Below, piece by piece: positions 1 to 64,000 of a stretch of DNA of 64,000 nucleotides. The stretch is taken from positions 186,001 through 250,000 of the IMG/VR virus record IMGVR_UViG_3300025133_009608; one strand, 5' to 3'. Position numbers and translations under genes: made by a program. The notes beneath the pieces are model-generated. The model had not been told where the DNA came from, did no database searches, and saw only the letters and a list, made by a program, of their open reading frames with translations. Positions within the stretch are counted from its first letter, which is position 1. The number at the start of each line of letters is the position of its first letter.

Positions 1-116
1 ATCTTATTTATAAAGTTTTTGCCCAAGTCACTCACTCCCCAGCAAAGAGGCCGAAGGCAGTTCGTGTAATCCATGATAAATCGATCTTACTTATCGAAAA
101 GTGATAAGATGAAAGC

Positions 117-150
117 GCGGAGCAGGGAGAACCACAAACCCCTGCTCCGC
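117..150 (-). terminator. GC-rich hairpin downstream of 172..381
   Basis: Stem GCGGAGCAGGG/CCCTGCTCCGC, loop AGAACCACAAAC. Confidence 0.55.
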
Positions 151-171
151 TGGAGTCGCACCACTGGCGCA

Positions 172-381
172 TTACCAAGACTTGCGGTGCTTCGCGTAAC
201 GCTGAGCCTTGCCCTTTCCTCGTCGCCCGTCGCCCCTTGAGGCCTTTGATTGATGCTTTCCAGCACCCGCCCCTGCCCGAAGAATAAGGCCAATCGCCCC
301 CTCGTCGCGGCGGCGAGGTGCCGAAACAACAATCCGCTTTTTTTTCCTCTCGTTTACGATTTGGGGCTTTTTGGCCATCAC
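172..381 (-). CDS. Small, very basic early protein (K/R/G-rich C-terminus)
   Basis: Follows the promoter at 400-421 with RBS AGGGAGGA; ends GKGKAQRYAKHRKSW. Confidence 0.7.
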   Translation of the reverse strand: MMAKKPQIVNERKKKRIVVSAPRRRDEGAIGLILRAGAGAGKHQSKASRGDGRRGKGKAQRYAKHRKSW

Positions 382-414
382 ATCCTCCCTATACTTCGCT
401 ATAATGAATCGATC

Positions 415-615
415 TTATTTACGGGAAACGAGGCCGCCCATTGGAGCGTATTCAAAGATATTCGGATTTGTTAGAATGTCCCTTGTTTTTTCTCGGATAT
501 ACTCAAGCGTACACGCCGAGAAGGTACGGAGGCAATACCCCTCTGTTCCGTTATGATAAATGGCATGAGCATAGCAAAGCTCGCCCTCGCGCGCTTCAAT
601 GTATATTCCTTCCAT
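415..615 (-). CDS. Hypothetical early protein
   Basis: Directly downstream of the promoter at 662-683, with a GAGG RBS. Confidence 0.55.
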   Translation of the reverse strand: MEGIYIEAREGELCYAHAIYHNGTEGYCLRTFSACTLEYIREKTRDILTNPNIFEYAPMGGLVSRK

Positions 616-716
616 TTCCTCATCCCTCCGAGAAAGGTGGTTTGTCCTCTCTACACTTACCTATAATGAATCGATCTTATTTATGGAAGTTATTGCTTAT
701 AAGTATAGCCCGAAGC

Positions 717-738
717 GGGGCGCGGATATCCGCGCCCC
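717..738 (-). terminator. Perfect palindromic hairpin GGGGCGCGGATATCCGCGCCCC
   Basis: Lies between the stop of 747..1289 and the next promoter. Confidence 0.6.
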
Positions 739-746
739 TATGGGAG

Positions 747-1289
747 TTATCCGACCCTCTCGCCTCCGATGGATACGTACTCATAAGAGCCGGCGGTAAG
801 CTTGAACCTGCGGAACTTGCTCGCTGGAGCCTGACGCTGGATCCAGCGTTTTACCAGCGTCTTGTCAGCGGAGGTTACCGCCTTGTAAACTCCGCGCTGT
901 ACGGTGTCTTTGGAGACAATCAAGCCCCAGAGGTAAAGATCCCCTTGAGGGTCTGACGCAAGTCGGGCCAACCCGTCTTGTACATAGTTGTAGTCGGTAG
1001 AGCCGCCACCAGCGGCGATCCGAGAAATACTTTTCTCGTAACTTGCGGACTGCTCCGCAAGAGCCTTGCGGCAAGTTTCAAGGTCAACACCTTGAACTCC
1101 GCAGTTCGCGAACACCGTCTCGGCAGTCATCTCGGCCAGCACGATCGCCGATCGCTCCAACAGGGACAGGTAACTAACCTTTCCGTTTACCGTGTAATGG
1201 GCGATCTCGCCAGAAGTCTTGCTCTCATAAGAACGAAGATGAAGGAAGCCGCCAGCTACGGCCGCCGAGTTTGCAGTTTGAATATCCAT
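747..1289 (-). CDS. Hypothetical early protein (likely start MDIQT at 1289)
   Basis: Promoter at 1349-1370; GGAG RBS and leader shared with ardC. Confidence 0.75.
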   Translation of the reverse strand: MDIQTANSAAVAGGFLHLRSYESKTSGEIAHYTVNGKVSYLSLLERSAIVLAEMTAETVFANCGVQGVDLETCRKALAEQSASYEKSISRIAAGGGSTDYNYVQDGLARLASDPQGDLYLWGLIVSKDTVQRGVYKAVTSADKTLVKRWIQRQAPASKFRRFKLTAGSYEYVSIGGERVG

Positions 1290-1304
1290 GATAAACTCCA
1301 ACGC

Positions 1305-1376
1305 AAAGAGGGGAAAAGTAAAAGTGGTTTGTCCTCTCTACACTTACCTATAATGAATCGATCTTATTTATGGAAG
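1305..1376. repeat. 72-bp exact direct repeat with 2747-2818 (about 53 bp also at 637-689)
   Basis: AAAGAGGGGAAAAGTAAAAGTGGTTTGTCCTCTCTACACTTACCTATAATGAATCGATCTTATTTATGGAAG. Confidence 0.9.
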
Positions 1377-1404
1377 TTATATAGAAACATTTGAGACATG
1401 AGTT

Positions 1405-1439
1405 GGGCGGCCGAAGAAAACCACAAACCTCGGCCGCCC
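1405..1439 (-). terminator. GC-rich hairpin downstream of 1480..1770
   Basis: Stem GGGCGGCCGA/TCGGCCGCCC, loop AGAAAACCACAAACC. Confidence 0.5.
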
Positions 1440-1479
1440 TGCGAGAATCACCGCCAGACTCGATCGCAACTCAAAAGTT

Positions 1480-1770
1480 TTAGTATGCCACCTGAACCCA
1501 TTTTGTGGACTCAGGTGTGCTAACGCTCTCCAGACCGTCATACTCAGATATTACATACCTGCACCCCTCATGGCATTCCACCTCAAGCGAGGCGTTCGGC
1601 CCAGAGGCCGCCTCCTCTCCGAGCGCGAGCACACACTCTACGAGAAGGGGATCGTGCCTATTATTGTAATAAAAAGACTCAGGATCAGCCCCACGAGCAG
1701 TCAGCCATTCTTCTGCCGCAGATGACAACCCGAAGCCGCCATAACAACTATTCACTACTACTTTAAACAT
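1480..1770 (-). CDS. Conserved phage hypothetical protein
   Basis: KVVVNSCYGGFGLS...RHDPLLV...EYDGLE pattern, typical of a widespread phage family; has promoter and RBS. Confidence 0.75.
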   Translation of the reverse strand: MFKVVVNSCYGGFGLSSAAEEWLTARGADPESFYYNNRHDPLLVECVLALGEEAASGPNASLEVECHEGCRYVISEYDGLESVSTPESTKWVQVAY

Positions 1771-1816
1771 TTTCTATTCTCCCTTCATATCACTATAATG
1801 AATCGATCTTATTTAT
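1771..1816. repeat. 46-bp direct repeat with 5380-5425 (second leader subfamily)
   Basis: TTTCTATTCTCCCTTCATATCACTATAATGAATCGATCTTATTTAT. Confidence 0.85.
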
Positions 1817-1842
1817 GGAACAAGTGCGTTCGTGCCTACGGG

Positions 1843-1870
1843 GGAATGGGGCCGTATACGGCCCCATTCC
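1843..1870 (-). terminator. Palindromic hairpin after ardC
   Basis: GGAATGGGGCCGTATACGGCCCCATTCC. Confidence 0.65.
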
Positions 1871-1876
1871 ATTTGT

Positions 1877-2731
1877 CTAAAGCTCCCTTAGAAACTTGAT
1901 GGCACGGTTCGCTTGCCCTGCGGCCTCCGAGATTTTTCTCGGATCTTTTTTGAGACAGCGAATCCAAGACCCGATGTAGGCTTCGTGATTTTTAAAGATC
2001 TCAGGTCGTGAGATCCCAAGCTCGTGACAAAGGAATGCCGAACCCATCTCAGCTACAAGCTCTTCAAACGCATAGCTCTCACGGGTACGCAGGGTTTGGC
2101 CCACACCTTCTCGATTCATACGCTCAGAGTGACCCGTCCAGTGGACAAGCTCGTGCATGGCGGTCGCCCAATAGTGAGCAACCGATGTAAACGCGCCCGC
2201 TGGTGGCAGGGTGATCTCATCACTACTTGGGCTATAGCAGGCCCGATTCCCGCCGTGACCGACTACAGCCTTTGACTTGGCCAATACAGCGGCCGCCTTT
2301 TCAAATCCGATCGATGGGTCGATCTCGTCAATCACCTCGATCTCTGGGGTGCCATCCATCTGCTCTGCATTGAAGGCGGCGAAAACCGCAAACCCGATGC
2401 AGACCATTACTGGTTTTCCGTTTTTCGTGAGGCCTTCAGGGTGGCGGATCATTCTGGGGCGTAGGCCATAGAAGGCCTTTTCTCCCTTGCGAACCGTCGC
2501 CCCCATTTTCTTCGCCTGCTTATACCCCGCCCAGCGGGTGTCGGAGCGACCCGACATGAGCATCAACAGAAAGTTGAGGCCGTTATACTCTTTGCCAGTG
2601 GCAAAGTTATGTGGAACCATTGAGGTTCCGTCCCAAGGCTTGTGCCAAGGGATCTCTCCCTTTTCGAGGCTGGCCACAATTTTGGCGACGATGTCGCTGA
2701 GGTGTGCCTCGACTTTCGCGGATGATGCCAT
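1877..2731 (-). CDS. ardC: ArdC-family antirestriction protein (ssDNA-binding DUF1738 plus zincin-like domain)
   Basis: PWHKPW, YNGLN, VRKGEK, HELVHWTGH, YAFEELVAEMGSAFLC motifs. Confidence 0.9.
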   Translation of the reverse strand: MASSAKVEAHLSDIVAKIVASLEKGEIPWHKPWDGTSMVPHNFATGKEYNGLNFLLMLMSGRSDTRWAGYKQAKKMGATVRKGEKAFYGLRPRMIRHPEGLTKNGKPVMVCIGFAVFAAFNAEQMDGTPEIEVIDEIDPSIGFEKAAAVLAKSKAVVGHGGNRACYSPSSDEITLPPAGAFTSVAHYWATAMHELVHWTGHSERMNREGVGQTLRTRESYAFEELVAEMGSAFLCHELGISRPEIFKNHEAYIGSWIRCLKKDPRKISEAAGQANRAIKFLREL

Positions 2732-2939
2732 GATAAGCTCCAGTGTAAAGAGGGGAAAAGTAAAAGTGGTTTGTCCTCTCTACACTTACCTATAATGAAT
2801 CGATCTTATTTATGGAAGAAATAAAAAGCAGTTGCTGCAAGTTACAATCGACTAAACTATAATGAATCGATCTTATTTATGGAAGAAGCTGCTACCTCAT
2901 TTTGGGGCGAAACATCGCCTCCACAGTATCTGCTACCGA

Positions 2940-2972
2940 AGATGAGGGTGGAACGCCTGCCCACCCTCATCT
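2940..2972 (-). terminator. Hairpin after 2986..3582
   Basis: AGATGAGGGTGG/CCACCCTCATCT stem. Confidence 0.6.
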
Positions 2973-2985
2973 ATCTCCATGCAGA

Positions 2986-3582
2986 CTAAGCCACGGATAC
3001 CTTGACCTGAATCCCCGCCAGCGTGGATACCATCTCCTCGGTCGGAGCGGCAGTAGGTGACCCAGGATGCCATGTCCAGACCATCTGGCCGCTATCGCCA
3101 GGGCCGATGATCACAAAGGCATGATCGGTTTCGGGCAGATCGGATTCAACGCCGTCAAGCACGATCTCCATTGTCGGAATCTCCTCCCCGTTTAGCTTAT
3201 GACTATGCAGTGATCGTCTAACGGAAAGCTGCGAGGAGGTAGATCCAGGGAGAATCTTGGAGAGAAGGCTTTGCAACGATACCACTCCAAGACGAGCCGT
3301 GTACTCCGCTGGAATATCCACCCTAACGTATGTACATGGGGAATATGTACTGCCAGGAAAGGAGGCCTCCATATCCTCATGGGATACGACAACGGCACTC
3401 GGCGCGGCAGCCGCAAAGAACTCGAACAGAGTGGCCTTATCGGTGACTCCCGCGACATAAGAGCCTCGACCCTTGCGCTGTTCGAGACCTTTGATGTGAT
3501 CATCTAAGGCTCCATCGGCCGCCGCAGTCGCGGCGGCGTAGGTGTTTTCCATGGCGGTTAGCATGATTTCAGAAGCGGTCAT
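2986..3582 (-). CDS. Hypothetical early protein
   Basis: 198-aa ORF with promoter variant at 3624-3645 and GAGGA RBS; C-terminal WTWHPG. Confidence 0.7.
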   Translation of the reverse strand: MTASEIMLTAMENTYAAATAAADGALDDHIKGLEQRKGRGSYVAGVTDKATLFEFFAAAAPSAVVVSHEDMEASFPGSTYSPCTYVRVDIPAEYTARLGVVSLQSLLSKILPGSTSSQLSVRRSLHSHKLNGEEIPTMEIVLDGVESDLPETDHAFVIIGPGDSGQMVWTWHPGSPTAAPTEEMVSTLAGIQVKVSVA

Positions 3583-3638
3583 TTTGTTCCTCGTTTGTTT
3601 TTTTGTTTCTCTCTACACCTAAGCGTAATGAATCGATC

Positions 3639-3902
3639 TTATTTATTAGACAACAGTACTCTCATAAGCCGCCGATAAGCCGCTGCCGCATTATTCTTGG
3701 CAAATGCGACGGCATCCTCGCCTCTACTGTCCTCAAGGCTCTGGGCCTCGCGCCCTGTCTCGCATTTTAGCTCTGCGAGGCTCATGCCGAGAAAAGGCTC
3801 GACATCGTTCAGCTCTCGTTCGAGCTGATCATATAGAGCGATAAGGTAGCCAAGTTGCCACTTCTTTTCGCGTAGCGGTGCTACCTTTGTCTTGGTGTTC
3901 AT
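3639..3902 (-). CDS. Hypothetical early protein
   Basis: Promoter at 3926-3947 and AAGGAG RBS. Confidence 0.65.
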   Translation of the reverse strand: MNTKTKVAPLREKKWQLGYLIALYDQLERELNDVEPFLGMSLAELKCETGREAQSLEDSRGEDAVAFAKNNAAAAYRRLMRVLLSNK

Positions 3903-3967
3903 TTTTCTATCTCCTTATGCTTTACTATAATAAATCGATCTTATTTATCGAACTTTTATCCCCCTTC

Positions 3968-5380
3968 TCATTTTAGAGAAGTAAGGGCTACTTCCAGCAA
4001 GTCACTTTGACTTAGAGTTTCGTCTTCCATTTGGGCATCAAAGGATGCCTTCAGCATATCGCCAAAGTGTCTTCCCGCTGGAACTCCAGCCTCTATAAGG
4101 TGCCTTCCCATAAGAACGGGTTCTATTGGCTCTGCTCCAAACTCAGAAAAATGATCCCAGCACATTTCACTCGTCTTGTGTTCAAAATCGGCATCTCCAA
4201 TGTGAACGGACGGGCCGCCGCAAGAATCACACTTGCACATCCACCCAAGAACGTCGAGCCTGATTCGATTATGCAACCGCTTCCAACCGCCCACCTTAGC
4301 CTTCCCCTGAAACAGGTTCCACGGTTGCATGTGTTCGCCAACGATAGCCGCGGTCTTTTCGATAATACCTTTATTATTCATCATGCGTCGCAAAAATGAT
4401 TCCACAATCGGCATACCTGCGCGATCATGTCCCCATGCCGTCCACAAACGCTCCTTGGAGGCCTCATCGTTCGCGACCATCGCTGGAGTAATCGTGGTTA
4501 CTGGCTTCCCAACATCATGACACATTGTACCAAACATAAATGCCTCAATCCAATCGCTCGGAATATCGGCGTTATCGCGAACCCATGCGGCACTATCAAC
4601 CGTGTGCAAGCTATGTATCCACACATCCCCTTCTGGATGCCATTCTGGGTGTTGCTCACATCCAATCAAGGCGGAAAGCTCAGGAAAGTTAGAGATCCAG
4701 CCAGACTCCCTCAAGAACTCAAGACCCACAGATGGAGCGGGAGCCTTCAAGAGCAACTTGCGAAACTCCTCATGCACACGTTCTTTTGCAAGGTGTGGAA
4801 ATGAATCGGCCATGCCACGAATAATGTTCATCGTAGCAGGATCAACAACCTTTGCTTTTCGAGCAAGAAGTTGCATCGCCCGAAGCCCCCTTAGCGGGTC
4901 TTGGCCAAAAAGCTCAGGATCGGTAGCTCGAAGAACTCCGTTAGACAGATCCTCCATTCCTCCAAAGGGATCAACGATCTTCCCCGTACTGAGATCAAGT
5001 GCCATAGCATTGATCGTGAAATCACGCCGACGACAGGCTTCCTCAAACGTCATGTTTGGATCGAGGTCTACCATCAGATCGTTATGACCCAGCCCAACAT
5101 GATTGTCGAGCCTCGGAACATTTATATCAATATCAAGACCATCACATTCAGCGGCGGACAGCTTGAGAACCCCAAACGAAGCCCCGACTACTTTCGGGGA
5201 AAGATCCGAAAAAATCTCGGTGAGCCTTTCAAAGGAGAGGCCGAAAACCTCAATATCCCAATCTTTGGGAAGCCTTCCCTCAAGGGAGTCAATCACCGCT
5301 CCGCCAACAAGTAGAGCGGAGCCTCCTGCCGACTCCACTCGGCTTACGATAGAGGCAATCATTTCTGGTGCTTGAATCAT
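3968..5380 (-). CDS. cca: CCA-adding tRNA nucleotidyltransferase with HD domain
   Basis: LVGGAVID, DWDIE, RRDFTINAMA, DPLRGLR, ERVHEE, HPEGDVWIH, CHDVGKP. Confidence 0.9.
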   Translation of the reverse strand: MIQAPEMIASIVSRVESAGGSALLVGGAVIDSLEGRLPKDWDIEVFGLSFERLTEIFSDLSPKVVGASFGVLKLSAAECDGLDIDINVPRLDNHVGLGHNDLMVDLDPNMTFEEACRRRDFTINAMALDLSTGKIVDPFGGMEDLSNGVLRATDPELFGQDPLRGLRAMQLLARKAKVVDPATMNIIRGMADSFPHLAKERVHEEFRKLLLKAPAPSVGLEFLRESGWISNFPELSALIGCEQHPEWHPEGDVWIHSLHTVDSAAWVRDNADIPSDWIEAFMFGTMCHDVGKPVTTITPAMVANDEASKERLWTAWGHDRAGMPIVESFLRRMMNNKGIIEKTAAIVGEHMQPWNLFQGKAKVGGWKRLHNRIRLDVLGWMCKCDSCGGPSVHIGDADFEHKTSEMCWDHFSEFGAEPIEPVLMGRHLIEAGVPAGRHFGDMLKASFDAQMEDETLSQSDLLEVALTSLK

Positions 5381-5435
5381 TTCTATTCTCCCTTCATATC
5401 ACTATAATGAATCGATCTTATTTATCGAGGTAGCC

Positions 5436-5753
5436 TTATTGGCTTGTCACCCTCCAAACGCCATATGCCCAAACAGCTACGCCAAGAAACCCGCCGCCTC
5501 CGATGTGTGGACAGCTTATCCTCTCAAGCTCTCTCGTCTCATCTGGGTGTTCTGGAGGCAGCGAAGCAAGGTGCCATCTGGAATATGACTTTTGCTCGGC
5601 GCGCGAACCATTATAGCTATTCCACTTGGCCCCTGGGAGCTTGCGACCAGCAATCCCGACCGCATCATAGCAGCCCCCACAAACCTGAACCTCAACGGTT
5701 TCAACGATTATATTTTTATCTCCAACGATTTCTTCACCTTGCTTGTCGCCCAT
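5436..5753 (-). CDS. Hypothetical early protein
   Basis: Promoter at 5774-5795 and GAGG RBS. Confidence 0.55.
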   Translation of the reverse strand: MGDKQGEEIVGDKNIIVETVEVQVCGGCYDAVGIAGRKLPGAKWNSYNGSRAEQKSYSRWHLASLPPEHPDETRELERISCPHIGGGGFLGVAVWAYGVWRVTSQ

Positions 5754-6255
5754 GTTACCTCTCTTTACTTACCTATAATGAATCGATCTTATTTGCGGAA
5801 GTTATACCGTCATAGTCCAATGTCAGTCGCCCCGCCCTCTCGGCCCATCGGGGCGACCCCAAAACCCCCCATACTTTTGTTCCAAAGCCCAAACATCAAA
5901 TAAAAGTTTCCAACCCCTATAAGAAAAACGAAATAACAGCCCTCACGGTTCAACAGGGCACTCCACCAGCCCAACCAAATCATTTATTCCCACAGATAAA
6001 TAGAAGTATCGATAAGAATATCCCAATAACAATACATTTATCCAACACATCAATACATAAACGAACACCAAATAAACATAAGCCGTACACTAATAAACGT
6101 ATAGCGCACAGTAAATGTATTAGCGCACAACAAATAAACAAACGTGCAACGCAATACATAAAAGAATAAAAGAAATAAATACATATATGTATTGCAACTA
6201 TATGGTTATATGGCTTGACGGCCCACCAGCGGCGTGTTACGCGCGGCGCGCACCA

Positions 6256-6387
6256 CATCTGCTTCAATTGCTCAGAATCAATGATTTTAAATAATGCTGC
6301 AGGGGAATGCTGCATCTGCTTCAATTGCTCAGAATCAATGATTTTAAATTCAGCACTCCCCATTGTTTAGAATCAATAATTTAAAAA
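6256..6387. repeat. 37-bp direct repeat x2 (6256-6292, 6313-6349) plus a degenerate third copy (6362-6387), with IHF-like sites
   Basis: CATCTGCTTCAATTGCTCAGAATCAATGATTTTAAAT; AATCAATAATTTA at 6371-6383 fits WATCAANNNNTTR. Confidence 0.85.
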
Positions 6388-6864
6388 ATAACCTTATCCC
6401 CTTAGGGCCGAAGTGGGGGATTTGGACTTATAGCTCTTTATGGTTACTTACTTATAATTTAAAAAATCCTGTATAGCCCTATAGGTTATTCTTTTACTTA
6501 TCTCTTAGTATTTAATTTTATTCTATCTCTTACTGGGGATAATCAATCCCTATTCTATTGGGAATACTTATTTTAAATTCCTATTCAACAACTCTGGATT
6601 ATTTTTTATTTAAACTGGGGCTTTATTCTGTCCCACTTAATCCCATTTAATTCCATTCTGCTCCATTCTGGCCCACAATTAAAAATAAATGGATGTTTGG
6701 ACTGAATTAAATGTTGATTTTCATTGGTATTCGTTCGTGGAAACTTGGGTGTGGTTCGGTTTTTCCATTTTTATATAAAAACCAGGGGACTTTGGGGTGG
6801 TGGGCTTTTTTGTTGAAATTCATTTATTTATTAAATAAATTGGGGATTGTTTGTATAAAAAAAT

Positions 6865-6884
6865 AAGGCCCCGCTGGGGGCCTT
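6865..6884 (-). terminator. Intrinsic terminator (possibly bidirectional)
   Basis: AAGGCCCC/GGGGCCTT stem flanked by A and T tracts, downstream of 6983..7555. Confidence 0.6.
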
Positions 6885-6982
6885 TGTTCTTTGCCTTGCG
6901 GCTTTCATTAATTATATATATAAACCGGGGCTTTTTTTGCTTTATTAAATCTCCGGGATTATTTGTGGTGGTCCCCGCGAGA

Positions 6983-7555
6983 TTAAAAAATATTTGTGAG
7001 GGACAACATTAATAATCCCTCATGTGTTTCTTTTATTTCCCTGGCCTTTCCTTCTCCCATTTCGACGGCGAGTTGCTTTTGCATGGTGCCGAGATGTTCA
7101 TATCGCCCCGACCAATTTGATGGATTATAATACATAATAGCATTTCCGTGGTCGGTTCCGATCAGGCTCGGAGGAGATGGGTCCGCATAAATTATTTTAT
7201 TAAAAGAATGGGCGGCCTTTGCCCTTGCTATTCCCCGGGCTCCCGCGCTCCATCCGACGAGCCGGATCGAGGATGCCTTGTCCCCATTCAGCGCCGCCTC
7301 TCCGGCTGCCATCATTCTGGCCCAACTGGCATCGGGTCCCGCGGCCACCACAACAATGGAGTTATCGGGACGAGACATTCCTTCCACCACTCCCCCCACA
7401 TATGATTGGCCTCCGCCATGGACTCCTGGATATACATATACAAGTAGCGGCCTTTCCGAAACATTTGATTTAAATACTAAACTTCCGTCTATTCTTTCTG
7501 ATCCTATTTTTAAAATAGTTTTATGTATCTGACTTATTTTTTCTAATCTATTCAC
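6983..7555 (-). CDS. Alpha/beta-hydrolase-like protein with N-terminal tag
   Basis: LVGWSAGARG nucleophile-elbow (GxSxG) motif. Confidence 0.55.
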   Translation of the reverse strand: MNRLEKISQIHKTILKIGSERIDGSLVFKSNVSERPLLVYVYPGVHGGGQSYVGGVVEGMSRPDNSIVVVAAGPDASWARMMAAGEAALNGDKASSIRLVGWSAGARGIARAKAAHSFNKIIYADPSPPSLIGTDHGNAIMYYNPSNWSGRYEHLGTMQKQLAVEMGEGKAREIKETHEGLLMLSLTNIF

Positions 7556-7594
7556 TTTCTGCTCCGTGGTAATTTTAATTATCTTTTAAAGATA

Positions 7595-8386
7595 TTATCC
7601 TGTTATCATCCAACCATTTATTCCATCGCATATTATTGTTATGCTTGCGTGATTTATATTCAAATCAAAGCTTGCCGCGCCATCTATTGTATCCGGAGAT
7701 GATGGATTTATTCTTATTCTATTTGTTCCGGCATTTCCGGTTGCATCTTTTATTATTAACTTCATTCCCGCGGATGTCCCCCTGGCCGGAAGGGCAATAT
7801 CTATCGTACTTATCGGGTTGCATCTTAATAAATAATCACTTTCCGTCGCGGAATAATTTGAAGAAATGTCCGTGATTGAAACCTTGACCCCTCCATCTAT
7901 CTTCATATTTCCCCCCAGATGGACGGGAGCCGTCGGGGTGCCTGTTCCTATGCCTATGTTGCCGGAAGTCCCCTCGAGGCGAATGTAGGTCGTATAATTG
8001 GCCTTTAGGTCCAGGGTCTCGGACGCCGCATCCCCCTTTATCTGCACGGAGGAGTCTCCCCAGAACAATCCCCTGTTATTATCACAATAAAAGTTGTTCC
8101 CCTGAACCCTAACCCCTCCGCCCTTGAAGGTGTAATAACTCCAAGACCCGGCAGCCCCGGGGACTGAGCCGGTGCCGAATCCAATTCCGCCATCAGTCTC
8201 AATTAAGAGCCTTTCCGTTCCGGCGGTTGAAAATCTTATTTTATCTTCATCTGGTGATTTCTCTACTTCTATTTTGGTGTCTGCATCCGCATCTTTTAGT
8301 TCAGATATACTTAAAGAGCTTTCATTTACATCATCTCCAGTTATTGAATCATCTAAAATTTGCCTTCCAGTAACTCTTGTTCCCAT
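7595..8386 (-). CDS. Virion structural, tail-fibre/baseplate-type protein
   Basis: DADADTKIEVE, GNIGIGTGTP and C-terminal LP...IIKD...GNAGTN..I...DTIDG motifs typical of phage fibre/connector proteins. Confidence 0.65.
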   Translation of the reverse strand: MGTRVTGRQILDDSITGDDVNESSLSISELKDADADTKIEVEKSPDEDKIRFSTAGTERLLIETDGGIGFGTGSVPGAAGSWSYYTFKGGGVRVQGNNFYCDNNRGLFWGDSSVQIKGDAASETLDLKANYTTYIRLEGTSGNIGIGTGTPTAPVHLGGNMKIDGGVKVSITDISSNYSATESDYLLRCNPISTIDIALPARGTSAGMKLIIKDATGNAGTNRIRINPSSPDTIDGAASFDLNINHASITIICDGINGWMITG

Positions 8387-8451
8387 TATATTGTTCCTAT
8401 TATTTTAATAATGATATTCATTGCTAAAGTCCACCATCCGTGGAGTTAGTA

Positions 8452-9054
8452 TCAGCTTCTTTTGGCAATAAGATTGAGGTTCCTTACTCCCTTCTGGCTC
8501 CATATACACCCGGAGGCCGCGTCCCATGGATAATACCAGTTGTACTCCATCCTCATGCTCGGCAAATATGGGCAAATTTCTATTCCAGAATATTCCGTGG
8601 CAACTTCTTTCCAGTCTATTGGGTTGTGGTGATCCCCTCTTTTTATAGGGACAGAGAAGTGCCAGTAAAAGGTTTTCAGGTCATCTTCATTCGCAATGCG
8701 CAATACAGATTCTGATAACTCTAGTTCGTAAATATAATTTATCTTTTCTCTATACTTAGAAAGCCCCGACTCTGCGAACTCCAGCCACTCTGTTCCGCAT
8801 CCGTACCAAAGGCCGTTTGGCTTCGCAAAGACCACTGGAGAGGAGGGCTGATCAGACTCTGAAATTCTGACTATCTCACTTCTAGATAAAATTATTTTAG
8901 AATACGAGGACAGGTCAACTCCGAACATCGAAGCTTCGCCCTCTTCCGAGGTGGATCCGGACTTGCGGATCGATATGAGTGGAGCCGCGGCCTGTATGGG
9001 TCCGGCTTCGATGACCGCCCTGTGCAGATTGGCTATTTTATTAAAACGACTCAT
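8452..9054 (-). CDS. Conserved viral hypothetical protein with N-terminal tag
   Basis: KPNGLW...IDW...YSGIEI...WDAASGCIW pattern. Confidence 0.65.
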   Translation of the reverse strand: MSRFNKIANLHRAVIEAGPIQAAAPLISIRKSGSTSEEGEASMFGVDLSSYSKIILSRSEIVRISESDQPSSPVVFAKPNGLWYGCGTEWLEFAESGLSKYREKINYIYELELSESVLRIANEDDLKTFYWHFSVPIKRGDHHNPIDWKEVATEYSGIEICPYLPSMRMEYNWYYPWDAASGCIWSQKGVRNLNLIAKRS

Positions 9055-9119
9055 AATATGTGTACCACTCCCCTTATTTTTATATTTGGGCCTCTTGGTC
9101 CATTTTATCCAATTATTCG

Positions 9120-9764
9120 TTATGAGTCAATCAGGTCATGCGGTCCCGGTTGTCTTCCGTAGGGTCCATCAAGCCATCGCCTGTCGCTCCGCGCAGGCAC
9201 TCTTTCCATTGCTTTAAGTTCTGCGTGCCAGTCTTCAACAACTGGCTGCGCAGGCACTCTTTCCATTGCTATATCAACCGGCTCGATACGTTCCTCGAAG
9301 CTGACCGGCTCAGAATGGAGTCTTTCGTATTCTCTTCTCCCATTGGCAAGTCCCCTATTCCATATGCTTAATAGCTCTGAGTCCCTCCTTAGTCTCGGCG
9401 AGGCTTTGGGTCGAACACCACCGGCAGCAGCCCTGAACGCATAAAGATAATGCCCAAGCTGGCGGCCCTCTAGTCCTATATGTGGATCGTATGGAAGCGC
9501 CGCCAGGGCTTGGGCCGAGTACATATGCCTCCCGCCCCTGGGACTGGGAGTTATGTTTGTCATATCGACTCGGTCCCAACCCTCCTCGTAAAGTTCTTGC
9601 TCCTCCCCGTATTCATCGTCCCGACGAGAGTCCTCATCCCACAGCCCATCACTCGAACCGAAATCTTTAGTTGCTTTCTTTATAACCGCGTCCAAGTAAT
9701 CCGCTTCTTTCACAAGCCCCCTCTCGTCTAAATGGGTAGCTAATTTTATTAGTTCTATGATCAT
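9120..9764 (-). CDS. Hypothetical protein with N-terminal helical tag (likely start MIIEL at 9764)
   Basis: GGAG RBS; LIKLATHLDERGLVKEADYLDAVIKKA; internal 23-bp duplication at 9191-9213 and 9248-9270. Confidence 0.65.
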   Translation of the reverse strand: MIIELIKLATHLDERGLVKEADYLDAVIKKATKDFGSSDGLWDEDSRRDDEYGEEQELYEEGWDRVDMTNITPSPRGGRHMYSAQALAALPYDPHIGLEGRQLGHYLYAFRAAAGGVRPKASPRLRRDSELLSIWNRGLANGRREYERLHSEPVSFEERIEPVDIAMERVPAQPVVEDWHAELKAMERVPARSDRRWLDGPYGRQPGPHDLIDS

Positions 9765-9828
9765 CTCGCCTTCTCCGCTTAATTGTGCTATCTGGTGACT
9801 TATATTTAATAATATATATTGCAATATA

Positions 9829-10545
9829 TTATTGAATATTAGCAGTATTCACTCGAGCTCTCGACTCTGCTCTGATCTTGGCAATGTTAAAGTCATGTTT
9901 CGCCTGAATATCTGCCCTTTTGGTAAGAGATGAGCCGTCTTCCCTGATCCAGGAGTAGTGGTAAAGAACCTCATGAATATAGTGAATGGGATATTTTTCG
10001 GAAATTCTCGTCCACATATCATAATCTTCGCTGATCCAATATTCTTCATTAAACCCACCGAGCTCTTCCATCACATCTCTTCTTATTGTAGTAGAGCAAG
10101 AGGCAACAAAATTTTGTCTCATCATCTTGTGCCAGTCGATCTTGATCGGACCTTTATAAAATGGCTTCATAAGTCTCTTTCGATCAACAAGAATCTGGTA
10201 GTTGCCACAGGTCATTCCTATCTCTGGATGCTTTTTAAATTCGTCCAGAGAGAGACGCAACTTGTCTGACCTCCAGAGATCATCAGCATCAAGCAGGGAG
10301 ATGTATGGAGCGTCCGAAGCTTTTATCGCTATGTTCCTCGAAGCCGCAGGCCCAAGGTTTTTATCATTTCTAATATAAGTGATGTTATTATATTTCTTAG
10401 TTATCTTTTCAACGTCTTCTTGGGAATGGTCATCAACCACAATGATATTTATCTTATTGTGGGATTGGCCCAAGGCGCTTTGGATCGCCTCATCTAAAAA
10501 TGTCCCGGGGTTGTAGGCCGGGATTATAACATCTACGTAATCCAT
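9829..10545 (-). CDS. Glycosyltransferase family 2
   Basis: VIIPAYN, VVDDHS, NLGPAASRN, LDADD, SEDYDMW. Confidence 0.9.
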   Translation of the reverse strand: MDYVDVIIPAYNPGTFLDEAIQSALGQSHNKINIIVVDDHSQEDVEKITKKYNNITYIRNDKNLGPAASRNIAIKASDAPYISLLDADDLWRSDKLRLSLDEFKKHPEIGMTCGNYQILVDRKRLMKPFYKGPIKIDWHKMMRQNFVASCSTTIRRDVMEELGGFNEEYWISEDYDMWTRISEKYPIHYIHEVLYHYSWIREDGSSLTKRADIQAKHDFNIAKIRAESRARVNTANIQ

Positions 10546-10625
10546 TTGGATATTCTACTGTGCCGCACGAAGCTTTATGCGACTAATCTGTTTCCACCCT
10601 GGAAAAGCGAACATTGTGCCCGGCA

Positions 10626-11864
10626 CTACGCTAACGCCTCCCGCTCTGATGAGTTCAATACCCTGTGGCCAGAGGGAACGGAATTCATCAGAGCTGGCGC
10701 TCTGGATAGTTCCTGATCCGCATACGCGGCCCAGCCCGGCTCCTTTTGGGCGCGGCCTCCCCAGTGCTTTCTTGCGTACAATTCATTGAACGCCTCAGCC
10801 CCATTAGCTCTCGCCCTACGCGCGCCATTGACTGCGCCCATACCGCCATACCACCTCAGAGCAACTTCCCACCAGTTCCCTAGCTGCCCATAGTACTGGC
10901 AGAGCTTGTATCTAGCGACATGGTCTTGATTATGAGGAGTATTCTCGGCTCCCGCCTCAAGTCCGGACTGAGCAGCCCAAGTCGCCCAGTTGGATTCAAG
11001 GATTTGATACCGCCCCCTTGCCATTGTACCGCGGTTGAGAGCATTATAGTCGCCGCTACTCTCCTGTCCTGCAACTGCTTCCATAAACAATTCGAGCTCG
11101 CCCGACGGGCAACTGTGTGATGCCGGGTTTTCGAGCGGGGCCGCGGGCTGAGCCGCTTGCTGGTGTCTGTCTGCCGCAAGTGCAGCGCCCTCCAGCAGGC
11201 CGAGTAGATACACTTTTCTAGTTACTCCGAATCTAGGAACGTTTCCGAAATACTCATTATCATTTAGCTCCGCAATAAGACCATTGACCAAGCTCAGCAC
11301 ATCGGCATCAACGCCTCCAAAGGTAATGCCGTCCTCCAATCTTTGAATTATCTCTTTGACCTCTCTCCTTGCAGGCTCCCAGGGCTTTTGACTTCCGTCG
11401 GAATTCCACAAGATATCTCCCGCAGCGGTAAGAGGGCCGGCCATTCTCCCGGGAGCTTCAGGTGCTGGTTCAGGTGCTGGTTCAGGTGCTGGTTCAGGTG
11501 CTGGCTCAGGTGCTGGCTCAGGGGCTGGCAGAGTATCATTGCCGGAAAGGGGGAAGTTATCCCACAGGTCCTGAACACTTTTTAATCTTTTATAAGCACG
11601 CGTTCCCTCTCCGTATGTTCTTCCGATCCCATTTCCGCTCTTTGTTCGAAGAACCTCAAATGTATCCGATTCATAGTAGTACCTGAAGGCATAAGGCTTA
11701 TGCCCGTTTCCATTAGATCTTGGCTGCCAGAAGTCTATGTAATCAGCACTTGCCATTCGGATAATTAAATCCGCCTCTAGCGTGTTACCACTTCTTCTTA
11801 AATGTTTTGCTAAAATATTAATTTTTCTTTTAATAATATAATTCATGATACTAATTCTGCCCAT
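10626..11864 (-). CDS. Tagged modular protein with C-terminal lysozyme-like/transglycosylase domain
   Basis: QESSGDYNALN...ARGRYQI...W...QD; PAPE linker; N-half paralogous to 19169..20404. Confidence 0.7.
   Translation of the reverse strand: MGRISIMNYIIKRKINILAKHLRRSGNTLEADLIIRMASADYIDFWQPRSNGNGHKPYAFRYYYESDTFEVLRTKSGNGIGRTYGEGTRAYKRLKSVQDLWDNFPLSGNDTLPAPEPAPEPAPEPAPEPAPEPAPEAPGRMAGPLTAAGDILWNSDGSQKPWEPARREVKEIIQRLEDGITFGGVDADVLSLVNGLIAELNDNEYFGNVPRFGVTRKVYLLGLLEGAALAADRHQQAAQPAAPLENPASHSCPSGELELFMEAVAGQESSGDYNALNRGTMARGRYQILESNWATWAAQSGLEAGAENTPHNQDHVARYKLCQYYGQLGNWWEVALRWYGGMGAVNGARRARANGAEAFNELYARKHWGGRAQKEPGWAAYADQELSRAPALMNSVPSGHRVLNSSEREALA
11457..11528. repeat. 12-bp tandem repeat x6 encoding a (PAPE)n linker
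   Basis: (T/C)TCAGGTGCTGG units. Confidence 0.9.
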
Positions 11865-11957
11865 TCTGCGCCCGCATGGATGATATGTTGCTATTATACT
11901 AGAATAATTAGCAGGGATTTTATTCTAAAATATAAATGAGCATAACCCTGATAATCA

Positions 11958-12710
11958 TTAATCTTCGATATCAAAAAATACGAACCCCCCAGGCCCCTCG
12001 CGGAGCCCAAGGTTGTGATAAGAAATATCACTTGCAAGGTCTAGATCTAAAAGAAGAAGATAGTCCTCTACGAGGCGATGCACCCAGTCTTTCGTCAGGC
12101 TGCCAGATAAATGTTCGTTTATCACTCCAACGCTAGAGGCGGCAATGTCGTCATTTAAAATAAAATTCACAACTTCGTTAGTAATCAGCAGGTCATCTAT
12201 ATACATTAATTGCGATATTTTCTCTGGAATTAATCCAAAATTACTATCTATCAAAAAATCTATTGATGAAAAAAGCTTACTAGACTCATCCTGGCTCAGT
12301 CCAATGGAGTATGTGGTTTCATTTTTTAACAATTCCATAAATCTATATTTGAACATGTATCCGGGAAAAGTCGAGCCACTTAGAGACCCCTCGGAATACA
12401 CTCTAAGCCCATTTCCTGCAATTCTTGGGAGTGCGATATTGTCGCCTGAGCGACAGACTCCCGGGGTCTTATGGGCACTTATTTTGAGGGCAATAGACCC
12501 AACTCTATATACGATCCCAGAGGTTCCCGAGCCAATCTCGGCCGGAGCCTCTGAGAATGAAGATAAGAATGAAATATTATCTATAATAAAACTTTTTGTA
12601 TTCCACCATACATTTCCAATCCACTCATGGCATTCGACCTCAGAGAGTGGCCTGAAAGACTGATTGATGCAAACGTTTTTTTCAAGCATTAGGCTGCCCT
12701 TGGGCTTCAA
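11958..12710 (-). CDS. Protein-kinase-like protein
   Basis: IGSGTSGIVY Gly-loop, ALK lysine, DISYHN catalytic loop, FFD. Confidence 0.6.
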   Translation of the reverse strand: MKPKGSLMLEKNVCINQSFRPLSEVECHEWIGNVWWNTKSFIIDNISFLSSFSEAPAEIGSGTSGIVYRVGSIALKISAHKTPGVCRSGDNIALPRIAGNGLRVYSEGSLSGSTFPGYMFKYRFMELLKNETTYSIGLSQDESSKLFSSIDFLIDSNFGLIPEKISQLMYIDDLLITNEVVNFILNDDIAASSVGVINEHLSGSLTKDWVHRLVEDYLLLLDLDLASDISYHNLGLREGPGGFVFFDIED

Positions 12711-13145
12711 TTAAATATTATCGAGAAGCGCTGCGACTAGTCTTTTTCGTGCTCGCGGCCTAATCTTGCTTTTTTGCGCAATAGAACTAAGCTTTTTTAA
12801 AGAATTTTTTCTTGATTCTCTGGCCTCTGCAATCGGCTGAAATATAGGGAGAGGCAAGTCGCCTGGAGGCCCCATTTTTACAAGCTCCTTCTCATGCCCA
12901 AGCGCCGGCTTGGTAACTGGGTTGCCACCCTCATCTAGCAGCCCTTCCGTGTATCGGTCGAGAAATTGTTCTTTATCCCACTCTACCGTTTCTTCTTCGT
13001 GGTTTATGGTTAAGAGCCCAACTATAGAGTTGAGCTTGACCCTTGGCTCTTCAGGCCCGTCAATTATATCTTTAATGACCTCAATCACAATATCTTCCTG
13101 ACCCCTATCGACAGTCAGTTCTGACCATAAATTCTCTTTGCCCAT
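12711..13145 (-). CDS. Hypothetical protein
   Basis: 144-aa ORF with GGAGG RBS. Confidence 0.6.
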   Translation of the reverse strand: MGKENLWSELTVDRGQEDIVIEVIKDIIDGPEEPRVKLNSIVGLLTINHEEETVEWDKEQFLDRYTEGLLDEGGNPVTKPALGHEKELVKMGPPGDLPLPIFQPIAEARESRKNSLKKLSSIAQKSKIRPRARKRLVAALLDNI

Positions 13146-13189
13146 CCGAAAGCCTCCGCGCTTACGTTATTATAATATATTACTATTTT

Positions 13190-13918
13190 TTAGAGAGAAT
13201 CTAGGATTTCAGATACATTATCTATATCGTCCTTAAGAACAAAGGTTACCCAAACTATATCTTCTGTAAGCTGGGGAACTATAAACTCATTTACATCAAC
13301 GGCCATTACCAGCCCTACCAGCCTACCCCTGCGATCAAATACCCCAGAGCCGCTTGAGCCGGGCCACGCATACGAATTCATTATCGCCACCGTATTGCCC
13401 TGCTCAAAGCCGGTGATGACTCCGTATACAAAAAGCCTGTCGTGAAATGCGGGATATCCAGTATAAAAAACTCGCTCTCCCAGCAGATCGTCCAAATCAA
13501 GCCGAGTCCTGCGGAGGGTTACTGGAGATGTTCCTTCCATTTCTGGTATCAAAATTGCTGCAAAATCGCTTTCAGCATTTCTATATATAACAGAACCAAC
13601 TGTGGAGTCGCTCCCTCTGCCGTTTATAAGAAAAATATCAGAACCAGCAACAACGTGAGCTGCAGTTATAACAATATGATGATCACCTATAGCAAAATAC
13701 GTCCCAGACCCATGCCCCCGGTTCTCCATATCAATAACTTTTACTGCAGCATCTCTGCTTTTTGACTCTGCTCTAGACAGAGACGCCTGTTCCGCAGAGG
13801 CCGAGCCCACATTTTCTGCCGTCACGCTCTCTGCGAGTACTGCCTCTGCTCCGCAAATATGGAGGTAAGAGGCTATCGCTATAATTACCCCTATCGCTAT
13901 ATATATAAAATTTTTCAC
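13190..13918 (-). CDS. Trypsin-like (S1) serine protease with N-terminal TM/signal
   Basis: TAAHV, D, PGSSGSG catalytic triad motifs; GTG start overlaps the upstream stop. Confidence 0.85.
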   Translation of the reverse strand: MKNFIYIAIGVIIAIASYLHICGAEAVLAESVTAENVGSASAEQASLSRAESKSRDAAVKVIDMENRGHGSGTYFAIGDHHIVITAAHVVAGSDIFLINGRGSDSTVGSVIYRNAESDFAAILIPEMEGTSPVTLRRTRLDLDDLLGERVFYTGYPAFHDRLFVYGVITGFEQGNTVAIMNSYAWPGSSGSGVFDRRGRLVGLVMAVDVNEFIVPQLTEDIVWVTFVLKDDIDNVSEILDSL

Positions 13919-14244
13919 TATCCCACTACCTTCGTGTACCAAATCATCGCTGCCATCAGAAATTGTACTACCGCGAAGATCGTAACCGCCTTTGTCTTAA
14001 ATAGGTTAAGGTCAGAAACATGCTCGCTAAGCTCCTTTAGTTGAGTTGGAGATAAAACTTCGTCAATTTTTGATTTCCATATCCTTAGCTCATCGACCCT
14101 GTCTTCTTTCGCCTTTAGCTCTACAATTTCTTCTTTTAATTCTTGAATCTGCTTGTTCAGCGCTGCCATTCCATCAGACAGGCTACTGAGCTCATTAAGA
14201 ACAAGCCTCGAGTATTCTCCCCAGCCATTTTTATCCTCTGGCAT
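13918..14244 (-). CDS. Coiled-coil protein with C-terminal TM helix
   Basis: Heptad pattern and hydrophobic C-terminus; AGGAGGAG RBS. Confidence 0.6.
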   Translation of the reverse strand: MPEDKNGWGEYSRLVLNELSSLSDGMAALNKQIQELKEEIVELKAKEDRVDELRIWKSKIDEVLSPTQLKELSEHVSDLNLFKTKAVTIFAVVQFLMAAMIWYTKVVG

Positions 14245-14315
14245 AGCTCCTCCTTTAAATATTAGACTGCCTTTGTGTATTATGTAGTTATCAATAATAG
14301 TTATTAAAAATTGTG

Positions 14316-14882
14316 TTATTGATTTCTAGTGTCTTCTATGAGCATTCTTATATATTCTGAGCCAAACCCTTTCAGGGAAGCGTTTAGTGTCATATCTTTT
14401 GTTATAAAAAAGAATGTCGGCCAGGACGTAAGCGGCCATGCTTCAGTTCCTATTAGGTCGCGACTTCCCGCAAGAACCGGGGCAGATGTTATTCCAAATC
14501 TATCCGCCCATTCTTTGCAGTCCTCTTCCGACGGGGGAAGCCCCTCGTCTGTTTCGATCAATATCGTTACATATACCAGATCACTATTTGCATCTTGGGT
14601 GCTCTGAACCTCTGCCGCTGCAGATTGGCATGGCGGACACCACTCTGCGCTAAAATCTAGTATTATAATCTTCCCAAAGTTGTCATAAAGGGAGAACAAA
14701 TCGCCATTTTGGTCTGCAAGCTCAACATTACAGGGGTGGTCCCCAATCTCCTGCGAGCAGCTGTCCCAAGTTATCGGAGAGGGGGGAGACGAGTCGCCAT
14801 TGTCCGATACAACTACGTTGCTCGGGCCGCAAGCCGTCATAAAAAAAATAAATGAAATAATAAATCTAAACATTAGTCGCAC
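14316..14882 (-). CDS. Thioredoxin-fold (TlpA/redoxin) lipoprotein
   Basis: DFSAEWCPPC, WPT; lipobox MTAC. Confidence 0.85.
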   Translation of the reverse strand: MRLMFRFIISFIFFMTACGPSNVVVSDNGDSSPPSPITWDSCSQEIGDHPCNVELADQNGDLFSLYDNFGKIIILDFSAEWCPPCQSAAAEVQSTQDANSDLVYVTILIETDEGLPPSEEDCKEWADRFGITSAPVLAGSRDLIGTEAWPLTSWPTFFFITKDMTLNASLKGFGSEYIRMLIEDTRNQ

Positions 14883-16477
14883 TCTCCTATTACTGCGTAG
14901 TTAATATCTATAGAGCTGCCGTCCGGCGGTGCGGAGCCGAATATAATACTGTTAATCGAGGAATCAAATATCCAGTCGGTAGAGGCAATTCCATCGACGG
15001 TAACCTCTATCGTTTCCTCTATTGGGGTCTTGGATAGGGCGAATATAATTCCGGCCAGAGAGTCCCTAGCCAGGCCCTCCATCGTTACGCTCCAATCATT
15101 TGCGCAAATTGACATTGATGTTCCGCCGAGATCCATCGTTACATCGTAGTATCCAGAGCCAAATTGTGCGCCGCCATTAGAGGTGCAGCCAGATGGATAG
15201 TCTCCGATTATAGAGTGTGCAACGATCATGCTTGATGATGTCTTCGTAGACAAAAGATGAGCGGAGTAATCCGATGAGGACATTGAAGAGCTAGACGCTG
15301 AGTGATCCGGCTCGTCCGATACATAAACTATAACCATTTTTGCGTCGGCCCTAAAAAATCCGGTCGAACTCCCCGTTGCGGCATCGCCCCCTGGAGACGT
15401 TGCAAGAAAAGACTCAAAAAGCCCCTTCTCCGTTGGGCTTCCTGAGTATCCAATTGTATCTACTTGGTCTTCAAAGTCAGATATGGGATCCGTTGATGCA
15501 GAGGTTATAATCGGCCCAACAAAGTCGGGGGAGTCCGTTGTTATAAGGGCCAGATGATAGTCCACCCCCGCCGCCGAGAATACGCTTATAAAGTTAGAAA
15601 AGTTATTCTTCAAGTTCGTCTGATTCGAACTCATTGAGCCGGAGTTATCCACAACAAATAATATGTCCACATTGACCAGGCCTTCTTGGGTAAAGCTATC
15701 AGTTATCCAATCTTTATACTCTCCAATGGCCTCATGTGCCGACTCCACTACCGGCGTTGCCGGATCATTGGAATCCACCTGGACATACGCCGAGTCACTG
15801 AGTCCATCTATTGGAATATAATCTATATCCAGAAAGATGTAATCTCCAGGAATAATAGTTATAGGAAGTGGGCCATATTCTCCGGTATAGTTTCCTAGAA
15901 AGAAATCATTCGGAATTGTTGCATAATATTGTAAATCGTAAATTATTAAATTAGAATTTCCAAGATTTCCTACTATAATTTCCAGCTGCTCTTCGCAGCC
16001 AAGATATACGCTTCCCATGTCATAATTTTCTGGGTCTATATATATCACCGGGGCATCGCCGGTTCCATCCAGAGTTATTTCGACTATTGGCTCGTCCATA
16101 TCGTTAGACGCAACGCTCAGGGTGTCAAGATTGGTCTCAAACGTCTGCGGAGAATATGTAATGATAACATCAAAAGAGCCTCCCGGCTCAATCTCGGCGG
16201 GCCCCAAGTAAGAAAAAGAAAACGTTGAAAAACTATTGCTTAGATACATATCATTAATGTCTAAGTTATCGTTTCCTATGTTTTTTATTGAGACTATGGC
16301 GTCTAAGGATTCGCTCCCCGCGCTCAAGGACCCGAAAGAATGCTCGGTCGGAGTGACTTCTATTTCTGGGGCAAGAATTCCCGGCTCAAGCTCTTCTACA
16401 ATTGGAGATATTTTATAATCACTACATCCGGCTATAGATGCGAGTAATAATATTTTATATAAAAACATCATAACCAA
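14873..16477 (-). CDS. Lipoprotein with Ig-like domains and a vWA domain
   Basis: Lipobox IAGC; two Ig-like repeats; DILFVVDNSGSM MIDAS; VSDEPD. Confidence 0.8.
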   Translation of the reverse strand: MVMMFLYKILLLASIAGCSDYKISPIVEELEPGILAPEIEVTPTEHSFGSLSAGSESLDAIVSIKNIGNDNLDINDMYLSNSFSTFSFSYLGPAEIEPGGSFDVIITYSPQTFETNLDTLSVASNDMDEPIVEITLDGTGDAPVIYIDPENYDMGSVYLGCEEQLEIIVGNLGNSNLIIYDLQYYATIPNDFFLGNYTGEYGPLPITIIPGDYIFLDIDYIPIDGLSDSAYVQVDSNDPATPVVESAHEAIGEYKDWITDSFTQEGLVNVDILFVVDNSGSMSSNQTNLKNNFSNFISVFSAAGVDYHLALITTDSPDFVGPIITSASTDPISDFEDQVDTIGYSGSPTEKGLFESFLATSPGGDAATGSSTGFFRADAKMVIVYVSDEPDHSASSSSMSSSDYSAHLLSTKTSSSMIVAHSIIGDYPSGCTSNGGAQFGSGYYDVTMDLGGTSMSICANDWSVTMEGLARDSLAGIIFALSKTPIEETIEVTVDGIASTDWIFDSSINSIIFGSAPPDGSSIDINYAVIGECD

Positions 16478-17336
16478 CCTCTATGTAGGATCCGTAATCT
16501 GGTGTAAAGTTAAAAATAACAGAATTAGATCCTTCTGAATACTCCCATCTATCCGTCTTTTCTCCATCTATATAGGCGACAATAGAGCTAATAACTGGGG
16601 CCGGATCAGACAGGGCTATGGAGTCGATTCGCTGCGTTAGGAACGACGACTCAGACAACCATACAGACCAGGCCTCTCCACATATATCTATTGCCGATTT
16701 TCCATATATATTTGCAATTTCTATATATTTATATCCGACATCATTTGAGAATGATGAAAAGCACAGGCTATTTTCAATTTGCGTGATGGAAACCACATCA
16801 TGTCGCGTCGACGGAGTTATGCTATACAGCCATTCGGAAAAAATACTTGCAGAGATTCCACTTTGCTCATCTTCATCCGATATTAAAAATAGTAACAAAT
16901 CAGACTCTTCCCTGATAAAGCCCGCTCCATCTTCAGATGTCAGAAAAGAATATGTAGCCATAAACCCGGCCTCTCCGTTCGCCGGAGGCAGCGTGCTCGG
17001 TGCTACTAACATGTCAATGGCGGATGAGCTGCTATCGTAAATTCCAGAAAATCCAAGATTCTGACCGTCTGCCGTTATAAAGCCAAAGTGGTACTCCGAG
17101 GTTAGCCCCTCTATATCGACTCGCAACTCTTCCATTCCAGTTCCGATACTATCAAAGTTGTCGGACATAGAGCCGGAAGTGTCAATGACCACAAGAATAT
17201 CTATTTTTCCAATCCTATCAATCTGCCTCACCGAGTCTACTACGACTCTGGTCTCTTTTCTGTCGGTCATGGCTATATCACTGCTGCATCCAGTCATAAG
17301 GATGAATAACGACAGTAATTTATTTACCAAGCTCAT
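16455..17336 (-). CDS. vWA-domain lipoprotein
   Basis: Lipobox MTGC; DILVVIDTSGSM; ISDEDEQS; paralogous to the C-half of the neighbouring gene. Confidence 0.8.
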   Translation of the reverse strand: MSLVNKLLSLFILMTGCSSDIAMTDRKETRVVVDSVRQIDRIGKIDILVVIDTSGSMSDNFDSIGTGMEELRVDIEGLTSEYHFGFITADGQNLGFSGIYDSSSSAIDMLVAPSTLPPANGEAGFMATYSFLTSEDGAGFIREESDLLLFLISDEDEQSGISASIFSEWLYSITPSTRHDVVSITQIENSLCFSSFSNDVGYKYIEIANIYGKSAIDICGEAWSVWLSESSFLTQRIDSIALSDPAPVISSIVAYIDGEKTDRWEYSEGSNSVIFNFTPDYGSYIEVGYDVFI

Positions 17337-17431
17337 TCTCCGCCTCCAAGCTGGGCTATCACAATCAGGATTACCAGTATATATAAAAATATTAACTGTT
17401 TTAAGCTGTGCGAAGAATTAGATGGCTGAAT

Positions 17432-18640
17432 TTATTCTATTTCATATTGCCCAACATCTATCACCACAAGGTCGCCTATATCTCCATGACTATTTTTTTC
17501 AATTCTTTGCATAATGTTATTTGCATGCAAGTCATTCCATAAGATTCCAGCGCTTTTTAGCTCCATTATCGCAGAAAACAAAGATCGAGTTTCTGGTGCA
17601 TATTCTTCAAAATATAAAAACCCCTCCTCTTGGCCATCGTATGACTCCCTTGGAGGGAAGACTCCGTCACGCGGCTTATTGTACTTTGGAAGAGGTCTTT
17701 TTGGAGATGAAAAATATTTATTTAATGATATTATGTAATGCTTTATAAAAATTTCCACCAAATCTTTGGACCCATAAAAATCTGAAAATGATGCCCGAAT
17801 ATTATTAGATATAAGTTCGGATTCAGAATGGACATCTTCTATAGATATCACTCCCTTGAATATATCAGACTCTAAATTCGTTGTCACAAATGATACCTTT
17901 GTTGCAAATTTCAAGAATGAAGCAATGCCATCCTGCTCTTCTTCTGTTTCGCTTGCGGACTTAACGACAGAAACCAGCGCATCGCCCATGGCTCTTATGA
18001 GGGCTTTGTGGATAAATTCTTCATCTTTCTTCTTATCGCTGGTCTTATCACTCCTTCCTCTTAAGAGGTTATTTATTTCCGCAGAATAGGGGCCTAGCTT
18101 TTCCATTATAATTACCGTTCCAAGGAGAGAGTGTGACCTTCCGGCTCTACTTTCAGAGCTGACCTTATTCATATCTATAATAGCTTTTATCTCTGGGAGG
18201 TGCCTTTTTGCATTTGCACTTATATTGGAGTTTTTTATCTTCCGCCAAACAGCGGGCTCCGGATCTGTTGTATCAACAATTTTTGCGATCGATGGGCCGT
18301 TTTGATATAACACTTCAAATATATCTCCATATTTTGACTTTATATGATGACCCTCTGTTGCGTTTACTCCGCCAATATATTTAATCGGAATTATGCCGTG
18401 CCCCCTTAGGCCTTCTTCCTTTGCTCTGATCGCCTCTTGGCGCCGCAATTGGGCCTGATAAATATCAGCTTCTCGCCTCGCCTCAGCTCGATCTCTTTGC
18501 TCTTGGGTTGGCTCTCTATAGGGAATTACACGAGTGGCGTCGATGCCAGCAGTCGCGATTAGCCAATATTTGTGAATTAACCCCGGGGTGAGAGCTTGCT
18601 TTAATAATTCTGATATTTTATTTATTCTAATTTTATTCAT
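17432..18640 (-). CDS. Protein-kinase-like protein with N-terminal tag
   Basis: IAKI, IIMEKL, DLHANNIM, VVIDVG. Confidence 0.7.
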   Translation of the reverse strand: MNKIRINKISELLKQALTPGLIHKYWLIATAGIDATRVIPYREPTQEQRDRAEARREADIYQAQLRRQEAIRAKEEGLRGHGIIPIKYIGGVNATEGHHIKSKYGDIFEVLYQNGPSIAKIVDTTDPEPAVWRKIKNSNISANAKRHLPEIKAIIDMNKVSSESRAGRSHSLLGTVIIMEKLGPYSAEINNLLRGRSDKTSDKKKDEEFIHKALIRAMGDALVSVVKSASETEEEQDGIASFLKFATKVSFVTTNLESDIFKGVISIEDVHSESELISNNIRASFSDFYGSKDLVEIFIKHYIISLNKYFSSPKRPLPKYNKPRDGVFPPRESYDGQEEGFLYFEEYAPETRSLFSAIMELKSAGILWNDLHANNIMQRIEKNSHGDIGDLVVIDVGQYEIE

Positions 18641-18682
18641 GATTTTGTAGATTATTTTACTAAAGGCCGCAACTATGTTCTC

Positions 18683-18696
18683 AACTATTAATAGTT
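18683..18696. promoter_or_regulatory. Palindromic putative late-promoter motif between divergent genes
   Basis: AACTATTAATAGTT is a perfect palindrome giving CTATTAAT on both strands. Confidence 0.45.
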
Positions 18697-18738
18697 AATA
18701 ATAAACTATAATAACCCATTAAATCCTGGAGAAAGAAA

Positions 18739-19152
18739 ATGGCAGTAACAATTCAAACGCTTAGAGATGCAGAACTTGACGCTACAATAAAAATAGTCTG
18801 TGATGGCGATGGAGATGGCGGAACGACGATAAATATATCTGACCTAAGTGGCGCAGAGGATGACGGAACTGACAGGGTCAGCATATCAAGAATGATGCTA
18901 ACGGCAAACGGCTCCGTATCGATAGAGTGGGATGCCGATAGTGGCGTGCTCGCGGCCCAGCTAACCTCGGGGCAGACCGATTGGACAATGACCCTGCCGA
19001 ATAATGCTGGGGCGGGAGTTACCGGAGATCTTATTGTTACCTCTGGAGATGCAATCACTCACTTTACGATGATCTTGTTCCTAAAGAAGGTTGCCGGGTT
19101 CGAGGGGTCTGCGCTATCATACAGAAAAGTTATGCCACCACGTCGGGCATAG
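18739..19152 (+). CDS. Hypothetical, probably virion structural protein
   Basis: GGAG RBS; G/T/D-rich beta-type composition. Confidence 0.6.
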   Translation: MAVTIQTLRDAELDATIKIVCDGDGDGGTTINISDLSGAEDDGTDRVSISRMMLTANGSVSIEWDADSGVLAAQLTSGQTDWTMTLPNNAGAGVTGDLIVTSGDAITHFTMILFLKKVAGFEGSALSYRKVMPPRRA

Positions 19153-19168
19153 TGCTTGCCTTCGCGCG

Positions 19169-20404
19169 CTATACGGTCTCTGATCCTCCGCCACCTCTGG
19201 GGCCTTGCAGGAACGCAAGGCCGTCTTGGCTTACAGAGTTGATCTTTACGTGAACGTGTGGGTCGGGGCGCCGAGTTTCGTCCCCAATGCGTGCGTCGAC
19301 AAGCCCGCGCGAAACCGCCTCTCTTGCAACCTCAAGTGCTCCTGGGGTATTTCTAAGATCAAATGCAATACCGAGGGCGTGATTTGATATTGGATTGCTC
19401 TCTAAGTATATCGCAGCACAACTTACTGCTTCAGATCTGTCTTTTCCTTCGAAGCAATCCGCTATAGCGGCAGCGCCGACGTCATCCCTATAGAGGTCAA
19501 TGAGATAGGCCCGTCCTGCGCCATTCTCATCTCCTCCGTTATTTATATAATTGTGATACATTACGCCCGCCTGGTGGGCCGATCCCCGAAAGGCGGATGT
19601 CATAACCAGCGCTGGCATGCCCATTGTTCTTGCGAGGTTTGCCATTATATCCGCCGCATTTTTTGCATCCTCACTCAGTCCGCTATAGTTGATTCCGGCT
19701 TTTTGCTCAATTGGCTCGATTACCGCTGAGCTTTCCGTCTTCAGTATGGCACCCTCCAGGTGGCTCAATAGGTAGTCGCGCCTCGTCATATTTAGCCTGC
19801 GAACGTTCCCGTAATACCCGCGCCGTCCGAGAGCATCAACCAGCCCTCTCGCAAGGCTGAGGTCTTCGTGGGCGGCTCCTCTTTCTCTCCCGAACAATGT
19901 CCCATCATCAAGTCTCTGAATTAGTTCCATGACCTCTCTTCGGACCCCTGGCCACGGCCTCTGTGTCCCGTCACTTTCCCATAGAACTTGCTCAGCAGCT
20001 GTTATCGCTGGAGCTGCAACGGCACCCACTGGGGATGTCTCCTGCGGGACATCCGACGTGACAGTGGGTGCCGTTGCGCTGCCTCTTGGGGTCTCTTGGG
20101 ATTGCTCCCCCACCGGGTATAGAGCCCACTTGTCTTCGAGGCCTTTTAATATTCTATATACGGAAGTTCGAGGCCCAAATATCTTCCCGATGCCATTCCC
20201 CTCTTTGGTTTGCAAGACTTCGAATTCATCTCTGGAGTAGTGATACCTAAAGGCATAAGGCTTATACCTGGTGCCGTCTTCCGATGGCTCCCAGAAGTCA
20301 ATATAAGTGACGCTCGCCAGGCGGATGACAAGGCCCGACTCTTCAACGGCCCCTGCGGCCTCTAGGTATTCTGCCAAAGCATTTATTTTTTCTTTATAAT
20401 TCAT
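19169..20404 (-). CDS. Tagged modular protein with C-terminal M15-like Zn peptidase domain
   Basis: TSAFR...Q, SNHALGIAFDL, PHVHV (H-x6-D...HxH); N-half paralogous to 10626..11864. Confidence 0.7.
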   Translation of the reverse strand: MNYKEKINALAEYLEAAGAVEESGLVIRLASVTYIDFWEPSEDGTRYKPYAFRYHYSRDEFEVLQTKEGNGIGKIFGPRTSVYRILKGLEDKWALYPVGEQSQETPRGSATAPTVTSDVPQETSPVGAVAAPAITAAEQVLWESDGTQRPWPGVRREVMELIQRLDDGTLFGRERGAAHEDLSLARGLVDALGRRGYYGNVRRLNMTRRDYLLSHLEGAILKTESSAVIEPIEQKAGINYSGLSEDAKNAADIMANLARTMGMPALVMTSAFRGSAHQAGVMYHNYINNGGDENGAGRAYLIDLYRDDVGAAAIADCFEGKDRSEAVSCAAIYLESNPISNHALGIAFDLRNTPGALEVAREAVSRGLVDARIGDETRRPDPHVHVKINSVSQDGLAFLQGPRGGGGSETV

Positions 20405-20524
20405 AATTAAAAATACAACTCCATCATAGCCCGATACTATCTTTCTATATTTAGAAAATTAGCAGAAACACCCTGTGAGTAGATATTACGATTCCAAAGA
20501 TAATCATCTAGTAATTATTAAAAA

Positions 20525-20716
20525 TTAATCTCCACCATAAACGGCATAGAGATCTTCTTCATCTTCCTGTATTTTAATGGATTTTTTAAGATGTTTTATT
20601 TTTTCTTTTAGGCTAGAATTTTCTGCCTCTAGATCTAAAATATATTTCTTTAAACTATATATGGTGTCTTTATCGCTTTCCAATCTAGTTAGCATGCCGC
20701 CTCCTATCATATCCAT
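20525..20716 (-). CDS. Small coiled-coil protein
   Basis: Short ORF coupled to the upstream gene; GGAGG RBS. Confidence 0.5.
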   Translation of the reverse strand: MDMIGGGMLTRLESDKDTIYSLKKYILDLEAENSSLKEKIKHLKKSIKIQEDEEDLYAVYGGD

Positions 20717-21282
20717 ATAACATTAGCAAATTGCCATAATGTGTCAAAGAAGTTTTCAATTATTTCAATATCTTCGCTGATATTGGTCGAACCCTTCGGG
20801 GCCAGAATAATCTTATCATTTCCTATTGGCGGCGATTTTTGCTTCCCCTCAATTTTTGTTTTTTCTTTCCATATTTTTTCATCTGGATTTACGGGAACAT
20901 ATCCTATCGGCACAAGATCATGGCCAAAGCCAACTTCATCGATACCCTCTTTTGAGGCCGATGGTATAATTATTATATCCCACCCCATATCATCGGCGGG
21001 ATTATTCATCGTAACAACCTCTCCGTAATGAAAGGGGACTTCTAAATAAAAATCTTTTCCGAACCTCTTTTTTGTTCCAATCGGATTGTCCAGATATAAG
21101 GCCTGCCCGGGATTTTCGTTCAAATGAGTAATGGCGTTATCAATACCATCAATATCTATCTCCTCAACTGGGACGTTGATATTCGAAAATTTTATAAGGC
21201 AGGCTATTTTTTTTTGAGATGGCCGATTGTTTTTATCAAGCTCCCGGTATAATTTTAGCAAGATATTTTTTGGCATGATCAT
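20707..21282 (-). CDS. Inorganic-pyrophosphatase-like protein (divergent)
   Basis: VPFHYG...PADDMGWDIII...NDKIILA...IENFF resembles family I PPase YPxNYG/DGDPxD/DxKIIA; start overlaps the upstream stop (ATGA). Confidence 0.5.
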   Translation of the reverse strand: MIMPKNILLKLYRELDKNNRPSQKKIACLIKFSNINVPVEEIDIDGIDNAITHLNENPGQALYLDNPIGTKKRFGKDFYLEVPFHYGEVVTMNNPADDMGWDIIIIPSASKEGIDEVGFGHDLVPIGYVPVNPDEKIWKEKTKIEGKQKSPPIGNDKIILAPKGSTNISEDIEIIENFFDTLWQFANVIWI

Positions 21283-21524
21283 TCCTTGTGGATTCTTAGC
21301 CAACAGCTTAGGACTCTTTCTATTTCTTTTTTTACTTCGCATTTACCTTCGGAGCTGCAGTCAAATAATAGGTGTCTTATTTCTCTCTTTAATCGAAGAG
21401 CTTCGCGTCCCTTCTTTCTTTTGTCTTTTATTTTTGATATATCTTCCCATAAGATTTCGATCTTATCTAGTAATTGTGCAAGATCACGCCTTGTTTTTAT
21501 TTCTGTTCTAATAAAAAATTGCAT
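21279..21524 (-). CDS. Hypothetical basic protein
   Basis: ORF coupled to the downstream gene. Confidence 0.5.
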   Translation of the reverse strand: MQFFIRTEIKTRRDLAQLLDKIEILWEDISKIKDKRKKGREALRLKREIRHLLFDCSSEGKCEVKKEIERVLSCWLRIHKE

Positions 21525-21608
21525 AAGATTAACCCATCATTATCATAATGATATAATAGTAAAACATCAACCAGGATGGTGCTCAAGAGTATTATCTGAC
21601 TAATATTT

Positions 21609-22121
21609 TTGTATATTTATGAAAATATAACATGGAATGTTAAATTAATGCTAGAAGAAAAAACAATCAGAGGAATGAACGGAGAGGAATTTTCATATGA
21701 TGAATTCCTAAAAATAGTAAAAGACCTCGATGAAAATGGCTATTCGACTTATGTTGGAACCGATTCTCAAAAGTTTAAAGACAAAGTGTCAATGGTTAGT
21801 TGTGTCTGCCTGTACAGGCAAAGCGTTGGCTCTAAGATATTTTATATTAAAGAAAATATGAAAAAAGAAATAATTCCAACCTTGCGCTCAAGAATATTAT
21901 ATGAAGCTTATCGCAGCATAGAGATTGCGTTAGAGATGGATAGAATAATATATGGAGAACTAATTGTCCACCTGGATGTGGGCGCTGATGCTATAAAAAA
22001 TAAAACCGCCCGGTTTGAAAAAGAACTACAAATACTGGTTAGGTCTCAAGGGTTCGGCTGCGAGATAAAGCCAAATAGCTGGGCGAGTAGCAGCATAGCG
22101 GATAGATTTACAAAGAGCTAA
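21609..22121 (+). CDS. YkuK/DUF458 RNase H-like protein
   Basis: YVGTDSQ, RILYEAYRS, VHLDVG, KPNSWASSSIAD. Confidence 0.85.
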   Translation: MYIYENITWNVKLMLEEKTIRGMNGEEFSYDEFLKIVKDLDENGYSTYVGTDSQKFKDKVSMVSCVCLYRQSVGSKIFYIKENMKKEIIPTLRSRILYEAYRSIEIALEMDRIIYGELIVHLDVGADAIKNKTARFEKELQILVRSQGFGCEIKPNSWASSSIADRFTKS

Positions 22122-22128
22122 GTTGGGA

Positions 22129-23769
22129 TTATTTCTTGCCGATTGCGCACATAACTCTATGTAATGTGTTTTCTCCGGGATCTTCTCTATCTTCCCACAC
22201 GGTGCCTATTGCTGACATATATTCTTGAAATGTTATTTCATCTTTGCTTATGCATCTGCAGAAGTTTTCATTAGCCACCGGGACGATTAAGTCTCCGTTT
22301 TTAGATGGGCCGGCTATGAATACTGGAAGCTGTCCGATGAAGGAAAGTATTTCTCCTATGGCATCTACTCCCGAATCTTTTATCGCCGGCAGCCCATTGC
22401 CGACAACAATTGCCCTGTCAGTTACGATCATCGGCGTGCTGGTGCCTTTGCTTTCTTTATAAAACTTATTGTTATCAACCCAAACGACGCAGCCCTCGGG
22501 TATACCGAGCTTCCATGTTTTTTGATTTGTCTCTGGCCATTCATCTATGTCTCCGACCTCGATGAACTCTCCAAAGTCTGCCGATCCGGACACAAACATA
22601 ACATAGCCCTCTTCTCCGAGCACCTCAGAGTCCTCGCGCTCGTGGCCTGGACTGTGGGCAGAAGCGTCCCCCTCGACATACTTGGCTCGGAACATATTAA
22701 GAACTCTCATGTCATATGTGCCATCGCTGTAGTCGCTCGCGGCTGAGTATCCATAAGATCCCTGGATGGCTCCGCGCGAGTCCCCATCTGCTGTAAATTG
22801 GACCCAATTATTTGTAGGGTTGGGATTTGTTTTTCCAAGATTTATTTGCAATCCATCTGCTTGATCACTGTCGCTATTATTGCGGACATATGCGACATAC
22901 CCAGACTCCTTAACTCCCATCAGGTATACCCCGTCGTCTGAGTTAATCCATACCTCTCCTTCGGTGGAGCTTATCGTTACATCATCATCGGCGGAAAGCC
23001 TGAGGGTATCCCCAGCGTGTACGCTTATATCGTCATCCGCACTTACCAAAATGTCTCGCGGTGCACTTATAGTAATATTTCTATTTGAGTCACCACCAGT
23101 CGAAACATAAGCCTCCCCGGCGGCAGGGTCGCCAAGAATAACATCCGCCCAGGCCCAGAATGCGCTTCCGCCTGTATCACTTGCTCTTAATAACATCCCA
23201 GGCTCCGGGCTTCCATCTTCAATTTTTAAAGATTTGCATTGAACCTGACCTTCGTCGGTTATTCTTGTCTTCCAGACATTACCAGCCCCGGTTTGAAATT
23301 TTGCAATATAGCCGGACTGACCCTCTTTATTTCTAACTACAAGGCCAGTATAATTCCCCGTATCGTCCGGGGTGGATGAATTTTCGACTATGAGCCCCAT
23401 AGAAATAGCTTCGATTCCACCACCAGCATTTACATTTATATCGCTGTCAGCATATAAATGTAATTTGTTTGTAGCCTCAACGGCAATATCTCCAGAAAGA
23501 ACGGATACAGTATTGCTGGGGGCCACTCCGTCTATTCTGGTTCTAAGTCTTAACTTCTTGGATCTAGAGCTAATCCACTCATCGGCCCAAACTATAACAT
23601 TGGTTTCGGCATTTAAATATACATTAGAGTCAAGAGTTTCGTTTTGAAAAACTGCATCTCCGGCCTTAAGAATCAACCGGGAGGTGCTGCCGCTAGCATG
23701 GATTGTTAGCTCTTTTTCGCCTTGAAACACATCTATAGTATGACTGTCCGAATATCTATCTTTTGACAT
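22129..23769 (-). CDS. Tail fibre/spike-like protein with C-terminal intramolecular chaperone-type domain
   Basis: Beta-helix-like repeats; ADFGEF...GQLPV...GDLIVP...IG..WED C-terminus. Confidence 0.6.
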   Translation of the reverse strand: MSKDRYSDSHTIDVFQGEKELTIHASGSTSRLILKAGDAVFQNETLDSNVYLNAETNVIVWADEWISSRSKKLRLRTRIDGVAPSNTVSVLSGDIAVEATNKLHLYADSDINVNAGGGIEAISMGLIVENSSTPDDTGNYTGLVVRNKEGQSGYIAKFQTGAGNVWKTRITDEGQVQCKSLKIEDGSPEPGMLLRASDTGGSAFWAWADVILGDPAAGEAYVSTGGDSNRNITISAPRDILVSADDDISVHAGDTLRLSADDDVTISSTEGEVWINSDDGVYLMGVKESGYVAYVRNNSDSDQADGLQINLGKTNPNPTNNWVQFTADGDSRGAIQGSYGYSAASDYSDGTYDMRVLNMFRAKYVEGDASAHSPGHEREDSEVLGEEGYVMFVSGSADFGEFIEVGDIDEWPETNQKTWKLGIPEGCVVWVDNNKFYKESKGTSTPMIVTDRAIVVGNGLPAIKDSGVDAIGEILSFIGQLPVFIAGPSKNGDLIVPVANENFCRCISKDEITFQEYMSAIGTVWEDREDPGENTLHRVMCAIGKK

Positions 23770-23770
23770 T

Positions 23771-24310
23771 CTATTTCCCCAAAGCAATTGCTGCTTTCTT
23801 CGCCTTCCTCATTTGTTTTTTAACCTTCTTTAGATACATGGTTCGACTTACCCTGCCGGCGTGATCTAACATGGTTTTCCCGTTTAAATGATCGACTTCA
23901 TGTTGGATAATAACGGCGGATAGCCCTTTGAACTCTTCGGTATGAGCCTTTCCGTCCGGACCTTGAAAGGATAATGTAATTGAATAATGCCGAGATATGT
24001 CAATTCTAAATTCCGGCAAAGATAAACATCCCTCTTCCGCCGGGATCATATCATCAGAGGCGGTTATTATTTCTGGGTTAACTATCTTCACGATGGTTCC
24101 ATTATCTCCATCTATAGACATAATGAATAACCGGCGAGGGTCCTCCACCTGCGGCCCAGCAAGTCCCACTCCTCCAAAATAATTCATAACCTGACCCATT
24201 TTATCCATATGGGAGTCTAATTCTATGCCAAACTCGGAATCCTCCACTCTTCTGGCTGTCTTTCTGAGCTCTGCGTTTGGCATGAATAATAAGTTATTGA
24301 GTTCTGGCAT
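23771..24310 (-). CDS. def: Peptide deformylase
   Basis: GVGLAGPQ, EGCLS, QHEVDHLNG. Confidence 0.95.
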   Translation of the reverse strand: MPELNNLLFMPNAELRKTARRVEDSEFGIELDSHMDKMGQVMNYFGGVGLAGPQVEDPRRLFIMSIDGDNGTIVKIVNPEIITASDDMIPAEEGCLSLPEFRIDISRHYSITLSFQGPDGKAHTEEFKGLSAVIIQHEVDHLNGKTMLDHAGRVSRTMYLKKVKKQMRKAKKAAIALGK

Positions 24311-24376
24311 TTTATGTTCCTGGTTTGTTTATACGTATCCATCAATTTGATTGAAAATTAATAGATGATTTTAGTA

Positions 24377-26623
24377 TCATTTTGAAGGCAGCGTCTTTAA
24401 TATGTTTTTGCACTTAGGATATCCACTACATGCAAAAAACTTTCCGTTAGATGATGTTCTTTCTACAACTTCATTCTTTTTACACTTTGGACAAGTAACT
24501 CCTGTTCCCTTCGCGACTGCTTTCTTTTTGCTTTTTTCTATAATATTCCCATCGGCATCTATATTGACAATGGTCTTGCACTTTGGATATTGATTGCAAG
24601 AATTAAATTTCCCATACCTGCCGGTCTTCTCTATCAAGTCTCCATTTTTGCACTTGGGACACTTCATTCCAATAGACTTGGGCGCTTCACGCAGAATCAT
24701 TTCGTCATTTTCGCCAACACTCGCCGTGAACTTGCATACTGGATAGCTCTTACAGCCGAAGAACGGCCCTCGCTTTGACTCTCTTTTTATAACTATATTG
24801 GAGCACTCGGGACACTTATGACCCGTCTCTACTGTCTCTGGTGCGTTTTCCTTCAACCCAAGCTTTGCTGTCCCATCGCATTCGGGCCACGCAGTACACG
24901 CCAAAAACGGTCCAAATTTAGATAACTTCTTCCTCATCTTCTCGGAGCATTTTGGACACTCAACGTCCGATACAAACGTGCTGGGAAGCTCTGCCTCCAT
25001 GGCGGAGTCGACCTGATCGCTTAGGCCGGAATTAAAAAACTCCAAAACGTCTGGCAGCCTTTTGCTTCCATCTGCAATTTTATCTAAATTAGATTCCATG
25101 TCTGATGTAAACTTAGCATCAACGATCGATGGAAAGCTGTCAGTCAAATAGTCAGAGACCATGATTCCGGTTTCTGTTGCTGCCAAAGACTTCTTTTTTC
25201 TTTCCACATACTTTCTATTAAGAAGAGTATCCAGAATAGAAGCATAGGTGCTCGGCCTTCCAACTCCCTCCTTTTCCAGGAGCTTAATCAATGATGCGTC
25301 AGAAAACCTAGACGGAGGTTTGGTAAAATGCTGGGAAGAAGTAAGTTTATTCCAAGATATCTTTTGGCCAACACTTACCTTTGGAAGGATGACATCATCT
25401 TTTATCTCTCCGTACTCCCTTAGGAAGCCATCGAACAGTAGCGTGCTTCCGTTTTTCTTAAAATTGAATATAGTTTTTCCATGCTCATATTCCAGCCTCA
25501 AAGAGACCTGTCCAAATTCGGCGTCTGCCATTTGGGAGGCGGAAAATCTACTCGCAATCAATCGTAATAGCTTCTTCTCGTCCGAGGTTACGGGAGATGA
25601 GGACGGATCATACGTGGGGATTACCGCCTCGTGCGCATCTTGGGAGCCAGATTTTGGGCCATAAGCGATCACGGTCTTCGAGAGATATTTTTTTCCGTGG
25701 CTTTTCTCGAGCCTTGCTCTTAGGTCTAAAATCTTTTGAGGATCCACCCGAATAGAGTCTGAGCGGTGATACGTGATATTACCCTGACTAAAAAGACTTT
25801 GAGCTACATTCATGGTTTTTTTTGCACTCCACCCAAATGCATTGCTTGCAGACTGCTGCATAGTTGAGGTTATAAATGGGGGTGCGGGCTTTCTCGCCCT
25901 CTTCTTCGTTGTAAAATCAGAAACAATCAAATCGTCTTTCTTCTTGTCCATAGCGGAAGTAATCTTATCTGCATCTGCTTGGCTCTTTAATTTCGTCGCT
26001 TTTCCGTTTATTCCATAAAAGTCAGCATCAAAACTTAACTTTGTGGAAACAGAGATCTCCCAATATTCATCTGGAACAAATGATTGAATAATCTTTTCTT
26101 TATCTGCTATAAACTTGAGAGCTACAGACTGAACTCTACCCGCACTGGTTCCACGCAAGCCCTTATTCCACATCACAGGGCTCACACGGAATCCCACCAG
26201 TCTATCCGTCATTCGACGAGCCTGCTGGGCATCATAAAGATCCTCATTAAAAGGAATTGGATTCTTAATCCCGCCCAGCACATCTTTTTTCGTTATTGTT
26301 TTAAAAATTGAACGATAAATCTTCTTTCCGCGCTTCGGCAGGTGGCCCTTGATGTGAAAGGCTATTCCGCTACCTTCCCTGTCTGCATCAGTCGCGATAT
26401 AAATTTCATCGTGCTGCTTCGCCTGCAGCTTGATGTTTTTTACAACATCCTTTTTGTCCTGACTGACAAGATAGTTCGCGGTCCAAGTATCAGTATCAAT
26501 GCCCATATTCTTTTTGGACAAGTCCATAATATGACCAACAGATGCTATGACCGTGTAGCCGGGCCCCAGAATCTTTTTTATTTTTGCGCACTTATTCGGT
26601 GATTCGACAATTACTAACGGCAT
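24377..26623 (-). CDS. topA: DNA topoisomerase I (type IA) with C-terminal zinc ribbons
   Basis: IVESPNK, ATDADREG, SAGRVQS, ITYHRSDS, QDAHEA, GRPSTYA; four C4 ribbons. Confidence 0.95.
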   Translation of the reverse strand: MPLVIVESPNKCAKIKKILGPGYTVIASVGHIMDLSKKNMGIDTDTWTANYLVSQDKKDVVKNIKLQAKQHDEIYIATDADREGSGIAFHIKGHLPKRGKKIYRSIFKTITKKDVLGGIKNPIPFNEDLYDAQQARRMTDRLVGFRVSPVMWNKGLRGTSAGRVQSVALKFIADKEKIIQSFVPDEYWEISVSTKLSFDADFYGINGKATKLKSQADADKITSAMDKKKDDLIVSDFTTKKRARKPAPPFITSTMQQSASNAFGWSAKKTMNVAQSLFSQGNITYHRSDSIRVDPQKILDLRARLEKSHGKKYLSKTVIAYGPKSGSQDAHEAVIPTYDPSSSPVTSDEKKLLRLIASRFSASQMADAEFGQVSLRLEYEHGKTIFNFKKNGSTLLFDGFLREYGEIKDDVILPKVSVGQKISWNKLTSSQHFTKPPSRFSDASLIKLLEKEGVGRPSTYASILDTLLNRKYVERKKKSLAATETGIMVSDYLTDSFPSIVDAKFTSDMESNLDKIADGSKRLPDVLEFFNSGLSDQVDSAMEAELPSTFVSDVECPKCSEKMRKKLSKFGPFLACTAWPECDGTAKLGLKENAPETVETGHKCPECSNIVIKRESKRGPFFGCKSYPVCKFTASVGENDEMILREAPKSIGMKCPKCKNGDLIEKTGRYGKFNSCNQYPKCKTIVNIDADGNIIEKSKKKAVAKGTGVTCPKCKKNEVVERTSSNGKFFACSGYPKCKNILKTLPSK

Positions 26624-26673
26624 TTCGGCCCCCTATTGTTTGGCAGAACGAGTACTAAGTTAATTTTAATTTT

Positions 26674-27213
26674 CTATTTGGCAACAGATTCCGTTTCTGC
26701 CGTATTATCTGTGCTTCCAAATCCCCCATCTCCTCGCTCCGTTTCTTCAATCTTGGTAATTTCAAAGCTGGCAGTAAGGCGCTTCCTCAGGATGGCCTGG
26801 AACATGCAGGGCTTTTTCGCCAAAATTAACTCACCCAAAGCATGCATGCTTTGGGGCCGAGCTCCAAATATCTTCACGACGCCCCCGGGGCACGAAACTC
26901 CCCTGCCGGTAGCGCCAGGCTGGTGATTATTAACTCGAACCGGAATCAGAACCTCTCCAGTATAGGTTTCGTCTATAACTCCTATGGAGTTCGCCATCGA
27001 AAGAGGGGTCTTCGATATGCTACTCCGGGGAACAACCTCAAAGTAATGCCCACGACTCGGCTGAAGGCTAATATCTGTGCCAAAGAATATTACATCGCCA
27101 TCAATTTTGTGCACTCGAGTGAATGTAATATCATATCCTGTATCTGTATTGTGCGCCCTAGTGGGCATCACAGCTCTTTCGCTAAGCAAATCTACCTTGA
27201 CTTTAACTGCCAT
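26674..27213 (-). CDS. dut: dUTPase
   Basis: GYDI, PRSS, GVIDETYTGE, RGDGGFGST. Confidence 0.9.
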   Translation of the reverse strand: MAVKVKVDLLSERAVMPTRAHNTDTGYDITFTRVHKIDGDVIFFGTDISLQPSRGHYFEVVPRSSISKTPLSMANSIGVIDETYTGEVLIPVRVNNHQPGATGRGVSCPGGVVKIFGARPQSMHALGELILAKKPCMFQAILRKRLTASFEITKIEETERGDGGFGSTDNTAETESVAK

Positions 27214-27262
27214 TTTTTCTCCATATATTTTTTAGGTTGGCACTAACAATATACGCAGGAAA

Positions 27263-27562
27263 TTGGATATTGCCATTAAATTAAAATATGATTTTTTAAA
27301 CAAGAAAACAAGTACAATAATTAACACAAATGAGAGAGAGATGATAAACAAAAAAGAAGATAAATGCTATATCGAATTAAATCTAGAATATGTTCTACAT
27401 TCTAGCATAAAAGATAAAGATTTATTGATCGAAGACATTAATATTATTATATCAGAACTTCTCGGGAAAGAAGATGCTATTCATATTTCTGCCAACATAA
27501 ATGTTATATCAGAAGACAAAATGGTATTTCCGGTCTATGGCGGCACTCAGTATGAGAACTAA
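27263..27562 (+). CDS. Hypothetical protein
   Basis: 99-aa ORF filling the gap; AGGA RBS. Confidence 0.45.
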   Translation: MDIAIKLKYDFLNKKTSTIINTNEREMINKKEDKCYIELNLEYVLHSSIKDKDLLIEDINIIISELLGKEDAIHISANINVISEDKMVFPVYGGTQYEN

Positions 27563-27975
27563 CTGGTCGCCCAATCCATATAAGACCAAATCGCCCTAGA
27601 GACGTCTCTGTTCCATTTATCTTTATTTATTGGAATATTTAGTCTTTCTGCCAACTTAAGCCCGCGACTCCAGGCTTCTATTTCCTCTATGACGGTAAAG
27701 ACCTTATAAATCTTTGAGCGCTTAGTGTACTCCCCATATATCTGTCTGCAATTCATTTTGTCGCCATTCTTATGAATAAGAATGTGCCCGCACTCATGGA
27801 GTAAAATGTGGAGCTGCATTTCCTCAGATCGGGAAGAGTTTATTGATACAATCTTAGACTCTACATCAACGGCGTCGCCCCCATCGCGGCCTAATAGTAA
27901 ATAAAATCCACGATCTTCCAGCCAGCAATGTACCTTGAAGATGTCTAGCCCGAAGGTGTCTTGCTCGTGCGACAT
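27559..27975 (-). CDS. HExxH metallopeptidase-like protein
   Basis: LLHECGH...EEIEAW. Confidence 0.6.
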   Translation of the reverse strand: MSHEQDTFGLDIFKVHCWLEDRGFYLLLGRDGGDAVDVESKIVSINSSRSEEMQLHILLHECGHILIHKNGDKMNCRQIYGEYTKRSKIYKVFTVIEEIEAWSRGLKLAERLNIPINKDKWNRDVSRAIWSYMDWATS

Positions 27976-29859
27976 TTACCTTTCCCACCTGGGTCTTTTA
28001 AAATAATTTCTTATTTCAGTATAAGCATCTGAGACGTCTGTATCTACTGTGTTATTGCCAAATGTGAAATCATCATTTGCCAACCAACCCGATCCTGGAT
28101 TCATTCCAAATTCAACTCTTAAATATACATTACCTACACTTTCAACTAACGAAGTTTCAAATATTATATTTACAGGCGCGGCTCCCACATCAAATGTAAA
28201 GGATTCGGCTGTATATGGGCCTGGACCTTCCTCTTCGTAGGTGCCGTCATCATACAAGACAATACCATCGCTTGTATATATTTTTTTATTGAATAACTCA
28301 GTGGTATTCGCAGGAGGAGCAGGAACGGGAGTATTAATATTATCTTTTAATTTAAAATCTATACTCCCAGTGTATTTTTCATTAGACACCCATCTCTGGC
28401 TCCACCCCGGAATGCCGGAGTGTCTTTCTGGCCAAATGCATAGTATAGCGAAATCCCCCAAGCCAGTAGGTACTTTTTCTTTAAATACCCCACCAGATGG
28501 ATCGAATATATCTATGGGCCAATTCCAGGCAAGTGTGGAGCTAACAATATCAGATACCGATTCAAATTTATCAACGGTGTGGTCGGGCACTATTCCTTCG
28601 CCATATAAATAGGCCTGTTCGACGTAGTGCAGTTCCTTTTTTCCTATTGCTGTTTTATATTTTTTACATAAAAATCTAGCATTATTAACATATTTTGACT
28701 TATTTGCATATACAGCAAAAAATCCATCAACTTTTGATGCAAACTTTTTGTGCAACTCTGGCGGCCTAGTAATTATCAATCCTGTTTTGTCGGGAAAGGC
28801 AACTGAATCTATTTGCTGGTATGACTCCATTACATCAAAAGTTTGAATATATGATACCAGCTTTCCATCAATTTCGATACGTGGGTTTTCTATATATAGT
28901 AATTTGTTAGCCCATTCGTTTATATACTTTGTTGCGACAACTTCTATTCTTAATACATTTGTGCCAGAAACAACCCACTCAGTAATATTGCTATTAAAAT
29001 ATTCTATAAAGCTGTGGCCAAGCCAATCCTCAGAATATATTTCGGTCCCATTAATAAAAAACTTTTTGTATAATCCACTAAATTCTTCTTCATTGTTGGC
29101 GTCATTAAAAAGAAAACTAACAACGGCTGTGTCTGGGGAGAAAGAGATGTCAAAAGAATATTCTGTTGCTACATATTCGTCCTTAATCATATTACTTTCG
29201 ATAGTCATGCCAATTACTGTACTTGGTATTATTTGCTTTAACATATGATTAAAATATTGTGTTGGCCAAAATTTAAAGCTAGAATTACTACTTTTGGCTG
29301 CGATAGTTATGTTTTCTATTTCTACTTCGGTGTATCCTCCAAATACAGGATCCATTACCGGGCCGAAGTCATCGACAGAGAATCCGACAAAGTGTGGGTA
29401 GGTCAGAGATAGTGCGGAAAATTCTGTCGCTGCTGCAGCCCATGAAACAGCGGAATCACGATCATTACTCGTAGGAACACCAATTCCCGCTATTCCTCCT
29501 CGATTGCCACCTGTGATTCCCCATCTATTTGTAATGCCTTTAATGAGGTGGCGCTCCCTTACGGTGGCAAATATTTTTATACCCGTTCCCACGGTTTCAT
29601 TTAGAAGAGATATAAAATCAACCCAGTATTCACCAGCGGAGTTGTCACCCGCAATCCCATCGTCTGCAGTGAATCCGAAAAAAGTCTGACCGGAGTCAAT
29701 CATGGCTTCGACCGTTTTCTTCATATCTTTTTTTCTAAATTCTGAATATGGAACTGTATTGCCCGCGCCTGGTCCATGCGAATTAGGCACGGCTCTTCCA
29801 TATGATCCAATCAGCTCAGGTTTTGACGCATTTCTCGTAAAGGTTGCTGGAAATAACAT
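27976..29859 (-). CDS. Large hypothetical protein, possibly virion-associated with a glycoside-hydrolase-like barrel
   Basis: 627-aa ORF; GFSVDDF motif and beta-sandwich-like segments. Confidence 0.5.
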   Translation of the reverse strand: MLFPATFTRNASKPELIGSYGRAVPNSHGPGAGNTVPYSEFRKKDMKKTVEAMIDSGQTFFGFTADDGIAGDNSAGEYWVDFISLLNETVGTGIKIFATVRERHLIKGITNRWGITGGNRGGIAGIGVPTSNDRDSAVSWAAAATEFSALSLTYPHFVGFSVDDFGPVMDPVFGGYTEVEIENITIAAKSSNSSFKFWPTQYFNHMLKQIIPSTVIGMTIESNMIKDEYVATEYSFDISFSPDTAVVSFLFNDANNEEEFSGLYKKFFINGTEIYSEDWLGHSFIEYFNSNITEWVVSGTNVLRIEVVATKYINEWANKLLYIENPRIEIDGKLVSYIQTFDVMESYQQIDSVAFPDKTGLIITRPPELHKKFASKVDGFFAVYANKSKYVNNARFLCKKYKTAIGKKELHYVEQAYLYGEGIVPDHTVDKFESVSDIVSSTLAWNWPIDIFDPSGGVFKEKVPTGLGDFAILCIWPERHSGIPGWSQRWVSNEKYTGSIDFKLKDNINTPVPAPPANTTELFNKKIYTSDGIVLYDDGTYEEEGPGPYTAESFTFDVGAAPVNIIFETSLVESVGNVYLRVEFGMNPGSGWLANDDFTFGNNTVDTDVSDAYTEIRNYFKRPRWER

Positions 29860-29871
29860 TAAACTACCTAA

Positions 29872-30486
29872 TTAGAAATTATCCTGAGCAATACTGTATA
29901 GTTTCGCTCCATCATATGATATGAATGAAATTATAGTGGTAGTCCCACCGGCCACGCTGGATGGAGATACTCCGTTTGGAAAACTAAAGATAGAGTGCCA
30001 TATGGTATTGACAGTAACGCTCTGCTCTATGATTAAAATATATGTAGTGCCAGGCGATATATTGCTAGGGGCATCAAATGCAGAGTCACTCGACAGAGAT
30101 ACTCTTGCCATCTGGCCAGAGCCCATATCCCAACCAACGGTTCCGTCGGCCTCTTGTAAGTCTATAGTTCCAATTGATATTCCGCCTGCCGTAATCCTGC
30201 CCCCAGTGGTTCTACCAGAAGATACTACATCATCGAGCGATGGAGTCGGTGGAATTGTAATATTTAGAATCTTCTCGTCGATGGCCTCCAGTCGCTCCCC
30301 TACTGTGGAGTATTCGCCGAACGAATCGGATGCTTGCGGATCGACGCCAAGAGTTGTTTCTATATTTATTATTCCAGATCGATACCTATTTAGATCTTCC
30401 GCTCTTACTGGGCTTACTCCATCTATAACTAGTGGCAGCTGCTGGTATCCGTCAATTGCGGATGGATATATGCTAAAGTCAGACAT
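29872..30486 (-). CDS. Virion structural protein (fibre-like)
   Basis: YPSAIDG...INIETTLG N-terminus; PSNISPG.TYILII.Q...W..FSFPNG C-terminal fibre-type domain. Confidence 0.6.
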   Translation of the reverse strand: MSDFSIYPSAIDGYQQLPLVIDGVSPVRAEDLNRYRSGIINIETTLGVDPQASDSFGEYSTVGERLEAIDEKILNITIPPTPSLDDVVSSGRTTGGRITAGGISIGTIDLQEADGTVGWDMGSGQMARVSLSSDSAFDAPSNISPGTTYILIIEQSVTVNTIWHSIFSFPNGVSPSSVAGGTTTIISFISYDGAKLYSIAQDNF

Positions 30487-30494
30487 CTATTAAC

Positions 30495-30668
30495 CTACTT
30501 GTACTTTCTTGGGGATGAAACTATTTTTGAAACTCTCTTTTTTCGAATCGATGTGCCGCGACTTGCAAGCTTCGAACTAGCCGAGCTGCTCGACGTTAGT
30601 TTTTTAGAAACTTTTTTTGATAATGACTTCTTTGTTCTTTTTATTCGCTTTCCACAACCACAGCCCAT
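30495..30668 (-). CDS. 57-aa K/R/S-rich basic peptide (not in the ORF track)
   Basis: Manual translation: MGCGCGKRIKRTKKSLSKKVSKKLTSSSSASSKLASRGTSIRKKRVSKIVSSPRKYK; GAGGA RBS; TACTAATATTT upstream. Confidence 0.7.
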   Translation of the reverse strand: MGCGCGKRIKRTKKSLSKKVSKKLTSSSSASSKLASRGTSIRKKRVSKIVSSPRKYK

Positions 30669-30737
30669 AATTTCCTCGCTTATTGTCTATTTTAAATTAA
30701 AAATATTAGTATCTCTTATAGTTGCCGATATTATATA

Positions 30738-31601
30738 TTGCTAATTAATAACCATAATACGGCAGAGTCTCTTTTCGGAACAGAAGATAATACAGGTTTG
30801 AACGTGAATAATATTCTAAAATACATTTTGGTATTAACAACCGCAATATCATCTACATATATTACGAAAAGCATTTTAACCTTTAAAAAAGAACATGCTA
30901 ATTTTGAATCATTTCAAATATCAGCAAGAAGCCAAGAGCAAAAAATGCTCAATCCAGTGGTTAAGCTGTCCTACTTGACGCCAAGTCACTTGGATGAGTC
31001 CGGCGAGCCGCAGGGGGTTTCGCTATCCACAGCGACTGGATTTGGCATCGAATACGATGCGGTTAGAAATATATCATATGCAATAACAAATGCTCACTTT
31101 TGCAATGCTGGATTTGAAAATGAAAATTCAAACCTTCTTGCTGAAACATCAGATTACTTTAGACATAATTACCCACGCACAGATGCGATGCCGGGCGAGG
31201 CGCTATATATGGACCGCGGACTTGACCTATGCATAGTCGCTATCTATGGATATATAGCTCCGGCTATAATCGCGAATATAGGATATGAGGTTCAGCAATT
31301 TGAAAACATCTATATAGTCGGAGCCCCGTCTGGAGTCCTTCCTGTGATTATAGATACATATATGTCCGCCGAAGCACACAGGCCATCCATAAGGCTGGGA
31401 GCAATGAATCTCAGCGGAAACAACTACCTTCTAGTATCAGAGCAAGTTTTTCCAGGCCACTCCGGCAGTCCAATTTTTAATGAATCCGGAGAAGTGATCG
31501 GGGTTATTTTTGCATCGCTATCAAGATATGGAGGAATAGGTATACCCCTGGGGGACCTATATGCGTTTCTTCAGGATTTTCATAAACTTGCATCTAACTA
31601 G
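30738..31601 (+). CDS. Trypsin-like serine protease
   Basis: TNAHFC, DLC, PGHSGSP. Confidence 0.85.
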   Translation: MLINNHNTAESLFGTEDNTGLNVNNILKYILVLTTAISSTYITKSILTFKKEHANFESFQISARSQEQKMLNPVVKLSYLTPSHLDESGEPQGVSLSTATGFGIEYDAVRNISYAITNAHFCNAGFENENSNLLAETSDYFRHNYPRTDAMPGEALYMDRGLDLCIVAIYGYIAPAIIANIGYEVQQFENIYIVGAPSGVLPVIIDTYMSAEAHRPSIRLGAMNLSGNNYLLVSEQVFPGHSGSPIFNESGEVIGVIFASLSRYGGIGIPLGDLYAFLQDFHKLASN

Positions 31602-32164
31602 GGCTTTTTCTTCTTGTTCTTCTTTTTGTCAATAAGCTTTTTTAATCGACCCTGTGAATATTTCGAGTAAGCTCCGACAAATGAGGGGTTTACCATTTTT
31701 CCGTCCATCGCCATTCGCAATAACTTATTTGCGTTATTGGCGATCCTAATCCCCTCTGCCCCAATCTCGTCGACCTCTCCGTCTGAGCCTTTTTTCGTAT
31801 ATACCTCGCTGATCTTCTCCACCTGATTCGCGGAAACGCCATAAAGCATCATGTTTGGCCTAAGATCATCAATAAGGACTCTTAGCTCCCTTTTTTGCTC
31901 CGCTATTCTCTTGAAGTTTTTATTCGCATTATTCTTACAGGGCAGCTTACAAGTGTCACAGCTATCCTTAAGGCCCATGTCCCATAATTTGCAGCCAAAG
32001 AATAATTTTTCAGATTCCGGCTCTGACTTTATTGCCTCCGAGCAGCCATAAAAAATATCTCCGTCAACAATCCTTGCCTCTCCGTTGCAATACTTGCTAT
32101 TGCGCATTTCAGATGTCATTTTGCAAAATTTTTTACAATCAATAATTTTTACATCATTAGGCAT
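31598..32164 (-). CDS. Cys-rich hypothetical protein
   Basis: 188-aa ORF with multiple Cys in the N-half. Confidence 0.6.
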   Translation of the reverse strand: MPNDVKIIDCKKFCKMTSEMRNSKYCNGEARIVDGDIFYGCSEAIKSEPESEKLFFGCKLWDMGLKDSCDTCKLPCKNNANKNFKRIAEQKRELRVLIDDLRPNMMLYGVSANQVEKISEVYTKKGSDGEVDEIGAEGIRIANNANKLLRMAMDGKMVNPSFVGAYSKYSQGRLKKLIDKKKNKKKKP

Positions 32165-32363
32165 TTTTCAACTTAGAGCGAATAGATACAAGCTCAGAAA
32201 TAAGACTGTCTATAGCTTCCGAGTCAAGCTCGGCGGTGACAAGCACTATGGAGTCTTCGTTTTTTCGCGCCTTTATCGAAAGAGAGGCGGACAAATCACC
32301 AGATGACTCGATCTTTAAATAGTTATTATTTTCTAATTTTATTTTCATTATTACCTGACTCAA
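32157..32363 (-). CDS. Small hypothetical protein
   Basis: Coupled ORF within the operon. Confidence 0.5.
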   Translation of the reverse strand: MSQVIMKIKLENNNYLKIESSGDLSASLSIKARKNEDSIVLVTAELDSEAIDSLISELVSIRSKLKNA

Positions 32364-32378
32364 TCAGCGCGGGAAAGC

Positions 32379-33002
32379 TTAGCTCGGGAGGCACGAATCC
32401 CACGGCCTTCCCCCTTTTCCAAATACGTGCCCAGAATCCCTGCCGAGCTCTACCCAGCAATTATTTTCTTGCCGAGCCCAGTAGGGCGGAGAAGAAAGCC
32501 TTATACTGTAATAATAAGATGCATTTCCAATTTCGCCACCACTTTTTTCTCCGGAGCTTACAATCTGCCTTGCGGCCGCCCATTTCTCAGTATTTTTGTA
32601 TCTCATGATAAATTCAGAATACGTTGATGCAGAATAGCTATTAAGACATGAAAACTCATACGGAGAAGTAACTACTTCGTACATTGACTTCCCTGAATAT
32701 TCAGACCTGTTTTTTATAACTGTAAATACATTCTTCATAGCAACCACTCCTTGTGCTTGCGCCTCCGCCATTACTACTGATATAATTAAATCAATTGAAT
32801 TAGATGGCTCCGGGACGACAATAAGCTGCCCAGCCCATATCCTGCCCGGGGTTACCCCCGGGTTGGCAAGGCGCAGCTCTTCTTGTGACACTCCCATTCT
32901 TTCTGCTATCTGCCCAAATGTATCACCAGGTACAACAACATATGTTGACTCAGAGGCCATAATTATCTTTATGTAACTCTCTATTTTGTTTTTTCTTTTC
33001 AC
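32379..33002 (-). CDS. LysM plus SleB-like (Hydrolase_2) cell-wall hydrolase
   Basis: YVVVPGDTFGQIA LysM; MAEA...VIKNR...YEFSC...A.YYY...PYW...GHVF. Confidence 0.85.
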   Translation of the reverse strand: MKRKNKIESYIKIIMASESTYVVVPGDTFGQIAERMGVSQEELRLANPGVTPGRIWAGQLIVVPEPSNSIDLIISVVMAEAQAQGVVAMKNVFTVIKNRSEYSGKSMYEVVTSPYEFSCLNSYSASTYSEFIMRYKNTEKWAAARQIVSSGEKSGGEIGNASYYYSIRLSSPPYWARQENNCWVELGRDSGHVFGKGGRPWDSCLPS

Positions 33003-34297
33003 AGAATTTCCGCCGCATGCGTTGCTAGTGGGCTGCGAACTCCCTTTAGGAGAGTTATGTGTCCGGCGAGCTCAAAGTCTTTAAACTTCTCTACAATAGC
33101 TCCGAGGCCGCAGGTGCTTGAGTCAAGGTGCGGCGCATCGATCTGCTCCAAGTCACCAAGCATAATTAGCTTCGAGCCCTCACCCATCCTAGTAATAACG
33201 GCTTTTGCTTCATGCAGCGTGATGTTCTGTGACTCATCTAGAATAAATAAAGTTCTTGGCAGGCTTCGTCCCCGAATGTGTGACAGTGCTTGAATTTCAA
33301 TAATTCCCTTATCAATCATTAAGTCCAAATAATCTCTTCCGTTTTTGAATATTATTTCAAGATTATCAAATATCGGCTGTAGCCATGGGGCCATCTTCTC
33401 TTCTAGCAGTCCGGGAAGGAATCCTATATCGGCGCTCATGCTTTCAGTTGGCCGAGAGATGATGATCTTGTCGTACGTCCCTATGTTTAGTTGGTGAATT
33501 GCCGCCACGGCAGCAAGCAAAGTCTTTCCACAACCGCTTTTTCCTGTTATAGTTGCGAGATGAACGTTGCTATCAAGAAGCATGTCCATCGCGAATGCTT
33601 GCTCTTTGTTTCTTGGAGATATTCCCTCTATGCCAAACCCCTTTGCGGAGGCAAATATTAGGGGCTTTATCTCTCCTCCTCGAAACGATGCGAGCGCACT
33701 CTGCTGCCCACCCTTTACTACTACAAATTCATTTGGCTCCAAAGAGAGATCATCAGCCTCAACGTAGCCCTCGCTGTAAAACGAATTTATCTGCTCGGGA
33801 GTCATATTCAATACAGAGACTCCAGTAAAAGCGCCTCTTCGCTCTACTCTTGCCTTTTCTTTTATATAATTTTCAGCTTTTAACCCAAGGCTATCACACT
33901 TTACTCTTACATTTATATCTCTAGAGACTAGGAAAACATTATCATTATTTTTCGAAAGCTTTACTGCGACAGATATAATTTTATTATCATTAGAGTCGGA
34001 CATTCCGGATGGAAGAATCGAGGTATCAGAGTCGGTTGATACAATGATCGTCTGGCCGTTATCAAGTGAGATTCCGTCTTGCAATGATCCTTTTTCTCGC
34101 AATTTGTCCAAAAAACGATTGATATACCGAGCAGAGTTTCCGGCCGAATCATTTCTAGTTTTTATATTATCTATTTCTTCTAACACTACCATTGGCAAAA
34201 CCACATCGGTATCTGGGAATCCGTGTATCGAGTCTTCATGATAAATTAAAACTGAAGTATCTAATACAAATGTTTTTCTTTTACTCTTCTCTGTCAT
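32999..34297 (-). CDS. phoH: PhoH-family ATPase with N-terminal PIN domain
   Basis: VLDTSVL PIN; GKSGCGKT; IGFLPG; RGRS; DESQN; GDLEQID. Confidence 0.9.
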   Translation of the reverse strand: MTEKSKRKTFVLDTSVLIYHEDSIHGFPDTDVVLPMVVLEEIDNIKTRNDSAGNSARYINRFLDKLREKGSLQDGISLDNGQTIIVSTDSDTSILPSGMSDSNDNKIISVAVKLSKNNDNVFLVSRDINVRVKCDSLGLKAENYIKEKARVERRGAFTGVSVLNMTPEQINSFYSEGYVEADDLSLEPNEFVVVKGGQQSALASFRGGEIKPLIFASAKGFGIEGISPRNKEQAFAMDMLLDSNVHLATITGKSGCGKTLLAAVAAIHQLNIGTYDKIIISRPTESMSADIGFLPGLLEEKMAPWLQPIFDNLEIIFKNGRDYLDLMIDKGIIEIQALSHIRGRSLPRTLFILDESQNITLHEAKAVITRMGEGSKLIMLGDLEQIDAPHLDSSTCGLGAIVEKFKDFELAGHITLLKGVRSPLATHAAEIL

Positions 34298-34631
34298 TGT
34301 CTAAAATCTCCTCTTCTGCAATTGACCAGTGCTCAAGAGTTATCTCATAATAAAGATCTCCACTGGGTTCTTCCTTCATCTTCATTTCTGGGCCAGCCCA
34401 CTCTCCAATTACCTCTCCTTCGTGAGAAACGCTAAGGGCTCCAATTCCTGGGTAATCTATAATTTCTAGATCATTGCTTATAAAATATTCAACCATGATA
34501 TCCCGGGGCATATTAAGTATATCTGTCTCATCTATACCAATATAAATTAATAAGTTTGAAAGCCACTGAGATCTAACCTCGCTTATTGTGTCATCAAAGC
34601 CAGTTCTATCTGTTAAAATTATTGTTTTCAT
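34281..34631 (-). CDS. Hypothetical protein
   Basis: 116-aa coupled ORF. Confidence 0.6.
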   Translation of the reverse strand: MKTIILTDRTGFDDTISEVRSQWLSNLLIYIGIDETDILNMPRDIMVEYFISNDLEIIDYPGIGALSVSHEGEVIGEWAGPEMKMKEEPSGDLYYEITLEHWSIAEEEILDNDREE

Positions 34632-34643
34632 TCGAAGGTCGCA

Positions 34644-37169
34644 CTATCCACAGCGACTAGCCCCACAGCCAAGGCAGGTTGCACAGCCCTCCTGATAGAT
34701 AAGAGACCCTTCAGAGCCGCAACTCTGACAGGCCCGCTCAGATACCGCTGTTCCATCGCTTATATATTTCTTCAATACTCTGGCAACAACTTTGGAAAAC
34801 GATGAAAAATCTGCATCTTTATCCTTCTGAAGCTGCTCTACCATGTAATTAACTGGCGCTCCATGCCTGAGCCCGAGAGATATGGTTCTTGTGAATGCTG
34901 AATAATTTGGATTATCAAATATTTCAACTATATTTTTAACAACAAACTCATCGTCCTTCTCTCCGAATGATAAATCATATATTGAATTCATCGTCTTTCT
35001 GGACCTTTTCGTTATGGTCCCTTTCGCAAATGATCTCGGAATCTCCACATACCGGCTGAGCCCTCCGAATACCTCGTAGGGTCGCCCGCTCATTATGCCC
35101 ACCAGAATCGTCCACGCCTCGCCCTTGATGGATGCCCGATGGATTTCGCAAGAAAGGCTATCGGGGCGCCTGGGGGCCGAGTGCTGGTCAAAGATGCTAT
35201 CGCTATCATCGCTCGCATCACTCTTTGATATTAGAACCCCGTCTCTGCTTCCTTCGACATATACTGTCATGCCCTTTAGTCCCATTTCCCATCCTTTTCG
35301 GTAGATATTATCGACATCTTTTGCAGTGGCACTGCTCGGTAAGTTTGTGGTTCTGCTTATTGCATGGCAAATCCATTTTTGAGCCGCAGCCTGAAGCCTA
35401 ACTCCAGACTCCCAATCTATTTCTGCCGATGTCGCCCCGTGATAGGGGGACTCTGCCGGATCCGACTTCCCGGATATCTCCATCCATTTTTTAAAATTAT
35501 GATGATAAACAGAAAAGTGCTGCCACTTATCTCCCATCTCATCTATAAAGTCAATCGCAGAATCATCATAAGATGATATATTCATAGGGATCTTCTTTCT
35601 CCTAATATATTCAAGCCTAAAGGAGGGCTCGATTCCCGAAGTGGTTTGAGTAAGGCAGGATACGCTCCCGCAAGGCGCGATTGTTGAAATAGATATATTT
35701 CTCCGTCCATGCTTAAGATGCAGTTCCCTGAGCATATCGCTCTCAGCGAATAGGCGCTCTATAAATGGATGGCCTTCTTCTTTTTCAAAAGAGTAAATCT
35801 CAAAAGCCCCCCGCTCCGATGCCAGCATACATGACTCTGTATACGATGATATTGCAAGTTCTTTTGTTATCTTTTCAATCATCGCGATAGATTCGTCCGA
35901 TCCATACCTGAGTCCGAGCATCGCAACGGTATCTCCAAGGCCGGTCATTCCAAGGCCCGTTCTTCTCCCTGCCTCTGCAGACTTCCTGATTTTCAGCCAC
36001 AGACTCAATTCTACTGCCTTCGTGTCCTCCGGTTCTGGATCGGATTTTATTTTTCTTATAATATTATCGATATGGTCGATTTCTATATCTACCATATCAT
36101 CCATCAGTCTCTGGGCCTTTCTGGTTAGTTTTGAAAATAGTTTAAAATCAAATTTTGAATTATTTTTAAATGGGTTTTCCACGAAAGAGGTGGTATTTAA
36201 TAGCAATAGTCTACAGCTGTCGTTTGGAGATAAGACCAACTCTGAGCATGGATTGGTGCTTGTTATCCCAAATCCCTCCGACTCATAAGCATTGGCAGGA
36301 GTATTGTTTAGTATGTTATCCCAGAATAATATGCCAGGCTCGGCAGAAACATGTGCTGCCGAAACAATTTCTCCCCAGAGAGCTTTCGCTGATACCATTT
36401 TTGATATCTTAATCTCTGAGTCCTTTGCGTCTACCGGCCACCGAAGCTGAGCATCAGAATCAGACTCTACCGCACTCATAAATTCGTCGGAAAGCCTTAT
36501 AGATATATTTGCTCCAGTAACCTTTGTCTTGTCTTTCTTTATTTCTATAAATGTTTTTATATCAGGATGATGGACAGATATCGTGATCATCAGCGCCCCT
36601 CTTCGATTGCCTTGTGCTACCTCTCTGCACGAATTAGAGAACCTCTCCATGAAGATCCCGATTCCATCTGTGGTCTTCGCCGCATTGGACGTTGGCATGC
36701 CCTGCGGCCTTATATTTGAAATATCAAACCCAACGCCGCCTCGGCGCTTCATGATCTGCACCTGTTCCTGGTCTGTTTTTAGGATTCCTCCATAGGAATC
36801 TATAGGAGAGTCGATCACGAAGCAGTTCGATACAGATTGGATTTGAAACTTATTCCCTATGGCCGACATCGGAGATCCCTGCGGGACAATATACTTAAAT
36901 CCATCGAGTAGACCGAAGATCTCTTTTTCGCTCATTGGGTTATCGTATCTTTTTTCAATTCTGGAGAACTCTCTCGCTAATCGCTGGTGCATTTGTCTCG
37001 GCGATGTCTCAAGAAAGTCTCCATCTAAATTTTGCAGCGCATACTTCGAAGTCCAGACTCCCGCAGCAAGCTCGTCTCCGTCAAAGTACTCTAGGGCGCC
37101 GCTATATGCGTCATTGTATGTGCTCATCTTGTCATCTCTGAGCTTGATTTTTTCTAATTCATTTTCCAT
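34644..37169 (-). CDS. nrdJ: Class II (B12-dependent) ribonucleotide reductase
   Basis: SNCFV, RRGGVG, TNPCSE, IAPCGS, TTSGIEP; C-terminal Cys motifs; no beta subunit nearby. Confidence 0.9.
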   Translation of the reverse strand: MENELEKIKLRDDKMSTYNDAYSGALEYFDGDELAAGVWTSKYALQNLDGDFLETSPRQMHQRLAREFSRIEKRYDNPMSEKEIFGLLDGFKYIVPQGSPMSAIGNKFQIQSVSNCFVIDSPIDSYGGILKTDQEQVQIMKRRGGVGFDISNIRPQGMPTSNAAKTTDGIGIFMERFSNSCREVAQGNRRGALMITISVHHPDIKTFIEIKKDKTKVTGANISIRLSDEFMSAVESDSDAQLRWPVDAKDSEIKISKMVSAKALWGEIVSAAHVSAEPGILFWDNILNNTPANAYESEGFGITSTNPCSELVLSPNDSCRLLLLNTTSFVENPFKNNSKFDFKLFSKLTRKAQRLMDDMVDIEIDHIDNIIRKIKSDPEPEDTKAVELSLWLKIRKSAEAGRRTGLGMTGLGDTVAMLGLRYGSDESIAMIEKITKELAISSYTESCMLASERGAFEIYSFEKEEGHPFIERLFAESDMLRELHLKHGRRNISISTIAPCGSVSCLTQTTSGIEPSFRLEYIRRKKIPMNISSYDDSAIDFIDEMGDKWQHFSVYHHNFKKWMEISGKSDPAESPYHGATSAEIDWESGVRLQAAAQKWICHAISRTTNLPSSATAKDVDNIYRKGWEMGLKGMTVYVEGSRDGVLISKSDASDDSDSIFDQHSAPRRPDSLSCEIHRASIKGEAWTILVGIMSGRPYEVFGGLSRYVEIPRSFAKGTITKRSRKTMNSIYDLSFGEKDDEFVVKNIVEIFDNPNYSAFTRTISLGLRHGAPVNYMVEQLQKDKDADFSSFSKVVARVLKKYISDGTAVSERACQSCGSEGSLIYQEGCATCLGCGASRCG

Positions 37170-37170
37170 A

Positions 37171-37710
37171 TTATCGGCTCTCTACTTTTAGGTTTTTGAT
37201 CGCTTCATTTTTTATCTGACGAACCCTTTCTGGGGAAACTCCGATATCTTTTCCGATTTCGGCCAAAGTATGTCCGAATAGAATATTTTTAATTAATACG
37301 CCACTCGCCCTTCTATCCGAGTAGTTTTTTACATCAATAATAGTGGTGGCCCCATCTTCGTAACAACTACAGGTGCTTGCAAGCATATCTCTGCATATCT
37401 TTTTCGCAGCGCTATTTTTTTGATTTTTTGAAAACGAGTCCCTTAAGCCGTTTGCCACATTCCAATGCATCCATCTAAAGAAATCAAATTCCTTTTTATA
37501 ATCATAAGAAGAGATGGCGCGCCACATACCCAGCTTTATAATTTGGAGAACATCATCCTTTTCCGAAAAGAATCTAGACTTATTGAACTTACTCTCGGCC
37601 AGATGCTGAACTTTTCCGAATAATTCGTGCCTCCATTTCAATGAATCATTATTTTCATTAATTATATAAAGTATTTTTATATCCAAATTGGTTATGCTAT
37701 AAAACGTCAC
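37171..37710 (-). CDS. Phage sigma-70-family factor (regions 2 and 4)
   Basis: DDVLQ...GMWRAISSYD...F..W; TLAEIGKDIGVSPERVRQIKNEAIKNL. Confidence 0.85.
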   Translation of the reverse strand: MTFYSITNLDIKILYIINENNDSLKWRHELFGKVQHLAESKFNKSRFFSEKDDVLQIIKLGMWRAISSYDYKKEFDFFRWMHWNVANGLRDSFSKNQKNSAAKKICRDMLASTCSCYEDGATTIIDVKNYSDRRASGVLIKNILFGHTLAEIGKDIGVSPERVRQIKNEAIKNLKVESR

Positions 37711-38288
37711 TTACCATCCTCTTCATCGTCATCTCTTGGGTGATATTGGTCAACAAAAACTCCTTCTTTCCAGGTTCTAACAACGGATGTTTCCTCAGAC
37801 AAGGTAAACACGGCCATAACGTCTTCTCTTGTAGAAAATGATGCCGCACTAATATGCCTAGTCCCGCATCCCTCTGGAACTTCAAGAGCCGGATTTTCTA
37901 CAATTAGATAAATTCTATTTCCAATTATTTGTCCATTTCTATTTACAATAACGGCGCCATCATGGCCTTCTTCTAGCAAGAGCTTTATATCATCTTTAAA
38001 AGAAAGAGAGGAAACGTCCATATATTTTTGGATTGGATTTACTCCAATCTGTCTCATTCCGCCTATTATGTGCCCCTTCGCAGTGTCAAATACCCCAAGC
38101 ACAACCAGGATCCCTATGGTCTTCTTCTTTTCGAGAAAGTCTTTTGAGATTTCACATAAAAAGCTAAAAATTCTCTTTTCTACTTTCTGGTGCTCTCTTG
38201 CTGCGCTAAATTGAAACGAAAAATCTGCCGATGCAGATTTGTTATGGGCCACAGGCCCCAGCTGTTCGGTTGGTTGATCGTCGTTCAT
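37707..38288 (-). CDS. Standalone diadenylate cyclase (DAC/DisA_N) domain protein
   Basis: HDGAVIV, GTRHISAA, LSEET. Confidence 0.8.
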   Translation of the reverse strand: MNDDQPTEQLGPVAHNKSASADFSFQFSAAREHQKVEKRIFSFLCEISKDFLEKKKTIGILVVLGVFDTAKGHIIGGMRQIGVNPIQKYMDVSSLSFKDDIKLLLEEGHDGAVIVNRNGQIIGNRIYLIVENPALEVPEGCGTRHISAASFSTREDVMAVFTLSEETSVVRTWKEGVFVDQYHPRDDDEEDGK

Positions 38289-38365
38289 TCTAAACCTCGG
38301 ATTGTTTTGTGTGGCTAGATTATACTAATCCGAAGGCAAGGTTTTTCGATAAAAACTTATTTTAT

Positions 38366-39757
38366 TTATCCACTAAACCCAAGCTCGTCACGAGTATAGT
38401 GCAGCTCCTCTCCGTCGTCGTCTATTGTCTGAACATTTACTGGGGCTCCCCATACTTCAAACAAGTATCCCATTACCTTTTCTAGGTGCTTGGGATCGAG
38501 AGTCCCAATGTCTCCACTTGTATGTTCGAGCTCCAAGCCCTCATGACTTGCCTTTACAATGCACAGCTCCGGGGCGCGATACCCATAGCAATCAGAAATC
38601 AAATTCTCAACCACATCGTCTAAATCTGTTGATATAATCTTAATAATTTTTCCGGCCTTTTGGTCTTTTATATACTTATAGCAAAACAGCTTGAGGCCCT
38701 CCGCGATCTCCTTGGTCAAATAGGTTCGCACGAAAGATACGTCATCTTCATTTGCAACAACTTCATAAATTTTTTCTAGGCCATTTATTTCAGACTCTCC
38801 GTCTTCAAACTTTTTGTCCCAACGCTTCTTAATGTCGTTTAAAAGAGTGAAGCCCAAAAAGTATGGATTAATTTTTAACTTATTTCCGCCAGGCTGAACA
38901 ACTCTTTCGTGAATCTTTACGAACTCTAGGTATTCGGCCTCTGTGATAGACTTCATTCTGTACATTATCTCCGCGTGAATCCAAGATGCAATCCCTTCGT
39001 TTAGTCGCTGAGTAACGTACTGTGGATAAAAATAATATGACTCCTCTCTGATGATCTCAAAAATATCTCGCTCCCAATCTTCCAAGTTTGCGTGCTGAAT
39101 TAAAAACCACAAAAGATCATATTCAGGATGCGGAGGAAACGTGGGGGGCTTTCTCTCTTTTTTCTTTTTCGGGGTACCAAGAATGTCTACGAACTCATCT
39201 TTGTGCCCTGCTCGCGCTTTATAGGACTTCTTAGGGAGCCCTTTACCATAGGGCTTTCTCAAAACGCCCCTGTGCCAGTCTATATTTTTATCCATAGAAA
39301 AGGCTACATCCATAATATGCTCAACGGCCTTTAGTCCGTGTTTCTCAATGTAGTCATCTATCCTTCTTGCCCTCTCTGCTGCGTGATAAACCATTTTGTT
39401 ATCTGTCTGTTTGAATAAATAATTATGCTTAAAACAGGCAGAGTGACCGAGCACATGTGCCATTACCATTATGTTTGCAATATCTGAATTTGTATCCAAT
39501 AAAAAAGCGTATGACGGATCATTATTTAGCACAAGCTCATAAACCTTTGAGTGTCCCATCTCTCCTTGCATCTTCTGATACTCATAAGACTGCCCATACG
39601 ACCAGTGCCTTGATCTTGACGGAAGACCATAAGACATAACCTCCAAAAGAACCTCCTGTCCAACAACTTCCCATTGGACTGGATAATAATCGAGATTCAA
39701 CTCTTCTTTTGCAATCTTTTCAATTTCTTTAAGTTTTTCTTTTAAATTTTTATTCAT
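38366..39757 (-). CDS. spoVR: SpoVR/YcgB family protein
   Basis: GLPSR..HWSYG, YELVLN.DP, AHVLGH..FKHN, NEGIASW, NPYFLG. Confidence 0.9.
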   Translation of the reverse strand: MNKNLKEKLKEIEKIAKEELNLDYYPVQWEVVGQEVLLEVMSYGLPSRSRHWSYGQSYEYQKMQGEMGHSKVYELVLNNDPSYAFLLDTNSDIANIMVMAHVLGHSACFKHNYLFKQTDNKMVYHAAERARRIDDYIEKHGLKAVEHIMDVAFSMDKNIDWHRGVLRKPYGKGLPKKSYKARAGHKDEFVDILGTPKKKKERKPPTFPPHPEYDLLWFLIQHANLEDWERDIFEIIREESYYFYPQYVTQRLNEGIASWIHAEIMYRMKSITEAEYLEFVKIHERVVQPGGNKLKINPYFLGFTLLNDIKKRWDKKFEDGESEINGLEKIYEVVANEDDVSFVRTYLTKEIAEGLKLFCYKYIKDQKAGKIIKIISTDLDDVVENLISDCYGYRAPELCIVKASHEGLELEHTSGDIGTLDPKHLEKVMGYLFEVWGAPVNVQTIDDDGEELHYTRDELGFSG

Positions 39758-39787
39758 GATATAAGCTGCTCCATGGCACCGGATAGA

Positions 39788-40981
39788 TTATTGACCCTTC
39801 TTTTTCTTCTTGGAAATATTATCTATGTTAAAGAACACTTTTAATGCGTCGAACACCTGGCTTCTCTCCGTTACTCTCATGGATACAAATCTAGTTCTAT
39901 TGATCTCTCGGGCAAGCAGGCTTGATAGCAGATCTCCCTCTCGAATCCACGCCCTATGCTCTGTGCTTGGAATAATCTCCCCGTATCCAATGGCCGTAGT
40001 CAGCGGAAGCAGTTTTTTTATATAGTCAACGCACAGAAGGTTATCTTCGCCCCAGTTGTCTCCATCAGACCACTCCATTATATAATTGTTGTATTCCTCG
40101 GGCGGGTGGTTTGACATAATGTGTTCATATGCCATCTTAAATGCAGAACTACACTTTGTTCCTCCGCCGCTATTTACGCTGAAAAATTGCTCTTCATCGA
40201 CTATGAAGGCTTCGGTGTCATGGGCAATAAATACTAGCTTTATATTATCGTACCTTCTCTTTAAAAACTGCACCATCCAGAAATAAAAGCTCTTCGCTAT
40301 ATATCTCTTCTCCTCAGTCATCGAACCGCTGCGGTCCATCATTGCATATATAACAGCGTTTGAATGATACTCTCTTACCGTATCCCAGGACCGATAGCGA
40401 AAATCTGACTCATTTATGCCATCAATTTTCGCCTCACCCTTAGCTGCATTTCTTTTTATGTTTTGAAGAATTGTTTTCTTCAAATCTAAATCTGGATTTA
40501 TTCCCTTCTTCTCAATTGAATCTACCTCTTCGTACTCTACGGCGATTGAGCTTCCAAGGTTTGGTTCCATCCACGGCAAATCCAGCTCCTTAAGAAGCAC
40601 ATCTACTAACTCGTCTATGGATACTTCCGCATCAAAGGTTCGGGGACCCGTTTCATCTCCAGGCTTTCCATCTCCGGGCTTACCCCTTTGGGGTTTTCCG
40701 TTCCCGATTCTAAATTTATCGCCCGGCTTCGTGCTAACCCCCTGGCCGACACCGCCGTTCTTATTTAGTTTCCCATATTTAAATTTGTACTGATCCAAGA
40801 ACTTTATCGGAACTTTTATCTTCTTATTGCCGTCGGTTGTTATAACATTGTATTCTGTAATAAGATCTTTTCCGTGTTTTCTTATGGCGTCTTTTACCAA
40901 CTCCTTATGCCTGTCAGAATCTCTCTTTCCACGGCGTTTAAGATTCCAAATGTCAGAGAGGCTTTTGCCATTTTTCGACAT
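39788..40981 (-). CDS. yhbH: YhbH/YeaH (DUF444) vWA-like protein
   Basis: D..RH, SNAVIYAMMDRSGSM, FIAHDTEA, SGGGTKCSSA, SDGDNW. Confidence 0.9.
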   Translation of the reverse strand: MSKNGKSLSDIWNLKRRGKRDSDRHKELVKDAIRKHGKDLITEYNVITTDGNKKIKVPIKFLDQYKFKYGKLNKNGGVGQGVSTKPGDKFRIGNGKPQRGKPGDGKPGDETGPRTFDAEVSIDELVDVLLKELDLPWMEPNLGSSIAVEYEEVDSIEKKGINPDLDLKKTILQNIKRNAAKGEAKIDGINESDFRYRSWDTVREYHSNAVIYAMMDRSGSMTEEKRYIAKSFYFWMVQFLKRRYDNIKLVFIAHDTEAFIVDEEQFFSVNSGGGTKCSSAFKMAYEHIMSNHPPEEYNNYIMEWSDGDNWGEDNLLCVDYIKKLLPLTTAIGYGEIIPSTEHRAWIREGDLLSSLLAREINRTRFVSMRVTERSQVFDALKVFFNIDNISKKKKKGQ

Positions 40982-40989
40982 TGCTTATC

Positions 40990-42915
40990 CTAGTTTCTGG
41001 CCATCAGTGAGCTGACGTACTTGAGCAGGTTGTTTGCGCTTTCCGGAGTATACCCATGATGATCACAAAGCGCCTCGATTACTACATTTAACTTTTTAAG
41101 TGCATTTTCATCTGGATTTCTTGTACTGACCGTCAACCTGATGACGTCCTGCCGCTCATCAAATAGCTGCTTCTCGAGACCCTCTCTTAGTCTGGGGTGC
41201 TCTTTGTAATTATAGGTTCCATTATCATTTGCAGAGCGGAGCATCTTTCTAAAGATTTCTTGTCTGAATGATTTCTTTCCGGACTCTGTAATTTTCACCT
41301 TCTCTTCTATTGAGCGCATAAGTCTTTCGTCTGGCTCTCGAAGATTCCCCCACTCATCCTCTATTTTTGAGCCATCCAAAAATGCCTCTACTTGATCCAT
41401 ATAGTTTTGAAGTAAGTTTGAAACCTCTTCTTCGAAGTTTAGGAAGAAAGCTTTTTGAACCTCGTTCTTAGCCAACTTGCTATACTCCTCTATCACAAAG
41501 GTTAAGATATTCTCTAGTCGCTCAATTTCCTTTTCGTCAAGTTTCGGATTGGAGATGAACCCTGATCTAATAGATCGAATTATATCGACTGGAGAAATAC
41601 TAGAAACGCCATCTTCGGCAAGGGTTGCTGAAATTCTATTTATAATATATCGAGGAGACACCCCGTCCATGCCTTCTGATGAAAACTCTTTTCTAAGAGC
41701 CTGAACTTCCATCTTTGTAAAGCCCTCAACGTCATCTCCATTATATAGGCGCATTTTATTCATTATGGATAAGCCCTCATTTTTAGAAGTCTTAAGCCTT
41801 GAGAGCACTGCAAACATAGCGGCACAATGAAGCGTATACGGGGCTATATGAACGCCATCGAATCTAGACTGAGAGATCAGCTTTTCGTATATCTTCATCT
41901 CTTCGCTGACCCGAGTATTGTAAGGAACTTTTACCACAATTATGCGGTCGTGCAGAGCCTCCATCTCATCTTTCGCCAAAAAACGATCGTATTCTGTCTG
42001 GTTTGTGTGGGCTAATAAAAATTCATCTGCATAAATTAATGGAAATCTTCCAGTTTTAATATTCTTTTCTTGTGCCAATGTTAGCAGAACATAGAGGAAT
42101 TTCTGATCGACCTTGAGCATTTCGACGAACTCCATCATCCCGCGATTTGCTATATTTAACTCCCCATCAAATCTGTACGCTCTAGGATCAGATTCTGCTC
42201 CATATTCCCCAATCTTGCTAAGATCCATGGAGCCAACTAATTCTGAAATATCTTGGCTCTTTTTATCTGACGGCACGAAGGTTCCAATTCCAGTTCTAGA
42301 CTGCTCTGATAGTATCACTCTCTTTACTGGGAGGTCTAGAAAGTTCCCATCGTATTTATCTCGAAGGATAAGACCCATAAGAGGGCTTAGCTGCCCACGG
42401 ATTAGGATGCCGTGCTCCTCCTTGAACTGGCCCCTTAGGCTTTCGGGAATTGCGCATAACGGGTCCTCCTGCATTGGGGAGTCTGAGAGTCCGTATAGGG
42501 CGCCCTCGTCTATTCTGGAAAATGCCTCCATTCCTCTTTTTAGCGAAATGGCCAACTGAGACTTACCACTAGAAGTTGGTCCAAACATTAAAAGTATTCT
42601 TCGAGAAACTTCACTGCCAGTAGCTGCGGCCCGAAGGTAGGACATGATTTCTTCTATTGATTCGTCAATACCAAATAAATCATTTTCAAAGAATTTATAA
42701 TTTGTTATATTGCCATCCTCGTCTCTGTCAATTCCGGCGTGTTCGATCATCTTTAGGGCCCGCTCGTGAGCACCCATATGAATCGAGGGATTCGTGATTA
42801 CCATCTCGATATAATCTTTGAGAGTGCCCTTCCACAAGGACTCTTCGCCGGCCTCAATGTGCTCGCCTAGCGCGTCTAAAATTGAAAGATTTTTCTTTGA
42901 AGTCTTTTTTGGCAT
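40990..42915 (-). CDS. prkA: PrkA/YeaG AAA+ serine kinase family protein
   Basis: GPTSSGKS, QDISELVGS, ESDPRAY.FDGELN.ANRG..EFVEMLK, EGMDGVSPR. Confidence 0.92.
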   Translation of the reverse strand: MPKKTSKKNLSILDALGEHIEAGEESLWKGTLKDYIEMVITNPSIHMGAHERALKMIEHAGIDRDEDGNITNYKFFENDLFGIDESIEEIMSYLRAAATGSEVSRRILLMFGPTSSGKSQLAISLKRGMEAFSRIDEGALYGLSDSPMQEDPLCAIPESLRGQFKEEHGILIRGQLSPLMGLILRDKYDGNFLDLPVKRVILSEQSRTGIGTFVPSDKKSQDISELVGSMDLSKIGEYGAESDPRAYRFDGELNIANRGMMEFVEMLKVDQKFLYVLLTLAQEKNIKTGRFPLIYADEFLLAHTNQTEYDRFLAKDEMEALHDRIIVVKVPYNTRVSEEMKIYEKLISQSRFDGVHIAPYTLHCAAMFAVLSRLKTSKNEGLSIMNKMRLYNGDDVEGFTKMEVQALRKEFSSEGMDGVSPRYIINRISATLAEDGVSSISPVDIIRSIRSGFISNPKLDEKEIERLENILTFVIEEYSKLAKNEVQKAFFLNFEEEVSNLLQNYMDQVEAFLDGSKIEDEWGNLREPDERLMRSIEEKVKITESGKKSFRQEIFRKMLRSANDNGTYNYKEHPRLREGLEKQLFDERQDVIRLTVSTRNPDENALKKLNVVIEALCDHHGYTPESANNLLKYVSSLMARN

Positions 42916-42931
42916 TCTACTTTTCTCCTGC

Positions 42932-43219
42932 TTATTTTTCTTCACCAAAGATGTCACGAATAGCTCTCTGGTCACCTTCTCTTATTTTATTAGTAATAAC
43001 CCTGGCCTCTTCTTTTGCTTTTTCAACTATTTCTTCTTTTCTTCTTTCTATCTTACCGAAGGGGGCCGAGACTTTTCTGATCAAAGTTTTATTTTGACAT
43101 TCATCGCATAAAAGATCTTCAAAATGATTATTACAAATTAGTTGTTTATATTTTAAAATTCCATAATTAAAATTATGCTGAGTCAAGCATTTGGTACATT
43201 CAAATGTATATTTTGGCAT
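42932..43219 (-). CDS. FmdB-like zinc-ribbon protein
   Basis: MPKYTFECTKC...CDEC. Confidence 0.7.
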   Translation of the reverse strand: MPKYTFECTKCLTQHNFNYGILKYKQLICNNHFEDLLCDECQNKTLIRKVSAPFGKIERRKEEIVEKAKEEARVITNKIREGDQRAIRDIFGEEK

Positions 43220-43404
43220 TATGCCTCCGAGGTTTCTTTATAAAAGAGCAAATCATTTTTAAATTCTATATTTCCAGATAGAGACAGATCTCTTAGTAAT
43301 TTTTTTTTGAACTTTTCATCAGTTATTACTACGCTTATTTCCAAATCATTAGTTTTTGTGTCATATTTAATATTTTTAATCTTTCCAACCTTTTTTTCTT
43401 TCAT
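43219..43404 (-). CDS. Small hypothetical protein
   Basis: Coupled ORF. Confidence 0.5.
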   Translation of the reverse strand: MKEKKVGKIKNIKYDTKTNDLEISVVITDEKFKKKLLRDLSLSGNIEFKNDLLFYKETSEA

Positions 43405-43712
43405 TCCATCCCCAGTGCGGCGAGCGCCTCTAGTATATGTGGATTAGACTGATTCGCCATAAACAGCAATAGGCTCTTATCTAATTTTTCATATTCACAA
43501 ATCATATATGACGGTATGTCAATTGCCGGAATCGCCTCGGGCCGGTCCGGACTGCCCATATATTTGTCAAGAGGAATGGCTCTAATATACTTATCGCTTC
43601 GGCCAACTTTTACGATCAAATATGTTCGATCTTTTTCGAAGATAGTGCTGATCTTGACTATATCTTTTGAGCGGAGATTATTTATATCTGATGGCTTAAA
43701 TTGCATTTTCAT
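43401..43712 (-). CDS. Hypothetical protein
   Basis: Coupled ORF downstream of dnaB. Confidence 0.5.
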   Translation of the reverse strand: MKMQFKPSDINNLRSKDIVKISTIFEKDRTYLIVKVGRSDKYIRAIPLDKYMGSPDRPEAIPAIDIPSYMICEYEKLDKSLLLFMANQSNPHILEALAALGME

Positions 43713-45063
43713 CTCCCGGATCCTCAACCCAGTCATCCGGGAAATCTTCAATTCTAGACTTTGCGAAAACTTTTCTTAGCGAGACGGTCCCCTTTGGGCC
43801 GTCTCTATTTTTTACAATATGTATTTGCATATCTTCTCGTAACTGCTCGTCTTCTCTGTTCCCAATTATGAACGCAATGGCTGCATTATCTCCAATCATT
43901 TTGCTTCGGCCAAAATCCTCAAGGCTAACATTGTCTTCTTGTTTTCCGTTCTTTTTTCTTCCCGCGGCCTTTCTTTGCGCTGCGGTTATAACCGGAATGT
44001 CTTTTTTTCTGCAAAACTCATGCATCTCTTCGGACACCTTTCCGACGTCGAGCCAGTCGGATCCAGCGGTTCCAAGGACTGGCTTCATTAGTTGCAGGTA
44101 ATCGATAAAGATTGCATCCGGCCTAAATATTCCCATAATACTTTCAAACTTTGCTTCGATCTCTCCCATGGTAGAGCCGCGTGGCAAATCGAGTATATAA
44201 AATATTTTATCATAGTTTTTTTGAAACTTAAGACCCTTTTTCCATCGTTTCTTTTCGCCATCTTTTAGCCGCCCGCGCATAACTCCGCGGTGGGATACTT
44301 GCGCTATATTCGCATCAAGCCTCTGCTCTAGCTGCTTTTTGCTCATCTCGAGTGATACATATAAAATATTTTTTCCATCATTAGATGTAATATCGCCAGT
44401 TTCCGGAGAATTTGTTCCCCTCCATGCATTTATGGCCATATTCATCATCAATAATGACTTGCCCGATGAGCTTGCTCCGCCGATCACCAACATCTCTGAG
44501 TTCTTAATCCCCCAGGTATATTCATCTAGCGCAGGATATCCTGATAAAAAGCCGCGTATTTCTTCTGGGTTTTCCGCCGTATATTCATAATCTCTAATTC
44601 GGTCCTCAACCGACATTGAAACCATTCCCTCTGAAAATACATCGTTTTTGTACAGCTTCTCAGTCTGCGAAAGTACTTTTTTCAAGCCCTCATTGAAATC
44701 CTCAACCGACTCCTCCCCCCTCTCTACATCCTCTGCGACCCCTCCTACTTTGCTAATTAGAAATTTATTATAGCGCTCTTTTATTTTATCTAAAAAATAT
44801 CCGACTTCATTTGCGGCACATGACTCTTCTTCTATAAATCTTGCGATCTCTGAGTCCTCTCCCTCTTCCTCGAGCAAGGAATATAGGACATCAAAAGATG
44901 GCGGAATCTTGTGCCGAGAATAATATTTATACATTGCAGCCTCTGCCGGCTTCATGGTCGGAAGAACAACTTTGTTTAAAAGATCATGCTCTATCTCTCT
45001 ATAGATCCCATTTAGCTCGATTGAGCCTTTTAGCATCCAGTTTATAATCTTAGCATCTATCAT
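43696..45063 (-). CDS. dnaB: DnaB-like replicative helicase
   Basis: GASSSGKS, VSLEM, FIDYLQLM, AAQ, KNRDG. Confidence 0.9.
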   Translation of the reverse strand: MIDAKIINWMLKGSIELNGIYREIEHDLLNKVVLPTMKPAEAAMYKYYSRHKIPPSFDVLYSLLEEEGEDSEIARFIEEESCAANEVGYFLDKIKERYNKFLISKVGGVAEDVERGEESVEDFNEGLKKVLSQTEKLYKNDVFSEGMVSMSVEDRIRDYEYTAENPEEIRGFLSGYPALDEYTWGIKNSEMLVIGGASSSGKSLLMMNMAINAWRGTNSPETGDITSNDGKNILYVSLEMSKKQLEQRLDANIAQVSHRGVMRGRLKDGEKKRWKKGLKFQKNYDKIFYILDLPRGSTMGEIEAKFESIMGIFRPDAIFIDYLQLMKPVLGTAGSDWLDVGKVSEEMHEFCRKKDIPVITAAQRKAAGRKKNGKQEDNVSLEDFGRSKMIGDNAAIAFIIGNREDEQLREDMQIHIVKNRDGPKGTVSLRKVFAKSRIEDFPDDWVEDPGDENAI

Positions 45064-45728
45064 TTAGCTCTCTTTCTGAAGTCCGATCCGGAAACTACAT
45101 ATTCTTTTAAAAATTTTGAAAACAAAGACTCGGTAGACCTGGAAAAGCTACCGGCCAATACGTCCTTGAGTGACGGGGTATTTGAGCAAATTATCGTCGG
45201 CATCTTATTTTGGAACCTATGCCGAAGAACCCTCTCCATAGTTTGTCCGAACAGGAGTTCGGCCTTTTCGGACGGATAGACCCATCGGGAATCATACTCG
45301 TCGATTACTATAAAATCCGTCGATGTTATCTTGGAAAAAAAATTTCGGTCTTCGATTGAGTCTTGGATCATATCGCTCATATTATAGTACCCAGCCGAGT
45401 AGCCTTTTGTGATTGCTATTTTCAAAAAACACGCTGCCATATACGTCTTGCCGGTACCTAGCGGGCCAATAAACCCAAAGGACTCTCCGTCATCGTACAT
45501 TTTATCTATATTCGTTATCTTCGGCTCCATTGCCGACTTGAACCTCCTATCTCCGGCGAAGTCTTTGAATGAATGCTTCCAATATTCGAGTGGAATTTCG
45601 GCGCTGGTGTATCTATCAACCCTAGAGAATTTCTTTGAGCACTGGTTGCAGGTATTTTCTCCGCACTTATCACATTCATTTTTTATCAACAATTTTTCTC
45701 TATCTAATTTACTCTTTGGGATCATCAT
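45060..45728 (-). CDS. DnaC/IstB-like AAA+ helicase loader
   Basis: Cys cluster, GPLGTGKT, VIDE, R..NKMPTIICSN. Confidence 0.8.
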   Translation of the reverse strand: MMIPKSKLDREKLLIKNECDKCGENTCNQCSKKFSRVDRYTSAEIPLEYWKHSFKDFAGDRRFKSAMEPKITNIDKMYDDGESFGFIGPLGTGKTYMAACFLKIAITKGYSAGYYNMSDMIQDSIEDRNFFSKITSTDFIVIDEYDSRWVYPSEKAELLFGQTMERVLRHRFQNKMPTIICSNTPSLKDVLAGSFSRSTESLFSKFLKEYVVSGSDFRKRAK

Positions 45729-46128
45729 CGCCCTCTATGACAAAGTTCATGCCACTAAGGCCTCCTTTTGCGTCCGGCTCTCCCCCGAAAAATGCAGAAA
45801 AATTATTATCTTCACCATCATCAATGTGGTTAAGCATCGATTTTGGAATCGACATTGCGCTTTCATCATAATGCAATCTATTTTCTGGAAAAGAAGTATC
45901 AGCTGCCTTTGCTGGCTCTCCCTCTTCGGGTCCAAGGTGCTGAATTGGAGCCGATGCCCCCTTTTCGAGTATGCTCATCGCTGAGACCTTGCTTTTAAAT
46001 ATCAAGTATAATTGTCCATCGGACCTCACCACTAGGTTTTCATCGCTTGTCGACTCAACGATCCCCGTTAGGGTCCATCCTCCGTCTAAAAACAGCGCGG
46101 CTGTTAGTCCTTCTAATTTGTGCTTCAT
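45709..46128 (-). CDS. Hfq/Sm-like RNA-binding protein with acidic tail
   Basis: LFLDGGWTLTGIVES..ENLVV..GQLYLIFKSKVSAM aligns with the Hfq Sm1/Sm2 pattern. Confidence 0.55.
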   Translation of the reverse strand: MKHKLEGLTAALFLDGGWTLTGIVESTSDENLVVRSDGQLYLIFKSKVSAMSILEKGASAPIQHLGPEEGEPAKAADTSFPENRLHYDESAMSIPKSMLNHIDDGEDNNFSAFFGGEPDAKGGLSGMNFVIEGDDDPKE

Positions 46129-46727
46129 TGTATTAACCCAAGTTGTTTCGCTCTACCTATAAGGGCAGCTTCTGGCTCATGGGGCGAAAGCGAATATGTT
46201 TCTATATATCTTTTTATAATCTCTAAGTCATCAGTGGTTTCAATTTGGTGCTCGGATGCTAGGCTGGGATGAGTTTCCTTGCACCATTCGGCTAATATTT
46301 TGAATTTATTCTTTTCATTATGCTTTTTTAGCATTGAATCATACATCCTTTCAAATTCATTGATCATTGATGGCATTAAAAACAATCCAGTACCAGTAAC
46401 GGATTTTTCACCACTTCTAAACTTATAATTAAACATCCATGATATATAATTTGAAATTTTTACCGTCAAATCGAGCTTTGTCTTTTTTCTTTCCTCATCG
46501 CCCAATTCATCATAATTTTCTGGGGCCAAAGTTTTAAATAATTTTGCGAAGTCACGGCTCTCCTTTCCAAGGCCTGGGCTCCCATTCCACCTGACCAGCC
46601 TAAAGTTTACGCCATTTTTATTTCGATACTCATGGCAAAATAGTGCCATAAGAGTGATGTGATTCCATGATTTTTTTGGCTTTGATATCCACTTTGGTAT
46701 ATTCTCATAAAATTCTTCTTGAGTCAT
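46125..46727 (-). CDS. Hypothetical protein in the replication operon
   Basis: 200-aa coupled ORF. Confidence 0.6.
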   Translation of the reverse strand: MTQEEFYENIPKWISKPKKSWNHITLMALFCHEYRNKNGVNFRLVRWNGSPGLGKESRDFAKLFKTLAPENYDELGDEERKKTKLDLTVKISNYISWMFNYKFRSGEKSVTGTGLFLMPSMINEFERMYDSMLKKHNEKNKFKILAEWCKETHPSLASEHQIETTDDLEIIKRYIETYSLSPHEPEAALIGRAKQLGLIQ

Positions 46728-47263
46728 TTGGAGTCCTCGTCTGGATTGAATACTGAAAAACTAACCCTGCCGTCGTCGACCGCTCGTCGGATCGCCCGCT
46801 GCACCTTGCTTAGCGAGCTTCCTCCGGTCTTTACGTCAAGGAATATAATCTGCTCTATATCTTGCGCAACACCTTCTCGAACTCGGGCCAGTCCGTCAAA
46901 AACTACAAAATCGATGGGCGCGGCAAAGAATCTAAAATCCTTTGGGTCCAGGCCGGTCTCCATTGCGAATGGAGCGAAATGTTCTGCCGTCTGCCCGCGA
47001 GTTATCGATTTAGATTTTTCTACTGCATCTTTTCTGATGTGCCGCTCTCTGATTTGCATCCAGTTTTCATACTCTGACTTAATTCTCTCCTCCAGCCTTC
47101 TCATCTCCAACTTGTGGCGATCAGAGATAACGCCAAGCTCTGTCTTTAGGGCCATATTTTGCATCTCTACGCCATTAGGCAGAGGCTTCGGCCTTGACAA
47201 GTAGAGAGACCCCAAGAGTGCTCCTATAAATATTATCAGGGCAAAAATCATAACATATTCCAT
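46724..47263 (-). CDS. Holliday-junction-resolvase-like PD-(D/E)xK endonuclease with N-terminal TM
   Basis: GQTAEHFAPF, FRF...PIDFVVFDG, FLDVKTG.S.LS..Q. Confidence 0.8.
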   Translation of the reverse strand: MEYVMIFALIIFIGALLGSLYLSRPKPLPNGVEMQNMALKTELGVISDRHKLEMRRLEERIKSEYENWMQIRERHIRKDAVEKSKSITRGQTAEHFAPFAMETGLDPKDFRFFAAPIDFVVFDGLARVREGVAQDIEQIIFLDVKTGGSSLSKVQRAIRRAVDDGRVSFSVFNPDEDSK

Positions 47264-47332
47264 AAAAATCTCCGGATGCATATATGGTACCAATGCGGAC
47301 AGAACATGTCTAAAAAAACTAATTAAAACTTT

Positions 47333-48871
47333 TCAGGTCCACTCGATTATCTTCCTATCTGGGTACTTCTTTAGTGGGATGTTTCTAGACATTATTATTT
47401 TGAATCCCGGTTCGCTCTGATAAACTTTTATTCGAGCCTCAGAGTGATCTCTTAGATACTTGCAGTTATCAAAAAACTCTACGACAATGGCCTTCTTTTT
47501 CCCCTTGTTTTTTCTGATAACCCTGCCAATTCTCTGAAGTGCTCTTCCGCTGGACTTGCCCGAGCCGGCAAGAATTAACGCATCAAGACTGGGGATGTCG
47601 ACGCCCTGATCAAAAATCTTTGAGGCGATTAGCAAGTCCAGGTTTCCATCTTTCATCTTCTGAATGGCCTCCATTCTATTCTTCGTGCTTCGAGCGCCGT
47701 CCAAAAACTCAACCCTATACTCATCTTGCAGCCTTTCCATAAGAAGCTTGCCATGGGCAACTCTAACTACAAGAATTAGAACTTTTCTTCCGCCATCTAT
47801 TAGCCTTCTCGCGGCCTTTATGATGAGATCGTTTCGCTCCTCGTTCTCTACGATATAATTTTTATACACTTCGTGATATGTCTTGCCAACCTTTCGCATG
47901 GTTGGGACGTTTAAAAAATGTATATCCGGAGGAACCAAGTACTCCTCCCTGATTAGCTTTGTGGCACTGATGTCAACAATTTTTGGGCCAGCCACAGCCT
48001 CGATTAGAAGATCATCCCCGCCATCCCGCCATGGCGTTCCAGAGAGCAAGAACCTGTGTCGAGCAGATGTCGAGGCTTTGTGCAAGAACTGCAAAGTCTC
48101 AGATGCCGCATATTGGCACTCGTCAAAAATAAACAATTGAGCATTCTCAACCGCCGCCCTAACGCTTTCCTTGTTAAGGGCTTTGATATGTTTTTTTGAA
48201 TCTTGAGTTGTATCATTATCTATCGTCTTAACTTTTTTGTTAAATGCAGCAGCAGCAGACCAGATTGTCATTATCGTGATGTCTTTTGACACATCACATT
48301 CTCCGCCTCCGACGATTCCGCAGTCTATCCCATAGGCGTCTTTCATTGTATCTTTCATTTGATATAATAATTCAATCCCAATAACATAGATTACAGTTGG
48401 TATATTGTAATGCGCAGCGATAGAGCAGAGCATAAATGCCTTCCCCGAGCCTGTAGCTGACTTTATTATTCCGCCTCCGGACTTTATGGATGATCTTAGC
48501 GCCTTCTGCTGATAGTCTCTCGGCTCAAATGCCTCCGGGAGCATCTGGATTGGCTCGCCATACTTTGGAACTGGGCGATTATCGATTATTTCATACGTCA
48601 ATTTGTTTTCATCTAAAATTTTTGTCACTATCTTTAGTAGGCCTATATGGCATTTCCCATATTTTGTCATGAGTCGGACTTGCCCATCCCAGCCGCCCTG
48701 GCTCCCTCTCGCTCCGAACCCTCCGCGACCGCCCTGCATATATTTGTACCCAGGATGCTCGTAGCTAGTCGCCTCATCTATGATCTTCGTAACCTCCTGT
48801 GGAATGAATCCGCTTATTTTGCAGTTAACATTATCCAGAGAAATAGAAATTATATCGTCTTCACTGCTCAC
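47333..48871 (-). CDS. Superfamily 2 helicase (UvsW/XPB-like)
   Basis: RDYQ, ATGSGK, DECQ, SGTP, GVDIP, QRIGRVIR. Confidence 0.9.
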   Translation of the reverse strand: MSSEDDIISISLDNVNCKISGFIPQEVTKIIDEATSYEHPGYKYMQGGRGGFGARGSQGGWDGQVRLMTKYGKCHIGLLKIVTKILDENKLTYEIIDNRPVPKYGEPIQMLPEAFEPRDYQQKALRSSIKSGGGIIKSATGSGKAFMLCSIAAHYNIPTVIYVIGIELLYQMKDTMKDAYGIDCGIVGGGECDVSKDITIMTIWSAAAAFNKKVKTIDNDTTQDSKKHIKALNKESVRAAVENAQLFIFDECQYAASETLQFLHKASTSARHRFLLSGTPWRDGGDDLLIEAVAGPKIVDISATKLIREEYLVPPDIHFLNVPTMRKVGKTYHEVYKNYIVENEERNDLIIKAARRLIDGGRKVLILVVRVAHGKLLMERLQDEYRVEFLDGARSTKNRMEAIQKMKDGNLDLLIASKIFDQGVDIPSLDALILAGSGKSSGRALQRIGRVIRKNKGKKKAIVVEFFDNCKYLRDHSEARIKVYQSEPGFKIIMSRNIPLKKYPDRKIIEWT

Positions 48872-49275
48872 TGCTCACTTTTCCTTTCCCTCTTATTCCA
48901 TCGGCCTCGTTCTGAAAATTTTTCAATTCCATGTGGTACCGGTTCGCCGAACTCATCTAGCGCTACAAAAATAATTTTATCAATCGTAATGAGAGACTTC
49001 TTGTCCCTCTTGTTCCTAACCAACACCTTGAGTGTTATCGATGTCGTCCCGAATTCTACAATTTCTGTTCCAAACTCAATAACATCACCAGATTTTGCAG
49101 AATTTAAAAAATTAATTTCAGACATATGAACGGTAACTACATTTCTTGTGCCTAGTTGACAAAATACAAAAATGCTTGCTTCTTCGTCAATTAGCGATAA
49201 AAGCCTTCCGCCAAAGAGGGTGCCCCTTGGGTTTAAATCTTGTGGCTTTACAAGATAACGGCTTCTAAATTTCAC
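48868..49275 (-). CDS. Hotdog-fold acyl-CoA thioesterase
   Basis: DLNPRGTLFGGRLL..IDE; GTTSIT; FVALD. Confidence 0.85.
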   Translation of the reverse strand: MKFRSRYLVKPQDLNPRGTLFGGRLLSLIDEEASIFVFCQLGTRNVVTVHMSEINFLNSAKSGDVIEFGTEIVEFGTTSITLKVLVRNKRDKKSLITIDKIIFVALDEFGEPVPHGIEKFSERGRWNKRERKSEQ

Positions 49276-50207
49276 TTTATCTTTCCAGCCTCTTTGCATA
49301 AGGTTGCAATATCTAGGCCGGCGCAATCGATTTTCTTTTTAGTTAAGTGATAATGACTCACAAACCCACTAAAACTACAGGCTACGGCACTGGGAGAGAC
49401 TCCGGAGACGCCCAGTCCGCCATCATCAGTTGGCGACACAAGGGGGATTTCAATTCCGTTACTAATGGCCGCCCACAAAGCCTTTAGAGCTCTTATCTGC
49501 ACGTCATAAAAGCCCAAGTGAGAAGACAGCTTCTTTCCTCTTACTATTGCGTTCGTAACTACGGGCCTTTTGCCAAATCCATTATCAACGTACCAATCTT
49601 GATATTTTTCATAATAAGCATTTGAAATCTCAACGCCAATGGAGCTGTGATTCCATTTCGCGCCGCCGGCGTGCCACGCTCCATGCTGAGTATCTAGCAA
49701 CTGATATATTGTTCCATCATTATCTATACAAAAATGTACTGATATTCCTCTGTTATTAAGAACGCTGGCACAAGACGCCGAAGACAAGCAAACATCCCAA
49801 TGATTTACAAACATAGTTGGCTTCCGGTCTTCCTTTCCTGAATAATCATAATAATTTCCAGAGCCCGCCTTAAGTCCACCGGACTCATCCCACAAGACCA
49901 CCTTATGCCATCTTATGGGCAGTGGCTTGCCGTTGTGAATTATATATTTTTCGTCACTACAGGCCTCGAGACCACTGGGCGCCGAGGTATCAGCGCTCGG
50001 CAAGTGGCTTGAGATATTCGCTTGGCGCTCAGTCCATATTCTTCTATATGTGGACGGACCCACTAATCCATCTGATTTTATCTTATTCTTTTTTTGCCAC
50101 TTCTTTACTGCATCAACCAGATCGTCGTCAAAATTGACAACTCCAAACCAGGTTGGATCCCATGATAATTTTTCGGCACTTGCAGAGTTATAAAAGTTTT
50201 TATCCAT
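49272..50207 (-). CDS. N-acetylmuramoyl-L-alanine amidase with PG-binding domain (endolysin candidate)
   Basis: VKKWQK...DGLVGPST; HW...SVHFCID.DG, AWHAG, SIGVEI, HYH...K.DC. Confidence 0.85.
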   Translation of the reverse strand: MDKNFYNSASAEKLSWDPTWFGVVNFDDDLVDAVKKWQKKNKIKSDGLVGPSTYRRIWTERQANISSHLPSADTSAPSGLEACSDEKYIIHNGKPLPIRWHKVVLWDESGGLKAGSGNYYDYSGKEDRKPTMFVNHWDVCLSSASCASVLNNRGISVHFCIDNDGTIYQLLDTQHGAWHAGGAKWNHSSIGVEISNAYYEKYQDWYVDNGFGKRPVVTNAIVRGKKLSSHLGFYDVQIRALKALWAAISNGIEIPLVSPTDDGGLGVSGVSPSAVACSFSGFVSHYHLTKKKIDCAGLDIATLCKEAGKIK

Positions 50208-50211
50208 AACA

Positions 50212-52635
50212 TTACCGTCTGCGTCTCTTGTCTATGATAGAGCCGCGCTGAAGCTTGTTAAAGCCCGACTTCTTCTTCTTGATTTTTCTGTGAACCTGGT
50301 CGGCAACGGTGTTAACGTTATCCTCTTCAAGATCGAGGGTCATTGCTGCCACTCTTCCTTTTTCTTTTTGGCCGGCGACCTCTGCCTGCATTCTGCTCTC
50401 TTGTTTGAGGCTTTCAATTCGGTCCCTGGGAAGCCCGAGTCCGGCGAACCAAGAGTAAATCTTTATGGAATCGGAGTCACTCTCTATGTCGTATACTCCC
50501 TGGAATACGGAGGCTCCGTTTGTTTGCTCTGAAATCATATGAAAACAATAATTTATATTTATTGCCGGAAGCTTGTTAAGAACGCCCTCTGGGGCTGAAA
50601 TTATAACTCCACCGACCCTAGTCTGAGAGATGTCAAAGCCAGATGCCAACATATTCCCACTAAGACTCTCTATTACCGCCTCTGCTAGCGCCGTCTCCTC
50701 CATATAATCTTCAACTTCAATCATCCCATAAACAGAGCAGTCTCCGCATGAGATTATCTTTCCAAAGTCACTTGGATCCATTGAAGTATATCGAGACGGA
50801 CGAGACGTAAGTGTATTAAATACATGAAGCGGTTCAACAATTGCATTGTTAGATACGCTCCAAAAGTTATTCTGACTGAGGTTAGAATAAATTTGCTCGA
50901 TTCTCGCATTATCAGCCACAATAAGACTCGAAACCATATTGTCAGAAGTCATTCTTGCAAGTCTAGAAAGGGTTTCTATCGAGTTTCGCTTAGACCGGGC
51001 GTCCTCGGTTGCCTTCGGAAGAATGTAAATCACCCCCACTGGCATGCCGGTCTCAAATAACATCCCCACCATAGTGTCAACGCTTGAAGAGCCCGTTCCG
51101 CCGCCGCCCGATATTGCCAAATAAACCATGTGGTTTCCCGCAGCAACGTCTCCTACGAACTTATGTATATCGGACTCGTTTTCTTCAAAAATCTCTCGAC
51201 CAAGATCCAGATCCTTTCCCGTCCCACCAAGACTGCCCTCAAGAAGCAGCTTCTGAGTGGGAAGAACATCTATAAACTCCAGGTCTTGCGCGGAAGTATT
51301 AATTACTCCAACGTCATATCCTTTTTTATGCATTGTTTCTGCAATTCTCGACCCGGCCTGACCGACACCTATTACTGCTATCTCAATGCTGACAGACTGC
51401 TGAGTTATTATGCTTGGCACATCGTCCTCCATAGTTTTGCTTACCTTGGCCCTTAGAGCCTCAAGGACGTTTTCATCCAAAGAGCTTCCAGAATCTTCGG
51501 GCTGCTCTGTCGAATCATCAAAGGCGTCCATGAGTGCCTCATTTTCAGCCTCAATTTGCTTTGTTTTTTTCGTCTTCTTCTTTATCTTTACATCTTTGAC
51601 GCTAGTTTTCTTCGCTGTCATAAAATCCTCATAATAGCTCTTGAGCTGTGTTAAAATTTGATATTCGCTGGTTATCGCAAATTTTACCGGAGTTTCGTTT
51701 GCATTATACGAAATAACATCACAAAGATACTTGGAATGTTTATTCATAGGATCGGCATTCGTAGTTATTATATCACACCCCATCGCAGAGGCCTCATAGA
51801 GACTCATGCCCAGACCCTCTCGGGTTGACGGCATTAGCACACAATGAGAATTGTCATAAATACTAACCAGGTCTTTCGACACTAATATAGAATTTATTAG
51901 TATGATATTCTTACATTTTTCAGCCAGGGCCCGATCCCTATCAGAAAGAAGCCCGCTTATTGTCAGGGTTGTGCTCGCTCCAGAGTTAGTTGAGAATTTC
52001 GTATATGCCTTAATTACTTCTGTTGTATTTTTCTGACTAAACGATGGGTTTGTAGACCCGGGATGAAAAAATCTTATGCCAGAAAGGTCTTTTTTGTCTA
52101 CCTTTCGAGAAAAGGTGTCTTGATTTACGTAATTCCAGGACATTTTTTTTGCGTTTTCATATTTCCCAAAGATCTCTTTTGATGTATCTGTCAGGCACCA
52201 TATTTCATCAAACGTTCTGTATGAATTGTTATCTATATACCTCTTTATCGACCACTCCGGCATTGGTATGTCTATAATTTTCAAATTTGGGTTGCCCGTC
52301 CTGGCCCTTGTTGTCCATTGAGCCTTCGGCATGAAGGTTTCGAATGATATTATAAGATCTATATTATTTTTGGCAACAATATGTTCGATCCGAGTAGTTT
52401 GCGCGACAATTGTCAACCCGGCATGCAGATTGGCGTCGTTTGGCCGGGGGTACACCGGAGAGAATCCCGCCCGGCCATGAAGTCTTTTGAACTTTGGCTT
52501 TGCAGTATAAATAACTTTATTGTTTTTCGACAGCATGTCTCCAAGAGATTTCGCCAAATAATAAAGACCCGACTCGAATAGATACGTCTTTATTAGAATG
52601 CTCTTGTTTTTAATGTTATCTACTTCGCTATCCAT
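50212..52635 (-). CDS. In-frame fusion of a GT-B (GT4-like) glycosyltransferase and a tubulin/FtsZ-family GTPase (PhuZ/TubZ/CetZ-like), with internal RBS+ATG at 51621
   Basis: GT: PSTREGLGMSLYEA. Tubulin: GVGQAG, INTSAQDL, GGGGTGS, DPSD. Confidence 0.85.
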   Translation of the reverse strand: MDSEVDNIKNKSILIKTYLFESGLYYLAKSLGDMLSKNNKVIYTAKPKFKRLHGRAGFSPVYPRPNDANLHAGLTIVAQTTRIEHIVAKNNIDLIISFETFMPKAQWTTRARTGNPNLKIIDIPMPEWSIKRYIDNNSYRTFDEIWCLTDTSKEIFGKYENAKKMSWNYVNQDTFSRKVDKKDLSGIRFFHPGSTNPSFSQKNTTEVIKAYTKFSTNSGASTTLTISGLLSDRDRALAEKCKNIILINSILVSKDLVSIYDNSHCVLMPSTREGLGMSLYEASAMGCDIITTNADPMNKHSKYLCDVISYNANETPVKFAITSEYQILTQLKSYYEDFMTAKKTSVKDVKIKKKTKKTKQIEAENEALMDAFDDSTEQPEDSGSSLDENVLEALRAKVSKTMEDDVPSIITQQSVSIEIAVIGVGQAGSRIAETMHKKGYDVGVINTSAQDLEFIDVLPTQKLLLEGSLGGTGKDLDLGREIFEENESDIHKFVGDVAAGNHMVYLAISGGGGTGSSSVDTMVGMLFETGMPVGVIYILPKATEDARSKRNSIETLSRLARMTSDNMVSSLIVADNARIEQIYSNLSQNNFWSVSNNAIVEPLHVFNTLTSRPSRYTSMDPSDFGKIISCGDCSVYGMIEVEDYMEETALAEAVIESLSGNMLASGFDISQTRVGGVIISAPEGVLNKLPAININYCFHMISEQTNGASVFQGVYDIESDSDSIKIYSWFAGLGLPRDRIESLKQESRMQAEVAGQKEKGRVAAMTLDLEEDNVNTVADQVHRKIKKKKSGFNKLQRGSIIDKRRRR

Positions 52636-52705
52636 TTAAATATCTTACCATAGTGCATTATTTTAGACCAACTTATCTCATTCTACTCTTGAATATTAAT
52701 AGCGA

Positions 52706-53650
52706 TTAAAGAGAGCCGAGAATTTCGCAATACTTAGAAAACAAAGCCTCGGATGAGAAGTTTTCAACGGCATACTCATAAGCTCCAGCCTTCAAATTTC
52801 CACGAAGCCTTTCATCTTCCATTATTTCAATTATTGCCTCAGAATAGTCCTCAATCGTCTTATTAACGATGATTCCGGTCTCATAGTTTTTGCCATGCAA
52901 ATATATTTTAGGATGAGTTACGGAGCAGACGCCAGACGCCCAACTCTCCATAAGGGTTTGGGATTTTGTTTCAGATATTGACGTACCAACGTATAAGCTG
53001 GCGCTTTTAGCTAAGTCAATATGATCAGAATATGAATATGGAGAAGGGTGCCCTATAAATTTAAAATCATATTGTGGCAAAGCCTTTTCCAACTTCAGGC
53101 CAAAGCCTATATCTTTCGCAAAATGCTTAGAGTTTCCCTTCCACATAATAAACCCAGCATCATTATCGCTAGGCTTCCACAGCTCCATCTCTGGCCCAAC
53201 AATGAGAGTCGACATTTTCCTCAAATCAAATTTATGTTCTTTCGCTATTTTATATTTCAACCTATCATTTACAGATAACACATAGTTCGGAGCAGCCATC
53301 CCAAGTAGTGTCGATTCTCTCTTTAGATCTACACAGTCCAAGACGTTTGGGCCCATTATCAACGGAGTCCCAGTATTATTTGAAATCTTTCCGGCGACTC
53401 GATAATGCCCCCCGCTGCCGCTCCAATGATGAGCATAGTCAGACCCCTCAATGCTTCTTTTTAGTCTTGCGATATCTACAATTGAGTAATAATTAATTCC
53501 ATCAAGTTTTTGCTCTACTTTTAGTGTGGTAAATATATCTATTTGAAATCGTTTATCCATTGCCTTTATAAAATTATACAGGGACATTCCGGGGCCATTT
53601 GTAAACCGCCTTGTAGCCCCTACATTGAATGCAAAAATTGTTATTTTCAT
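52706..53650 (-). CDS. GT-B (GT4-like) glycosyltransferase
   Basis: SISETKSQTLMESWASG, ETGIIV. Confidence 0.75.
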   Translation of the reverse strand: MKITIFAFNVGATRRFTNGPGMSLYNFIKAMDKRFQIDIFTTLKVEQKLDGINYYSIVDIARLKRSIEGSDYAHHWSGSGGHYRVAGKISNNTGTPLIMGPNVLDCVDLKRESTLLGMAAPNYVLSVNDRLKYKIAKEHKFDLRKMSTLIVGPEMELWKPSDNDAGFIMWKGNSKHFAKDIGFGLKLEKALPQYDFKFIGHPSPYSYSDHIDLAKSASLYVGTSISETKSQTLMESWASGVCSVTHPKIYLHGKNYETGIIVNKTIEDYSEAIIEIMEDERLRGNLKAGAYEYAVENFSSEALFSKYCEILGSL

Positions 53651-54504
53651 TTTAAGATTTTACCAACTTCACCTGTAAGCTTGGGATATATTTTATAAGA
53701 CAATTCGAAGAGCTCGTCGTCAAAAAGCCCCAGGAATCTATCGTCTTTTAAATATCTCTTCCAGCGACTCAAAACTTTCATTTCCTGAGCCGCCCCATTC
53801 TTCGTTGTTAGGTCAAAGCTGCTTCCAAACCCATTAGATGGTACCTTGGAGATTCCCTTGTCCGAAAAGTCCAAATCCAATTTTTTGGATATTTGCTTTC
53901 GATACTTTTCTGACAAAAACCATTCGTTATAAGATATAGAAATCGAATCCCCAAGAAAAGATGTCTCTCCTAGAAGCTCTCTTGCATGCTCTTTCCATCT
54001 TTCCGCCATTCTATTGTCTGCCCATCCGATTTCGCTGGTTTGATCTATATTCTTTTTGATAGAGATTAGGCTCTTTCCTTCCTCTTTTCGAATGGTGTTA
54101 TTTCTATCAAACAATCTTATTCTACTCGCAAATAAGTTAAACGGATCCCGCAAGATTAAGATCTTATATAGCCTCTTCGGCCTTCTCAGTTTCATCAGAC
54201 TTTTTGGGTCCTTTTTGTACTTTATCATTCTTGCAAGAGATGAGTCTTCACAGTTAAATGCGAAGTATGGGAGGTTCGCCGGGAATGGAGACCCACTTCC
54301 GATTATTCGTCCACGATCCACATACATATTCGGCGGCTTGTGGCATATGATGTCATTATGAAAATAAATTGGCTCTTTAGTTTGAGAAAAAATCCAATGC
54401 ATTACCGCATGATGTCCCGATCTTCTCATCGCATAAAACTCGAGTTGATTTTTTACCGACCGAAACTTACGACGACACCCCTTAAGCTTCGCGGCCATAA
54501 TCAT
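53647..54504 (-). CDS. Sulfotransferase-like protein
   Basis: MRRSGHH (5'-PSB-like) and ILRDPFNLFASR (3'-PB-like) motifs. Confidence 0.6.
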   Translation of the reverse strand: MIMAAKLKGCRRKFRSVKNQLEFYAMRRSGHHAVMHWIFSQTKEPIYFHNDIICHKPPNMYVDRGRIIGSGSPFPANLPYFAFNCEDSSLARMIKYKKDPKSLMKLRRPKRLYKILILRDPFNLFASRIRLFDRNNTIRKEEGKSLISIKKNIDQTSEIGWADNRMAERWKEHARELLGETSFLGDSISISYNEWFLSEKYRKQISKKLDLDFSDKGISKVPSNGFGSSFDLTTKNGAAQEMKVLSRWKRYLKDDRFLGLFDDELFELSYKIYPKLTGEVGKILK

Positions 54505-54850
54505 CTTCTATGCGAACAACGTCGTCCAACTGATGCGTTGATACCTCAATCAATTCCACGTTTACTTCATTTGCGGCAAACCGATGAGTCAGGCCGACCG
54601 GAACATGAAACGTCTGCCCTGGAAATAATTTTATTATCTTTAAATCCGTCATATCGTTGAACGCTCCCCTGGTGTGCAGATAAAGGATTCCAGACTTAAC
54701 CATTATGGTTTCTTCCTTTTCCTCATGATACTGAAACGACAGTTGGTGCCCAGCTTTAATGAACAATATTTTCCCCACATATCCCGATTCGGAGCAAGAC
54801 TTCGCCCAGATCTCTTCGTGTCCCCAAGGTTTTTCGACTTTACTTAGCAT
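54482..54850 (-). CDS. Cupin protein (mannose-6-phosphate isomerase type II-like)
   Basis: KPWG, LSFQYHEEKEET, HRF, EVST. Confidence 0.85.
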   Translation of the reverse strand: MLSKVEKPWGHEEIWAKSCSESGYVGKILFIKAGHQLSFQYHEEKEETIMVKSGILYLHTRGAFNDMTDLKIIKLFPGQTFHVPVGLTHRFAANEVNVELIEVSTHQLDDVVRIEDDYGREA

Positions 54851-54851
54851 T

Positions 54852-56969
54852 TTAAGCCAAATCAGATAGCATGGGCTCCGTGACGTCCCACTTCTCTAAA
54901 ATTTTATATAAATTAGCTATAGTTAAGCCTAAATGCTCTGCTGCTTTATTTTTATTACCATCAAACATCGACACGGCATCTTTTATATCCCTTACCGTTT
55001 TGTCCTGAAACTCTCTCCTGTATACGCTCAGTAGCTTCATTTCGAGATCCATCATATATCGATTTAAAGTTGACGAACTAATCCCAAGCTCCCTGGCCGT
55101 AGTGGTTGCAATTCCGCCATTATTAATAAGAGCTATATCAATTTTATTTCTAATCTCATCTGGAGTTAGCGATTTTGGCATATATCCTAAAATATCCACC
55201 CCGTAATATTCCAGCCGGGCGCTCAAGCCTCTATCATTTGTGCTTAGTGCCCGGGCCATTGCACTTTTATTGCCAAAATTTTCCTCCAGTATTCTTATGA
55301 ACTCCTCCCTACTGCTATCAAAATCTAAATCACGGTAGCTAATTCTACGCGCCTTTCCGCTTATTTCATATAGATCTATATTATTTCTTCTGACAACGGC
55401 TCTAATTCCACTCTCTGTTCTGTTTAGCTTTTTGGCAACAGCGTTTACGTCTCCATTTAGCTCATAAAGAGCAGCAACGACATCCTCCGCCGACACTGGC
55501 TGCTCATTATATAGAAGATCACTTTTATCAAATTTATATTTTTTCATCTTAGTGGCAAATGTGGCCGAGTGCATGTTGATCATCCGGGCCGCCTCGGCAA
55601 TTGAGTGGCTGGATTTTAGTGCATTTAAAATGCTACTCGATTCAGCGTCTTCTACTCTCTTTTTTATTTCATCAATATTTATCCCGAGCGTCCTCATCTC
55701 AATTCTAAGCGTTATTCCGGGCCTTTTTATTTTTCTTGATGTCTCTTTTACATTCCCATTGTTAGCAATCAGCGTGTCAATAATAATCTTCTTTCTCTCT
55801 TCGTCTTTTTTTGTATCCCTGTAATCTTCCGGGTTTAGCCCAAACTTATCCGCATAATGCGCTAAGCTCTGGTACTTCACTCCCATCAACTTGGCGGCAA
55901 GAACTCGGTCTCCATTTGCCTCTACTAAAAACTTTTCTATCTCTGTTATCTTTCTCCTCTCTTCTGCCGCTCGCTCTTTTTCTCTTTCCTCTTTGATGAT
56001 GTTTTTTGCATCAGAGATTTTACTACCAAAATCTGGATGTGCCTCTTCAAATATGTCGATGACTTTTCCCTTTAGCCACCAGGCCGCATCTATAACTTCC
56101 AAATCGGCAGCCTCCATGGAGTCCATATAATTTATGATTTCAAATTCTGGTTTAGACTTTATTTTGTCAGAATAGTAACTATTACTCGCACCAGAGGGAT
56201 ACGGAGAATGGGGATCGCTCTTCAGTATGTTGCACCTATTTCCGCCGCGAGCATGGTCTTTTCCATATTTTTCTTCAACATCTTTATATATCGAAACCTC
56301 AACTCCCAAGAATCGCCTTCTAAAGGACTCCTTGGACTCGCCATCGCTCCTCTCTATGGGCTCTAGGTGGACCATTTCTATCGGCTTATGGAGCGTAGTC
56401 CAGGCTGCGCCACATCGAATATGAGAATTGCCCTCGGTATAATCCGCTGACATCTGATTTGGACCGCCGCCCGCCGCGGGACCATCAGAATTGGGGGAAA
56501 AAATATCACTTAAGCGCATCTTTCTGCTCATAAATTTTTCTACCGCGCCCTTGTCGAATGGCTCGGTATATAATTTTTTTATGGTATCAAGCCCGGCGGA
56601 CGTTACATATAGACGGCCGATTTTGTGCTGTAAGAGCCGCGTGATGGGATTCTTTGCCTCTCCGACATACCAGTTGTATATCGGCAGGCCCGTTAGTGCG
56701 TCGACCACTTGTTTTCCGTCAACTTTGTTTTCTAATTTTAATACATATATGTAGTGAACGCCATCTTGCAGCGGCCCCATTGCTGAAACCTCCTGCCCCG
56801 GCCCTATCCCTAGGTGTGGGATCGGAACTCTGCCGCGCGCGCTCTTTGATATTAGATGACTATAGTCGCAGTTATATGGCATGAGCTCGCCGACGGCGGC
56901 AGCGGCGTCTTTCAGCCCCATGTCCTCCAATATGCCTCGTAATAGTGGGATTTTATTAAATCCTTTCAT
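54852..56969 (-). CDS. GIY-YIG nuclease with seven tandem Fis-type HTH domains and N-terminal tag
   Basis: YIYVLKLE..WYVGE...RLLQH..GAAWT.LHKP..YG...RGG; repeated L...GN...AA..LG.....L... Confidence 0.75.
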   Translation of the reverse strand: MKGFNKIPLLRGILEDMGLKDAAAAVGELMPYNCDYSHLISKSARGRVPIPHLGIGPGQEVSAMGPLQDGVHYIYVLKLENKVDGKQVVDALTGLPIYNWYVGEAKNPITRLLQHKIGRLYVTSAGLDTIKKLYTEPFDKGAVEKFMSRKMRLSDIFSPNSDGPAAGGGPNQMSADYTEGNSHIRCGAAWTTLHKPIEMVHLEPIERSDGESKESFRRRFLGVEVSIYKDVEEKYGKDHARGGNRCNILKSDPHSPYPSGASNSYYSDKIKSKPEFEIINYMDSMEAADLEVIDAAWWLKGKVIDIFEEAHPDFGSKISDAKNIIKEEREKERAAEERRKITEIEKFLVEANGDRVLAAKLMGVKYQSLAHYADKFGLNPEDYRDTKKDEERKKIIIDTLIANNGNVKETSRKIKRPGITLRIEMRTLGINIDEIKKRVEDAESSSILNALKSSHSIAEAARMINMHSATFATKMKKYKFDKSDLLYNEQPVSAEDVVAALYELNGDVNAVAKKLNRTESGIRAVVRRNNIDLYEISGKARRISYRDLDFDSSREEFIRILEENFGNKSAMARALSTNDRGLSARLEYYGVDILGYMPKSLTPDEIRNKIDIALINNGGIATTTARELGISSSTLNRYMMDLEMKLLSVYRREFQDKTVRDIKDAVSMFDGNKNKAAEHLGLTIANLYKILEKWDVTEPMLSDLA

Positions 56970-57009
56970 AGTAATAGGTCTCAAATTATTAGTAAGGATT
57001 TAGAATTCA

Positions 57010-57336
57010 TTAAAATGATACACTCTCGCCGCAACCGCAAGTTCTATCTGCCTTTGGGTTGTTGAATACCAGGCCAGATTTCAAAAGGTCTTCTTCGTAG
57101 TCAATTTCCACTCCATTTAAGAATAAATAAGACTTCATATCAATACAAACTTTGACACCGTTGAACTCAAACACCTTATCCCTCTCTTCGGGCTGGTCTA
57201 TGAATTCATATTTGTACATATAGCCAGAGCAGCCGCCGCCCTGAAGTTTTATTCTAAGATAGTTATCTGGTGTTTGCCGCTTCATTAGAAGCGATCTTAC
57301 CTTGTCCTGCGCAGGTTGTGTCATTGTAATTGCCAT
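57010..57336 (-). CDS. iscA: IscA/HesB Fe-S carrier
   Basis: GGGCSG, CGCGESVSF. Confidence 0.92.
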   Translation of the reverse strand: MAITMTQPAQDKVRSLLMKRQTPDNYLRIKLQGGGCSGYMYKYEFIDQPEERDKVFEFNGVKVCIDMKSYLFLNGVEIDYEEDLLKSGLVFNNPKADRTCGCGESVSF

Positions 57337-57347
57337 TTTGTGCCAAC

Positions 57348-57611
57348 CTAGTAGTATGGGTTTGTGCCAGAAAGGTGATCGGTAACATCCTCAATCTCGC
57401 CGATATCTGGAAACACTTCTCTAAAATGTCTTTGGACTCCAAGCATCATAGTTATTTTTGATGATGCGCACCCATGACACCCTCCACCCATTATTATTTT
57501 AAGTGAATTGTCACTTTCATTGAATTCATGAATGGAAATGTTTCCTCCGTGCATTTCTAAGCCAGAATTTATATCTTCATCTATGATTTTCTGTATCTCT
57601 TCTTTATTCAT
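57348..57611 (-). CDS. Nfu/NifU C-terminal domain protein
   Basis: L..HGG, GGCHGC..S..T. Confidence 0.85.
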   Translation of the reverse strand: MNKEEIQKIIDEDINSGLEMHGGNISIHEFNESDNSLKIIMGGGCHGCASSKITMMLGVQRHFREVFPDIGEIEDVTDHLSGTNPYY

Positions 57612-57996
57612 TCTCTATCCCACGTTTTTTCTTCCAATCACTGATTGCAGCCTTGATGGCATCTTCTGCAAGGACAGAGCAGTGAATTTTGACCGGCGGC
57701 AATGAGAGCTCTCTCGCAATATGGGAATTGGAAATAGCCTCCGCCTCATCGGTGGTCCTTCCGATGACCATGGTGGTCGCCAGTGAGCTAGAGGCCACGG
57801 CTGAGCCACACCCAAATGTCTTGAATTTTGCGTCCTCGATGATACCGTTGTCATTAATCTTGAGTTGCAGTTTCATCAAATCGCCGCAGGCTGGCGCGCC
57901 TACCATGCCAGTACCAACATTCGGATCAGACTTATCTAAGCTGCCCATGTTTCTTGGACTGTCAAAGTGATCCATTACCTTGTCTGAATATGCCAT
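57604..57996 (-). CDS. iscU: Fe-S scaffold IscU
   Basis: PRNMG, APACGD, FGCGSA, LPPVKIHCS. Confidence 0.95.
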   Translation of the reverse strand: MAYSDKVMDHFDSPRNMGSLDKSDPNVGTGMVGAPACGDLMKLQLKINDNGIIEDAKFKTFGCGSAVASSSLATTMVIGRTTDEAEAISNSHIARELSLPPVKIHCSVLAEDAIKAAISDWKKKRGIENE

Positions 57997-58019
57997 TATA
58001 TCTCCAGATATATATCTAA

Positions 58020-59003
58020 TTATTGGCCAATTGCGCTCAGCATTTCCAGGTCGTTCTCATACATCTCTTTTAATAGCGCCTTCCAGTCATATTCTGGGTC
58101 CCAGCCGAGCTTCTCTCGAGCCTTGCTCGCGTCTCCTAGTAGGTATGGGACATCTGACGGTCTCAGAAATCTTTTATCCAACTCATATACTTCTTCAAAC
58201 TCCAGGCCGGCGAGATAACAAACGTACCTGAGCATTTCTCCTATTGTTGCTCCCGATCCTGTGGCTATGACGTAATTTTCCGGAGCTTCTTGCTGTAGCA
58301 TCAGCCACATCGCTTTTACATAGTCCTTGCTGCAGCCTTCATCTCTAAATGCGGACAGGTCGCCCATTTTCAACGTATCTTGAAGCCCCAACTTAACGGA
58401 AGCAACTCCGTGAGTTATCTTTCGAGCTGCAAAGCTCACGCCTCGGCGCAGAGAAGAGTGATTGAACAAAATTCCAGAAACGGCGAACAACCCATAAGCT
58501 TCTCGGTAATTATTTACGGACAGGTGAGCCGCACACTTAGAAATAGCGTAGGGAGAGCGGGGATTGAGGGGAGAGTTCTCGTTATACCCCTCCCTTGGGC
58601 AGTCAACTCCCCCTAGCATTTCGCTCGTGGAGGCTTGATAATAGCGAGTGGCCGGAGAGTAGTCTTTCAGCAAAGAAAGATGCATTATCACGGCTTCTGC
58701 GTTTACCTGAAATACCTTTACCGGATTCACAAAGCTGTAACCAACATGACTGGCGGCCCCTAGGTTGTAAAACTCATGAGGCTGTACGTCATGGATCAAC
58801 CGGCCGATAAAAATGGGATCAGAAAGGTCTCCCTCGGTGTAGTGGAAGTTTTCATCATCCATTAGATGAGCTATGTTCTCCGTTCCAGAATTAACGCTCT
58901 TGCGAATACTAACTCCAAATACCTCATACCCCTTACTTAGCAGAAATTCTGCCAAATATGAACCATCCTGTCCCGCCGTGCCTGTTATTATTGCCCTAAG
59001 CAT
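58020..59003 (-). CDS. gmd: GDP-mannose 4,6-dehydratase
   Basis: TGTAGQDGSYL, YQASTSE, PRSPYAISK, LRPSDV. Confidence 0.92.
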   Translation of the reverse strand: MLRAIITGTAGQDGSYLAEFLLSKGYEVFGVSIRKSVNSGTENIAHLMDDENFHYTEGDLSDPIFIGRLIHDVQPHEFYNLGAASHVGYSFVNPVKVFQVNAEAVIMHLSLLKDYSPATRYYQASTSEMLGGVDCPREGYNENSPLNPRSPYAISKCAAHLSVNNYREAYGLFAVSGILFNHSSLRRGVSFAARKITHGVASVKLGLQDTLKMGDLSAFRDEGCSKDYVKAMWLMLQQEAPENYVIATGSGATIGEMLRYVCYLAGLEFEEVYELDKRFLRPSDVPYLLGDASKAREKLGWDPEYDWKALLKEMYENDLEMLSAIGQ

Positions 59004-59086
59004 TAAAGCTCCTTAATTATAGAATTATAATACTTCATATAAGGCATTTACTTTGTCTATTTTTTATCGAACAATAATTTTTAAAA

Positions 59087-59638
59087 CTATTTTTCCAAAA
59101 TAACACTACCCGCCGAAGGTAGGTCATACAGCCTAACCTCTCCGCCTTTTGCTCCAAGGCTCCCGAACCCCCCGCCGCCGGGCTCAAGGCCTCCATCCTC
59201 CTCCGGGCCCATAGCTCCGGTAACCGGTCTCCCCGATTTTATTATTTCTTGTATTTCCATAATTGTTTCGTGCATATCTTCGGAATAAAACGGCAACCTA
59301 TAAGATCTTGGATCTGATAACTGCCGGCGTCGAAAAAACTCATAAGAATCATCCAACTCTCCATCGGCTTCGCTTATCCATAAAAATATTGCCCCCGGCT
59401 CTCCAGACGCCTTATTTGGACTTCTTGCCAGGGCCCAGTGTATTAAAAATTTATCTGGCAACCCGACCTCGGCGGGCCATCCGGCCAAGTTCTCTAAAGA
59501 TCGGGCGATATTGAGCGAAAACAAGACCGTAGCCGTTATCGCAACAAGCTTAGCCCACCACCTACCGCTTGATCCGATAACAAACCATAACAATATTGAC
59601 GCAAGGACTATAAATATCAAAGAAACCTCTATCACCAT
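59087..59638 (-). CDS. Membrane protein (2 TM plus soluble domain), third gene of the MotA/ExbB triad
   Basis: Hydrophobic N-terminus; coupled to the upstream gene. Confidence 0.6.
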   Translation of the reverse strand: MVIEVSLIFIVLASILLWFVIGSSGRWWAKLVAITATVLFSLNIARSLENLAGWPAEVGLPDKFLIHWALARSPNKASGEPGAIFLWISEADGELDDSYEFFRRRQLSDPRSYRLPFYSEDMHETIMEIQEIIKSGRPVTGAMGPEEDGGLEPGGGGFGSLGAKGGEVRLYDLPSAGSVILEK

Positions 59639-60219
59639 CCGATCCCTGTAAAATACTTTGGAATACTATTCGTCCCAATTACCCGTCCTTCTCGATCCAA
59701 TATAAACCTACAGGCAGTCTCTTCTTGCCCGCTGTACCTCATTAACAGGGTTCTTGAAGAAACTGTTCCAAATGGATTTATTTTATCTATTGTAACCAGG
59801 ACTGGAGTTTCTCCTTCGGTTCTTTTGATGTAAGCATGGATATTTACAACATATTCTCCCGGCATCATTCCCCTGATCATAACGATCTCCCTGTTATCGC
59901 TATTATCTATTGATTCTGATATCGAGGAGGAGTAGGGATCAACTCCAAGGTCATCTCGATCTAAATGCATCATTCCCGCCTCCTGGTTTCTAAAGAACAC
60001 AACATTGCCCTCTGGGTCTTCGACATAAATGTCTATATCATCGTTTCTGTCACCCGGCCATGATGCTGTGATTATAAACTCGGCCCTCACGTCTATTTCG
60101 CTTGACTCTTTTTCTGGACTTACAATTAACAGCGCAATTGCGAATAGAGCAACAAAGCACAGAAGCGTATTAAATAAAATATCAAGAAATGCCAAGTTTG
60201 AATGGTATGACCTTCCCAC
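59632..60219 (-). CDS. Single-TM MotB/ExbD-like partner with periplasmic beta domain
   Basis: AFLDILF (TM Asp); DIDIYV.DP, LDRDDLG, GEYVVNIH. Confidence 0.6.
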   Translation of the reverse strand: MGRSYHSNLAFLDILFNTLLCFVALFAIALLIVSPEKESSEIDVRAEFIITASWPGDRNDDIDIYVEDPEGNVVFFRNQEAGMMHLDRDDLGVDPYSSSISESIDNSDNREIVMIRGMMPGEYVVNIHAYIKRTEGETPVLVTIDKINPFGTVSSRTLLMRYSGQEETACRFILDREGRVIGTNSIPKYFTGIGW

Positions 60220-60678
60220 TTATTTCGCCTCAGAGTCGTCGATATTAAAGCATTGAACTTTTAACAGGGCACTGCTTATGAGGCCAGTAAGAGTTGTATA
60301 TAGCGCCGTTGACATTCCAACTCCTAGTTCTGTAATCAAATCCTGAATTGTACTTATATCTTCTATATTTATGCCAGCAAACCCACTAAGCATTTCTATA
60401 AAACCTATAACAGTTCCAATCATTCCTATTGTGAGAACCAGATCGCTCATAAACCATCCAAATTCTATATTCGGGGTCAGACCTCGATCGATCTGCCATG
60501 ATTTATGCCCACACCACACGGACGTAACAATTAAAACGAGTAAGTTTACAAAGCTCAGCTTGGTAAAGTCACTATCCCAAAGAGCCTCTCCCAGGCCCAT
60601 ATAGAGTCCCTGGGTTATCGCCCCGAGCATGAGCGAAAAAAACAACCACCAGGTTAAAAATGTTTTATATTTATTCAC
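60220..60678 (-). CDS. MotA/TolQ/ExbB proton-channel family protein
   Basis: IGMIGTVIG and GMSTALYTTLTGL. Confidence 0.85.
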   Translation of the reverse strand: MNKYKTFLTWWLFFSLMLGAITQGLYMGLGEALWDSDFTKLSFVNLLVLIVTSVWCGHKSWQIDRGLTPNIEFGWFMSDLVLTIGMIGTVIGFIEMLSGFAGINIEDISTIQDLITELGVGMSTALYTTLTGLISSALLKVQCFNIDDSEAK

Positions 60679-63600
60679 TCAGCGCCCCTGCTTGGTAACG
60701 CTCGAAAGCCACCGGGCGCGAGCTGTCCGCCCATTAGGAGCAAGCCCACTATAGTCATCGATCTTATCCAGACCGAGCTCAAAAAAGTAGTAACCACCTT
60801 TTGCCTCTGCTAATCGACTGGCTGCAGAAATTGCGAAATCTGCATCACCGTATATTTCGTGTATTTTGCTATCAAAAAATTCATAAGGAGAGGCCTTCGC
60901 CAGAGACTCCGCAGCCTCCATTGTCAAGTGTCCGTATTCATCCGATTCGTGAAATTTTAGATCAAAAAAGATTCGAGGGCCTAATTCTATCATCCCCTTC
61001 ATGGCAATCGGTATTCTGTCTTTGTACTTATCTATTTTGTAAAGATCACTTCCAAAGAATACCCACGGAAAGCTCTCTATTATCCTGTCTATTGCGACTT
61101 CCGCAAGAACCTCGTACCTTTCATCGGCTGCCGTATCGGGGCCCTCCTCGAAAAAGGCCCATGGGTATTTCCCTGTAGCCAAGGCCTCCGCTGCGGCGAG
61201 CCCAAATTCCGAATATTCCGCCATCATGTGAAGGTTGAGCTTAAAAAATTCATCTGGATTTTTTTCGGATAAAGCTTTCGCGGCGGGCAGGGCTGCTGCC
61301 GCGTATATATCACTTGGGCCCTGCTTATGTATTTCTAATTGAAAATAAGAATATGGACGTGACTCTACCATGCATTTTACAAATTTCTTATTTAATACTT
61401 CAAATCTTGGGTCATTAAATCGGCCATTTAATAACTTTAAGTATTTTTCATAATCACTACATACATATCTCTTGGCCATCCTGATGGCTATCGTGATAAA
61501 CTCCTCGACGGTGTGTAGTCCGTTATCTGTAAAGTCAGAGAAGCTATCCGAGTTATTTTTCGCCAAGGTTGCATCAAGTGTGTGCATCGTGTTATTTGTC
61601 AGCAACTCTTTTAGATTAACATTGGTCGCGTACTCTCCTAAGGCCTTAATTGCTTGTCCTTTTTTGTAATAATCATTTTGATTCTCCATATTATATATCA
61701 CGTATCTATCCAAAAAGACTCTTGCAGACTCCTTTAGCCCTTCATCATCAAATACTTCATTAGGAAGGTTTTCCATCATATCTTGAATCATATACCCATC
61801 TGGGACGCCAAAGCCTTCGATTCTCGCATCCGAATTAAAGGCGTCAATCCATACCTTCATCCGTTCCCGAATAAATTCTATAGTTTTATATTTTTCAACC
61901 GGGAGAATCACCAACGCCCTCCATTCCAGATGGGATCCAAGAGATGTTTCTATTAGCATTTCTCGCAACTCCTCTGTTTCTAGCAAATCAAAGATCCCCA
62001 GAACCTCTTCTTCCGATATATGCTCGGAATGTAGGACGTATGAGCTCACAGCTTTCGAGATAAGCACATCTGGCAGGTGATTGTCCTTATTCGCCCTCAT
62101 AACCTTCTCAAATCCGTAACTTCGTTCGTCGATCATTATTGTTTCAATATTTTTAGCAAGAAACCTCAAAGCAATTGGGGATAGCGCAGACATCCCAAGT
62201 ACGGAAAAGAAAACACTACTGAGATTGTACTCTTTACCTTTCTCTTCCATATTGCTCAAAACACCGTCGACCAAGTTATGCTCCTCTCGACCGGCTAGGA
62301 CTGCTATAACTTCATCCGGAGACCATAGGGCTCCGGAGTAATAATTATCCATTATCTTTTCAGTCTCGGCAATCATCCAATAATCGTCTGAATCTTCATA
62401 ATCTATTGGAGCAAAATACTCATCCAGCCAATTACGAATATATGGTGCATACTTCTGTACCGGAGGGGCGTTTTCCTTTCCCTTTATTTGATGCACATTT
62501 CTGCCCGATGAGCCTCCCACCTCTATTGTCACGTGAGGCTCATTCTTGGCGTCTCTTAGAGAATAGATCTTAAGGCGCCCAATGATGATGTCATCGCAAT
62601 AGCCCCCAACGCAGTGCCCCATGTTGCGACCCTCGGTTTCGACATCCTCGGGCGGGACAAGAACCATCGTGTATCCGTCCCCAAAATCATGATGAACATT
62701 TTTTGTATTATATTCGCCAACTTCAATAGCCGGAACAAACTGCTCGTGCCACTTTTCGGCAGCCTGGATCATGGTCTGCGCGGAAATACTCTGCCATGGG
62801 CCCATTCCCGGCTCAGGGAACGCATCCAGAGAGTTCACATAATCCTTAATTTGAATTAAAACCAGCCGTGGCGATGCCGCTTCATTCATATTAATGTTCG
62901 CCAGCCACTTAATAAATGGCTTTCTATTCTTATGGGGCAACAGGTCATCACCGACGAGGGCAATGGCATTTAATGCCGATCTATTAAAAATTGGTCCATC
63001 CTCTGCCCTCTCGGAAAGGCTCTCAAAATAAGATCGAGGATCTTGCTCCGGGCTCTTTGCGATCTGCTTTTGCAATGACTTTATATTAATCTTTTTTAGA
63101 TACTCCTTATCTGCCTGTGCGGCAACCTTGTGCAGCTTTTCTATCTGGCCCATCCGGCCTCTTTCGCTTTCGCAAGCTCTAATTATTGATATATCTTTTG
63201 CCTCTTTCTTGAAGCCATTACTCCGAAGCCATTTCGACAGCCTATCTAGAGCATAATCAGGCTCATCTGGCCACTCATCCGGATCGAACTCAGACCACTG
63301 CTCATTTAGCGAAATATATTTAGATGGTATGTGACCATTGATAATTATTGTATCGTGATCAACTCCGTCATTAGCCGCCTCAGAATCAGAATACTCCACC
63401 CCCAGAGCCCAGGCTATGGAGTTTATCATTTTTTCTCTATAAATAGCCGGCTCCATCTCTATAACAGGGAGCTCTTCATTCTTTTGCTCATAATCTTTGC
63501 GCATCGCGCTTAAATCTATTTCAAATATATAGTCGCCATAAGAGTCAATTGCTTCTGGATTGAAGCTTGCGAAAATAGCACTTCCAACCCAGCGATTTGA

Positions 63601-63999
63601 AAGCCCCCTCGTCTTGCTCATTGGAGATAGCCCTTCTCGCATAATTGATTTAACATTCTCTCCTGGAGTTGCGTGATAGGCTATTCCGGCAAAGTAATCC
63701 TCCTGATAATTCTCCTCGTCAACGTAGTCTTCTGGGGAAATGTTATAAATCCAATGATTCGCGTCTTCGGAGCCGCTTATATTTTCACCGTCCATGTCAG
63801 CAACATGTTTGTCGCCCCGCCAGCCAAATGCATAAATTTTACTCAGGCCCTCTTTTTCGTTCGTAAGATCTATAACTTCCGTGGATCCACCGTCCTTATT
63901 TATAAGCTCAGAAAACCTACTCCAATTAAGCGCCTCATACCCCCCTATCACGTCCTCAAGGATCCCGAGCTCTTCCTCGGTCAAGCCTTCTGGTTTCAT
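60679..63999 (-). CDS. Large polyvalent protein: ADP-ribosyltransferase-like domain, internal tag, PcfJ-like domain and helical repeats (may extend beyond the window)
   Basis: YHAT...SIMREGL...IFAS...IP; EGRNMGHCVGGY..YSLRD..PHVTIE..QIKG..N; about 30-aa repeats at the C-terminus. Confidence 0.65.
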   Translation of the reverse strand: MKPEGLTEEELGILEDVIGGYEALNWSRFSELINKDGGSTEVIDLTNEKEGLSKIYAFGWRGDKHVADMDGENISGSEDANHWIYNISPEDYVDEENYQEDYFAGIAYHATPGENVKSIMREGLSPMSKTRGLSNRWVGSAIFASFNPEAIDSYGDYIFEIDLSAMRKDYEQKNEELPVIEMEPAIYREKMINSIAWALGVEYSDSEAANDGVDHDTIIINGHIPSKYISLNEQWSEFDPDEWPDEPDYALDRLSKWLRSNGFKKEAKDISIIRACESERGRMGQIEKLHKVAAQADKEYLKKINIKSLQKQIAKSPEQDPRSYFESLSERAEDGPIFNRSALNAIALVGDDLLPHKNRKPFIKWLANINMNEAASPRLVLIQIKDYVNSLDAFPEPGMGPWQSISAQTMIQAAEKWHEQFVPAIEVGEYNTKNVHHDFGDGYTMVLVPPEDVETEGRNMGHCVGGYCDDIIIGRLKIYSLRDAKNEPHVTIEVGGSSGRNVHQIKGKENAPPVQKYAPYIRNWLDEYFAPIDYEDSDDYWMIAETEKIMDNYYSGALWSPDEVIAVLAGREEHNLVDGVLSNMEEKGKEYNLSSVFFSVLGMSALSPIALRFLAKNIETIMIDERSYGFEKVMRANKDNHLPDVLISKAVSSYVLHSEHISEEEVLGIFDLLETEELREMLIETSLGSHLEWRALVILPVEKYKTIEFIRERMKVWIDAFNSDARIEGFGVPDGYMIQDMMENLPNEVFDDEGLKESARVFLDRYVIYNMENQNDYYKKGQAIKALGEYATNVNLKELLTNNTMHTLDATLAKNNSDSFSDFTDNGLHTVEEFITIAIRMAKRYVCSDYEKYLKLLNGRFNDPRFEVLNKKFVKCMVESRPYSYFQLEIHKQGPSDIYAAAALPAAKALSEKNPDEFFKLNLHMMAEYSEFGLAAAEALATGKYPWAFFEEGPDTAADERYEVLAEVAIDRIIESFPWVFFGSDLYKIDKYKDRIPIAMKGMIELGPRIFFDLKFHESDEYGHLTMEAAESLAKASPYEFFDSKIHEIYGDADFAISAASRLAEAKGGYYFFELGLDKIDDYSGLAPNGRTARARWLSSVTKQGR

Positions 64000-64000
64000 G

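Follow-up and report, generated by a model that had tools for sequence, protein, structure and literature searches.

Prokaryotic and phage tubulins are known for moving DNA (TubZ), positioning the phage nucleus and capsids (PhuZ) and organising division (FtsZ), and none is known to carry an enzyme in the same polypeptide. TubZ and RepX of the Bacillus plasmids pXO1 and pBtoxis (PDB 4ei7, 2xka, 3m89) are type III partition tubulins, whose operon partner TubR, a small DNA-binding adaptor, and tubC centromere repeats lie next to the gene. PhuZ of PhiKZ-like jumbo phages (Chimalliviridae) co-occurs with chimallin and split multisubunit RNAP genes, has an acidic C-terminal tail that binds the next subunit, and tolerates N-terminal tags compatible with filament formation. 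Bacillus phage G encodes a protein described as an FtsZ/tubulin-like GTPase that was not detected in proteomics (PMC12484599). Elsewhere, cytoskeletal polymers position glycosyltransferases non-covalently, through adaptor proteins, as when FtsZ or MreB guides peptidoglycan synthases and plant cortical microtubules guide cellulose synthase. In-frame internal starts that give co-assembling isoforms are also established; in phage T7 gene 4A/4B, one ORF carries an internal Shine-Dalgarno (SD) sequence and start codon in the same frame, and the long and short products share the oligomerisation domain and can mix in one assembly.

Here we analysed a 64,000-nt window (positions 186,001 to 250,000 of IMG/VR virus record IMGVR_UViG_3300025133_009608, a 316-kb contig of an uncultured marine jumbo phage). 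An earlier note, made from the sequence alone, had called a glycosyltransferase (GT)-tubulin fusion with an internal start giving two isoforms, without naming the strand. That observation is confirmed. ORF listing gave a single 807-aa ORF on the minus strand, and a Pfam search found Glycos_transf_1 at aa 200–298 (E 4e-12, 46.5 bits against a cut-off of 26.4) and the Tubulin/FtsZ GTPase domain PF00091 at aa 418–583 (E 2.7e-14, 54.3 bits against 33). Every motif listed in the note is present, and the arrangement is far beyond chance. Features of the locus are collected in the table below.

Table. Features of the GT-tubulin locus and its neighbourhood (window coordinates; all on the minus strand).
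Coordinates	Feature	Observations
50212..52635	807-aa ORF encoding the GT4-TubZ-like fusion, predicted 89.6 kDa; stop codon 50212-50214	100% identical copies in two IMG/VR contigs
51622..52635	Glycosyltransferase domain, aa 1-338; GT-B fold (predicted), GT4-like (retaining type)	Pfam PF00534/PF13692; AF2 pLDDT 94.3, pTM 0.90; Foldseek top hits PBCV NY2A B736L, BshA, MshA, PimA and PglA
51793..51819	EX7E motif (EGLGMSLYE, aa 273-281), GT4 catalytic / sugar-nucleotide-binding signature	Both Glu residues (E273, E281) invariant in 60/60 fused clusters and in all 44 GT sequences, fused or free
51626..51630	SD-like GAGGA, formed by the Glu-Asp codons at the end of the GT domain	AGG-core motif in 41/41 fused loci; duplex energy with the anti-SD <= -5.9 kcal/mol in all 41, against 11% of 742 other in-frame Met codons at <= -6
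51619..51621	Internal in-frame ATG (M339 of ...SYYEDF-MTAKK), ancestral start codon of the tubulin gene	ATG in 41/41 fused loci; aligns with the start Met of the free tubulins; the same ATG is the start in free loci nested among fused ones
51391..51621	Charged N-terminal extension of the tubulin (aa 339-415), the linker in the fusion; Lys-rich, then acidic	AF2 pLDDT <50 at 345-357, 373-387 and 397-414, with two short helices; motifs ENxxL(M)xAF and LxxLKxK conserved in fused and free forms
50212..51621	469-aa TubZ-like tubulin predicted from the internal start, predicted 51.2 kDa
51349..51369	T1 nucleotide-binding loop GVGQAGS (aa 423-429)	Invariant or nearly so in 60 fused and 54 free clusters
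51085..51111	T4 tubulin signature SGGGGTGSS (aa 509-517)	Invariant in 114 clusters; also the site where relatives carry inteins
50761..50781	T7-loop region MDPSDFG (aa 619-625), with the acidic residues expected to activate GTP hydrolysis in the polymer	D-P-S-D-F (aa 620-624) invariant in 114/114 clusters; aligns with HFDASEF of RepX (4ei7)
50215..50289	Conserved polybasic C-terminal tail (aa 783-807, RKIKKKKSGFNKLQRGSIIDKRRRR)	K, I, K, F, Q, S, I, D and R invariant across clusters; net charge up to +8; hydrophobic moment in the 99th percentile
52706..53650	Second GT4-like glycosyltransferase directly upstream, part of the conserved sugar module	Pfam; a homologue lies upstream in 36 of 66 loci
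49272..50207	PG_binding_1 + Amidase_2 (N-acetylmuramoyl-L-alanine amidase), 4 nt downstream of the tubulin stop	Pfam; directly downstream of the tubulin in 34 of 66 loci, including the deepest free-tubulin clade
47333..48871	ERCC3/ResIII-type helicase, first gene of the conserved downstream replication module (resolvase-like nuclease, IstB-like ATPase, DnaB)	Pfam; downstream of the tubulin in 51 of 66 loci
54482..54850	Cupin / mannose-6-phosphate-isomerase-like protein of the sugar module	Pfam; a homologue is present in 16 loci
58020..59003	GDP-mannose 4,6-dehydratase (supplies a deoxyhexose precursor)	Pfam PF16363, E 3.5e-96

The NTSAQDL motif lies at aa 446–452 of the same protein. AF2 modelling gave a pLDDT of about 95 for the GT and 75–90 for the tubulin, with a low-confidence linker between them; this connector of about 75 aa is mostly disordered.

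We next asked whether the fusion could be an error, since the earlier note had named a lost stop codon or sequencing error as the alternative and had set the reads and relatives as the test. Logan contigs of runs X1, X2 and X3, at depths of 32.7, 12.2 and 3.9, bridge the identical junction with no indel; X1 and X2 may be the source samples, and because these are assembled contigs they confirm the majority sequence but cannot exclude minor length variants of the T4 run. About 60 protein clusters of roughly 800 aa, at 57–87% identity, carry both domains. Across distinct related loci, 41 of 66 are fused in frame with differing junction sequences. An error is therefore excluded for this genome.

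To trace the origin of the fusion, we examined the 25 unfused loci. Wherever enough upstream sequence exists, the same GT gene nearly always sits directly upstream, and in the junctions read its stop overlaps the tubulin start, ending 4–20 nt inside the tubulin gene in another frame. The Glu/Lys/Gly-Asp/Glu codons at the GT C-terminus form the tubulin's SD sequence. The SD-to-ATG spacing is 4 or 7 nt in fused loci and 5, 6 or 8 nt in free ones, and a change from the latter to the former puts both genes in one frame and removes the GT stop. The fusion is therefore a 1-nt frame merger of an overlapping, translationally coupled gene pair. A careful IQ-TREE tree requires five changes of state, three of them forced by starred branches; none of 200 bootstrap trees allows a single change, and free clades are nested within fused ones with 100/100 and 99/94 support. 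Thus, the fusion was gained or lost at least 3–5 times, and it is the majority state in the marine clade. Programmed +1 slippage on the T-run of unfused junctions, which would make the same fusion, was rejected as a general mechanism, because the GAGGA(T/C)TTTTATG pattern occurs only in one freshwater clade (L010-type) and other free junctions have no slippery run; it remains a low-probability possibility.

We then asked whether the internal start is retained beyond what the coding sequence requires. In the window, GAGGA is followed by TTTT and the ATG, with a duplex energy of -6.1 kcal/mol that places it in the top 28% or so of gene starts there. The G at -9 is present in 41/41 fused loci, and the SD core persists through E>K, ED>GD and D>E substitutions, with the E codon always GAG (background 48%) and the K codon always AAG (background 46%). 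The ±30-nt stretch around the site folds at -2.8 kcal/mol, against -9.3 for the ORF background, and is in the least-structured fifth in 39/41 loci, with a GC content of 25% against 38%. The GT's own start has a weaker SD, -2.8 here and -3.8 on average, against -6.1. Some features temper this picture: the 4-nt spacing in the window is short, most fused relatives having 7 nt; SD use in this genome is only moderate, with 28% of putative starts reaching -5.9 kcal/mol against 15% of internal Met codons; and part of the YY(E/K)(D/E) conservation could reflect the last helix of the GT rather than the SD. Taken together, the data strongly support, but do not prove, two products.

To place the tubulin, we compared its sequence and predicted fold with known structures. 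RepX (4ei7) is the best profile hit in the PDB (E 1.1e-24, against about 1e-11 for FtsZ) and the best fold hit (TMt 0.78), and the Foldseek top hits are 4ei7, 2xka/2xkb and 3j4s. Plasmid RepX genes match at about 25% identity, and overall identity to TubZ/RepX is only about 22–25%. Like these proteins, the predicted model has long C-terminal helices followed by a flexible basic tail. Many close relatives carry the TubZ-like C-terminal domain (Pfam PF22453 / PF21493), whereas the window protein itself gave no hit to it at E <= 1, although its predicted fold covers the TubZ C-terminal region. TubZ-like clusters with E <= 1e-30 number 227. Unlike TubZ and RepX, it has the extra N-terminal extension, is fused or coupled to a GT, and is encoded by lytic-looking jumbo-phage contigs rather than plasmids. 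A TubZRC-type partition system was rejected: among the window ORFs scanned the neighbours are GTs, an amidase and a helicase with no TubR-like gene, and no tandem or centromere-like repeat was found between 40 and 64 kb. Among 50,697 GenBank phage records the only match was the phage G protein (feature '138: xxxxx'; 24.8% identity over 81% of the tubulin part, E 6e-17), which is very divergent, comes from a Gram-positive host and is not reported as fused to a GT. Among 185,579 species genomes there was one hit, on a 16.5-kb contig of an Actinomycetota MAG that is probably binned phage DNA, so the family is essentially viral and the hit gives no firm host clue.

Structural neighbours of the GT were only generic GT4 enzymes at 10–16% identity, from which no specific donor or acceptor can be inferred. 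Sugar genes sit directly upstream of the tubulin in more distant phage relatives (loci L106 and L110), and a bacterial TubZ-like protein sits inside a Wza/Wzz/Wzy polysaccharide locus. The contigs of five further distant tubulin relatives were too short to be informative.

The sequence comparisons themselves establish the in-frame joining of a GT4-type GT to a TubZ/RepX-like tubulin GTPase through the tubulin's own extension, the descent from separate overlapping genes, the repeated change of state, and the retention of the ATG, SD core and AT-rich, structure-poor stretch in every fused locus; what follows is inference. It is likely that ribosomes starting at the GT start codon make the 89.6-kDa GT-tubulin and that those starting at the internal site make the 51.2-kDa tubulin, and since the internal site has the better SD in the window and most relatives, free tubulin is probably in excess. 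More speculatively, both forms share the same polymerisation surfaces and would co-assemble into GTP-dependent filaments, in which a fraction of subunits would carry an active GT on a flexible tether; the tolerance of PhuZ for N-terminal tags makes an N-terminal GT plausible. Such filaments would concentrate or move the GT and couple the sugar module (a second GT4, a GT2 in relatives, a cupin, GDP-mannose dehydratase) to whatever the filament organises. Virion parts, the cell envelope and phage DNA are candidate cargoes, which the conserved position between the sugar and replication modules does not tell apart. Polymerisation and GT activity are inferred from sequence and predicted structure alone; both activities look intact, with EX7E, T4 and T7 invariant, and T1 at least nearly so, in fused and free forms. 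We hold this explanation as a whole to be somewhat more likely than not.

The interpretation in the earlier note is thus partly supported. Its two isoforms of about 90 and 51 kDa are likely and its fusion is conserved; its PhuZ framing is not supported, and its proposal that the long form co-polymerises and carries glycosylation to capsids, DNA or the envelope remains inference. The note knew of no described GT-tubulin fusion, and we likewise found none in the literature searched. Phage tubulins, GT4 enzymes and dual-product ORFs are each already described; what differs here is that the enzyme is part of the tubulin polypeptide, that the internal start is demonstrably the start of a formerly separate gene, and that the inferred assembly would be an open-ended polymer rather than a ring as in the T7 case. 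The analogy to cytoskeleton-guided glycan synthesis is functional only.

The strongest rival, which we consider possible but unlikely, is that the fusion is real but functionally neutral, a tolerated by-product of 1-nt indels at an overlapping junction. In this view the working species would be a free tubulin from the internal start and a GT whose tubulin appendage is irrelevant, or two merely co-transcribed proteins with unrelated roles. The toggling on the tree favours this reading, as do the single nucleotide sufficient to switch state and the deepest clade, which has the tubulin without an adjacent homologous GT; repeated loss shows that the fusion is dispensable. Against it, the fused state persists through 57–87% protein divergence in most marine lineages with junction-length changes always in multiples of three, GT-tubulin adjacency with overlap is kept nearly everywhere even when the genes are unfused, and sugar genes abut the tubulin in more distant relatives.

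Less likely still is that only the full-length protein is made, with the conserved Met and purine-rich codons reflecting protein-level constraint or a relic of the ancestral start. Elongating ribosomes can occlude internal sites, the window's spacing is short, and the YYED motif lies at the end of the last GT helix. However, the SD core survives amino-acid replacements with its synonymous positions fixed, the site lies in a local trough of RNA structure and GC, and lineages that reverted to separate genes use exactly this ATG, so the site was intact in their fused ancestors.

A PhuZ-type spindle that centres a chimallin shell and traffics capsids, with the GT riding along, is very unlikely. 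It rests on the jumbo-phage genome, a weak, partial PHROG hit to 'tubulin PhuZ' (E 5.9e-5, GTPase part only) and a Foldseek match to PhuZ of phage Noxifer (E 7e-12), to which identity is 12%. The best sequence and fold matches are TubZ/RepX, then CetZ and FtsZ, and PhuZ is absent from the 60 PDB sequence hits listed and the top 50 fold hits. The tail is basic, not acidic, and among the roughly 45 ORFs scanned in the window, which covers 64 of 316 kb, none hits chimallin or a multisubunit RNAP. An assembly or sequencing artefact, suggested by the single T that separates the window junction (T4) from the unfused L010-type junction (T5), is all but ruled out by the three runs and two IMG/VR assemblies, by the closest relative (P0002, 87% identity), which has the same junction peptide, and by 40 other fused loci with non-homopolymer junctions.

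The conserved "Rosetta-stone" fusion, together with the ancestral overlapping pair, argues that in a cosmopolitan group of marine and freshwater jumbo phages a TubZ-like filament and a GT would work together, a directly testable link between a viral cytoskeleton and glycosylation. A bolder possibility, which we consider doubtful, is a polymer acting as a moving scaffold for glycan synthesis, in which dual initiation would set the ratio of plain to enzyme-bearing subunits and a treadmilling TubZ-like filament would carry an active GT to its substrate. This would be the first tubulin-superfamily protein with a covalently attached enzyme, and it would hint that a whole branch of TubZ-like proteins, including a bacterial TubZ-PilM/FtsA fusion inside a Wzy-type locus, works with polysaccharide machinery rather than in DNA partition. 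The locus is also an unusually clear natural record of gene fusion and fission at an overlapping junction, showing how a retained internal ribosome-binding site lets one ORF keep making the old protein, as inferred here, while adding a chimeric one.

Two smaller features complete the description of the ORF. We considered the C-terminal tail as a membrane-targeting amphipathic helix, but despite its high hydrophobic moment it has very low hydrophobicity and a charge of +8, so that binding to membrane, DNA or an adaptor cannot be told apart. Inside the GT part, and without any claim of promoter function, there is one 11/12 sigma-70-like match (52376..52349, minus strand).

We first asked whether the fusion gene described in the earlier note is present. 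The observation held: a single ORF lies exactly at the coordinates the note had given, and we place it on the minus strand. Pfam locates Glycos_transf_1 / Glyco_trans_1_4 at aa 200-298 and the Tubulin/FtsZ GTPase domain at aa 418-583, both above their gathering scores. PHROGs calls the first part a glycosyltransferase (GT), but yields only a weak, partial hit to 'tubulin PhuZ' for the second. On the minus strand the junction reads GAGGA, TTTT, ATG, with the ATG encoding M339 in ...SYYEDF-MTAKK. The motifs that the note listed are all present, and the predicted masses of the full-length protein and of the product from M339 are 89.6 and 51.2 kDa.

The surrounding sequence belongs to IMG/VR contig IMGVR_UViG_3300025133_009608 (316,664 bp), and an identical copy of the region occurs in a second assembly. 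Nearly all genes lie on one strand, and they include DnaB, an IstB-like ATPase, a resolvase-like nuclease, an ERCC3-type helicase, a type IA topoisomerase, ribonucleotide reductase, PhoH, a PrkA/YeaH/SpoVR triad, a PG_binding+Amidase_2 lysin, a second GT4 (GT4b), a cupin and GDP-mannose 4,6-dehydratase. This is an uncultured marine jumbo phage. None of the scanned ORFs hits chimallin or a multisubunit RNA polymerase.

Coordinates of the fusion gene and of other features, in the window unless a locus is named
Position	Strand	Feature	Detail
50212..52635	-	GT-tubulin ORF	807 aa
51630..51626	-	GAGGA	Shine-Dalgarno-like sequence at the junction
51621..51619	-	Internal ATG	M339
52349-52376	-	Sigma-70 promoter match	11/12, TTGCCA-16-TATAAT
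49272-50207	-	PG_binding_1 + Amidase_2 lysin	starts 4 nt after the tubulin stop
38366-42975	-	PrkA (AAA + kinase), YeaH/DUF444-like and SpoVR-like triad	complete
57604-57996	-	NifU-like Fe-S scaffold	
60220-60678	-	MotA/ExbB-like proton-channel protein	
3968-5380	-	Poly(A) polymerase / CCA-adding family enzyme	
24377-26623	-	Type IA topoisomerase	four zinc ribbons
27976-29859	-	ORF without Pfam or PHROG match	627 aa
10626-11864		ORF with SLT transglycosylase domain	
11457-11528		12-nt unit TTCAGGTGCTGG	repeated six times, 96% identity, inside the SLT ORF
L109:5001-7457		TubZ-like tubulin joined to PilM/FtsA actin-like ATPase (protein P0265)	818 aa
L111:31-3290		Two tubulin-family genes in tandem	408 aa and 601 aa

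We next asked whether the fusion is real. Logan contigs of three sequencing runs, X1 (depth 32.7), X2 (12.2) and X3 (3.9), cross the junction with no differences and no indels; X1 and X2 may be the source samples. A search with the 469-aa C-terminal piece returned 120 top clusters in two length classes, in which about 60 are roughly 800 aa and carry PF00534 plus PF00091 at 57-87% identity, and about 54 are 450-476 aa and contain tubulin only. At the DNA level, 66 distinct loci from IMG/VR and JGI metagenomes (numbered L) divide into 41 fused and 25 free, and the fused junctions differ in sequence and length (EDFM, EDFIM, KDHKM, EENVM, GDFKM and others) but are always in frame. The alternative raised in the earlier note, a sequencing error or a private lost stop codon, is therefore excluded. 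Many relatives of 800-980 aa, found outside the window (P0148, P0151, P0154, P0181, P0182, P0214, P0244, P0254 and P0256), are not fusions but carry an intein with a LAGLIDADG homing endonuclease, inserted at about profile position 170, which is the T4 GGGGTGS nucleotide-binding loop.

To determine how the fusion arose, we examined the free loci. In those with enough upstream sequence, the homologous GT gene (31-47% identical) nearly always sits directly upstream of the tubulin. In the junctions that we read, the GT stop lies 4-20 nt inside the tubulin gene in a different frame, as in L010 (...KYCEDFYGTK followed by the stop, with GAGGATTTTTATGG), L021, L022, L026, L027, L042 and L046. The codons for the last conserved GT residues, Y-(E/K/G)-(D/E), form the Shine-Dalgarno (SD) sequence of the tubulin. 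SD-to-ATG spacing is 5, 6 or 8 nt in free loci and 4 or 7 nt in fused ones. One nucleotide therefore decides between two overlapping, translationally coupled genes and one fused ORF. In the freshwater-type unfused clade (L010, L064, L069, L075, L084 and L090), the junction about 25 nt upstream of the tubulin ATG carries GAGGA(T/C)TTTT(T)ATG, where a +1 slip of tRNA-Phe on the T-run would read straight into the tubulin ATG and give the same fusion protein, but no stimulatory element was seen and other free clades lack the run.

A careful IQ-TREE tree of the tubulin core, with 70 rows and five more distant free sequences as outgroup, needs 5 changes of state, 3 of them forced by well-supported branches, and no bootstrap tree allows a single change. 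Two free clades are nested inside fused ones, the L010 group (100/100) and L042/L046 (inside a 99/94 clade), and a quick tree agrees. Although the basal branching is unresolved, all outgroups are free, so free-with-overlap is the parsimonious ancestral state.

We then asked whether the internal start is likely to be used, for which the evidence is comparative rather than direct, but strong. Every fused protein keeps a Met that aligns with the initiator Met of the free tubulins. In all 41 fused loci the ATG is intact, G at -9 is invariant, and A-8, G-10 and A-11 are nearly so. Predicted pairing with the anti-SD is <= -5.9 kcal/mol in 41/41 loci, whereas only 11% of 742 other in-frame Met codons in the same ORFs reach -6. 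The purine core survives amino-acid changes (GAGGA, AAGGA, GGAGA, GAGGT), and the synonymous choice is always G, with the Glu codon always GAG and the Lys codon always AAG, against 48% and 46% in the same ORFs. Three features temper this signal: the window and its closest relative, P0002, have a 4-nt spacing while most fused relatives have 7, SD use in this genome is only moderate, and part of the motif's conservation could be protein-level. The 60 nt around the ATG fold at -2.8 kcal/mol against -9.3 for other windows of the ORFs, are among the least structured fifth in 39/41 loci, and have a GC content of 25% against 38%. Lineages that reverted to separate genes start the tubulin at this same ATG, so the site was intact in their fused ancestors. 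The GT's own start has a weaker SD, at -2.8 kcal/mol in the window and -3.8 on average over 23 loci with roughly assigned starts, suggesting that free tubulin is made in excess. A sigma-70 promoter match also lies inside the GT coding part, about 730 nt upstream of the internal ATG; if active, this site, a consensus match only, would give a transcript that can only make the short tubulin.

To place the tubulin among its relatives, we searched with a profile of 23 family members. The profile hits RepX (TubZ of pXO1, PDB 4ei7) at E 1.1e-24, followed by FtsZ and CetZ at 1e-8 to 1e-12, phage c-st TubZ at 2.6e-6 and TubZ-Bt at 1.6e-4, and PhuZ is not among the 60 hits listed. The AF2 model of the full protein (mean pLDDT 81; GT about 95, tubulin 75-90, linker <50) matches B. 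cereus TubZ best (TMt 0.78), then CetZ2 and TubZ-Bt. In the viral fold library the best hit is an unfused family member (41% identity), whereas PhuZ of phage Noxifer is at 12% identity. Plasmid RepX genes match at about 25%, and the only GenBank phage match is the phage G tubulin-like gene at 24.8% (PMC12484599). Relatives carry Pfam TubZ-like_C. The T1, T4 and T7 motifs are invariant in 60 fused and 54 free clusters, so a polymerizing GTPase is expected on sequence grounds. Unlike TubZ systems, there is no TubR-like neighbor and there are no centromere-like repeats nearby. The family is large, with 227 clusters at 50% identity and E <= 1e-30, but is almost absent from 185,579 cellular species genomes, where a single hit fell on a short MAG contig. 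One more distant relative, at locus L111, has two tubulin-family genes in tandem, the second with an AAA_lid_14 hit.

The AF2 model of the GT part (pLDDT 94.3) is a predicted GT-B fold whose nearest neighbors are GT4 retaining enzymes: PBCV NY2A B736L, BshA, MshA, PimA and PglA. Profile hits cover the nucleotide-sugar domain. The EX7E glutamates and some 20 other positions are invariant across 44 fused and free GTs. The enzyme is therefore probably active in both arrangements, as inferred from sequence, which does not point to a donor or acceptor.

Gene order provides a further link between tubulin and glycan enzymes. The order sugar module (GT4b, sometimes GT2, cupin), then GT4, then tubulin, then (amidase), then helicase...DnaB is conserved, with GT4b upstream in 36 loci, the amidase directly downstream in 34, including the deepest free clade, which lacks the adjacent GT, and the helicase downstream in 51 of 66. 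More distant phage relatives keep sugar genes right next to the tubulin: one locus has GT2-GT4-small ORF-tubulin-helicase (L106), and another has GT/sulfotransferase/epimerase-tubulin-helicase-DnaB (L110). In addition, a bacterial TubZ-like protein fused to a PilM/FtsA actin-like domain, with the tubulin N-terminal and the actin-like ATPase C-terminal, lies inside a Wza/Wzz/initiating-transferase (Bac_transf)/GT2/Wzy polysaccharide locus (L109), a tubulin-actin fusion in a glycan-export cluster. These recurrences, together with the fusion itself, argue that this TubZ-like branch works with glycan-building enzymes, an inference from gene neighborhood that rests in part on one bacterial locus.

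We propose that two products share one polymerization domain and would form mixed GTP-dependent filaments, in which some subunits carry the GT on a flexible tether of about 75 aa. In this model, the two initiation sites set the ratio of the products, and the filament concentrates or moves the enzyme. The conserved polybasic C-terminal tail could bind membrane, DNA or an adaptor, and its composition does not decide which. The architecture, its origin, its conservation and the intact motifs are established by the analysis; dual initiation is inferred and likely, while GTP-dependent polymerization and glycosyl transfer are predicted from sequence, and co-polymerization and scaffolding are speculative. 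The interpretation in the earlier note, which cited jumbo-phage PhuZ filaments and proposed a free tubulin plus a GT-tubulin that co-polymerizes and carries glycosylation to the filament, is partly supported: two products are likely, but the PhuZ framing is not supported and delivery of the enzyme by a filament remains conjecture.

Compared with characterized systems, the C-terminal part is a divergent TubZ/RepX-like tubulin, not a PhuZ, and the system departs from TubZRC because it has no TubR or tubC nearby. The dual-start logic resembles in-frame internal starts such as that of T7 gene 4A/4B. Full-text searches for a tubulin or TubZ-glycosyltransferase fusion in phages found nothing relevant, in line with the earlier note, whose author knew of no such fusion. 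Automatic JGI labels already read 'cell division GTPase FtsZ/glycosyltransferase', so the architecture sits unremarked in databases.

The PrkA, YeaH/DUF444-like and SpoVR-like genes encoded here in a phage genome are stress- and sporulation-associated in bacteria. The NifU-like, MotA/ExbB-like, poly(A) polymerase / CCA-adding family and topoisomerase genes are other unusual cargo of the window. A 12-nt unit is repeated six times within the SLT transglycosylase ORF. The 627-aa ORF with no Pfam or PHROG match at all is the largest unannotated gene in the window.

What the first reader, a model, noticed from the sequence alone, without database searches (positions are those of the whole stretch)
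54852..56969. GIY-YIG nuclease with seven divergent Fis-type HTH repeats
Seen: tag, GIY-YIG-type domain, coiled linker, then 7 HTH units (e.g. ANGDRVLAAKLMGV, NNGNVKETSRKIKR, LNGDVNAVAKKLNR, NFGNKSAMARALST, FDGNKNKAAEHLGL), each with a different recognition helix. Inference: a modular long-site DNA reader fused to a nuclease. It is free-standing, with no flanking intron seen. It could be a homing endonuclease or an injected nuclease against host or competitor DNA, and is of engineering interest.
Basis: partly seen in the sequence, partly recalled or inferred. Interest (0 to 1): 0.7.

Follow-up and report, generated by a model that had tools for sequence, protein, structure and literature searches.

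The report
Tagged phage nuclease with seven HTHs
An uncultivated 317-kb marine jumbo phage encodes a 705-residue protein that joins a short address-like tag and a GIY-YIG DNA-cutting domain to a string of seven different Fis-type DNA-binding modules; this domain combination was not found elsewhere, and the gene looks like a fixed phage gene, not a mobile homing endonuclease.

Summary
Window 54852-56969 (-) is one intact 705-aa ORF in an IMG/VR jumbo-phage record (316,664 bp).

- **HTH array:** the C-terminal half matches Pfam HTH_8 (Fis type) at E 1.7e-21. AlphaFold2 resolves seven three-helix units about 50 aa apart. The units are 12-28% identical to each other.
- **Nuclease domain:** the N-terminal half has no Pfam hit of its own, but four lines assign it to GIY-YIG.
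  - Tyr/Tyr/Gly/Arg/His/Glu are invariant, with I-TevI spacing.
  - Relatives give sub-threshold PF01541 hits.
  - The best structural match among 48,161 chains is the I-TevI catalytic domain (Z 6.1).
  - ESM-Atlas neighbours are GIY-YIG clusters.
- **Tag:** the N-terminus is a divergent copy of a ~30-aa peptide found on at least 15 otherwise unrelated proteins of this phage.
- **Conservation:** an 82%-identical orthologue sits at the same locus with seven units, no indel and dN/dS 0.09. More distant relatives keep the nuclease but have two, three or no detectable units.
- **Mobility:** no gene-less allele, intron, NUMOD module or second copy was found.

The gene is best read as a resident, selected, tag-addressed endonuclease positioned on DNA by the HTH array. 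Cleavage, target and the tag's role are inferred, not shown. I rate it a new variant of a known kind, of moderate interest.

The parts
54852..56969 (-). Whole ORF, 705 aa plus stop (P0001). It lies 40 nt downstream of the IscA-like gene. Its stop is 1 nt before the start of the downstream cupin gene.
56835..56969 (-). N-terminal tag region, residues 1-45. It is a two-helix hairpin (helices 6-16 and 20-27) and a divergent member of the phage's shared ~30-aa tag.
56226..56768 (-). GIY-YIG nuclease domain, residues 68-248. Invariant residues are Y75, Y101, G103, R111, H115 and E224. Strands are at 71-79, 99-105 and 196-206.
56415..56618 (-). Family-specific insertion inside the GIY-YIG domain, residues 118-185. 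It is partly helical and partly low-confidence, and lies between the Arg/His helix and the third strand.
56034..56156 (-). 'Unit 0', residues 272-312: a conserved acidic three-helix module (net charge -7) of unknown role.
55920..56036 (-). Long charged Glu/Arg/Lys-rich helix, residues about 312-350. It links the nuclease half to HTH unit 1 and runs into that unit's first helix.
55830..55958 (-). HTH unit 1, residues 338-380.
55677..55808 (-). HTH unit 2, residues 388-431.
55527..55649 (-). HTH unit 3, residues 441-481. On its own it scores 29.7 bits against HTH_8, above the cut-off.
55371..55496 (-). HTH unit 4, residues 492-533. It has no Pfam hit on its own; it is three-helical in the model and aligns in register with the other units.
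55194..55319 (-). HTH unit 5, residues 551-592.
55035..55163 (-). HTH unit 6, residues 603-645. It gives weak HTH_8, HTH_24, HTH_7 and NUMOD1 hits.
54879..55007 (-). HTH unit 7, residues 655-697. On its own it scores 25 bits against HTH_8, above the cut-off.

Best explanation
The gene encodes a resident, selected DNA endonuclease of an uncultivated marine jumbo-phage lineage. It does not look like an actively mobile element.

Shown:
- An intact GIY-YIG fold with every catalytic-type residue invariant across the family.
- A long charged helix after the nuclease half.
- Seven structurally separate Fis-type three-helix HTH domains, arranged like beads on a string.
- An N-terminal two-helix tag related to a peptide shared by at least 15 unrelated proteins of the same phage.
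- Strong purifying selection on every part.

Inferred:
- The HTH array lies along DNA with successive units in successive major grooves, giving a footprint of several tens of base pairs. This gives affinity and some sequence preference.
- The charged helix acts as a spacer that places the monomeric GIY-YIG domain to nick or cut beside the bound stretch, as the linker of I-TevI does.
- The tag docks the protein to the same partner or compartment as the other tagged proteins.
- The most likely substrate is non-self DNA (host chromosome or a co-infecting phage). This is my guess, because the phage keeps the gene single-copy and fixed and shows no sign of homing.
For: - **Domain anatomy:**
- **GIY-YIG, motifs:** Y75, Y101, G103, R111, H115 and E224 are invariant in 10 family members. 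The YVG-to-Arg (10) and Arg-to-His (4) spacings equal those of I-TevI residues 17, 27 and 31.
- **GIY-YIG, other lines:** PF01541 is hit by 4 of 10 relatives, best E 4.9e-5. The I-TevI catalytic domain is the only chain of 48,161 with Z of 5 or more (Z 6.1, 85 of 92 residues). Five other GIY-YIG nucleases are in the top 12. In the ESM Atlas, 60 of 100 feature neighbours are PF01541 clusters.
- **Selection:** the orthologue is 82% identical with no gap. dN/dS is 0.088 overall and 0.02-0.37 for each HTH unit, with dS about 1.2.
- **Fixed position:** synteny is the same in L003. Junction-spanning contigs occur in other samples and no contig skips the gene.
- **Copy number:** one copy per genome.
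- **Modularity:** the nuclease is conserved while the array varies (7, 2, about 3 or 0 units) across the family.
- **Tag:**. It is conserved at the protein level and not as a DNA cassette.
Against: - No biochemical evidence exists for cleavage or DNA binding.
- This protein itself has no Pfam GIY-YIG hit. Foldseek found nothing significant. A Z of 6.1 is within the range the tool warns can be a common arrangement.
- The array is nearly neutral (+4), and units 4-7 have net charge 0 or -1.
- The relative placement of the units is unknown (pTM 0.35).
- No target site or self-protection mechanism was identified.
- Only one close relative and a few contig fragments were available to test presence or absence. 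Logan contigs drop rare variants.
Confidence: 0.5

Rival explanations
1. It is a free-standing homing endonuclease, like the Seg proteins of T4. The HTH array would recognise a long, degenerate site in the allele of related phages that lacks the gene. The GIY-YIG domain would cut nearby, and repair would copy the gene in.
For: - The architecture (N-terminal GIY-YIG, linker, C-terminal HTH-type DNA-binding modules) is that of I-TevI-like enzymes (PMC1564403).
- Units 6 and 7 give weak NUMOD1 or I-HmuI-NUMOD-like hits (E 0.07-0.1).
- About 25 marine contigs share the upstream IscU-NifU-IscA cassette at 70-87% identity, and none has the gene downstream.
- The C-terminal DNA-binding part varies strongly among family members.
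Against: - Those 25 contigs differ in all their flanking genes, so they are not gene-less alleles of this locus.
- The only close relative has the gene at the same site, with seven units, no indel and dN/dS 0.09 at saturated dS.
- No skipping joint was seen in four metagenomes.
- No intron RNA was found, and promoter and terminator matches are not above chance.
- There is one copy per genome.
- The protein carries the tag shared with at least 15 resident phage proteins.
- At 705 aa it is far larger than known Seg or I-Tev enzymes (I-TevI is 245 aa).
Confidence: 0.17
2. It is mainly a DNA-architectural or regulatory protein of the phage, for example a nucleoid organiser, an origin or packaging-site binder, or a repressor of a repeated promoter. 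The GIY-YIG domain would act as a structure-specific Slx1-like nickase in phage replication, recombination or genome processing, or would only bind DNA.
For: - Fis-type HTHs are classically architectural or regulatory.
- The family lacks the conserved C-terminal Asn, as the Slx1/UPF0213 lineage does (PMC1564403). Slx1 is the best sequence-level PDB hit (E 0.83).
- PHROG hits of single units include small-terminase and repressor HTHs (E 0.002-0.08).
- The genome has a ~24-bp promoter-like motif in about 40 copies that some factor could bind.
Against: - All these hits are weak.
- The invariance of all catalytic-type residues argues for catalysis, not just binding.
- Nothing links the protein to the repeated motif.
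- Family members without a detectable HTH keep the nuclease domain. The nuclease, not the array, is therefore the family's constant.
Confidence: 0.2
3. The N-terminal domain is a degenerate, catalytically dead GIY-YIG-like fold, and the protein is only a multi-HTH DNA binder.
For: There is no Pfam hit in this protein. A ~68-residue insertion sits in the domain and a 15-residue longer hairpin lies between the GIY and YIG boxes. Model confidence is moderate (pLDDT 71.5).
Against: Y, Y, G, R, H and E are invariant across 10 members that are only 26-39% identical. The two core halves are 93% and 90% identical to the orthologue.
Confidence: 0.08

Closest known systems
GIY-YIG homing endonucleases I-TevI and I-BmoI, and the free-standing Seg endonucleases of T4-like phages
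   Same: All are phage-encoded, with an N-terminal GIY-YIG catalytic domain tethered by a linker to C-terminal modular DNA-binding elements that include HTH units. The I-TevI catalytic domain is the best structural match, and the YVG...R...H motif has identical spacing.
   Different: - There are seven Fis-type (HTH_8) units in place of Zn-finger, NUMOD3 and NUMOD1 modules.
- The protein is three times larger.
- The nuclease domain has a ~68-aa insertion and no conserved C-terminal Asn.
- It carries an N-terminal tag.
- No intron and no presence/absence polymorphism were seen, and the gene is under strong purifying selection at a fixed locus.
Slx1 and the bacterial UPF0213 (YhbQ-type) GIY-YIG lineage
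   Same: Slx1 is the best sequence-level PDB hit, at the YVG..NP..R..QH motif. Both have a Gly-Ala-x-x-Thr segment after the His helix (read by eye). Both lack the motif-E Asn (PMC1564403).
   Different: There is no RING or zinc-finger domain and no Slx4-type partner. The hit is not significant (E 0.83). The C-terminal HTH array has no counterpart.
T4 endonuclease II (DenA), a GIY-YIG enzyme that starts host DNA breakdown
   Same: It is a phage GIY-YIG nuclease kept as a resident gene and aimed at non-self DNA. It appears among the structural matches (Z 3.7).
   Different: DenA is 144 aa with no separate DNA-binding array. Its selectivity depends on T4's modified DNA. No evidence was obtained on DNA modification in this phage.
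Tandem HTH DNA readers: Fis/NtrC C-terminal HTH (single unit, dimeric), and from my own knowledge the Drosophila Pipsqueak domain (four ~50-aa HTH repeats), Myb R1R2R3 and paired or Tc1/mariner bipartite HTH
   Same: The three-helix HTH units are of the Fis type. The period is about 50 residues. The whole-array fold search returns only multi-HTH or winged-helix proteins such as SelB, SNAPc, Mos1, SETMAR, AraC, Reb1 and c-Myb, all non-significant.
   Different: Seven units sit in one chain and are fused to a nuclease. A word-indexed search of 5.8 billion proteins with the array found only the protein itself and its 80% orthologue.
Capsid targeting sequence of T4 internal proteins
   Same: A short conserved N-terminal peptide is the only thing shared by a set of otherwise unrelated, mostly small phage proteins (PMC3012670).
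   Different: - The tag here is about 30 aa, against roughly 10 aa for the T4 sequence (length from my own knowledge).
- It is predicted to be a helical hairpin.
- It is sometimes internal or C-terminal.
- The phage gave no match to the T4 head-protease or gp23 families, though those searches lacked a working control.
- Packaging into virions and cleavage are untested.

Membership tests
GIY-YIG nuclease superfamily | Two boxes, 'GIY' and 'YIG', each with a conserved Tyr on adjacent beta-strands | tested here: met
   Y75 (in the YIYVLKL strand) and Y101 (in WYVG) are invariant in 10 members. Strands at 71-79 and 99-105 are in the model. The hairpin between the boxes is 26 residues, against 11 in I-TevI.
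GIY-YIG nuclease superfamily | Conserved Arg (and His) in the helix after the YIG box, at fixed spacing | tested here: met
   R111 and H115 are invariant. hhalign pairs Y101, G103, R111 and H115 with I-TevI Y17, G19, R27 and H31, at 41% identity over 17 residues.
GIY-YIG nuclease superfamily | Metal-binding catalytic Glu in the helix after the third strand | tested here: met
   E224 is invariant and lies in helix 213-235, after strand 196-206. Equivalence to I-TevI E75 is inferred from its position in the fold. Model coordinates could not be inspected.
GIY-YIG nuclease superfamily | C-terminal conserved Asn (motif E) | tested here: not met
   No conserved Asn follows E224; the family has a conserved Arg-Gly-Gly-x-Trp/Cys motif there instead. 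The superfamily survey shows motif E is absent in the Slx1 lineage, so it is not obligatory (PMC1564403).
GIY-YIG nuclease superfamily | Three-stranded sheet flanked by helices (I-TevI or UvrC N-terminal fold) | tested here: met
   VIA-align against 48,161 chains puts 1ln0 (I-TevI) first at Z 6.1, rmsd 2.9 and 85 of 92 residues. At-HIGLE, PD-T4-3, UvrC, Slx1 and EndoII are in the top 12. Atlas structure neighbours are GIY-YIG clusters. Foldseek was not significant.
GIY-YIG nuclease superfamily | Pfam PF01541 above the gathering score | tested here: not met
   This protein gives no hit. The best full-length relative scores 21.6 bits against a cut-off of 22.6. Four of 10 truncated relatives hit at E down to 4.9e-5.
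GIY-YIG nuclease superfamily | Divalent-metal-dependent DNA cleavage | not testable with these tools
   This needs purified protein.
GIY-YIG homing endonucleases (I-TevI or Seg type) | C-terminal NUMOD-type DNA-binding modules | tested here: not met
   Only sub-threshold NUMOD1 (13.3-13.8 bits against 22.8) and I-HmuI-NUMOD-like (12.5 against 27) hits on units 6 and 7. The units are HTH_8.
GIY-YIG homing endonucleases (I-TevI or Seg type) | Sporadic presence or absence at a conserved locus among close relatives, or residence in an intron or intein | tested here: inconclusive
   - The gene is present at the same site in the only close relative.
- Junction-spanning contigs exist and no contig skips the gene in four runs.
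- No intron RNA was found.
- Sampling of close relatives is thin, and contigs drop rare variants.
GIY-YIG homing endonucleases (I-TevI or Seg type) | Cleavage of the cognate gene-less allele | not testable with these tools
   No gene-less allele was found to define a site.
Fis-type HTH (Pfam HTH_8, PF02954) | Profile match above the gathering score | tested here: met
   The whole protein scores 76.1 bits against 22. Units 3 and 7 pass individually. Units 2, 5 and 6 score 13.5-18.1 bits. Units 1 and 4 give no HTH_8 hit alone.
Fis-type HTH (Pfam HTH_8, PF02954) | Three-helix bundle with a helix-turn-helix of about 7-8 residues, a 3-4-residue turn and about 10 residues | tested here: met
   All seven units have this geometry in the AlphaFold2 model, with pLDDT mostly 70-86.
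Fis-type HTH (Pfam HTH_8, PF02954) | DNA binding through the last helix | not testable with these tools
   Inferred only. The net charges of the units range from +5 to -1.
Capsid targeting sequence (T4 internal-protein type) | Short conserved N-terminal peptide shared by otherwise unrelated proteins of one phage | tested here: met
   At least 15 ORFs carry it. It is conserved at the protein level. The GIY-YIG family carries a divergent form. It also occurs internally or at the C-terminus in a few proteins, which fits a docking domain better than a cleaved leader.
Capsid targeting sequence (T4 internal-protein type) | Incorporation into the prohead core and removal by the prohead protease | not testable with these tools
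   This needs virion proteomics. A head-maturation-protease domain exists in a 1108-aa protein at G000 39995-43321. The T4-type S77 protease was not found, but that search had no positive control.

The most novel reading that the evidence does not exclude
The ~30-aa tag is an addressing peptide that delivers a whole set of unrelated phage proteins to one destination, for example the capsid interior for ejection into the host. This nuclease is the one tagged cargo with a recognisable enzyme domain. Its seven non-identical HTH units read DNA additively, one unit per major groove. The natural variation in unit number across the family (7, 3, 2 or 0) would then reflect retargeting of one nuclease chassis.
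Probability: 0.15. Interest if true: 0.75.

Novelty: new variant of a known kind. Interest (0 to 1): 0.5.

Why it matters
A nuclease tethered to modular DNA binders is the design of I-TevI and of engineered nucleases. A natural GIY-YIG enzyme with seven tandem, mutually divergent Fis-type HTH domains was not found anywhere else among billions of proteins searched. If the units bind DNA additively, it would be a new natural scaffold for long-site recognition by a monomeric nickase or cleavase.

The shared tag points to an undescribed protein-addressing system in an abundant group of uncultivated marine jumbo phages. That system could be tested directly with tag-reporter fusions once a host is available.

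If the protein is instead an ordinary phage nuclease with a sticky DNA-binding tail, the result is just a new domain architecture.

Tried and rejected
- **Self-comparison:** BLASTP of the C-terminal half against itself found no internal repeat. The units are too divergent; the repeat shows only in profile, structure and in-register alignment.
- **PDB by sequence:** phmmer of the protein found nothing meaningful.
- **Foldseek against PDB:** neither model gave a significant hit.
- **Direct tag search:** hmmsearch with the strict tag profile did not detect the family N-termini. Only profile-profile comparison did. The C-terminal 'SRWLELRKFA' motif of four longer relatives could not be tied to the tag (E 0.5 and 0.013).
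- **Isolated phages:** tblastn against 50,697 genomes gave no homologue of the nuclease half and none of a tagged protein.
- **Presence or absence test:** I used the upstream IscA gene in metagenomes. Of 29 loci, the gene follows IscA only in the window's own contig (L013); the other contigs differ in all flanks, so the test does not bear on mobility. A search with the downstream 285-aa gene found only a contig identical to the window over that gene.
- **Other tagged proteins:** Pfam and PHROG scans of 17 gave no domain that hints at the tag's role.
- **T4-type head genes:** searches for the T4 head protease and gp23 were negative but lacked a working control.
- **DNA cassette idea for the tag:** rejected. 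Third-codon identity is only 53% where the amino acids are identical.
- **Complex prediction:** I did not run one with DNA. The target sequence is unknown and the tool gives no verdict for DNA partners.
Full report
**Setting.** The window is bases 186,001-250,000 of a 316,664-bp IMG/VR virus record estimated 94% complete. About 90% of its ORFs lie on the minus strand. The record encodes a large terminase, a portal and a head-maturation-protease domain. It also encodes ribonucleotide reductase, helicases and PhoH. Around the finding lie GDP-mannose dehydratase, an IscU-NifU-IscA cassette, a cupin, glycosyltransferases and a glycosyltransferase-tubulin fusion. It is an uncultivated marine jumbo phage. 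Neither the nuclease half of the finding nor a tagged protein has a homologue among 50,697 isolated phage genomes.

**The ORF.** Window 54852-56969 (-) is one open frame of 705 codons. The stop of the IscA-like gene is 40 nt upstream, and the next gene starts 1 nt after the stop. Promoter-like and terminator-like matches are no more frequent than in shuffled sequence. No Rfam family, and so no group I or II intron, matches within 10 kb.

**C-terminal half.**
- Pfam HTH_8 (the Fis family) matches the whole protein at 76 bits, against a cut-off of 22. It matches nowhere else in the genome.
- Scanned singly, units 3 and 7 pass the cut-off. Units 2, 5 and 6 are sub-threshold. Unit 1 gives a weak MerR-type hit and unit 4 gives none.
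- The AlphaFold2 model of residues 325-705 (pLDDT 74) shows seven three-helix units with canonical helix-turn-helix geometry. The low pTM (0.35) means the units are confidently folded but their mutual arrangement is not defined.
- The units align in register on the pattern hydrophobic-x3-Leu ... Asn/Gly-Gly-Asn/Asp ... Ala-Ala ... Leu-Gly ... Leu ... Gly-Ile/Val. They are only 12-28% identical to each other, which is why self-BLAST sees nothing.
- A fold search with the whole array returns only multi-HTH and winged-helix proteins, none significant.
- The array's net charge is +4. Units 1-3 are basic and units 4-7 are neutral. DNA binding is an inference from the family, not a result.

**N-terminal half.** Pfam finds nothing in residues 1-335. 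An exhaustive HMMER search of 1.84 billion cluster representatives found only nine clusters with this domain. Their alignment has invariant Y75, L77, L79, N81, N99, W100, Y101, G103, R111, H115, G187, W190, H194, V200, E224, G236 and G242. Four lines assign it to GIY-YIG:
1. The Tyr, Tyr-x-Gly, Arg and His positions have exactly the spacing of I-TevI residues 17, 19, 27 and 31 (hhalign, 41% identity over 17 residues). An invariant Glu follows the third strand.
2. Four of ten relatives hit PF01541, best E 4.9e-5. These hits are just under the curated cut-off on full-length proteins. A profile of the family has Slx1 as its top PDB hit, at this same motif (E 0.83).
3. The AlphaFold2 model (pLDDT 71.5), aligned to 48,161 PDB chains without a prefilter, has the I-TevI catalytic domain as its best match and the only one with Z of 5 or more (Z 6.1, rmsd 2.9, 85 of 92 residues). 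At-HIGLE, PD-T4-3, UvrC, Slx1 and T4 EndoII are among the top twelve.
4. In the ESM Atlas, 60 of 100 feature neighbours of residues 60-250 are PF01541 clusters, and the structural neighbours are also GIY-YIG clusters.

The domain is atypical in three ways. It has a 26-residue hairpin between the two boxes. It has a ~68-residue insertion after the Arg/His helix. It has no conserved C-terminal Asn, a trait of the Slx1 lineage according to the superfamily survey (PMC1564403).

After the domain come two further elements. The first is a conserved acidic three-helix module at residues 272-312. The second is a long Glu/Arg/Lys-rich helix at about 312-350 that runs into the first helix of unit 1. I found no evidence for a coiled coil.

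**The tag.**
- The family N-termini share a pattern: Lys-hydrophobic-x2-Leu-x2-Trp/Ile-Leu-x3-Gly-hydrophobic-x2-Glu/Asp-Ala.
- In the related contig L006, the genes around the family member start with near-identical peptides.
- A profile of those peptides finds at least 15 ORFs in the window's genome that carry MIKELIKLATHLDERGL-x-KEADYLD-x-VIKK or close variants. Most lie at 144-161 kb and one is in the window at 9120-9824. More divergent copies also exist, some internal or C-terminal.
- The rest of these proteins is unrelated and has no Pfam or PHROG family.
- The tag is conserved as protein, not as a DNA cassette: 72% amino-acid identity, but only 53% third-position identity at identical residues.
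- Fifty-three metagenomic clusters share it, on contigs up to 328 kb, and none is annotated.
- Profile-profile comparison aligns the family N-termini with the tag end to end, positions 1-34 on 1-34 (probability 74%, P 2.9e-5).

The closest known analogue is the capsid targeting sequence, which is the only thing shared by the diverse internal proteins of T-even phages (PMC3012670). That is an analogy, not a test.

**Evolution and mobility.**
- A metagenomic orthologue (P0002, locus L003) is 82% identical, the same length with no indel, and has the same neighbours on both sides.
- Nei-Gojobori dN/dS is 0.088 overall, with dS about 1.2, and 0.02-0.37 for each of the seven units. All seven units are therefore maintained by selection.
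- More distant family members keep the nuclease domain but have two units (P0003), about three scattered units (P0006, P0007) or none detectable. They sit among tagged genes in their own contigs.
- The genome has one copy and no other GIY-YIG gene.
- I laid Logan contigs of four public metagenomes on the locus. Two are marine and near-identical. Two are hydrothermal-vent samples with relatives at roughly 85-99% identity. Pieces span both gene-flank junctions and no contig joins the flanks without the gene.
- The upstream Fe-S cassette occurs at 70-87% identity in about 25 other marine contigs, but with entirely different flanks, so they say nothing about an empty site.

None of this proves immobility, because sampling is thin. 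Still, nothing positive supports homing, and the tag ties the protein to resident phage biology.

**Mechanism, with its status.**
- Shown: the fold and motif integrity of the nuclease, the seven HTH folds, the spacer helix, the tag relationship, purifying selection and a fixed locus.
- Inferred: the array binds along DNA, the helix sets the distance to the cut as in I-TevI, the tag docks the protein with the other tagged proteins, and the substrate is non-self DNA.
- I put 0.5 on this reading, 0.17 on a genuine homing endonuclease, 0.2 on an architectural, regulatory or structure-specific role in phage DNA transactions, and 0.08 on a dead nuclease domain.

**Verdict.** The protein is a new domain architecture within a known design (GIY-YIG plus tethered DNA-binding modules), so it is a new variant of a known kind. 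Interest is moderate. It comes from the uniqueness of the seven-unit Fis-type array and from the unexplained shared tag, not from any demonstrated function.

Noticed in passing
window 9120-9824 (-), with the tag starting at the internal Met21; also G000 52907-53389, 58531-59244, 112644-114775, 136469-136663 and 144410-161670 (L007): A ~30-aa peptide (MIKELIKLATHLDERGL-x-KEADYLD-x-VIKK) heads at least 15 otherwise unrelated, mostly small acidic proteins of this phage and many proteins of related contigs. It is conserved at the protein level, is absent from Pfam and PHROGs, and occurs in 53 unannotated metagenomic clusters. One tagged ORF lies just upstream of the large terminase. Its function is unknown; it may be an addressing or docking peptide.
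   Followed up: partly
L029 (marine contig Ga0209535_1000594), ORFs at 11-535, 465-1076, 1086-1508, 1512-2786, 4203-4901, 6309-6731, 8314-8559 and 8564-9073: A different marine phage contig has its own shared N-terminal peptide (MKITRRQLRQIIKEE and variants) on at least seven ORFs. Shared N-terminal tags may therefore be a recurring feature of marine phages.
   Followed up: no
window 71-5796 (about 12 copies); G000 160-192 kb overall: About 40 copies of a ~28-bp promoter-like motif lie mostly 20-60 bp upstream of minus-strand genes. It reads TTC[G/C]AT, then a conserved 17-bp spacer AAATAAGATCGATTCAT, then TATAG. A variant (TTTTGATATAAATAATCTCGATTTATTAT) occurs at 103-143 kb. This is probably an early promoter class. 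None lies in front of the finding.
   Followed up: partly
window 50212-52635 (-): An 807-aa protein fuses a group-1 glycosyltransferase domain (residues ~200-298) to a tubulin/FtsZ GTPase domain (residues 418-583). This is an unusual fusion for a phage tubulin.
   Followed up: no
window 57010-57996 (-): An IscU-NifU-IscA iron-sulphur assembly cassette is shared at 70-87% protein identity with about 25 marine metagenome contigs whose flanking genes are entirely different. In several of them it lies beside ribonucleotide reductase. It looks like a widely exchanged auxiliary metabolic cassette.
   Followed up: partly
window 60679-63999 (-), running on to G000 250047; residues 266-292 of the 1122-aa product: A large protein carries, internally, the same tag sub-variant as the GIY-YIG family (LDRLSKWLRSNGFKKEAKD). 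G000 152636-153391 has a similar segment. The tag-like hairpin is therefore not strictly N-terminal.
   Followed up: no
P0006, P0007, P0008, P0010 and L006 7875-10445 (C-termini): The longer family members end in a conserved motif (Ser-Arg-Trp-Leu-x-Leu/Ile-Arg-Lys-Phe-Ala) preceded by an acidic stretch. Its relation to the N-terminal tag could not be established.
   Followed up: partly

What the first reader, a model, noticed from the sequence alone, without database searches (positions are those of the whole stretch)
59087..60678. Three-gene ion-driven motor module (MotA/ExbB-like, Asp-TM partner, membrane protein)
Seen: a minimal MotA/TolQ/ExbB protein, a coupled single-TM protein with the Asp (AFLDILF) but no OmpA-like PG-binding domain, and a third coupled 2-TM protein. 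Established: such 5:2 complexes power flagellar stators, Ton/Tol, AglRQS gliding and Zorya. Inference: an uncharacterised phage-encoded PMF-coupled machine for superinfection exclusion, depolarisation or motility hijack.
Basis: partly seen in the sequence, partly recalled or inferred. Interest (0 to 1): 0.6.

Follow-up and report, generated by a model that had tools for sequence, protein, structure and literature searches.

The report
Phage-borne minimal MotA/ExbB-type motor module
A marine jumbo phage carries three tightly coupled membrane-protein genes that look like a stripped-down ion-driven Tol/Ton/flagellar-stator type motor. The same trio is conserved in many unrelated phages and, in a fuller four-gene form, in proteobacterial chromosomes, and no paper found in the library searches describes it.

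Summary
Window 59087-60678 (- strand) holds three abutting or overlapping genes.

- **A** (152 aa) is a MotA/TolQ/ExbB-family protein scoring above Pfam's threshold. It keeps the pore-lining Thr residues but has almost no cytoplasmic domain.
- **B** (195 aa) has one TM helix with an Asp that is invariant in phages, followed by a TerD-fold beta-sandwich. That domain is neither OmpA-like nor ExbD/TolR-like.
- **C** (183 aa) has an N-out 2-TM hairpin and a small periplasmic domain with no known fold match.

The A-B-C order recurs in every one of 43 IMG/VR loci that has enough DNA. It was checked in three of the 29 Rhizobium/Sinorhizobium phage records. It also recurs in most of 80 bacterial loci. 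There A is longer, a fourth gene D (DUF3108-like lipoprotein) often follows, and PQQ-alcohol-dehydrogenase/Ped-type ABC genes are frequent neighbours. In the B tree, phage and cellular sequences separate on one branch.

In one phage clade C is fused to a GH24 lysozyme, which supports a periplasmic C-terminus and hints at the cell wall as target.

My best reading is a new family of MotAB/ExbBD-type ion-driven module with a periplasm-directed output, kept by phages for a purpose of their own. A 5:2 assembly could not be modelled with these tools.

The parts
60220..60678 (-). Gene A: minimal MotA/TolQ/ExbB-family channel subunit, 152 aa. It has four hydrophobic segments and only a ~13-16 residue cytoplasmic loop between the second and third.
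   Evidence: PF01618 scores 35.2 bits against GA 22.9. The family profile hits PomA/MotA/TolQ chains at E about 1e-5, ExbB at 1e-2 and ZorA at 0.1-0.6. The motifs 'GxxGTxxGF' (T89) and 'AxxTTxxG' (T128/T129) are kept in 40-41 of 43 phage copies. Cellular homologues have a 60-80 aa cytoplasmic insert that phage copies lack.
59632..60219 (-). Gene B: axle-like subunit, 195 aa. It is one TM helix carrying Asp13, followed by a periplasmic beta-sandwich.
   Evidence: AF2 model pLDDT is 86.9. There is no Pfam or NCBIfam family. 1768 protein clusters match at E<=1e-3.
60121..60195 (-). B transmembrane helix (residues 9-33) with the conserved Asp13 (codon 60183-60181).
   Evidence: The helix spans 9-33 in the model. 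Asp13 is present in 46/46 phage and 72/80 cellular sequences. The other 8 cellular sequences have an Asp one helical turn earlier.
59644..60087 (-). B periplasmic domain (residues ~45-192): TerD-fold beta-sandwich with invariant acidic motifs (D61, D63, 'LDRDDxG' at 86-92, E111).
   Evidence: VIA-align gives Z 10.2 (rmsd 3.5, 128 residues) to TerD homologue 2qz7_B and Z 9.4 to K. pneumoniae TerD 2kxt; the next hit is 6.3. Foldseek gives E 2e-4 to 1e-3 for TerD-like entries. Invariance is shown.
59087..59638 (-). Gene C: 183-aa inner-membrane protein. It has an N-out 2-TM hairpin (residues 2-50, 59489-59635) followed by a periplasmic alpha/beta domain (residues 51-183).
   Evidence: AF2 model pLDDT is 80. 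The loop between the helices carries R/K. Conserved features are 'GWP' after TM2, 'PRxY', and a C-terminal '[YF][DE][LM]P...P.K' motif. Fusion to PF00959 lysozyme in L024-L027, L029 and L040 supports a periplasmic C-terminus. There is no PDB fold match.

Best explanation
The three genes encode a stripped-down member of the MotAB/ExbBD/TolQR superfamily of ion-driven membrane motors. The phage makes it and inserts it into the host inner membrane during infection.

**Proposed mechanism**
- A forms the channel-bearing ring. By homology this would be a pentamer.
- Two copies of B sit in the ring's centre. Their TM Asp13 faces the conserved Thr residues of A, so ion flow (H+ or Na+) drives movement of A relative to B.
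- A has essentially no cytoplasmic domain, so the work must be delivered on the periplasmic side.
- The delivery would go through B's membrane-proximal TerD-fold domain (probably cation-binding) and through C.
- I infer that C docks on the complex the way TonB and TolA dock on ExbB and TolQ.

**Likely target and purpose**
- The most specific clue to the target is the cell wall. In one phage clade, C carries an apparently catalytically competent GH24 lysozyme at its periplasmic end.
- I therefore favour a PMF-coupled device that positions, restrains or activates envelope- or peptidoglycan-directed activity during infection, for example the timing of lysis.

**Shown**
- Gene structure and translational coupling.
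- Family membership of A.
- Conservation of the Asp and Thr residues.
- The TerD fold of B.
- The topology clues for C.
- Universal A-B-C linkage.
- A separate phage branch in the B tree.

**Inferred**
- 5:2 stoichiometry.
- Ion conduction.
- Physical binding of C.
- The target and the purpose.
For: - A is a bona fide MotA_ExbB protein. It retains the two pore-lining Thr motifs.
- B's TM Asp is present in 46/46 phage copies.
- The genes abut or overlap.
- The A-B-C order holds in all 43 IMG/VR loci with sufficient DNA and in the three cultured rhizobiophage records examined (RHph_I1_9 and RL38J1, both ~155-kb Pootjesviridae, and the 68-kb RHph_N3_13).
- Nothing else is conserved around the trio, so it is a self-contained unit.
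- Phage A lacks the cytoplasmic insert of cellular A.
- B's periplasmic domain has a TerD fold with invariant acidic motifs.
- C's periplasmic orientation fits the positive-inside rule. It also fits the C::lysozyme fusions, PF00959 at 167 bits in 6 of 43 loci, with clusters of 86 and 47 members elsewhere.
- Phage B sequences are separated from 76 cellular ones by a single supported branch (97, FastTree). Phage copies have also lost D. Both argue for a phage-specific role rather than a recent host-gene pickup.
Against: - There is no direct evidence of assembly, stoichiometry, ion flux or expression. No RNA run holds the stretch.
- C's docking on A or B is an analogy only.
- The lysozyme fusion is confined to one clade.
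- In T4-like rhizobiophages the module sits among replication and early-middle genes (topoisomerase, gp55-like sigma, gp46/47), not in a lysis cassette.
- Cellular homologues are linked to PQQ-dehydrogenase/Ped ABC clusters and an outer-membrane-type lipoprotein, not to cell-wall genes.
- In the AF2 model, C's conserved C-terminal motif folds back onto its own domain at low confidence. It may therefore be structural rather than a partner-binding arm.
- The tree is FastTree-only and unrooted, with long phage branches.
Confidence: 0.5

Rival explanations
1. Auxiliary copy of a host pathway. The phage genes simply replace or boost the host's own A-B-C(-D) system during infection. In cells that system appears tied to periplasmic PQQ-dependent alcohol dehydrogenase and Ped-type (lanthanide-associated) ABC transport. 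This would sustain host energy metabolism or metal supply.
For: - B is 38-49% identical to cellular B, with every conserved residue retained.
- Cellular modules lie within 5 kb of PQQ-ADH (TIGR03075) or Ped-type ABC genes (TIGR03861, TIGR03864, TIGR03866) in about 48 of 80 loci from alpha-, beta- and gammaproteobacteria.
- The window phage carries other metabolic genes: Fe-S assembly, RNR and GDP-mannose dehydratase.
Against: - Phage B forms one ancient branch outside all sampled cellular B, rather than nesting inside host clades as recent auxiliary genes usually do.
- Phages never carry D and have deleted A's cytoplasmic domain.
- Marine alphaproteobacterial loci show no PQQ linkage, so the cellular role itself is unsettled.
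Confidence: 0.15
2. Regulated ion leak. The A-B channel is used to depolarise or bleed the host PMF at a set time, for host shut-off or as a pinholin-like lysis trigger. B's TerD-fold domain or C would act as the plug or gate. No mechanical output is needed.
For: - The ion-path residues are conserved.
- A has no cytoplasmic partner domain, and B lacks the plug helix and peptidoglycan-binding domain that gate MotB.
- By established knowledge, unplugged MotAB leaks protons and arrests growth.
- The link of C to a lysozyme fits PMF-triggered lysis.
Against: - The same architecture is stably kept in bacterial chromosomes in housekeeping contexts. A dedicated depolariser would be harmful there.
- A 3-gene system is elaborate for a leak.
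- No holin-like features were seen.
Confidence: 0.15
3. Exclusion or counter-defence by interference. The phage subunits mix with or block host 5:2 machines (Tol, Ton, or a Zorya-type defence). This would stop superinfecting phages or colicins that need Tol/Ton, or disarm a motor-based defence.
For: - A is roughly equidistant from TolQ, PomA/MotA and ExbB, and weakly similar to ZorA.
- In rhizobiophages the module sits among genes expressed before late genes.
- By established knowledge, many phages and colicins depend on Tol/Ton.
Against: - Intact cellular orthologous operons exist, and B and C are strongly conserved with their own periplasmic domains. That argues for an autonomous machine, not a poison subunit.
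- The ZorA similarity is limited to the TM core (27 bits or less, 67-96 residues).
- No experiment or genomic association supports exclusion.
Confidence: 0.1

Closest known systems
Tol-Pal (TolQ-TolR-TolA, with TolB and Pal) and Ton (ExbB-ExbD-TonB) systems
   Same: - The gene order is the same: channel subunit, then Asp-bearing single-TM subunit, then a third inner-membrane protein with a periplasmic domain.
- The A profile matches TolQ at E about 5e-5 and ExbB at 1e-2.
- The output is presumably periplasmic.
- The cellular version adds a lipoprotein (D), much as Tol has Pal.
   Different: - B's periplasmic domain has a TerD fold, not the TolR/ExbD fold.
- C has two TM helices and no TonB or TolA domain.
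- A lacks the cytoplasmic domain and has an extra N-terminal hydrophobic segment.
- D is DUF3108-like, not OmpA-like.
Flagellar stator MotAB / PomAB
   Same: - These are the best profile hits for A: PomA 1.3e-5 and MotA 1.4e-5.
- A has four hydrophobic segments.
- The Asp in B's TM and the Thr residues in A's last two TMs are conserved.
   Different: - There is no cytoplasmic torque-generating domain (a ~13-16 residue loop only).
- B has no plug helix and no OmpA-like peptidoglycan-binding domain.
- No flagellar genes are nearby.
Zorya ZorAB anti-phage motor
   Same: - It is a MotA/ExbB-type core.
- There are weak PADLOC and NCBIfam ZorA hits over the TM core.
- It is a phage-related context.
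   Different: - A ends 8 residues after its last TM, so it has no long ZorA tail.
- B has no ZorB-type peptidoglycan-binding domain.
- The three proteins give no ZorC or ZorD match, and the immediate neighbours are a PcfJ-like protein and a GDP-mannose dehydratase.
- The module is carried by the phage, not the host.
TerD-family proteins (tellurite-resistance TerD/TerE/TerZ)
   Same: B residues ~45-192 adopt the TerD beta-sandwich (Z 10.2 and 9.4). They carry invariant Asp-rich motifs, reminiscent of TerD's calcium sites. The entry title of 2kxt states calcium binding.
   Different: - There is no sequence-level match to Pfam TerD.
- TerD proteins are soluble and cytoplasmic, whereas here the domain is periplasmic and tethered to a motor-type TM helix.
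- Metal binding was not tested.
Phage-encoded 'ExbB' reported as a putative auxiliary gene (eLife 2024, PMC11361711)
   Same: It is a MotA/ExbB-family gene annotated in phage genomes.
   Different: That report is annotation-level only, with a single gene interpreted as a Ton energiser for polysaccharide uptake. It describes no B or C partners, no conserved module and no cellular operon.

Membership tests
MotA/TolQ/ExbB superfamily (5:2 ion-driven motors), A subunit | Sequence match to the MotA_ExbB channel domain above the curated threshold | tested here: met
   PF01618 scores 35.2 bits against GA 22.9. The family profile hits PomA, MotA and TolQ at E about 1e-5.
MotA/TolQ/ExbB superfamily (5:2 ion-driven motors), A subunit | Conserved polar (Thr) residues in the last two TM helices lining the ion path | tested here: met
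   T89 is kept in 41/43 phage copies, and T128 and T129 in 40/43 each. These residues align with 'GTLVG' and 'ALLTT' of PomA.
MotA/TolQ/ExbB superfamily (5:2 ion-driven motors), B subunit | Adjacent gene for a single-TM protein with a conserved Asp in the helix | tested here: met
   Asp13 lies within helix 9-33. It is present in 46/46 phage and 72/80 cellular sequences. The gene abuts A.
MotA/TolQ/ExbB superfamily (5:2 ion-driven motors) | A5:B2 stoichiometry with the B dimer inside the A pentamer | not testable with these tools
   Complex prediction allows at most 4 copies of a chain and 6 chains in total. No assembly evidence was obtained.
MotA/TolQ/ExbB superfamily (5:2 ion-driven motors) | Ion flux coupled to work | not testable with these tools
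   This needs membrane-potential assays and mutants.
Ton system (ExbB-ExbD-TonB) | ExbD-type periplasmic domain in the B subunit, and a TonB protein (Pro-rich linker plus TonB C-terminal domain) | tested here: not met
   B has no Pfam ExbD hit and C has no TonB_C hit at E<=1. B's domain has a TerD fold. C has no fold match.
Tol-Pal system | TolR-type domain, TolA, TolB and the OmpA-like lipoprotein Pal | tested here: not met
   None of these is detected in the three proteins. The phage genome has no D-like lipoprotein either. Cellular D is DUF3108-like.
Flagellar stator MotAB/PomAB | Large cytoplasmic domain of A that contacts FliG, plus the plug and OmpA-like peptidoglycan-binding domain of B | tested here: not met
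   The cytoplasmic loop is ~13-16 residues. There is no OmpA or MotB_plug Pfam hit. B is a beta-sandwich starting 13 residues after the TM.
Zorya (ZorABCD/ZorABE) | ZorA with a long C-terminal tail, ZorB with a peptidoglycan-binding domain, and ZorC/D or ZorE effectors | tested here: not met
   PADLOC ZorA hits cover only 67-96 residues of the TM core at 27 bits or less, and there is no ZorB, ZorC or ZorD hit. A is 152 aa in total.
TerD family | TerD beta-sandwich fold | tested here: met
   Z 10.2 (2qz7_B, 128 residues, rmsd 3.5) and Z 9.4 (2kxt), well above the next hit at 6.3.
TerD family | Sequence membership (Pfam TerD) and calcium binding | tested here: inconclusive
   There is no Pfam TerD hit at E<=1. 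Invariant acidic motifs are present, but metal binding cannot be tested here.

The most novel reading that the evidence does not exclude
A-B-C may be a previously unrecognised class of 5:2-type motor. Its axle carries a cation-binding TerD-fold domain and its third subunit C is the force or signal output.

In phages it would be a PMF-gated device that controls a cell-wall hydrolase, and so lysis or envelope remodelling. The C::lysozyme fusions would be the self-contained form.

In bacteria, with lipoprotein D, the same motor would energise an outer-envelope step of the PQQ-dehydrogenase / lanthanide-calcium supply system.
Probability: 0.2. Interest if true: 0.85.

Novelty: new variant of a known kind. 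Interest (0 to 1): 0.62.

Why it matters
Ion-driven 5:2 motors (flagellar stators, Ton, Tol, gliding/T9SS, Zorya) are a small set of machines, and each known output was a major discovery.

This would add a widespread family with three unusual properties:
- a B subunit of new architecture (a TerD fold instead of a peptidoglycan-binding or ExbD-type domain);
- an obligatory new third subunit;
- a naturally minimised A of about 150 aa with no cytoplasmic domain, which is attractive for structural and mechanistic work.

It is also, as far as the searched literature shows, the first conserved motor module of this kind carried by phages themselves. It spans jumbo, T4-like and 68-kb phages. That raises a concrete question about what a virus does with host PMF in the periplasm.

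Cultured Rhizobium phages and non-pathogenic hosts carry the module, so it can be tested directly.

The cellular operon's linkage to PQQ-dehydrogenase/Ped clusters offers a second, independent line of enquiry.

Tried and rejected
- **Complex prediction.** It counts neither for nor against binding.
- **Fold of C.** Foldseek against the PDB gave nothing at E<=1e-3, only weak OB-like rows. VIA wide was swamped by matches to the helical hairpin. The Atlas and BFVD searches returned only unnamed homologues and the lysozyme-fusion cluster.
- **Sequence profile of B against PDB sequences.** Only weak 'DxDxxVxxPxG' beta-jelly-roll matches came back.
- **Zorya membership.** Rejected.
- **Word search with the C profile.** It was cut to 8000 candidates and found only 18 proteins, so it says little about family size.
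- **Literature.** Seven searches found no description of this module.
- **Expression.** Only marine DNA runs hold the stretch, and no RNA run does.
- **D in phages.** No D homologue is in the viral loci or in the whole 316-kb genome.
- **First tree attempt.** It was lost to a machine error. The tree used is FastTree only.
- **Not run.** The large representative search was not run, because relatives were already plentiful.
Full report
**1. What is in the window**

The window is bases 186001-250000 of a 316,664-bp IMG/VR virus record that CheckV rates 94% complete. Its genes lie almost entirely on the - strand. They include phage families and replication genes: phrog_13226 at 480 bits, phrog_22605 at 458 bits, RNR, a DNA helicase and a tRNA nucleotidyltransferase. 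Near-identical DNA occurs in marine metagenome runs, and no RNA run holds it.

At 59087-60678 there are three - strand ORFs:
- A: 60678..60220, 152 aa
- B: 60219..59632, 195 aa
- C: 59638..59087, 183 aa

The junctions are TGA|GTG (upstream 1106-aa ORF to A), TAA|GTG (A to B) and an ATGGTGA overlap (B to C). Each start has a purine-rich stretch upstream. This layout is typical of translationally coupled subunits. No convincing promoter or terminator lies inside the block.

**2. The three proteins**

*A* matches Pfam MotA_ExbB above its gathering score, 35.2 against 22.9 bits.
- A profile built from 33 family members hits PomA, MotA and TolQ chains at E about 1e-5. It hits ExbB at 1e-2 and ZorA only at 0.1-0.6.
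- PADLOC and NCBIfam ZorA hits cover only the TM core.
- A has four hydrophobic segments. The loop between the second and third is about 13-16 residues. The profile alignment places the conserved 'GxxGTxxGF' and 'AxxTTxxG' motifs against the corresponding PomA/MotA helices.
- T89, T128 and T129 are kept in 40-41 of 43 phage copies.

*B* has no Pfam, NCBIfam or PADLOC family.
- Its AF2 model (pLDDT 86.9) is one TM helix (residues 9-33) containing Asp13. A 13-residue linker follows, then an all-beta sandwich.
- The sandwich has a TerD fold. The matches are Z 10.2 to 2qz7_B (128 residues, rmsd 3.5) and Z 9.4 to K. pneumoniae TerD 2kxt, against 6.3 for the next hit. Foldseek agrees.
- Asp13 is present in 46/46 phage sequences. 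The periplasmic residues W54, D61, D63, L86, D89, D90, G92 and E111 are invariant in all 126 sequences compared.
It is also not ExbD/TolR-like.

*C* has no family in any library.
- Its model (pLDDT 80) has a TM hairpin (2-22 and 27-50) and a small alpha/beta domain. That domain has no significant PDB match.
- The inter-helix loop carries R/K and the N-terminus is only a few residues long. This predicts an N-out/C-out topology.

**3. Conservation and linkage**

- B finds 29 Rhizobium/Sinorhizobium phage records by tblastn. In the three I opened, a ~145-aa MotA_ExbB-like gene precedes it and a ~150-aa 2-TM gene follows. These are two ~155-kb Pootjesviridae and one 68-kb phage.
- A pattern scan of IMG/VR gave 43 loci. 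A is directly upstream wherever upstream DNA exists. A 144-301-aa 2-TM ORF is directly downstream wherever DNA exists. This includes loci where my first C profile had missed it.
- Clustering the neighbours shows that only A, B and C are shared across these loci. The next most common neighbours are ClpP (17 loci) and an SbmA/BacA-like transporter (12 loci).
- B has 1768 90%-identity clusters at E<=1e-3 in the large protein collection. Almost all are unnamed.

**4. A cellular counterpart**

- The same scan of one genome per prokaryotic species found at least 185 contigs. The 80 kept come from Burkholderiales (Ideonella, Rubrivivax, Sphaerotilus), Devosia, Hyphomicrobium, Xanthobacteraceae, marine uncultured Alphaproteobacteria and several Gammaproteobacteria. 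Identity to the window's B is 38-49%.
- A-B-C order holds in most of them.
- Cellular A is longer, 210-261 aa by gene calls, because it has a 60-80-aa cytoplasmic insert and a C-terminal extension.
- In 53 of 80 loci a fourth gene, D, follows C. D is DUF3108-like and has a lipoprotein signal, with lipobox LIGC or LSAC.
- The surrounding genes are chromosomal housekeeping or metabolic genes, not prophage genes.
- In about 48 of 80 loci, spread over three proteobacterial classes, a PQQ-dependent methanol/ethanol-family dehydrogenase lies within 5 kb, or the 'PQQ-dependent alcohol dehydrogenase system' ABC transporter, beta-propeller and binding protein do. The latter match TIGR03861, TIGR03864 and TIGR03866 above their cut-offs.
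- NCBI names A 'MotA/TolQ/ExbB proton channel family protein' and names B, C and D 'hypothetical'. UniRef's automatic names are ExbD, DUF4131 and DUF3108.
- The phage genome has a single copy of A, B and C and no D. No viral locus has D.

**5. Phage versus cell**

A FastTree of 116 B sequences puts all 76 cellular rows on one side of a branch (support 97) and all 40 phage rows on the other. The phage branches are longer and more diverse. The tree is unrooted and approximate, and only the cellular sequences closest to the query were sampled.

Even so, the pattern is not that of repeated recent captures of host genes. Combined with the loss of D and of A's cytoplasmic domain, it points to a long-standing phage-adapted version of the module.

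**6. A functional clue**

In six of the 43 viral loci (L024-L027, L029, L040), C continues into a complete GH24 lysozyme domain. The Pfam match is PF00959 at 167 bits, residues 166-289 of the L026 protein. The usual Glu...Asp...Thr motif context is visible in the alignment.

Independent collections hold clusters of 86 and 47 such fusion proteins. This supports a periplasmic C-terminus for C. By the fusion ('Rosetta stone') argument, it links the module to the cell wall.

**7. Mechanism**

From established knowledge of MotAB, ExbBD and TolQR, five A subunits surround two B helices. Protonation and deprotonation of the B Asp, facing Thr residues of A, drives rotation of A around B. The defining sequence features for that core are all present here (section 2).

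Two things differ.
- Phage A has nothing in the cytoplasm to push against, so any output must be periplasmic.
- B cannot reach peptidoglycan. Its compact TerD-fold domain starts 13 residues above the membrane, and it carries invariant acidic clusters that suggest cation binding.

C is the only candidate adaptor. I infer that it docks on the A ring or on B's domain as TonB and TolA do, and that it couples the motor to a periplasmic target. That target could be peptidoglycan or a hydrolase in phages, and lipoprotein D in cells.

I rate the core claim, a MotAB/ExbBD-type ion-driven complex with an obligatory third subunit, at about 0.75. I rate the peptidoglycan/lysis-directed purpose at about 0.35-0.4. 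The overall statement is 0.5.

Three rivals are given with their tests: an auxiliary copy of the host pathway, a regulated ion leak, and interference with host motors or defences. Motility hijack is unlikely because A has no torque-generating domain.

**8. Comparison with known systems**

The module works most like Tol/Ton, given its gene order, periplasmic output and third inner-membrane subunit. It fails their membership tests, because it has no ExbD/TolR fold and no TonB, TolA, TolB or Pal. It also fails those of flagellar stators and Zorya (see the membership table).

It is a member of the MotA/TolQ/ExbB superfamily at the level of A and of the Asp-bearing B helix. The TerD-fold B, the C family and the minimised A make it a new variant of that kind, not a new kind.

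Seven literature searches found no description of it. The nearest item is an annotation-level mention of a phage 'ExbB' as a putative auxiliary gene. A 2025 survey of MotAB relatives notes many uncharacterised 'generic ion transporters' with unknown appendages, but does not describe this family or any phage copies.

**9. Limits**

- There is no evidence of expression, assembly, stoichiometry or ion flux.
- The single complex-prediction job gave no answer and is not used as evidence.
- C's fold search was done on the whole model.
- The cellular PQQ linkage is genomic association only.

Noticed in passing
L048-L127 (bacterial loci), e.g. L128:3696-9841, L131:1162-8248: The cellular A-B-C(-D) operon lies within 5 kb of a PQQ-dependent methanol/ethanol-family dehydrogenase and/or the Ped-type 'PQQ-dependent alcohol dehydrogenase system' ABC transporter, beta-propeller and binding protein. 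This holds in about 48 of 80 loci from alpha-, beta- and gammaproteobacteria. Together with B's acidic TerD-fold domain, it suggests a role in Ca/lanthanide or quinoprotein supply.
   Followed up: partly
L024:735-1622, L025:4212-5117, L026:2982-3869, L027:1604-2509, L029:4679-5578, L040:4688-5587: In one phage clade, the C protein is fused at its C-terminus to a full GH24 phage lysozyme domain (PF00959, 167 bits). Clusters of 86 and 47 such proteins exist elsewhere.
   Followed up: partly
L011:5451-6419, L037:4618-5595, L010:5846-6433: Twelve viral loci have an SbmA/BacA-like inner-membrane transporter gene (PF05992, over 430 bits) just downstream of the module. Seventeen have a ClpP protease gene nearby.
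   Followed up: no
window 57010-57996 (- strand): The phage encodes three consecutive Fe-S cluster assembly genes: IscA/HesB-like (PF01521), a NifU C-terminal-like domain (PF01106) and IscU/NifU_N (PF01592, 170 bits).
   Followed up: partly
window 50212-52635 (- strand): An 807-aa ORF combines a group-1 glycosyltransferase domain (residues 200-298) with a Tubulin/FtsZ GTPase domain (residues 418-583, 54 bits against GA 33). This is an unusual fusion for a jumbo-phage tubulin.
   Followed up: no
window 58020-59003 and 52706-53650 (- strand): GDP-mannose 4,6-dehydratase (PF16363, 323 bits) sits immediately downstream of the module, and a further glycosyltransferase is nearby. This suggests phage-directed sugar or surface modification.
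   Followed up: no
window 54852-56984 (- strand): A 710-aa protein appears to be built largely of repeated Fis-type HTH motifs (PF02954 plus other HTH families).
   Followed up: no
window 60679-63999 (- strand): A 1106-aa ORF with a PcfJ-like domain (PF14284, residues 450-516) ends in a TGA that directly abuts the GTG start of gene A. It may therefore be co-transcribed with the module.
   Followed up: no
L056, L059, L091, L096, L102, L103, L108, L115; and L090, L098, L104, L118, L122, L125, L126: One cellular clade has no Asp at the usual TM position of B, but has one a helical turn earlier ('FDPF..VMLFK'). Another clade has Lys in place of the pore Thr89 of A. These may be natural variants of the ion path.
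   Followed up: no
L058, L069, L070, L074, L078 (e.g. L074:4938-5558): In 'Rhizobium sp. Q54'-type MAGs, a B homologue stands alone between guaB-like and rlmE-like genes, with no A or C next to it.
   Followed up: partly
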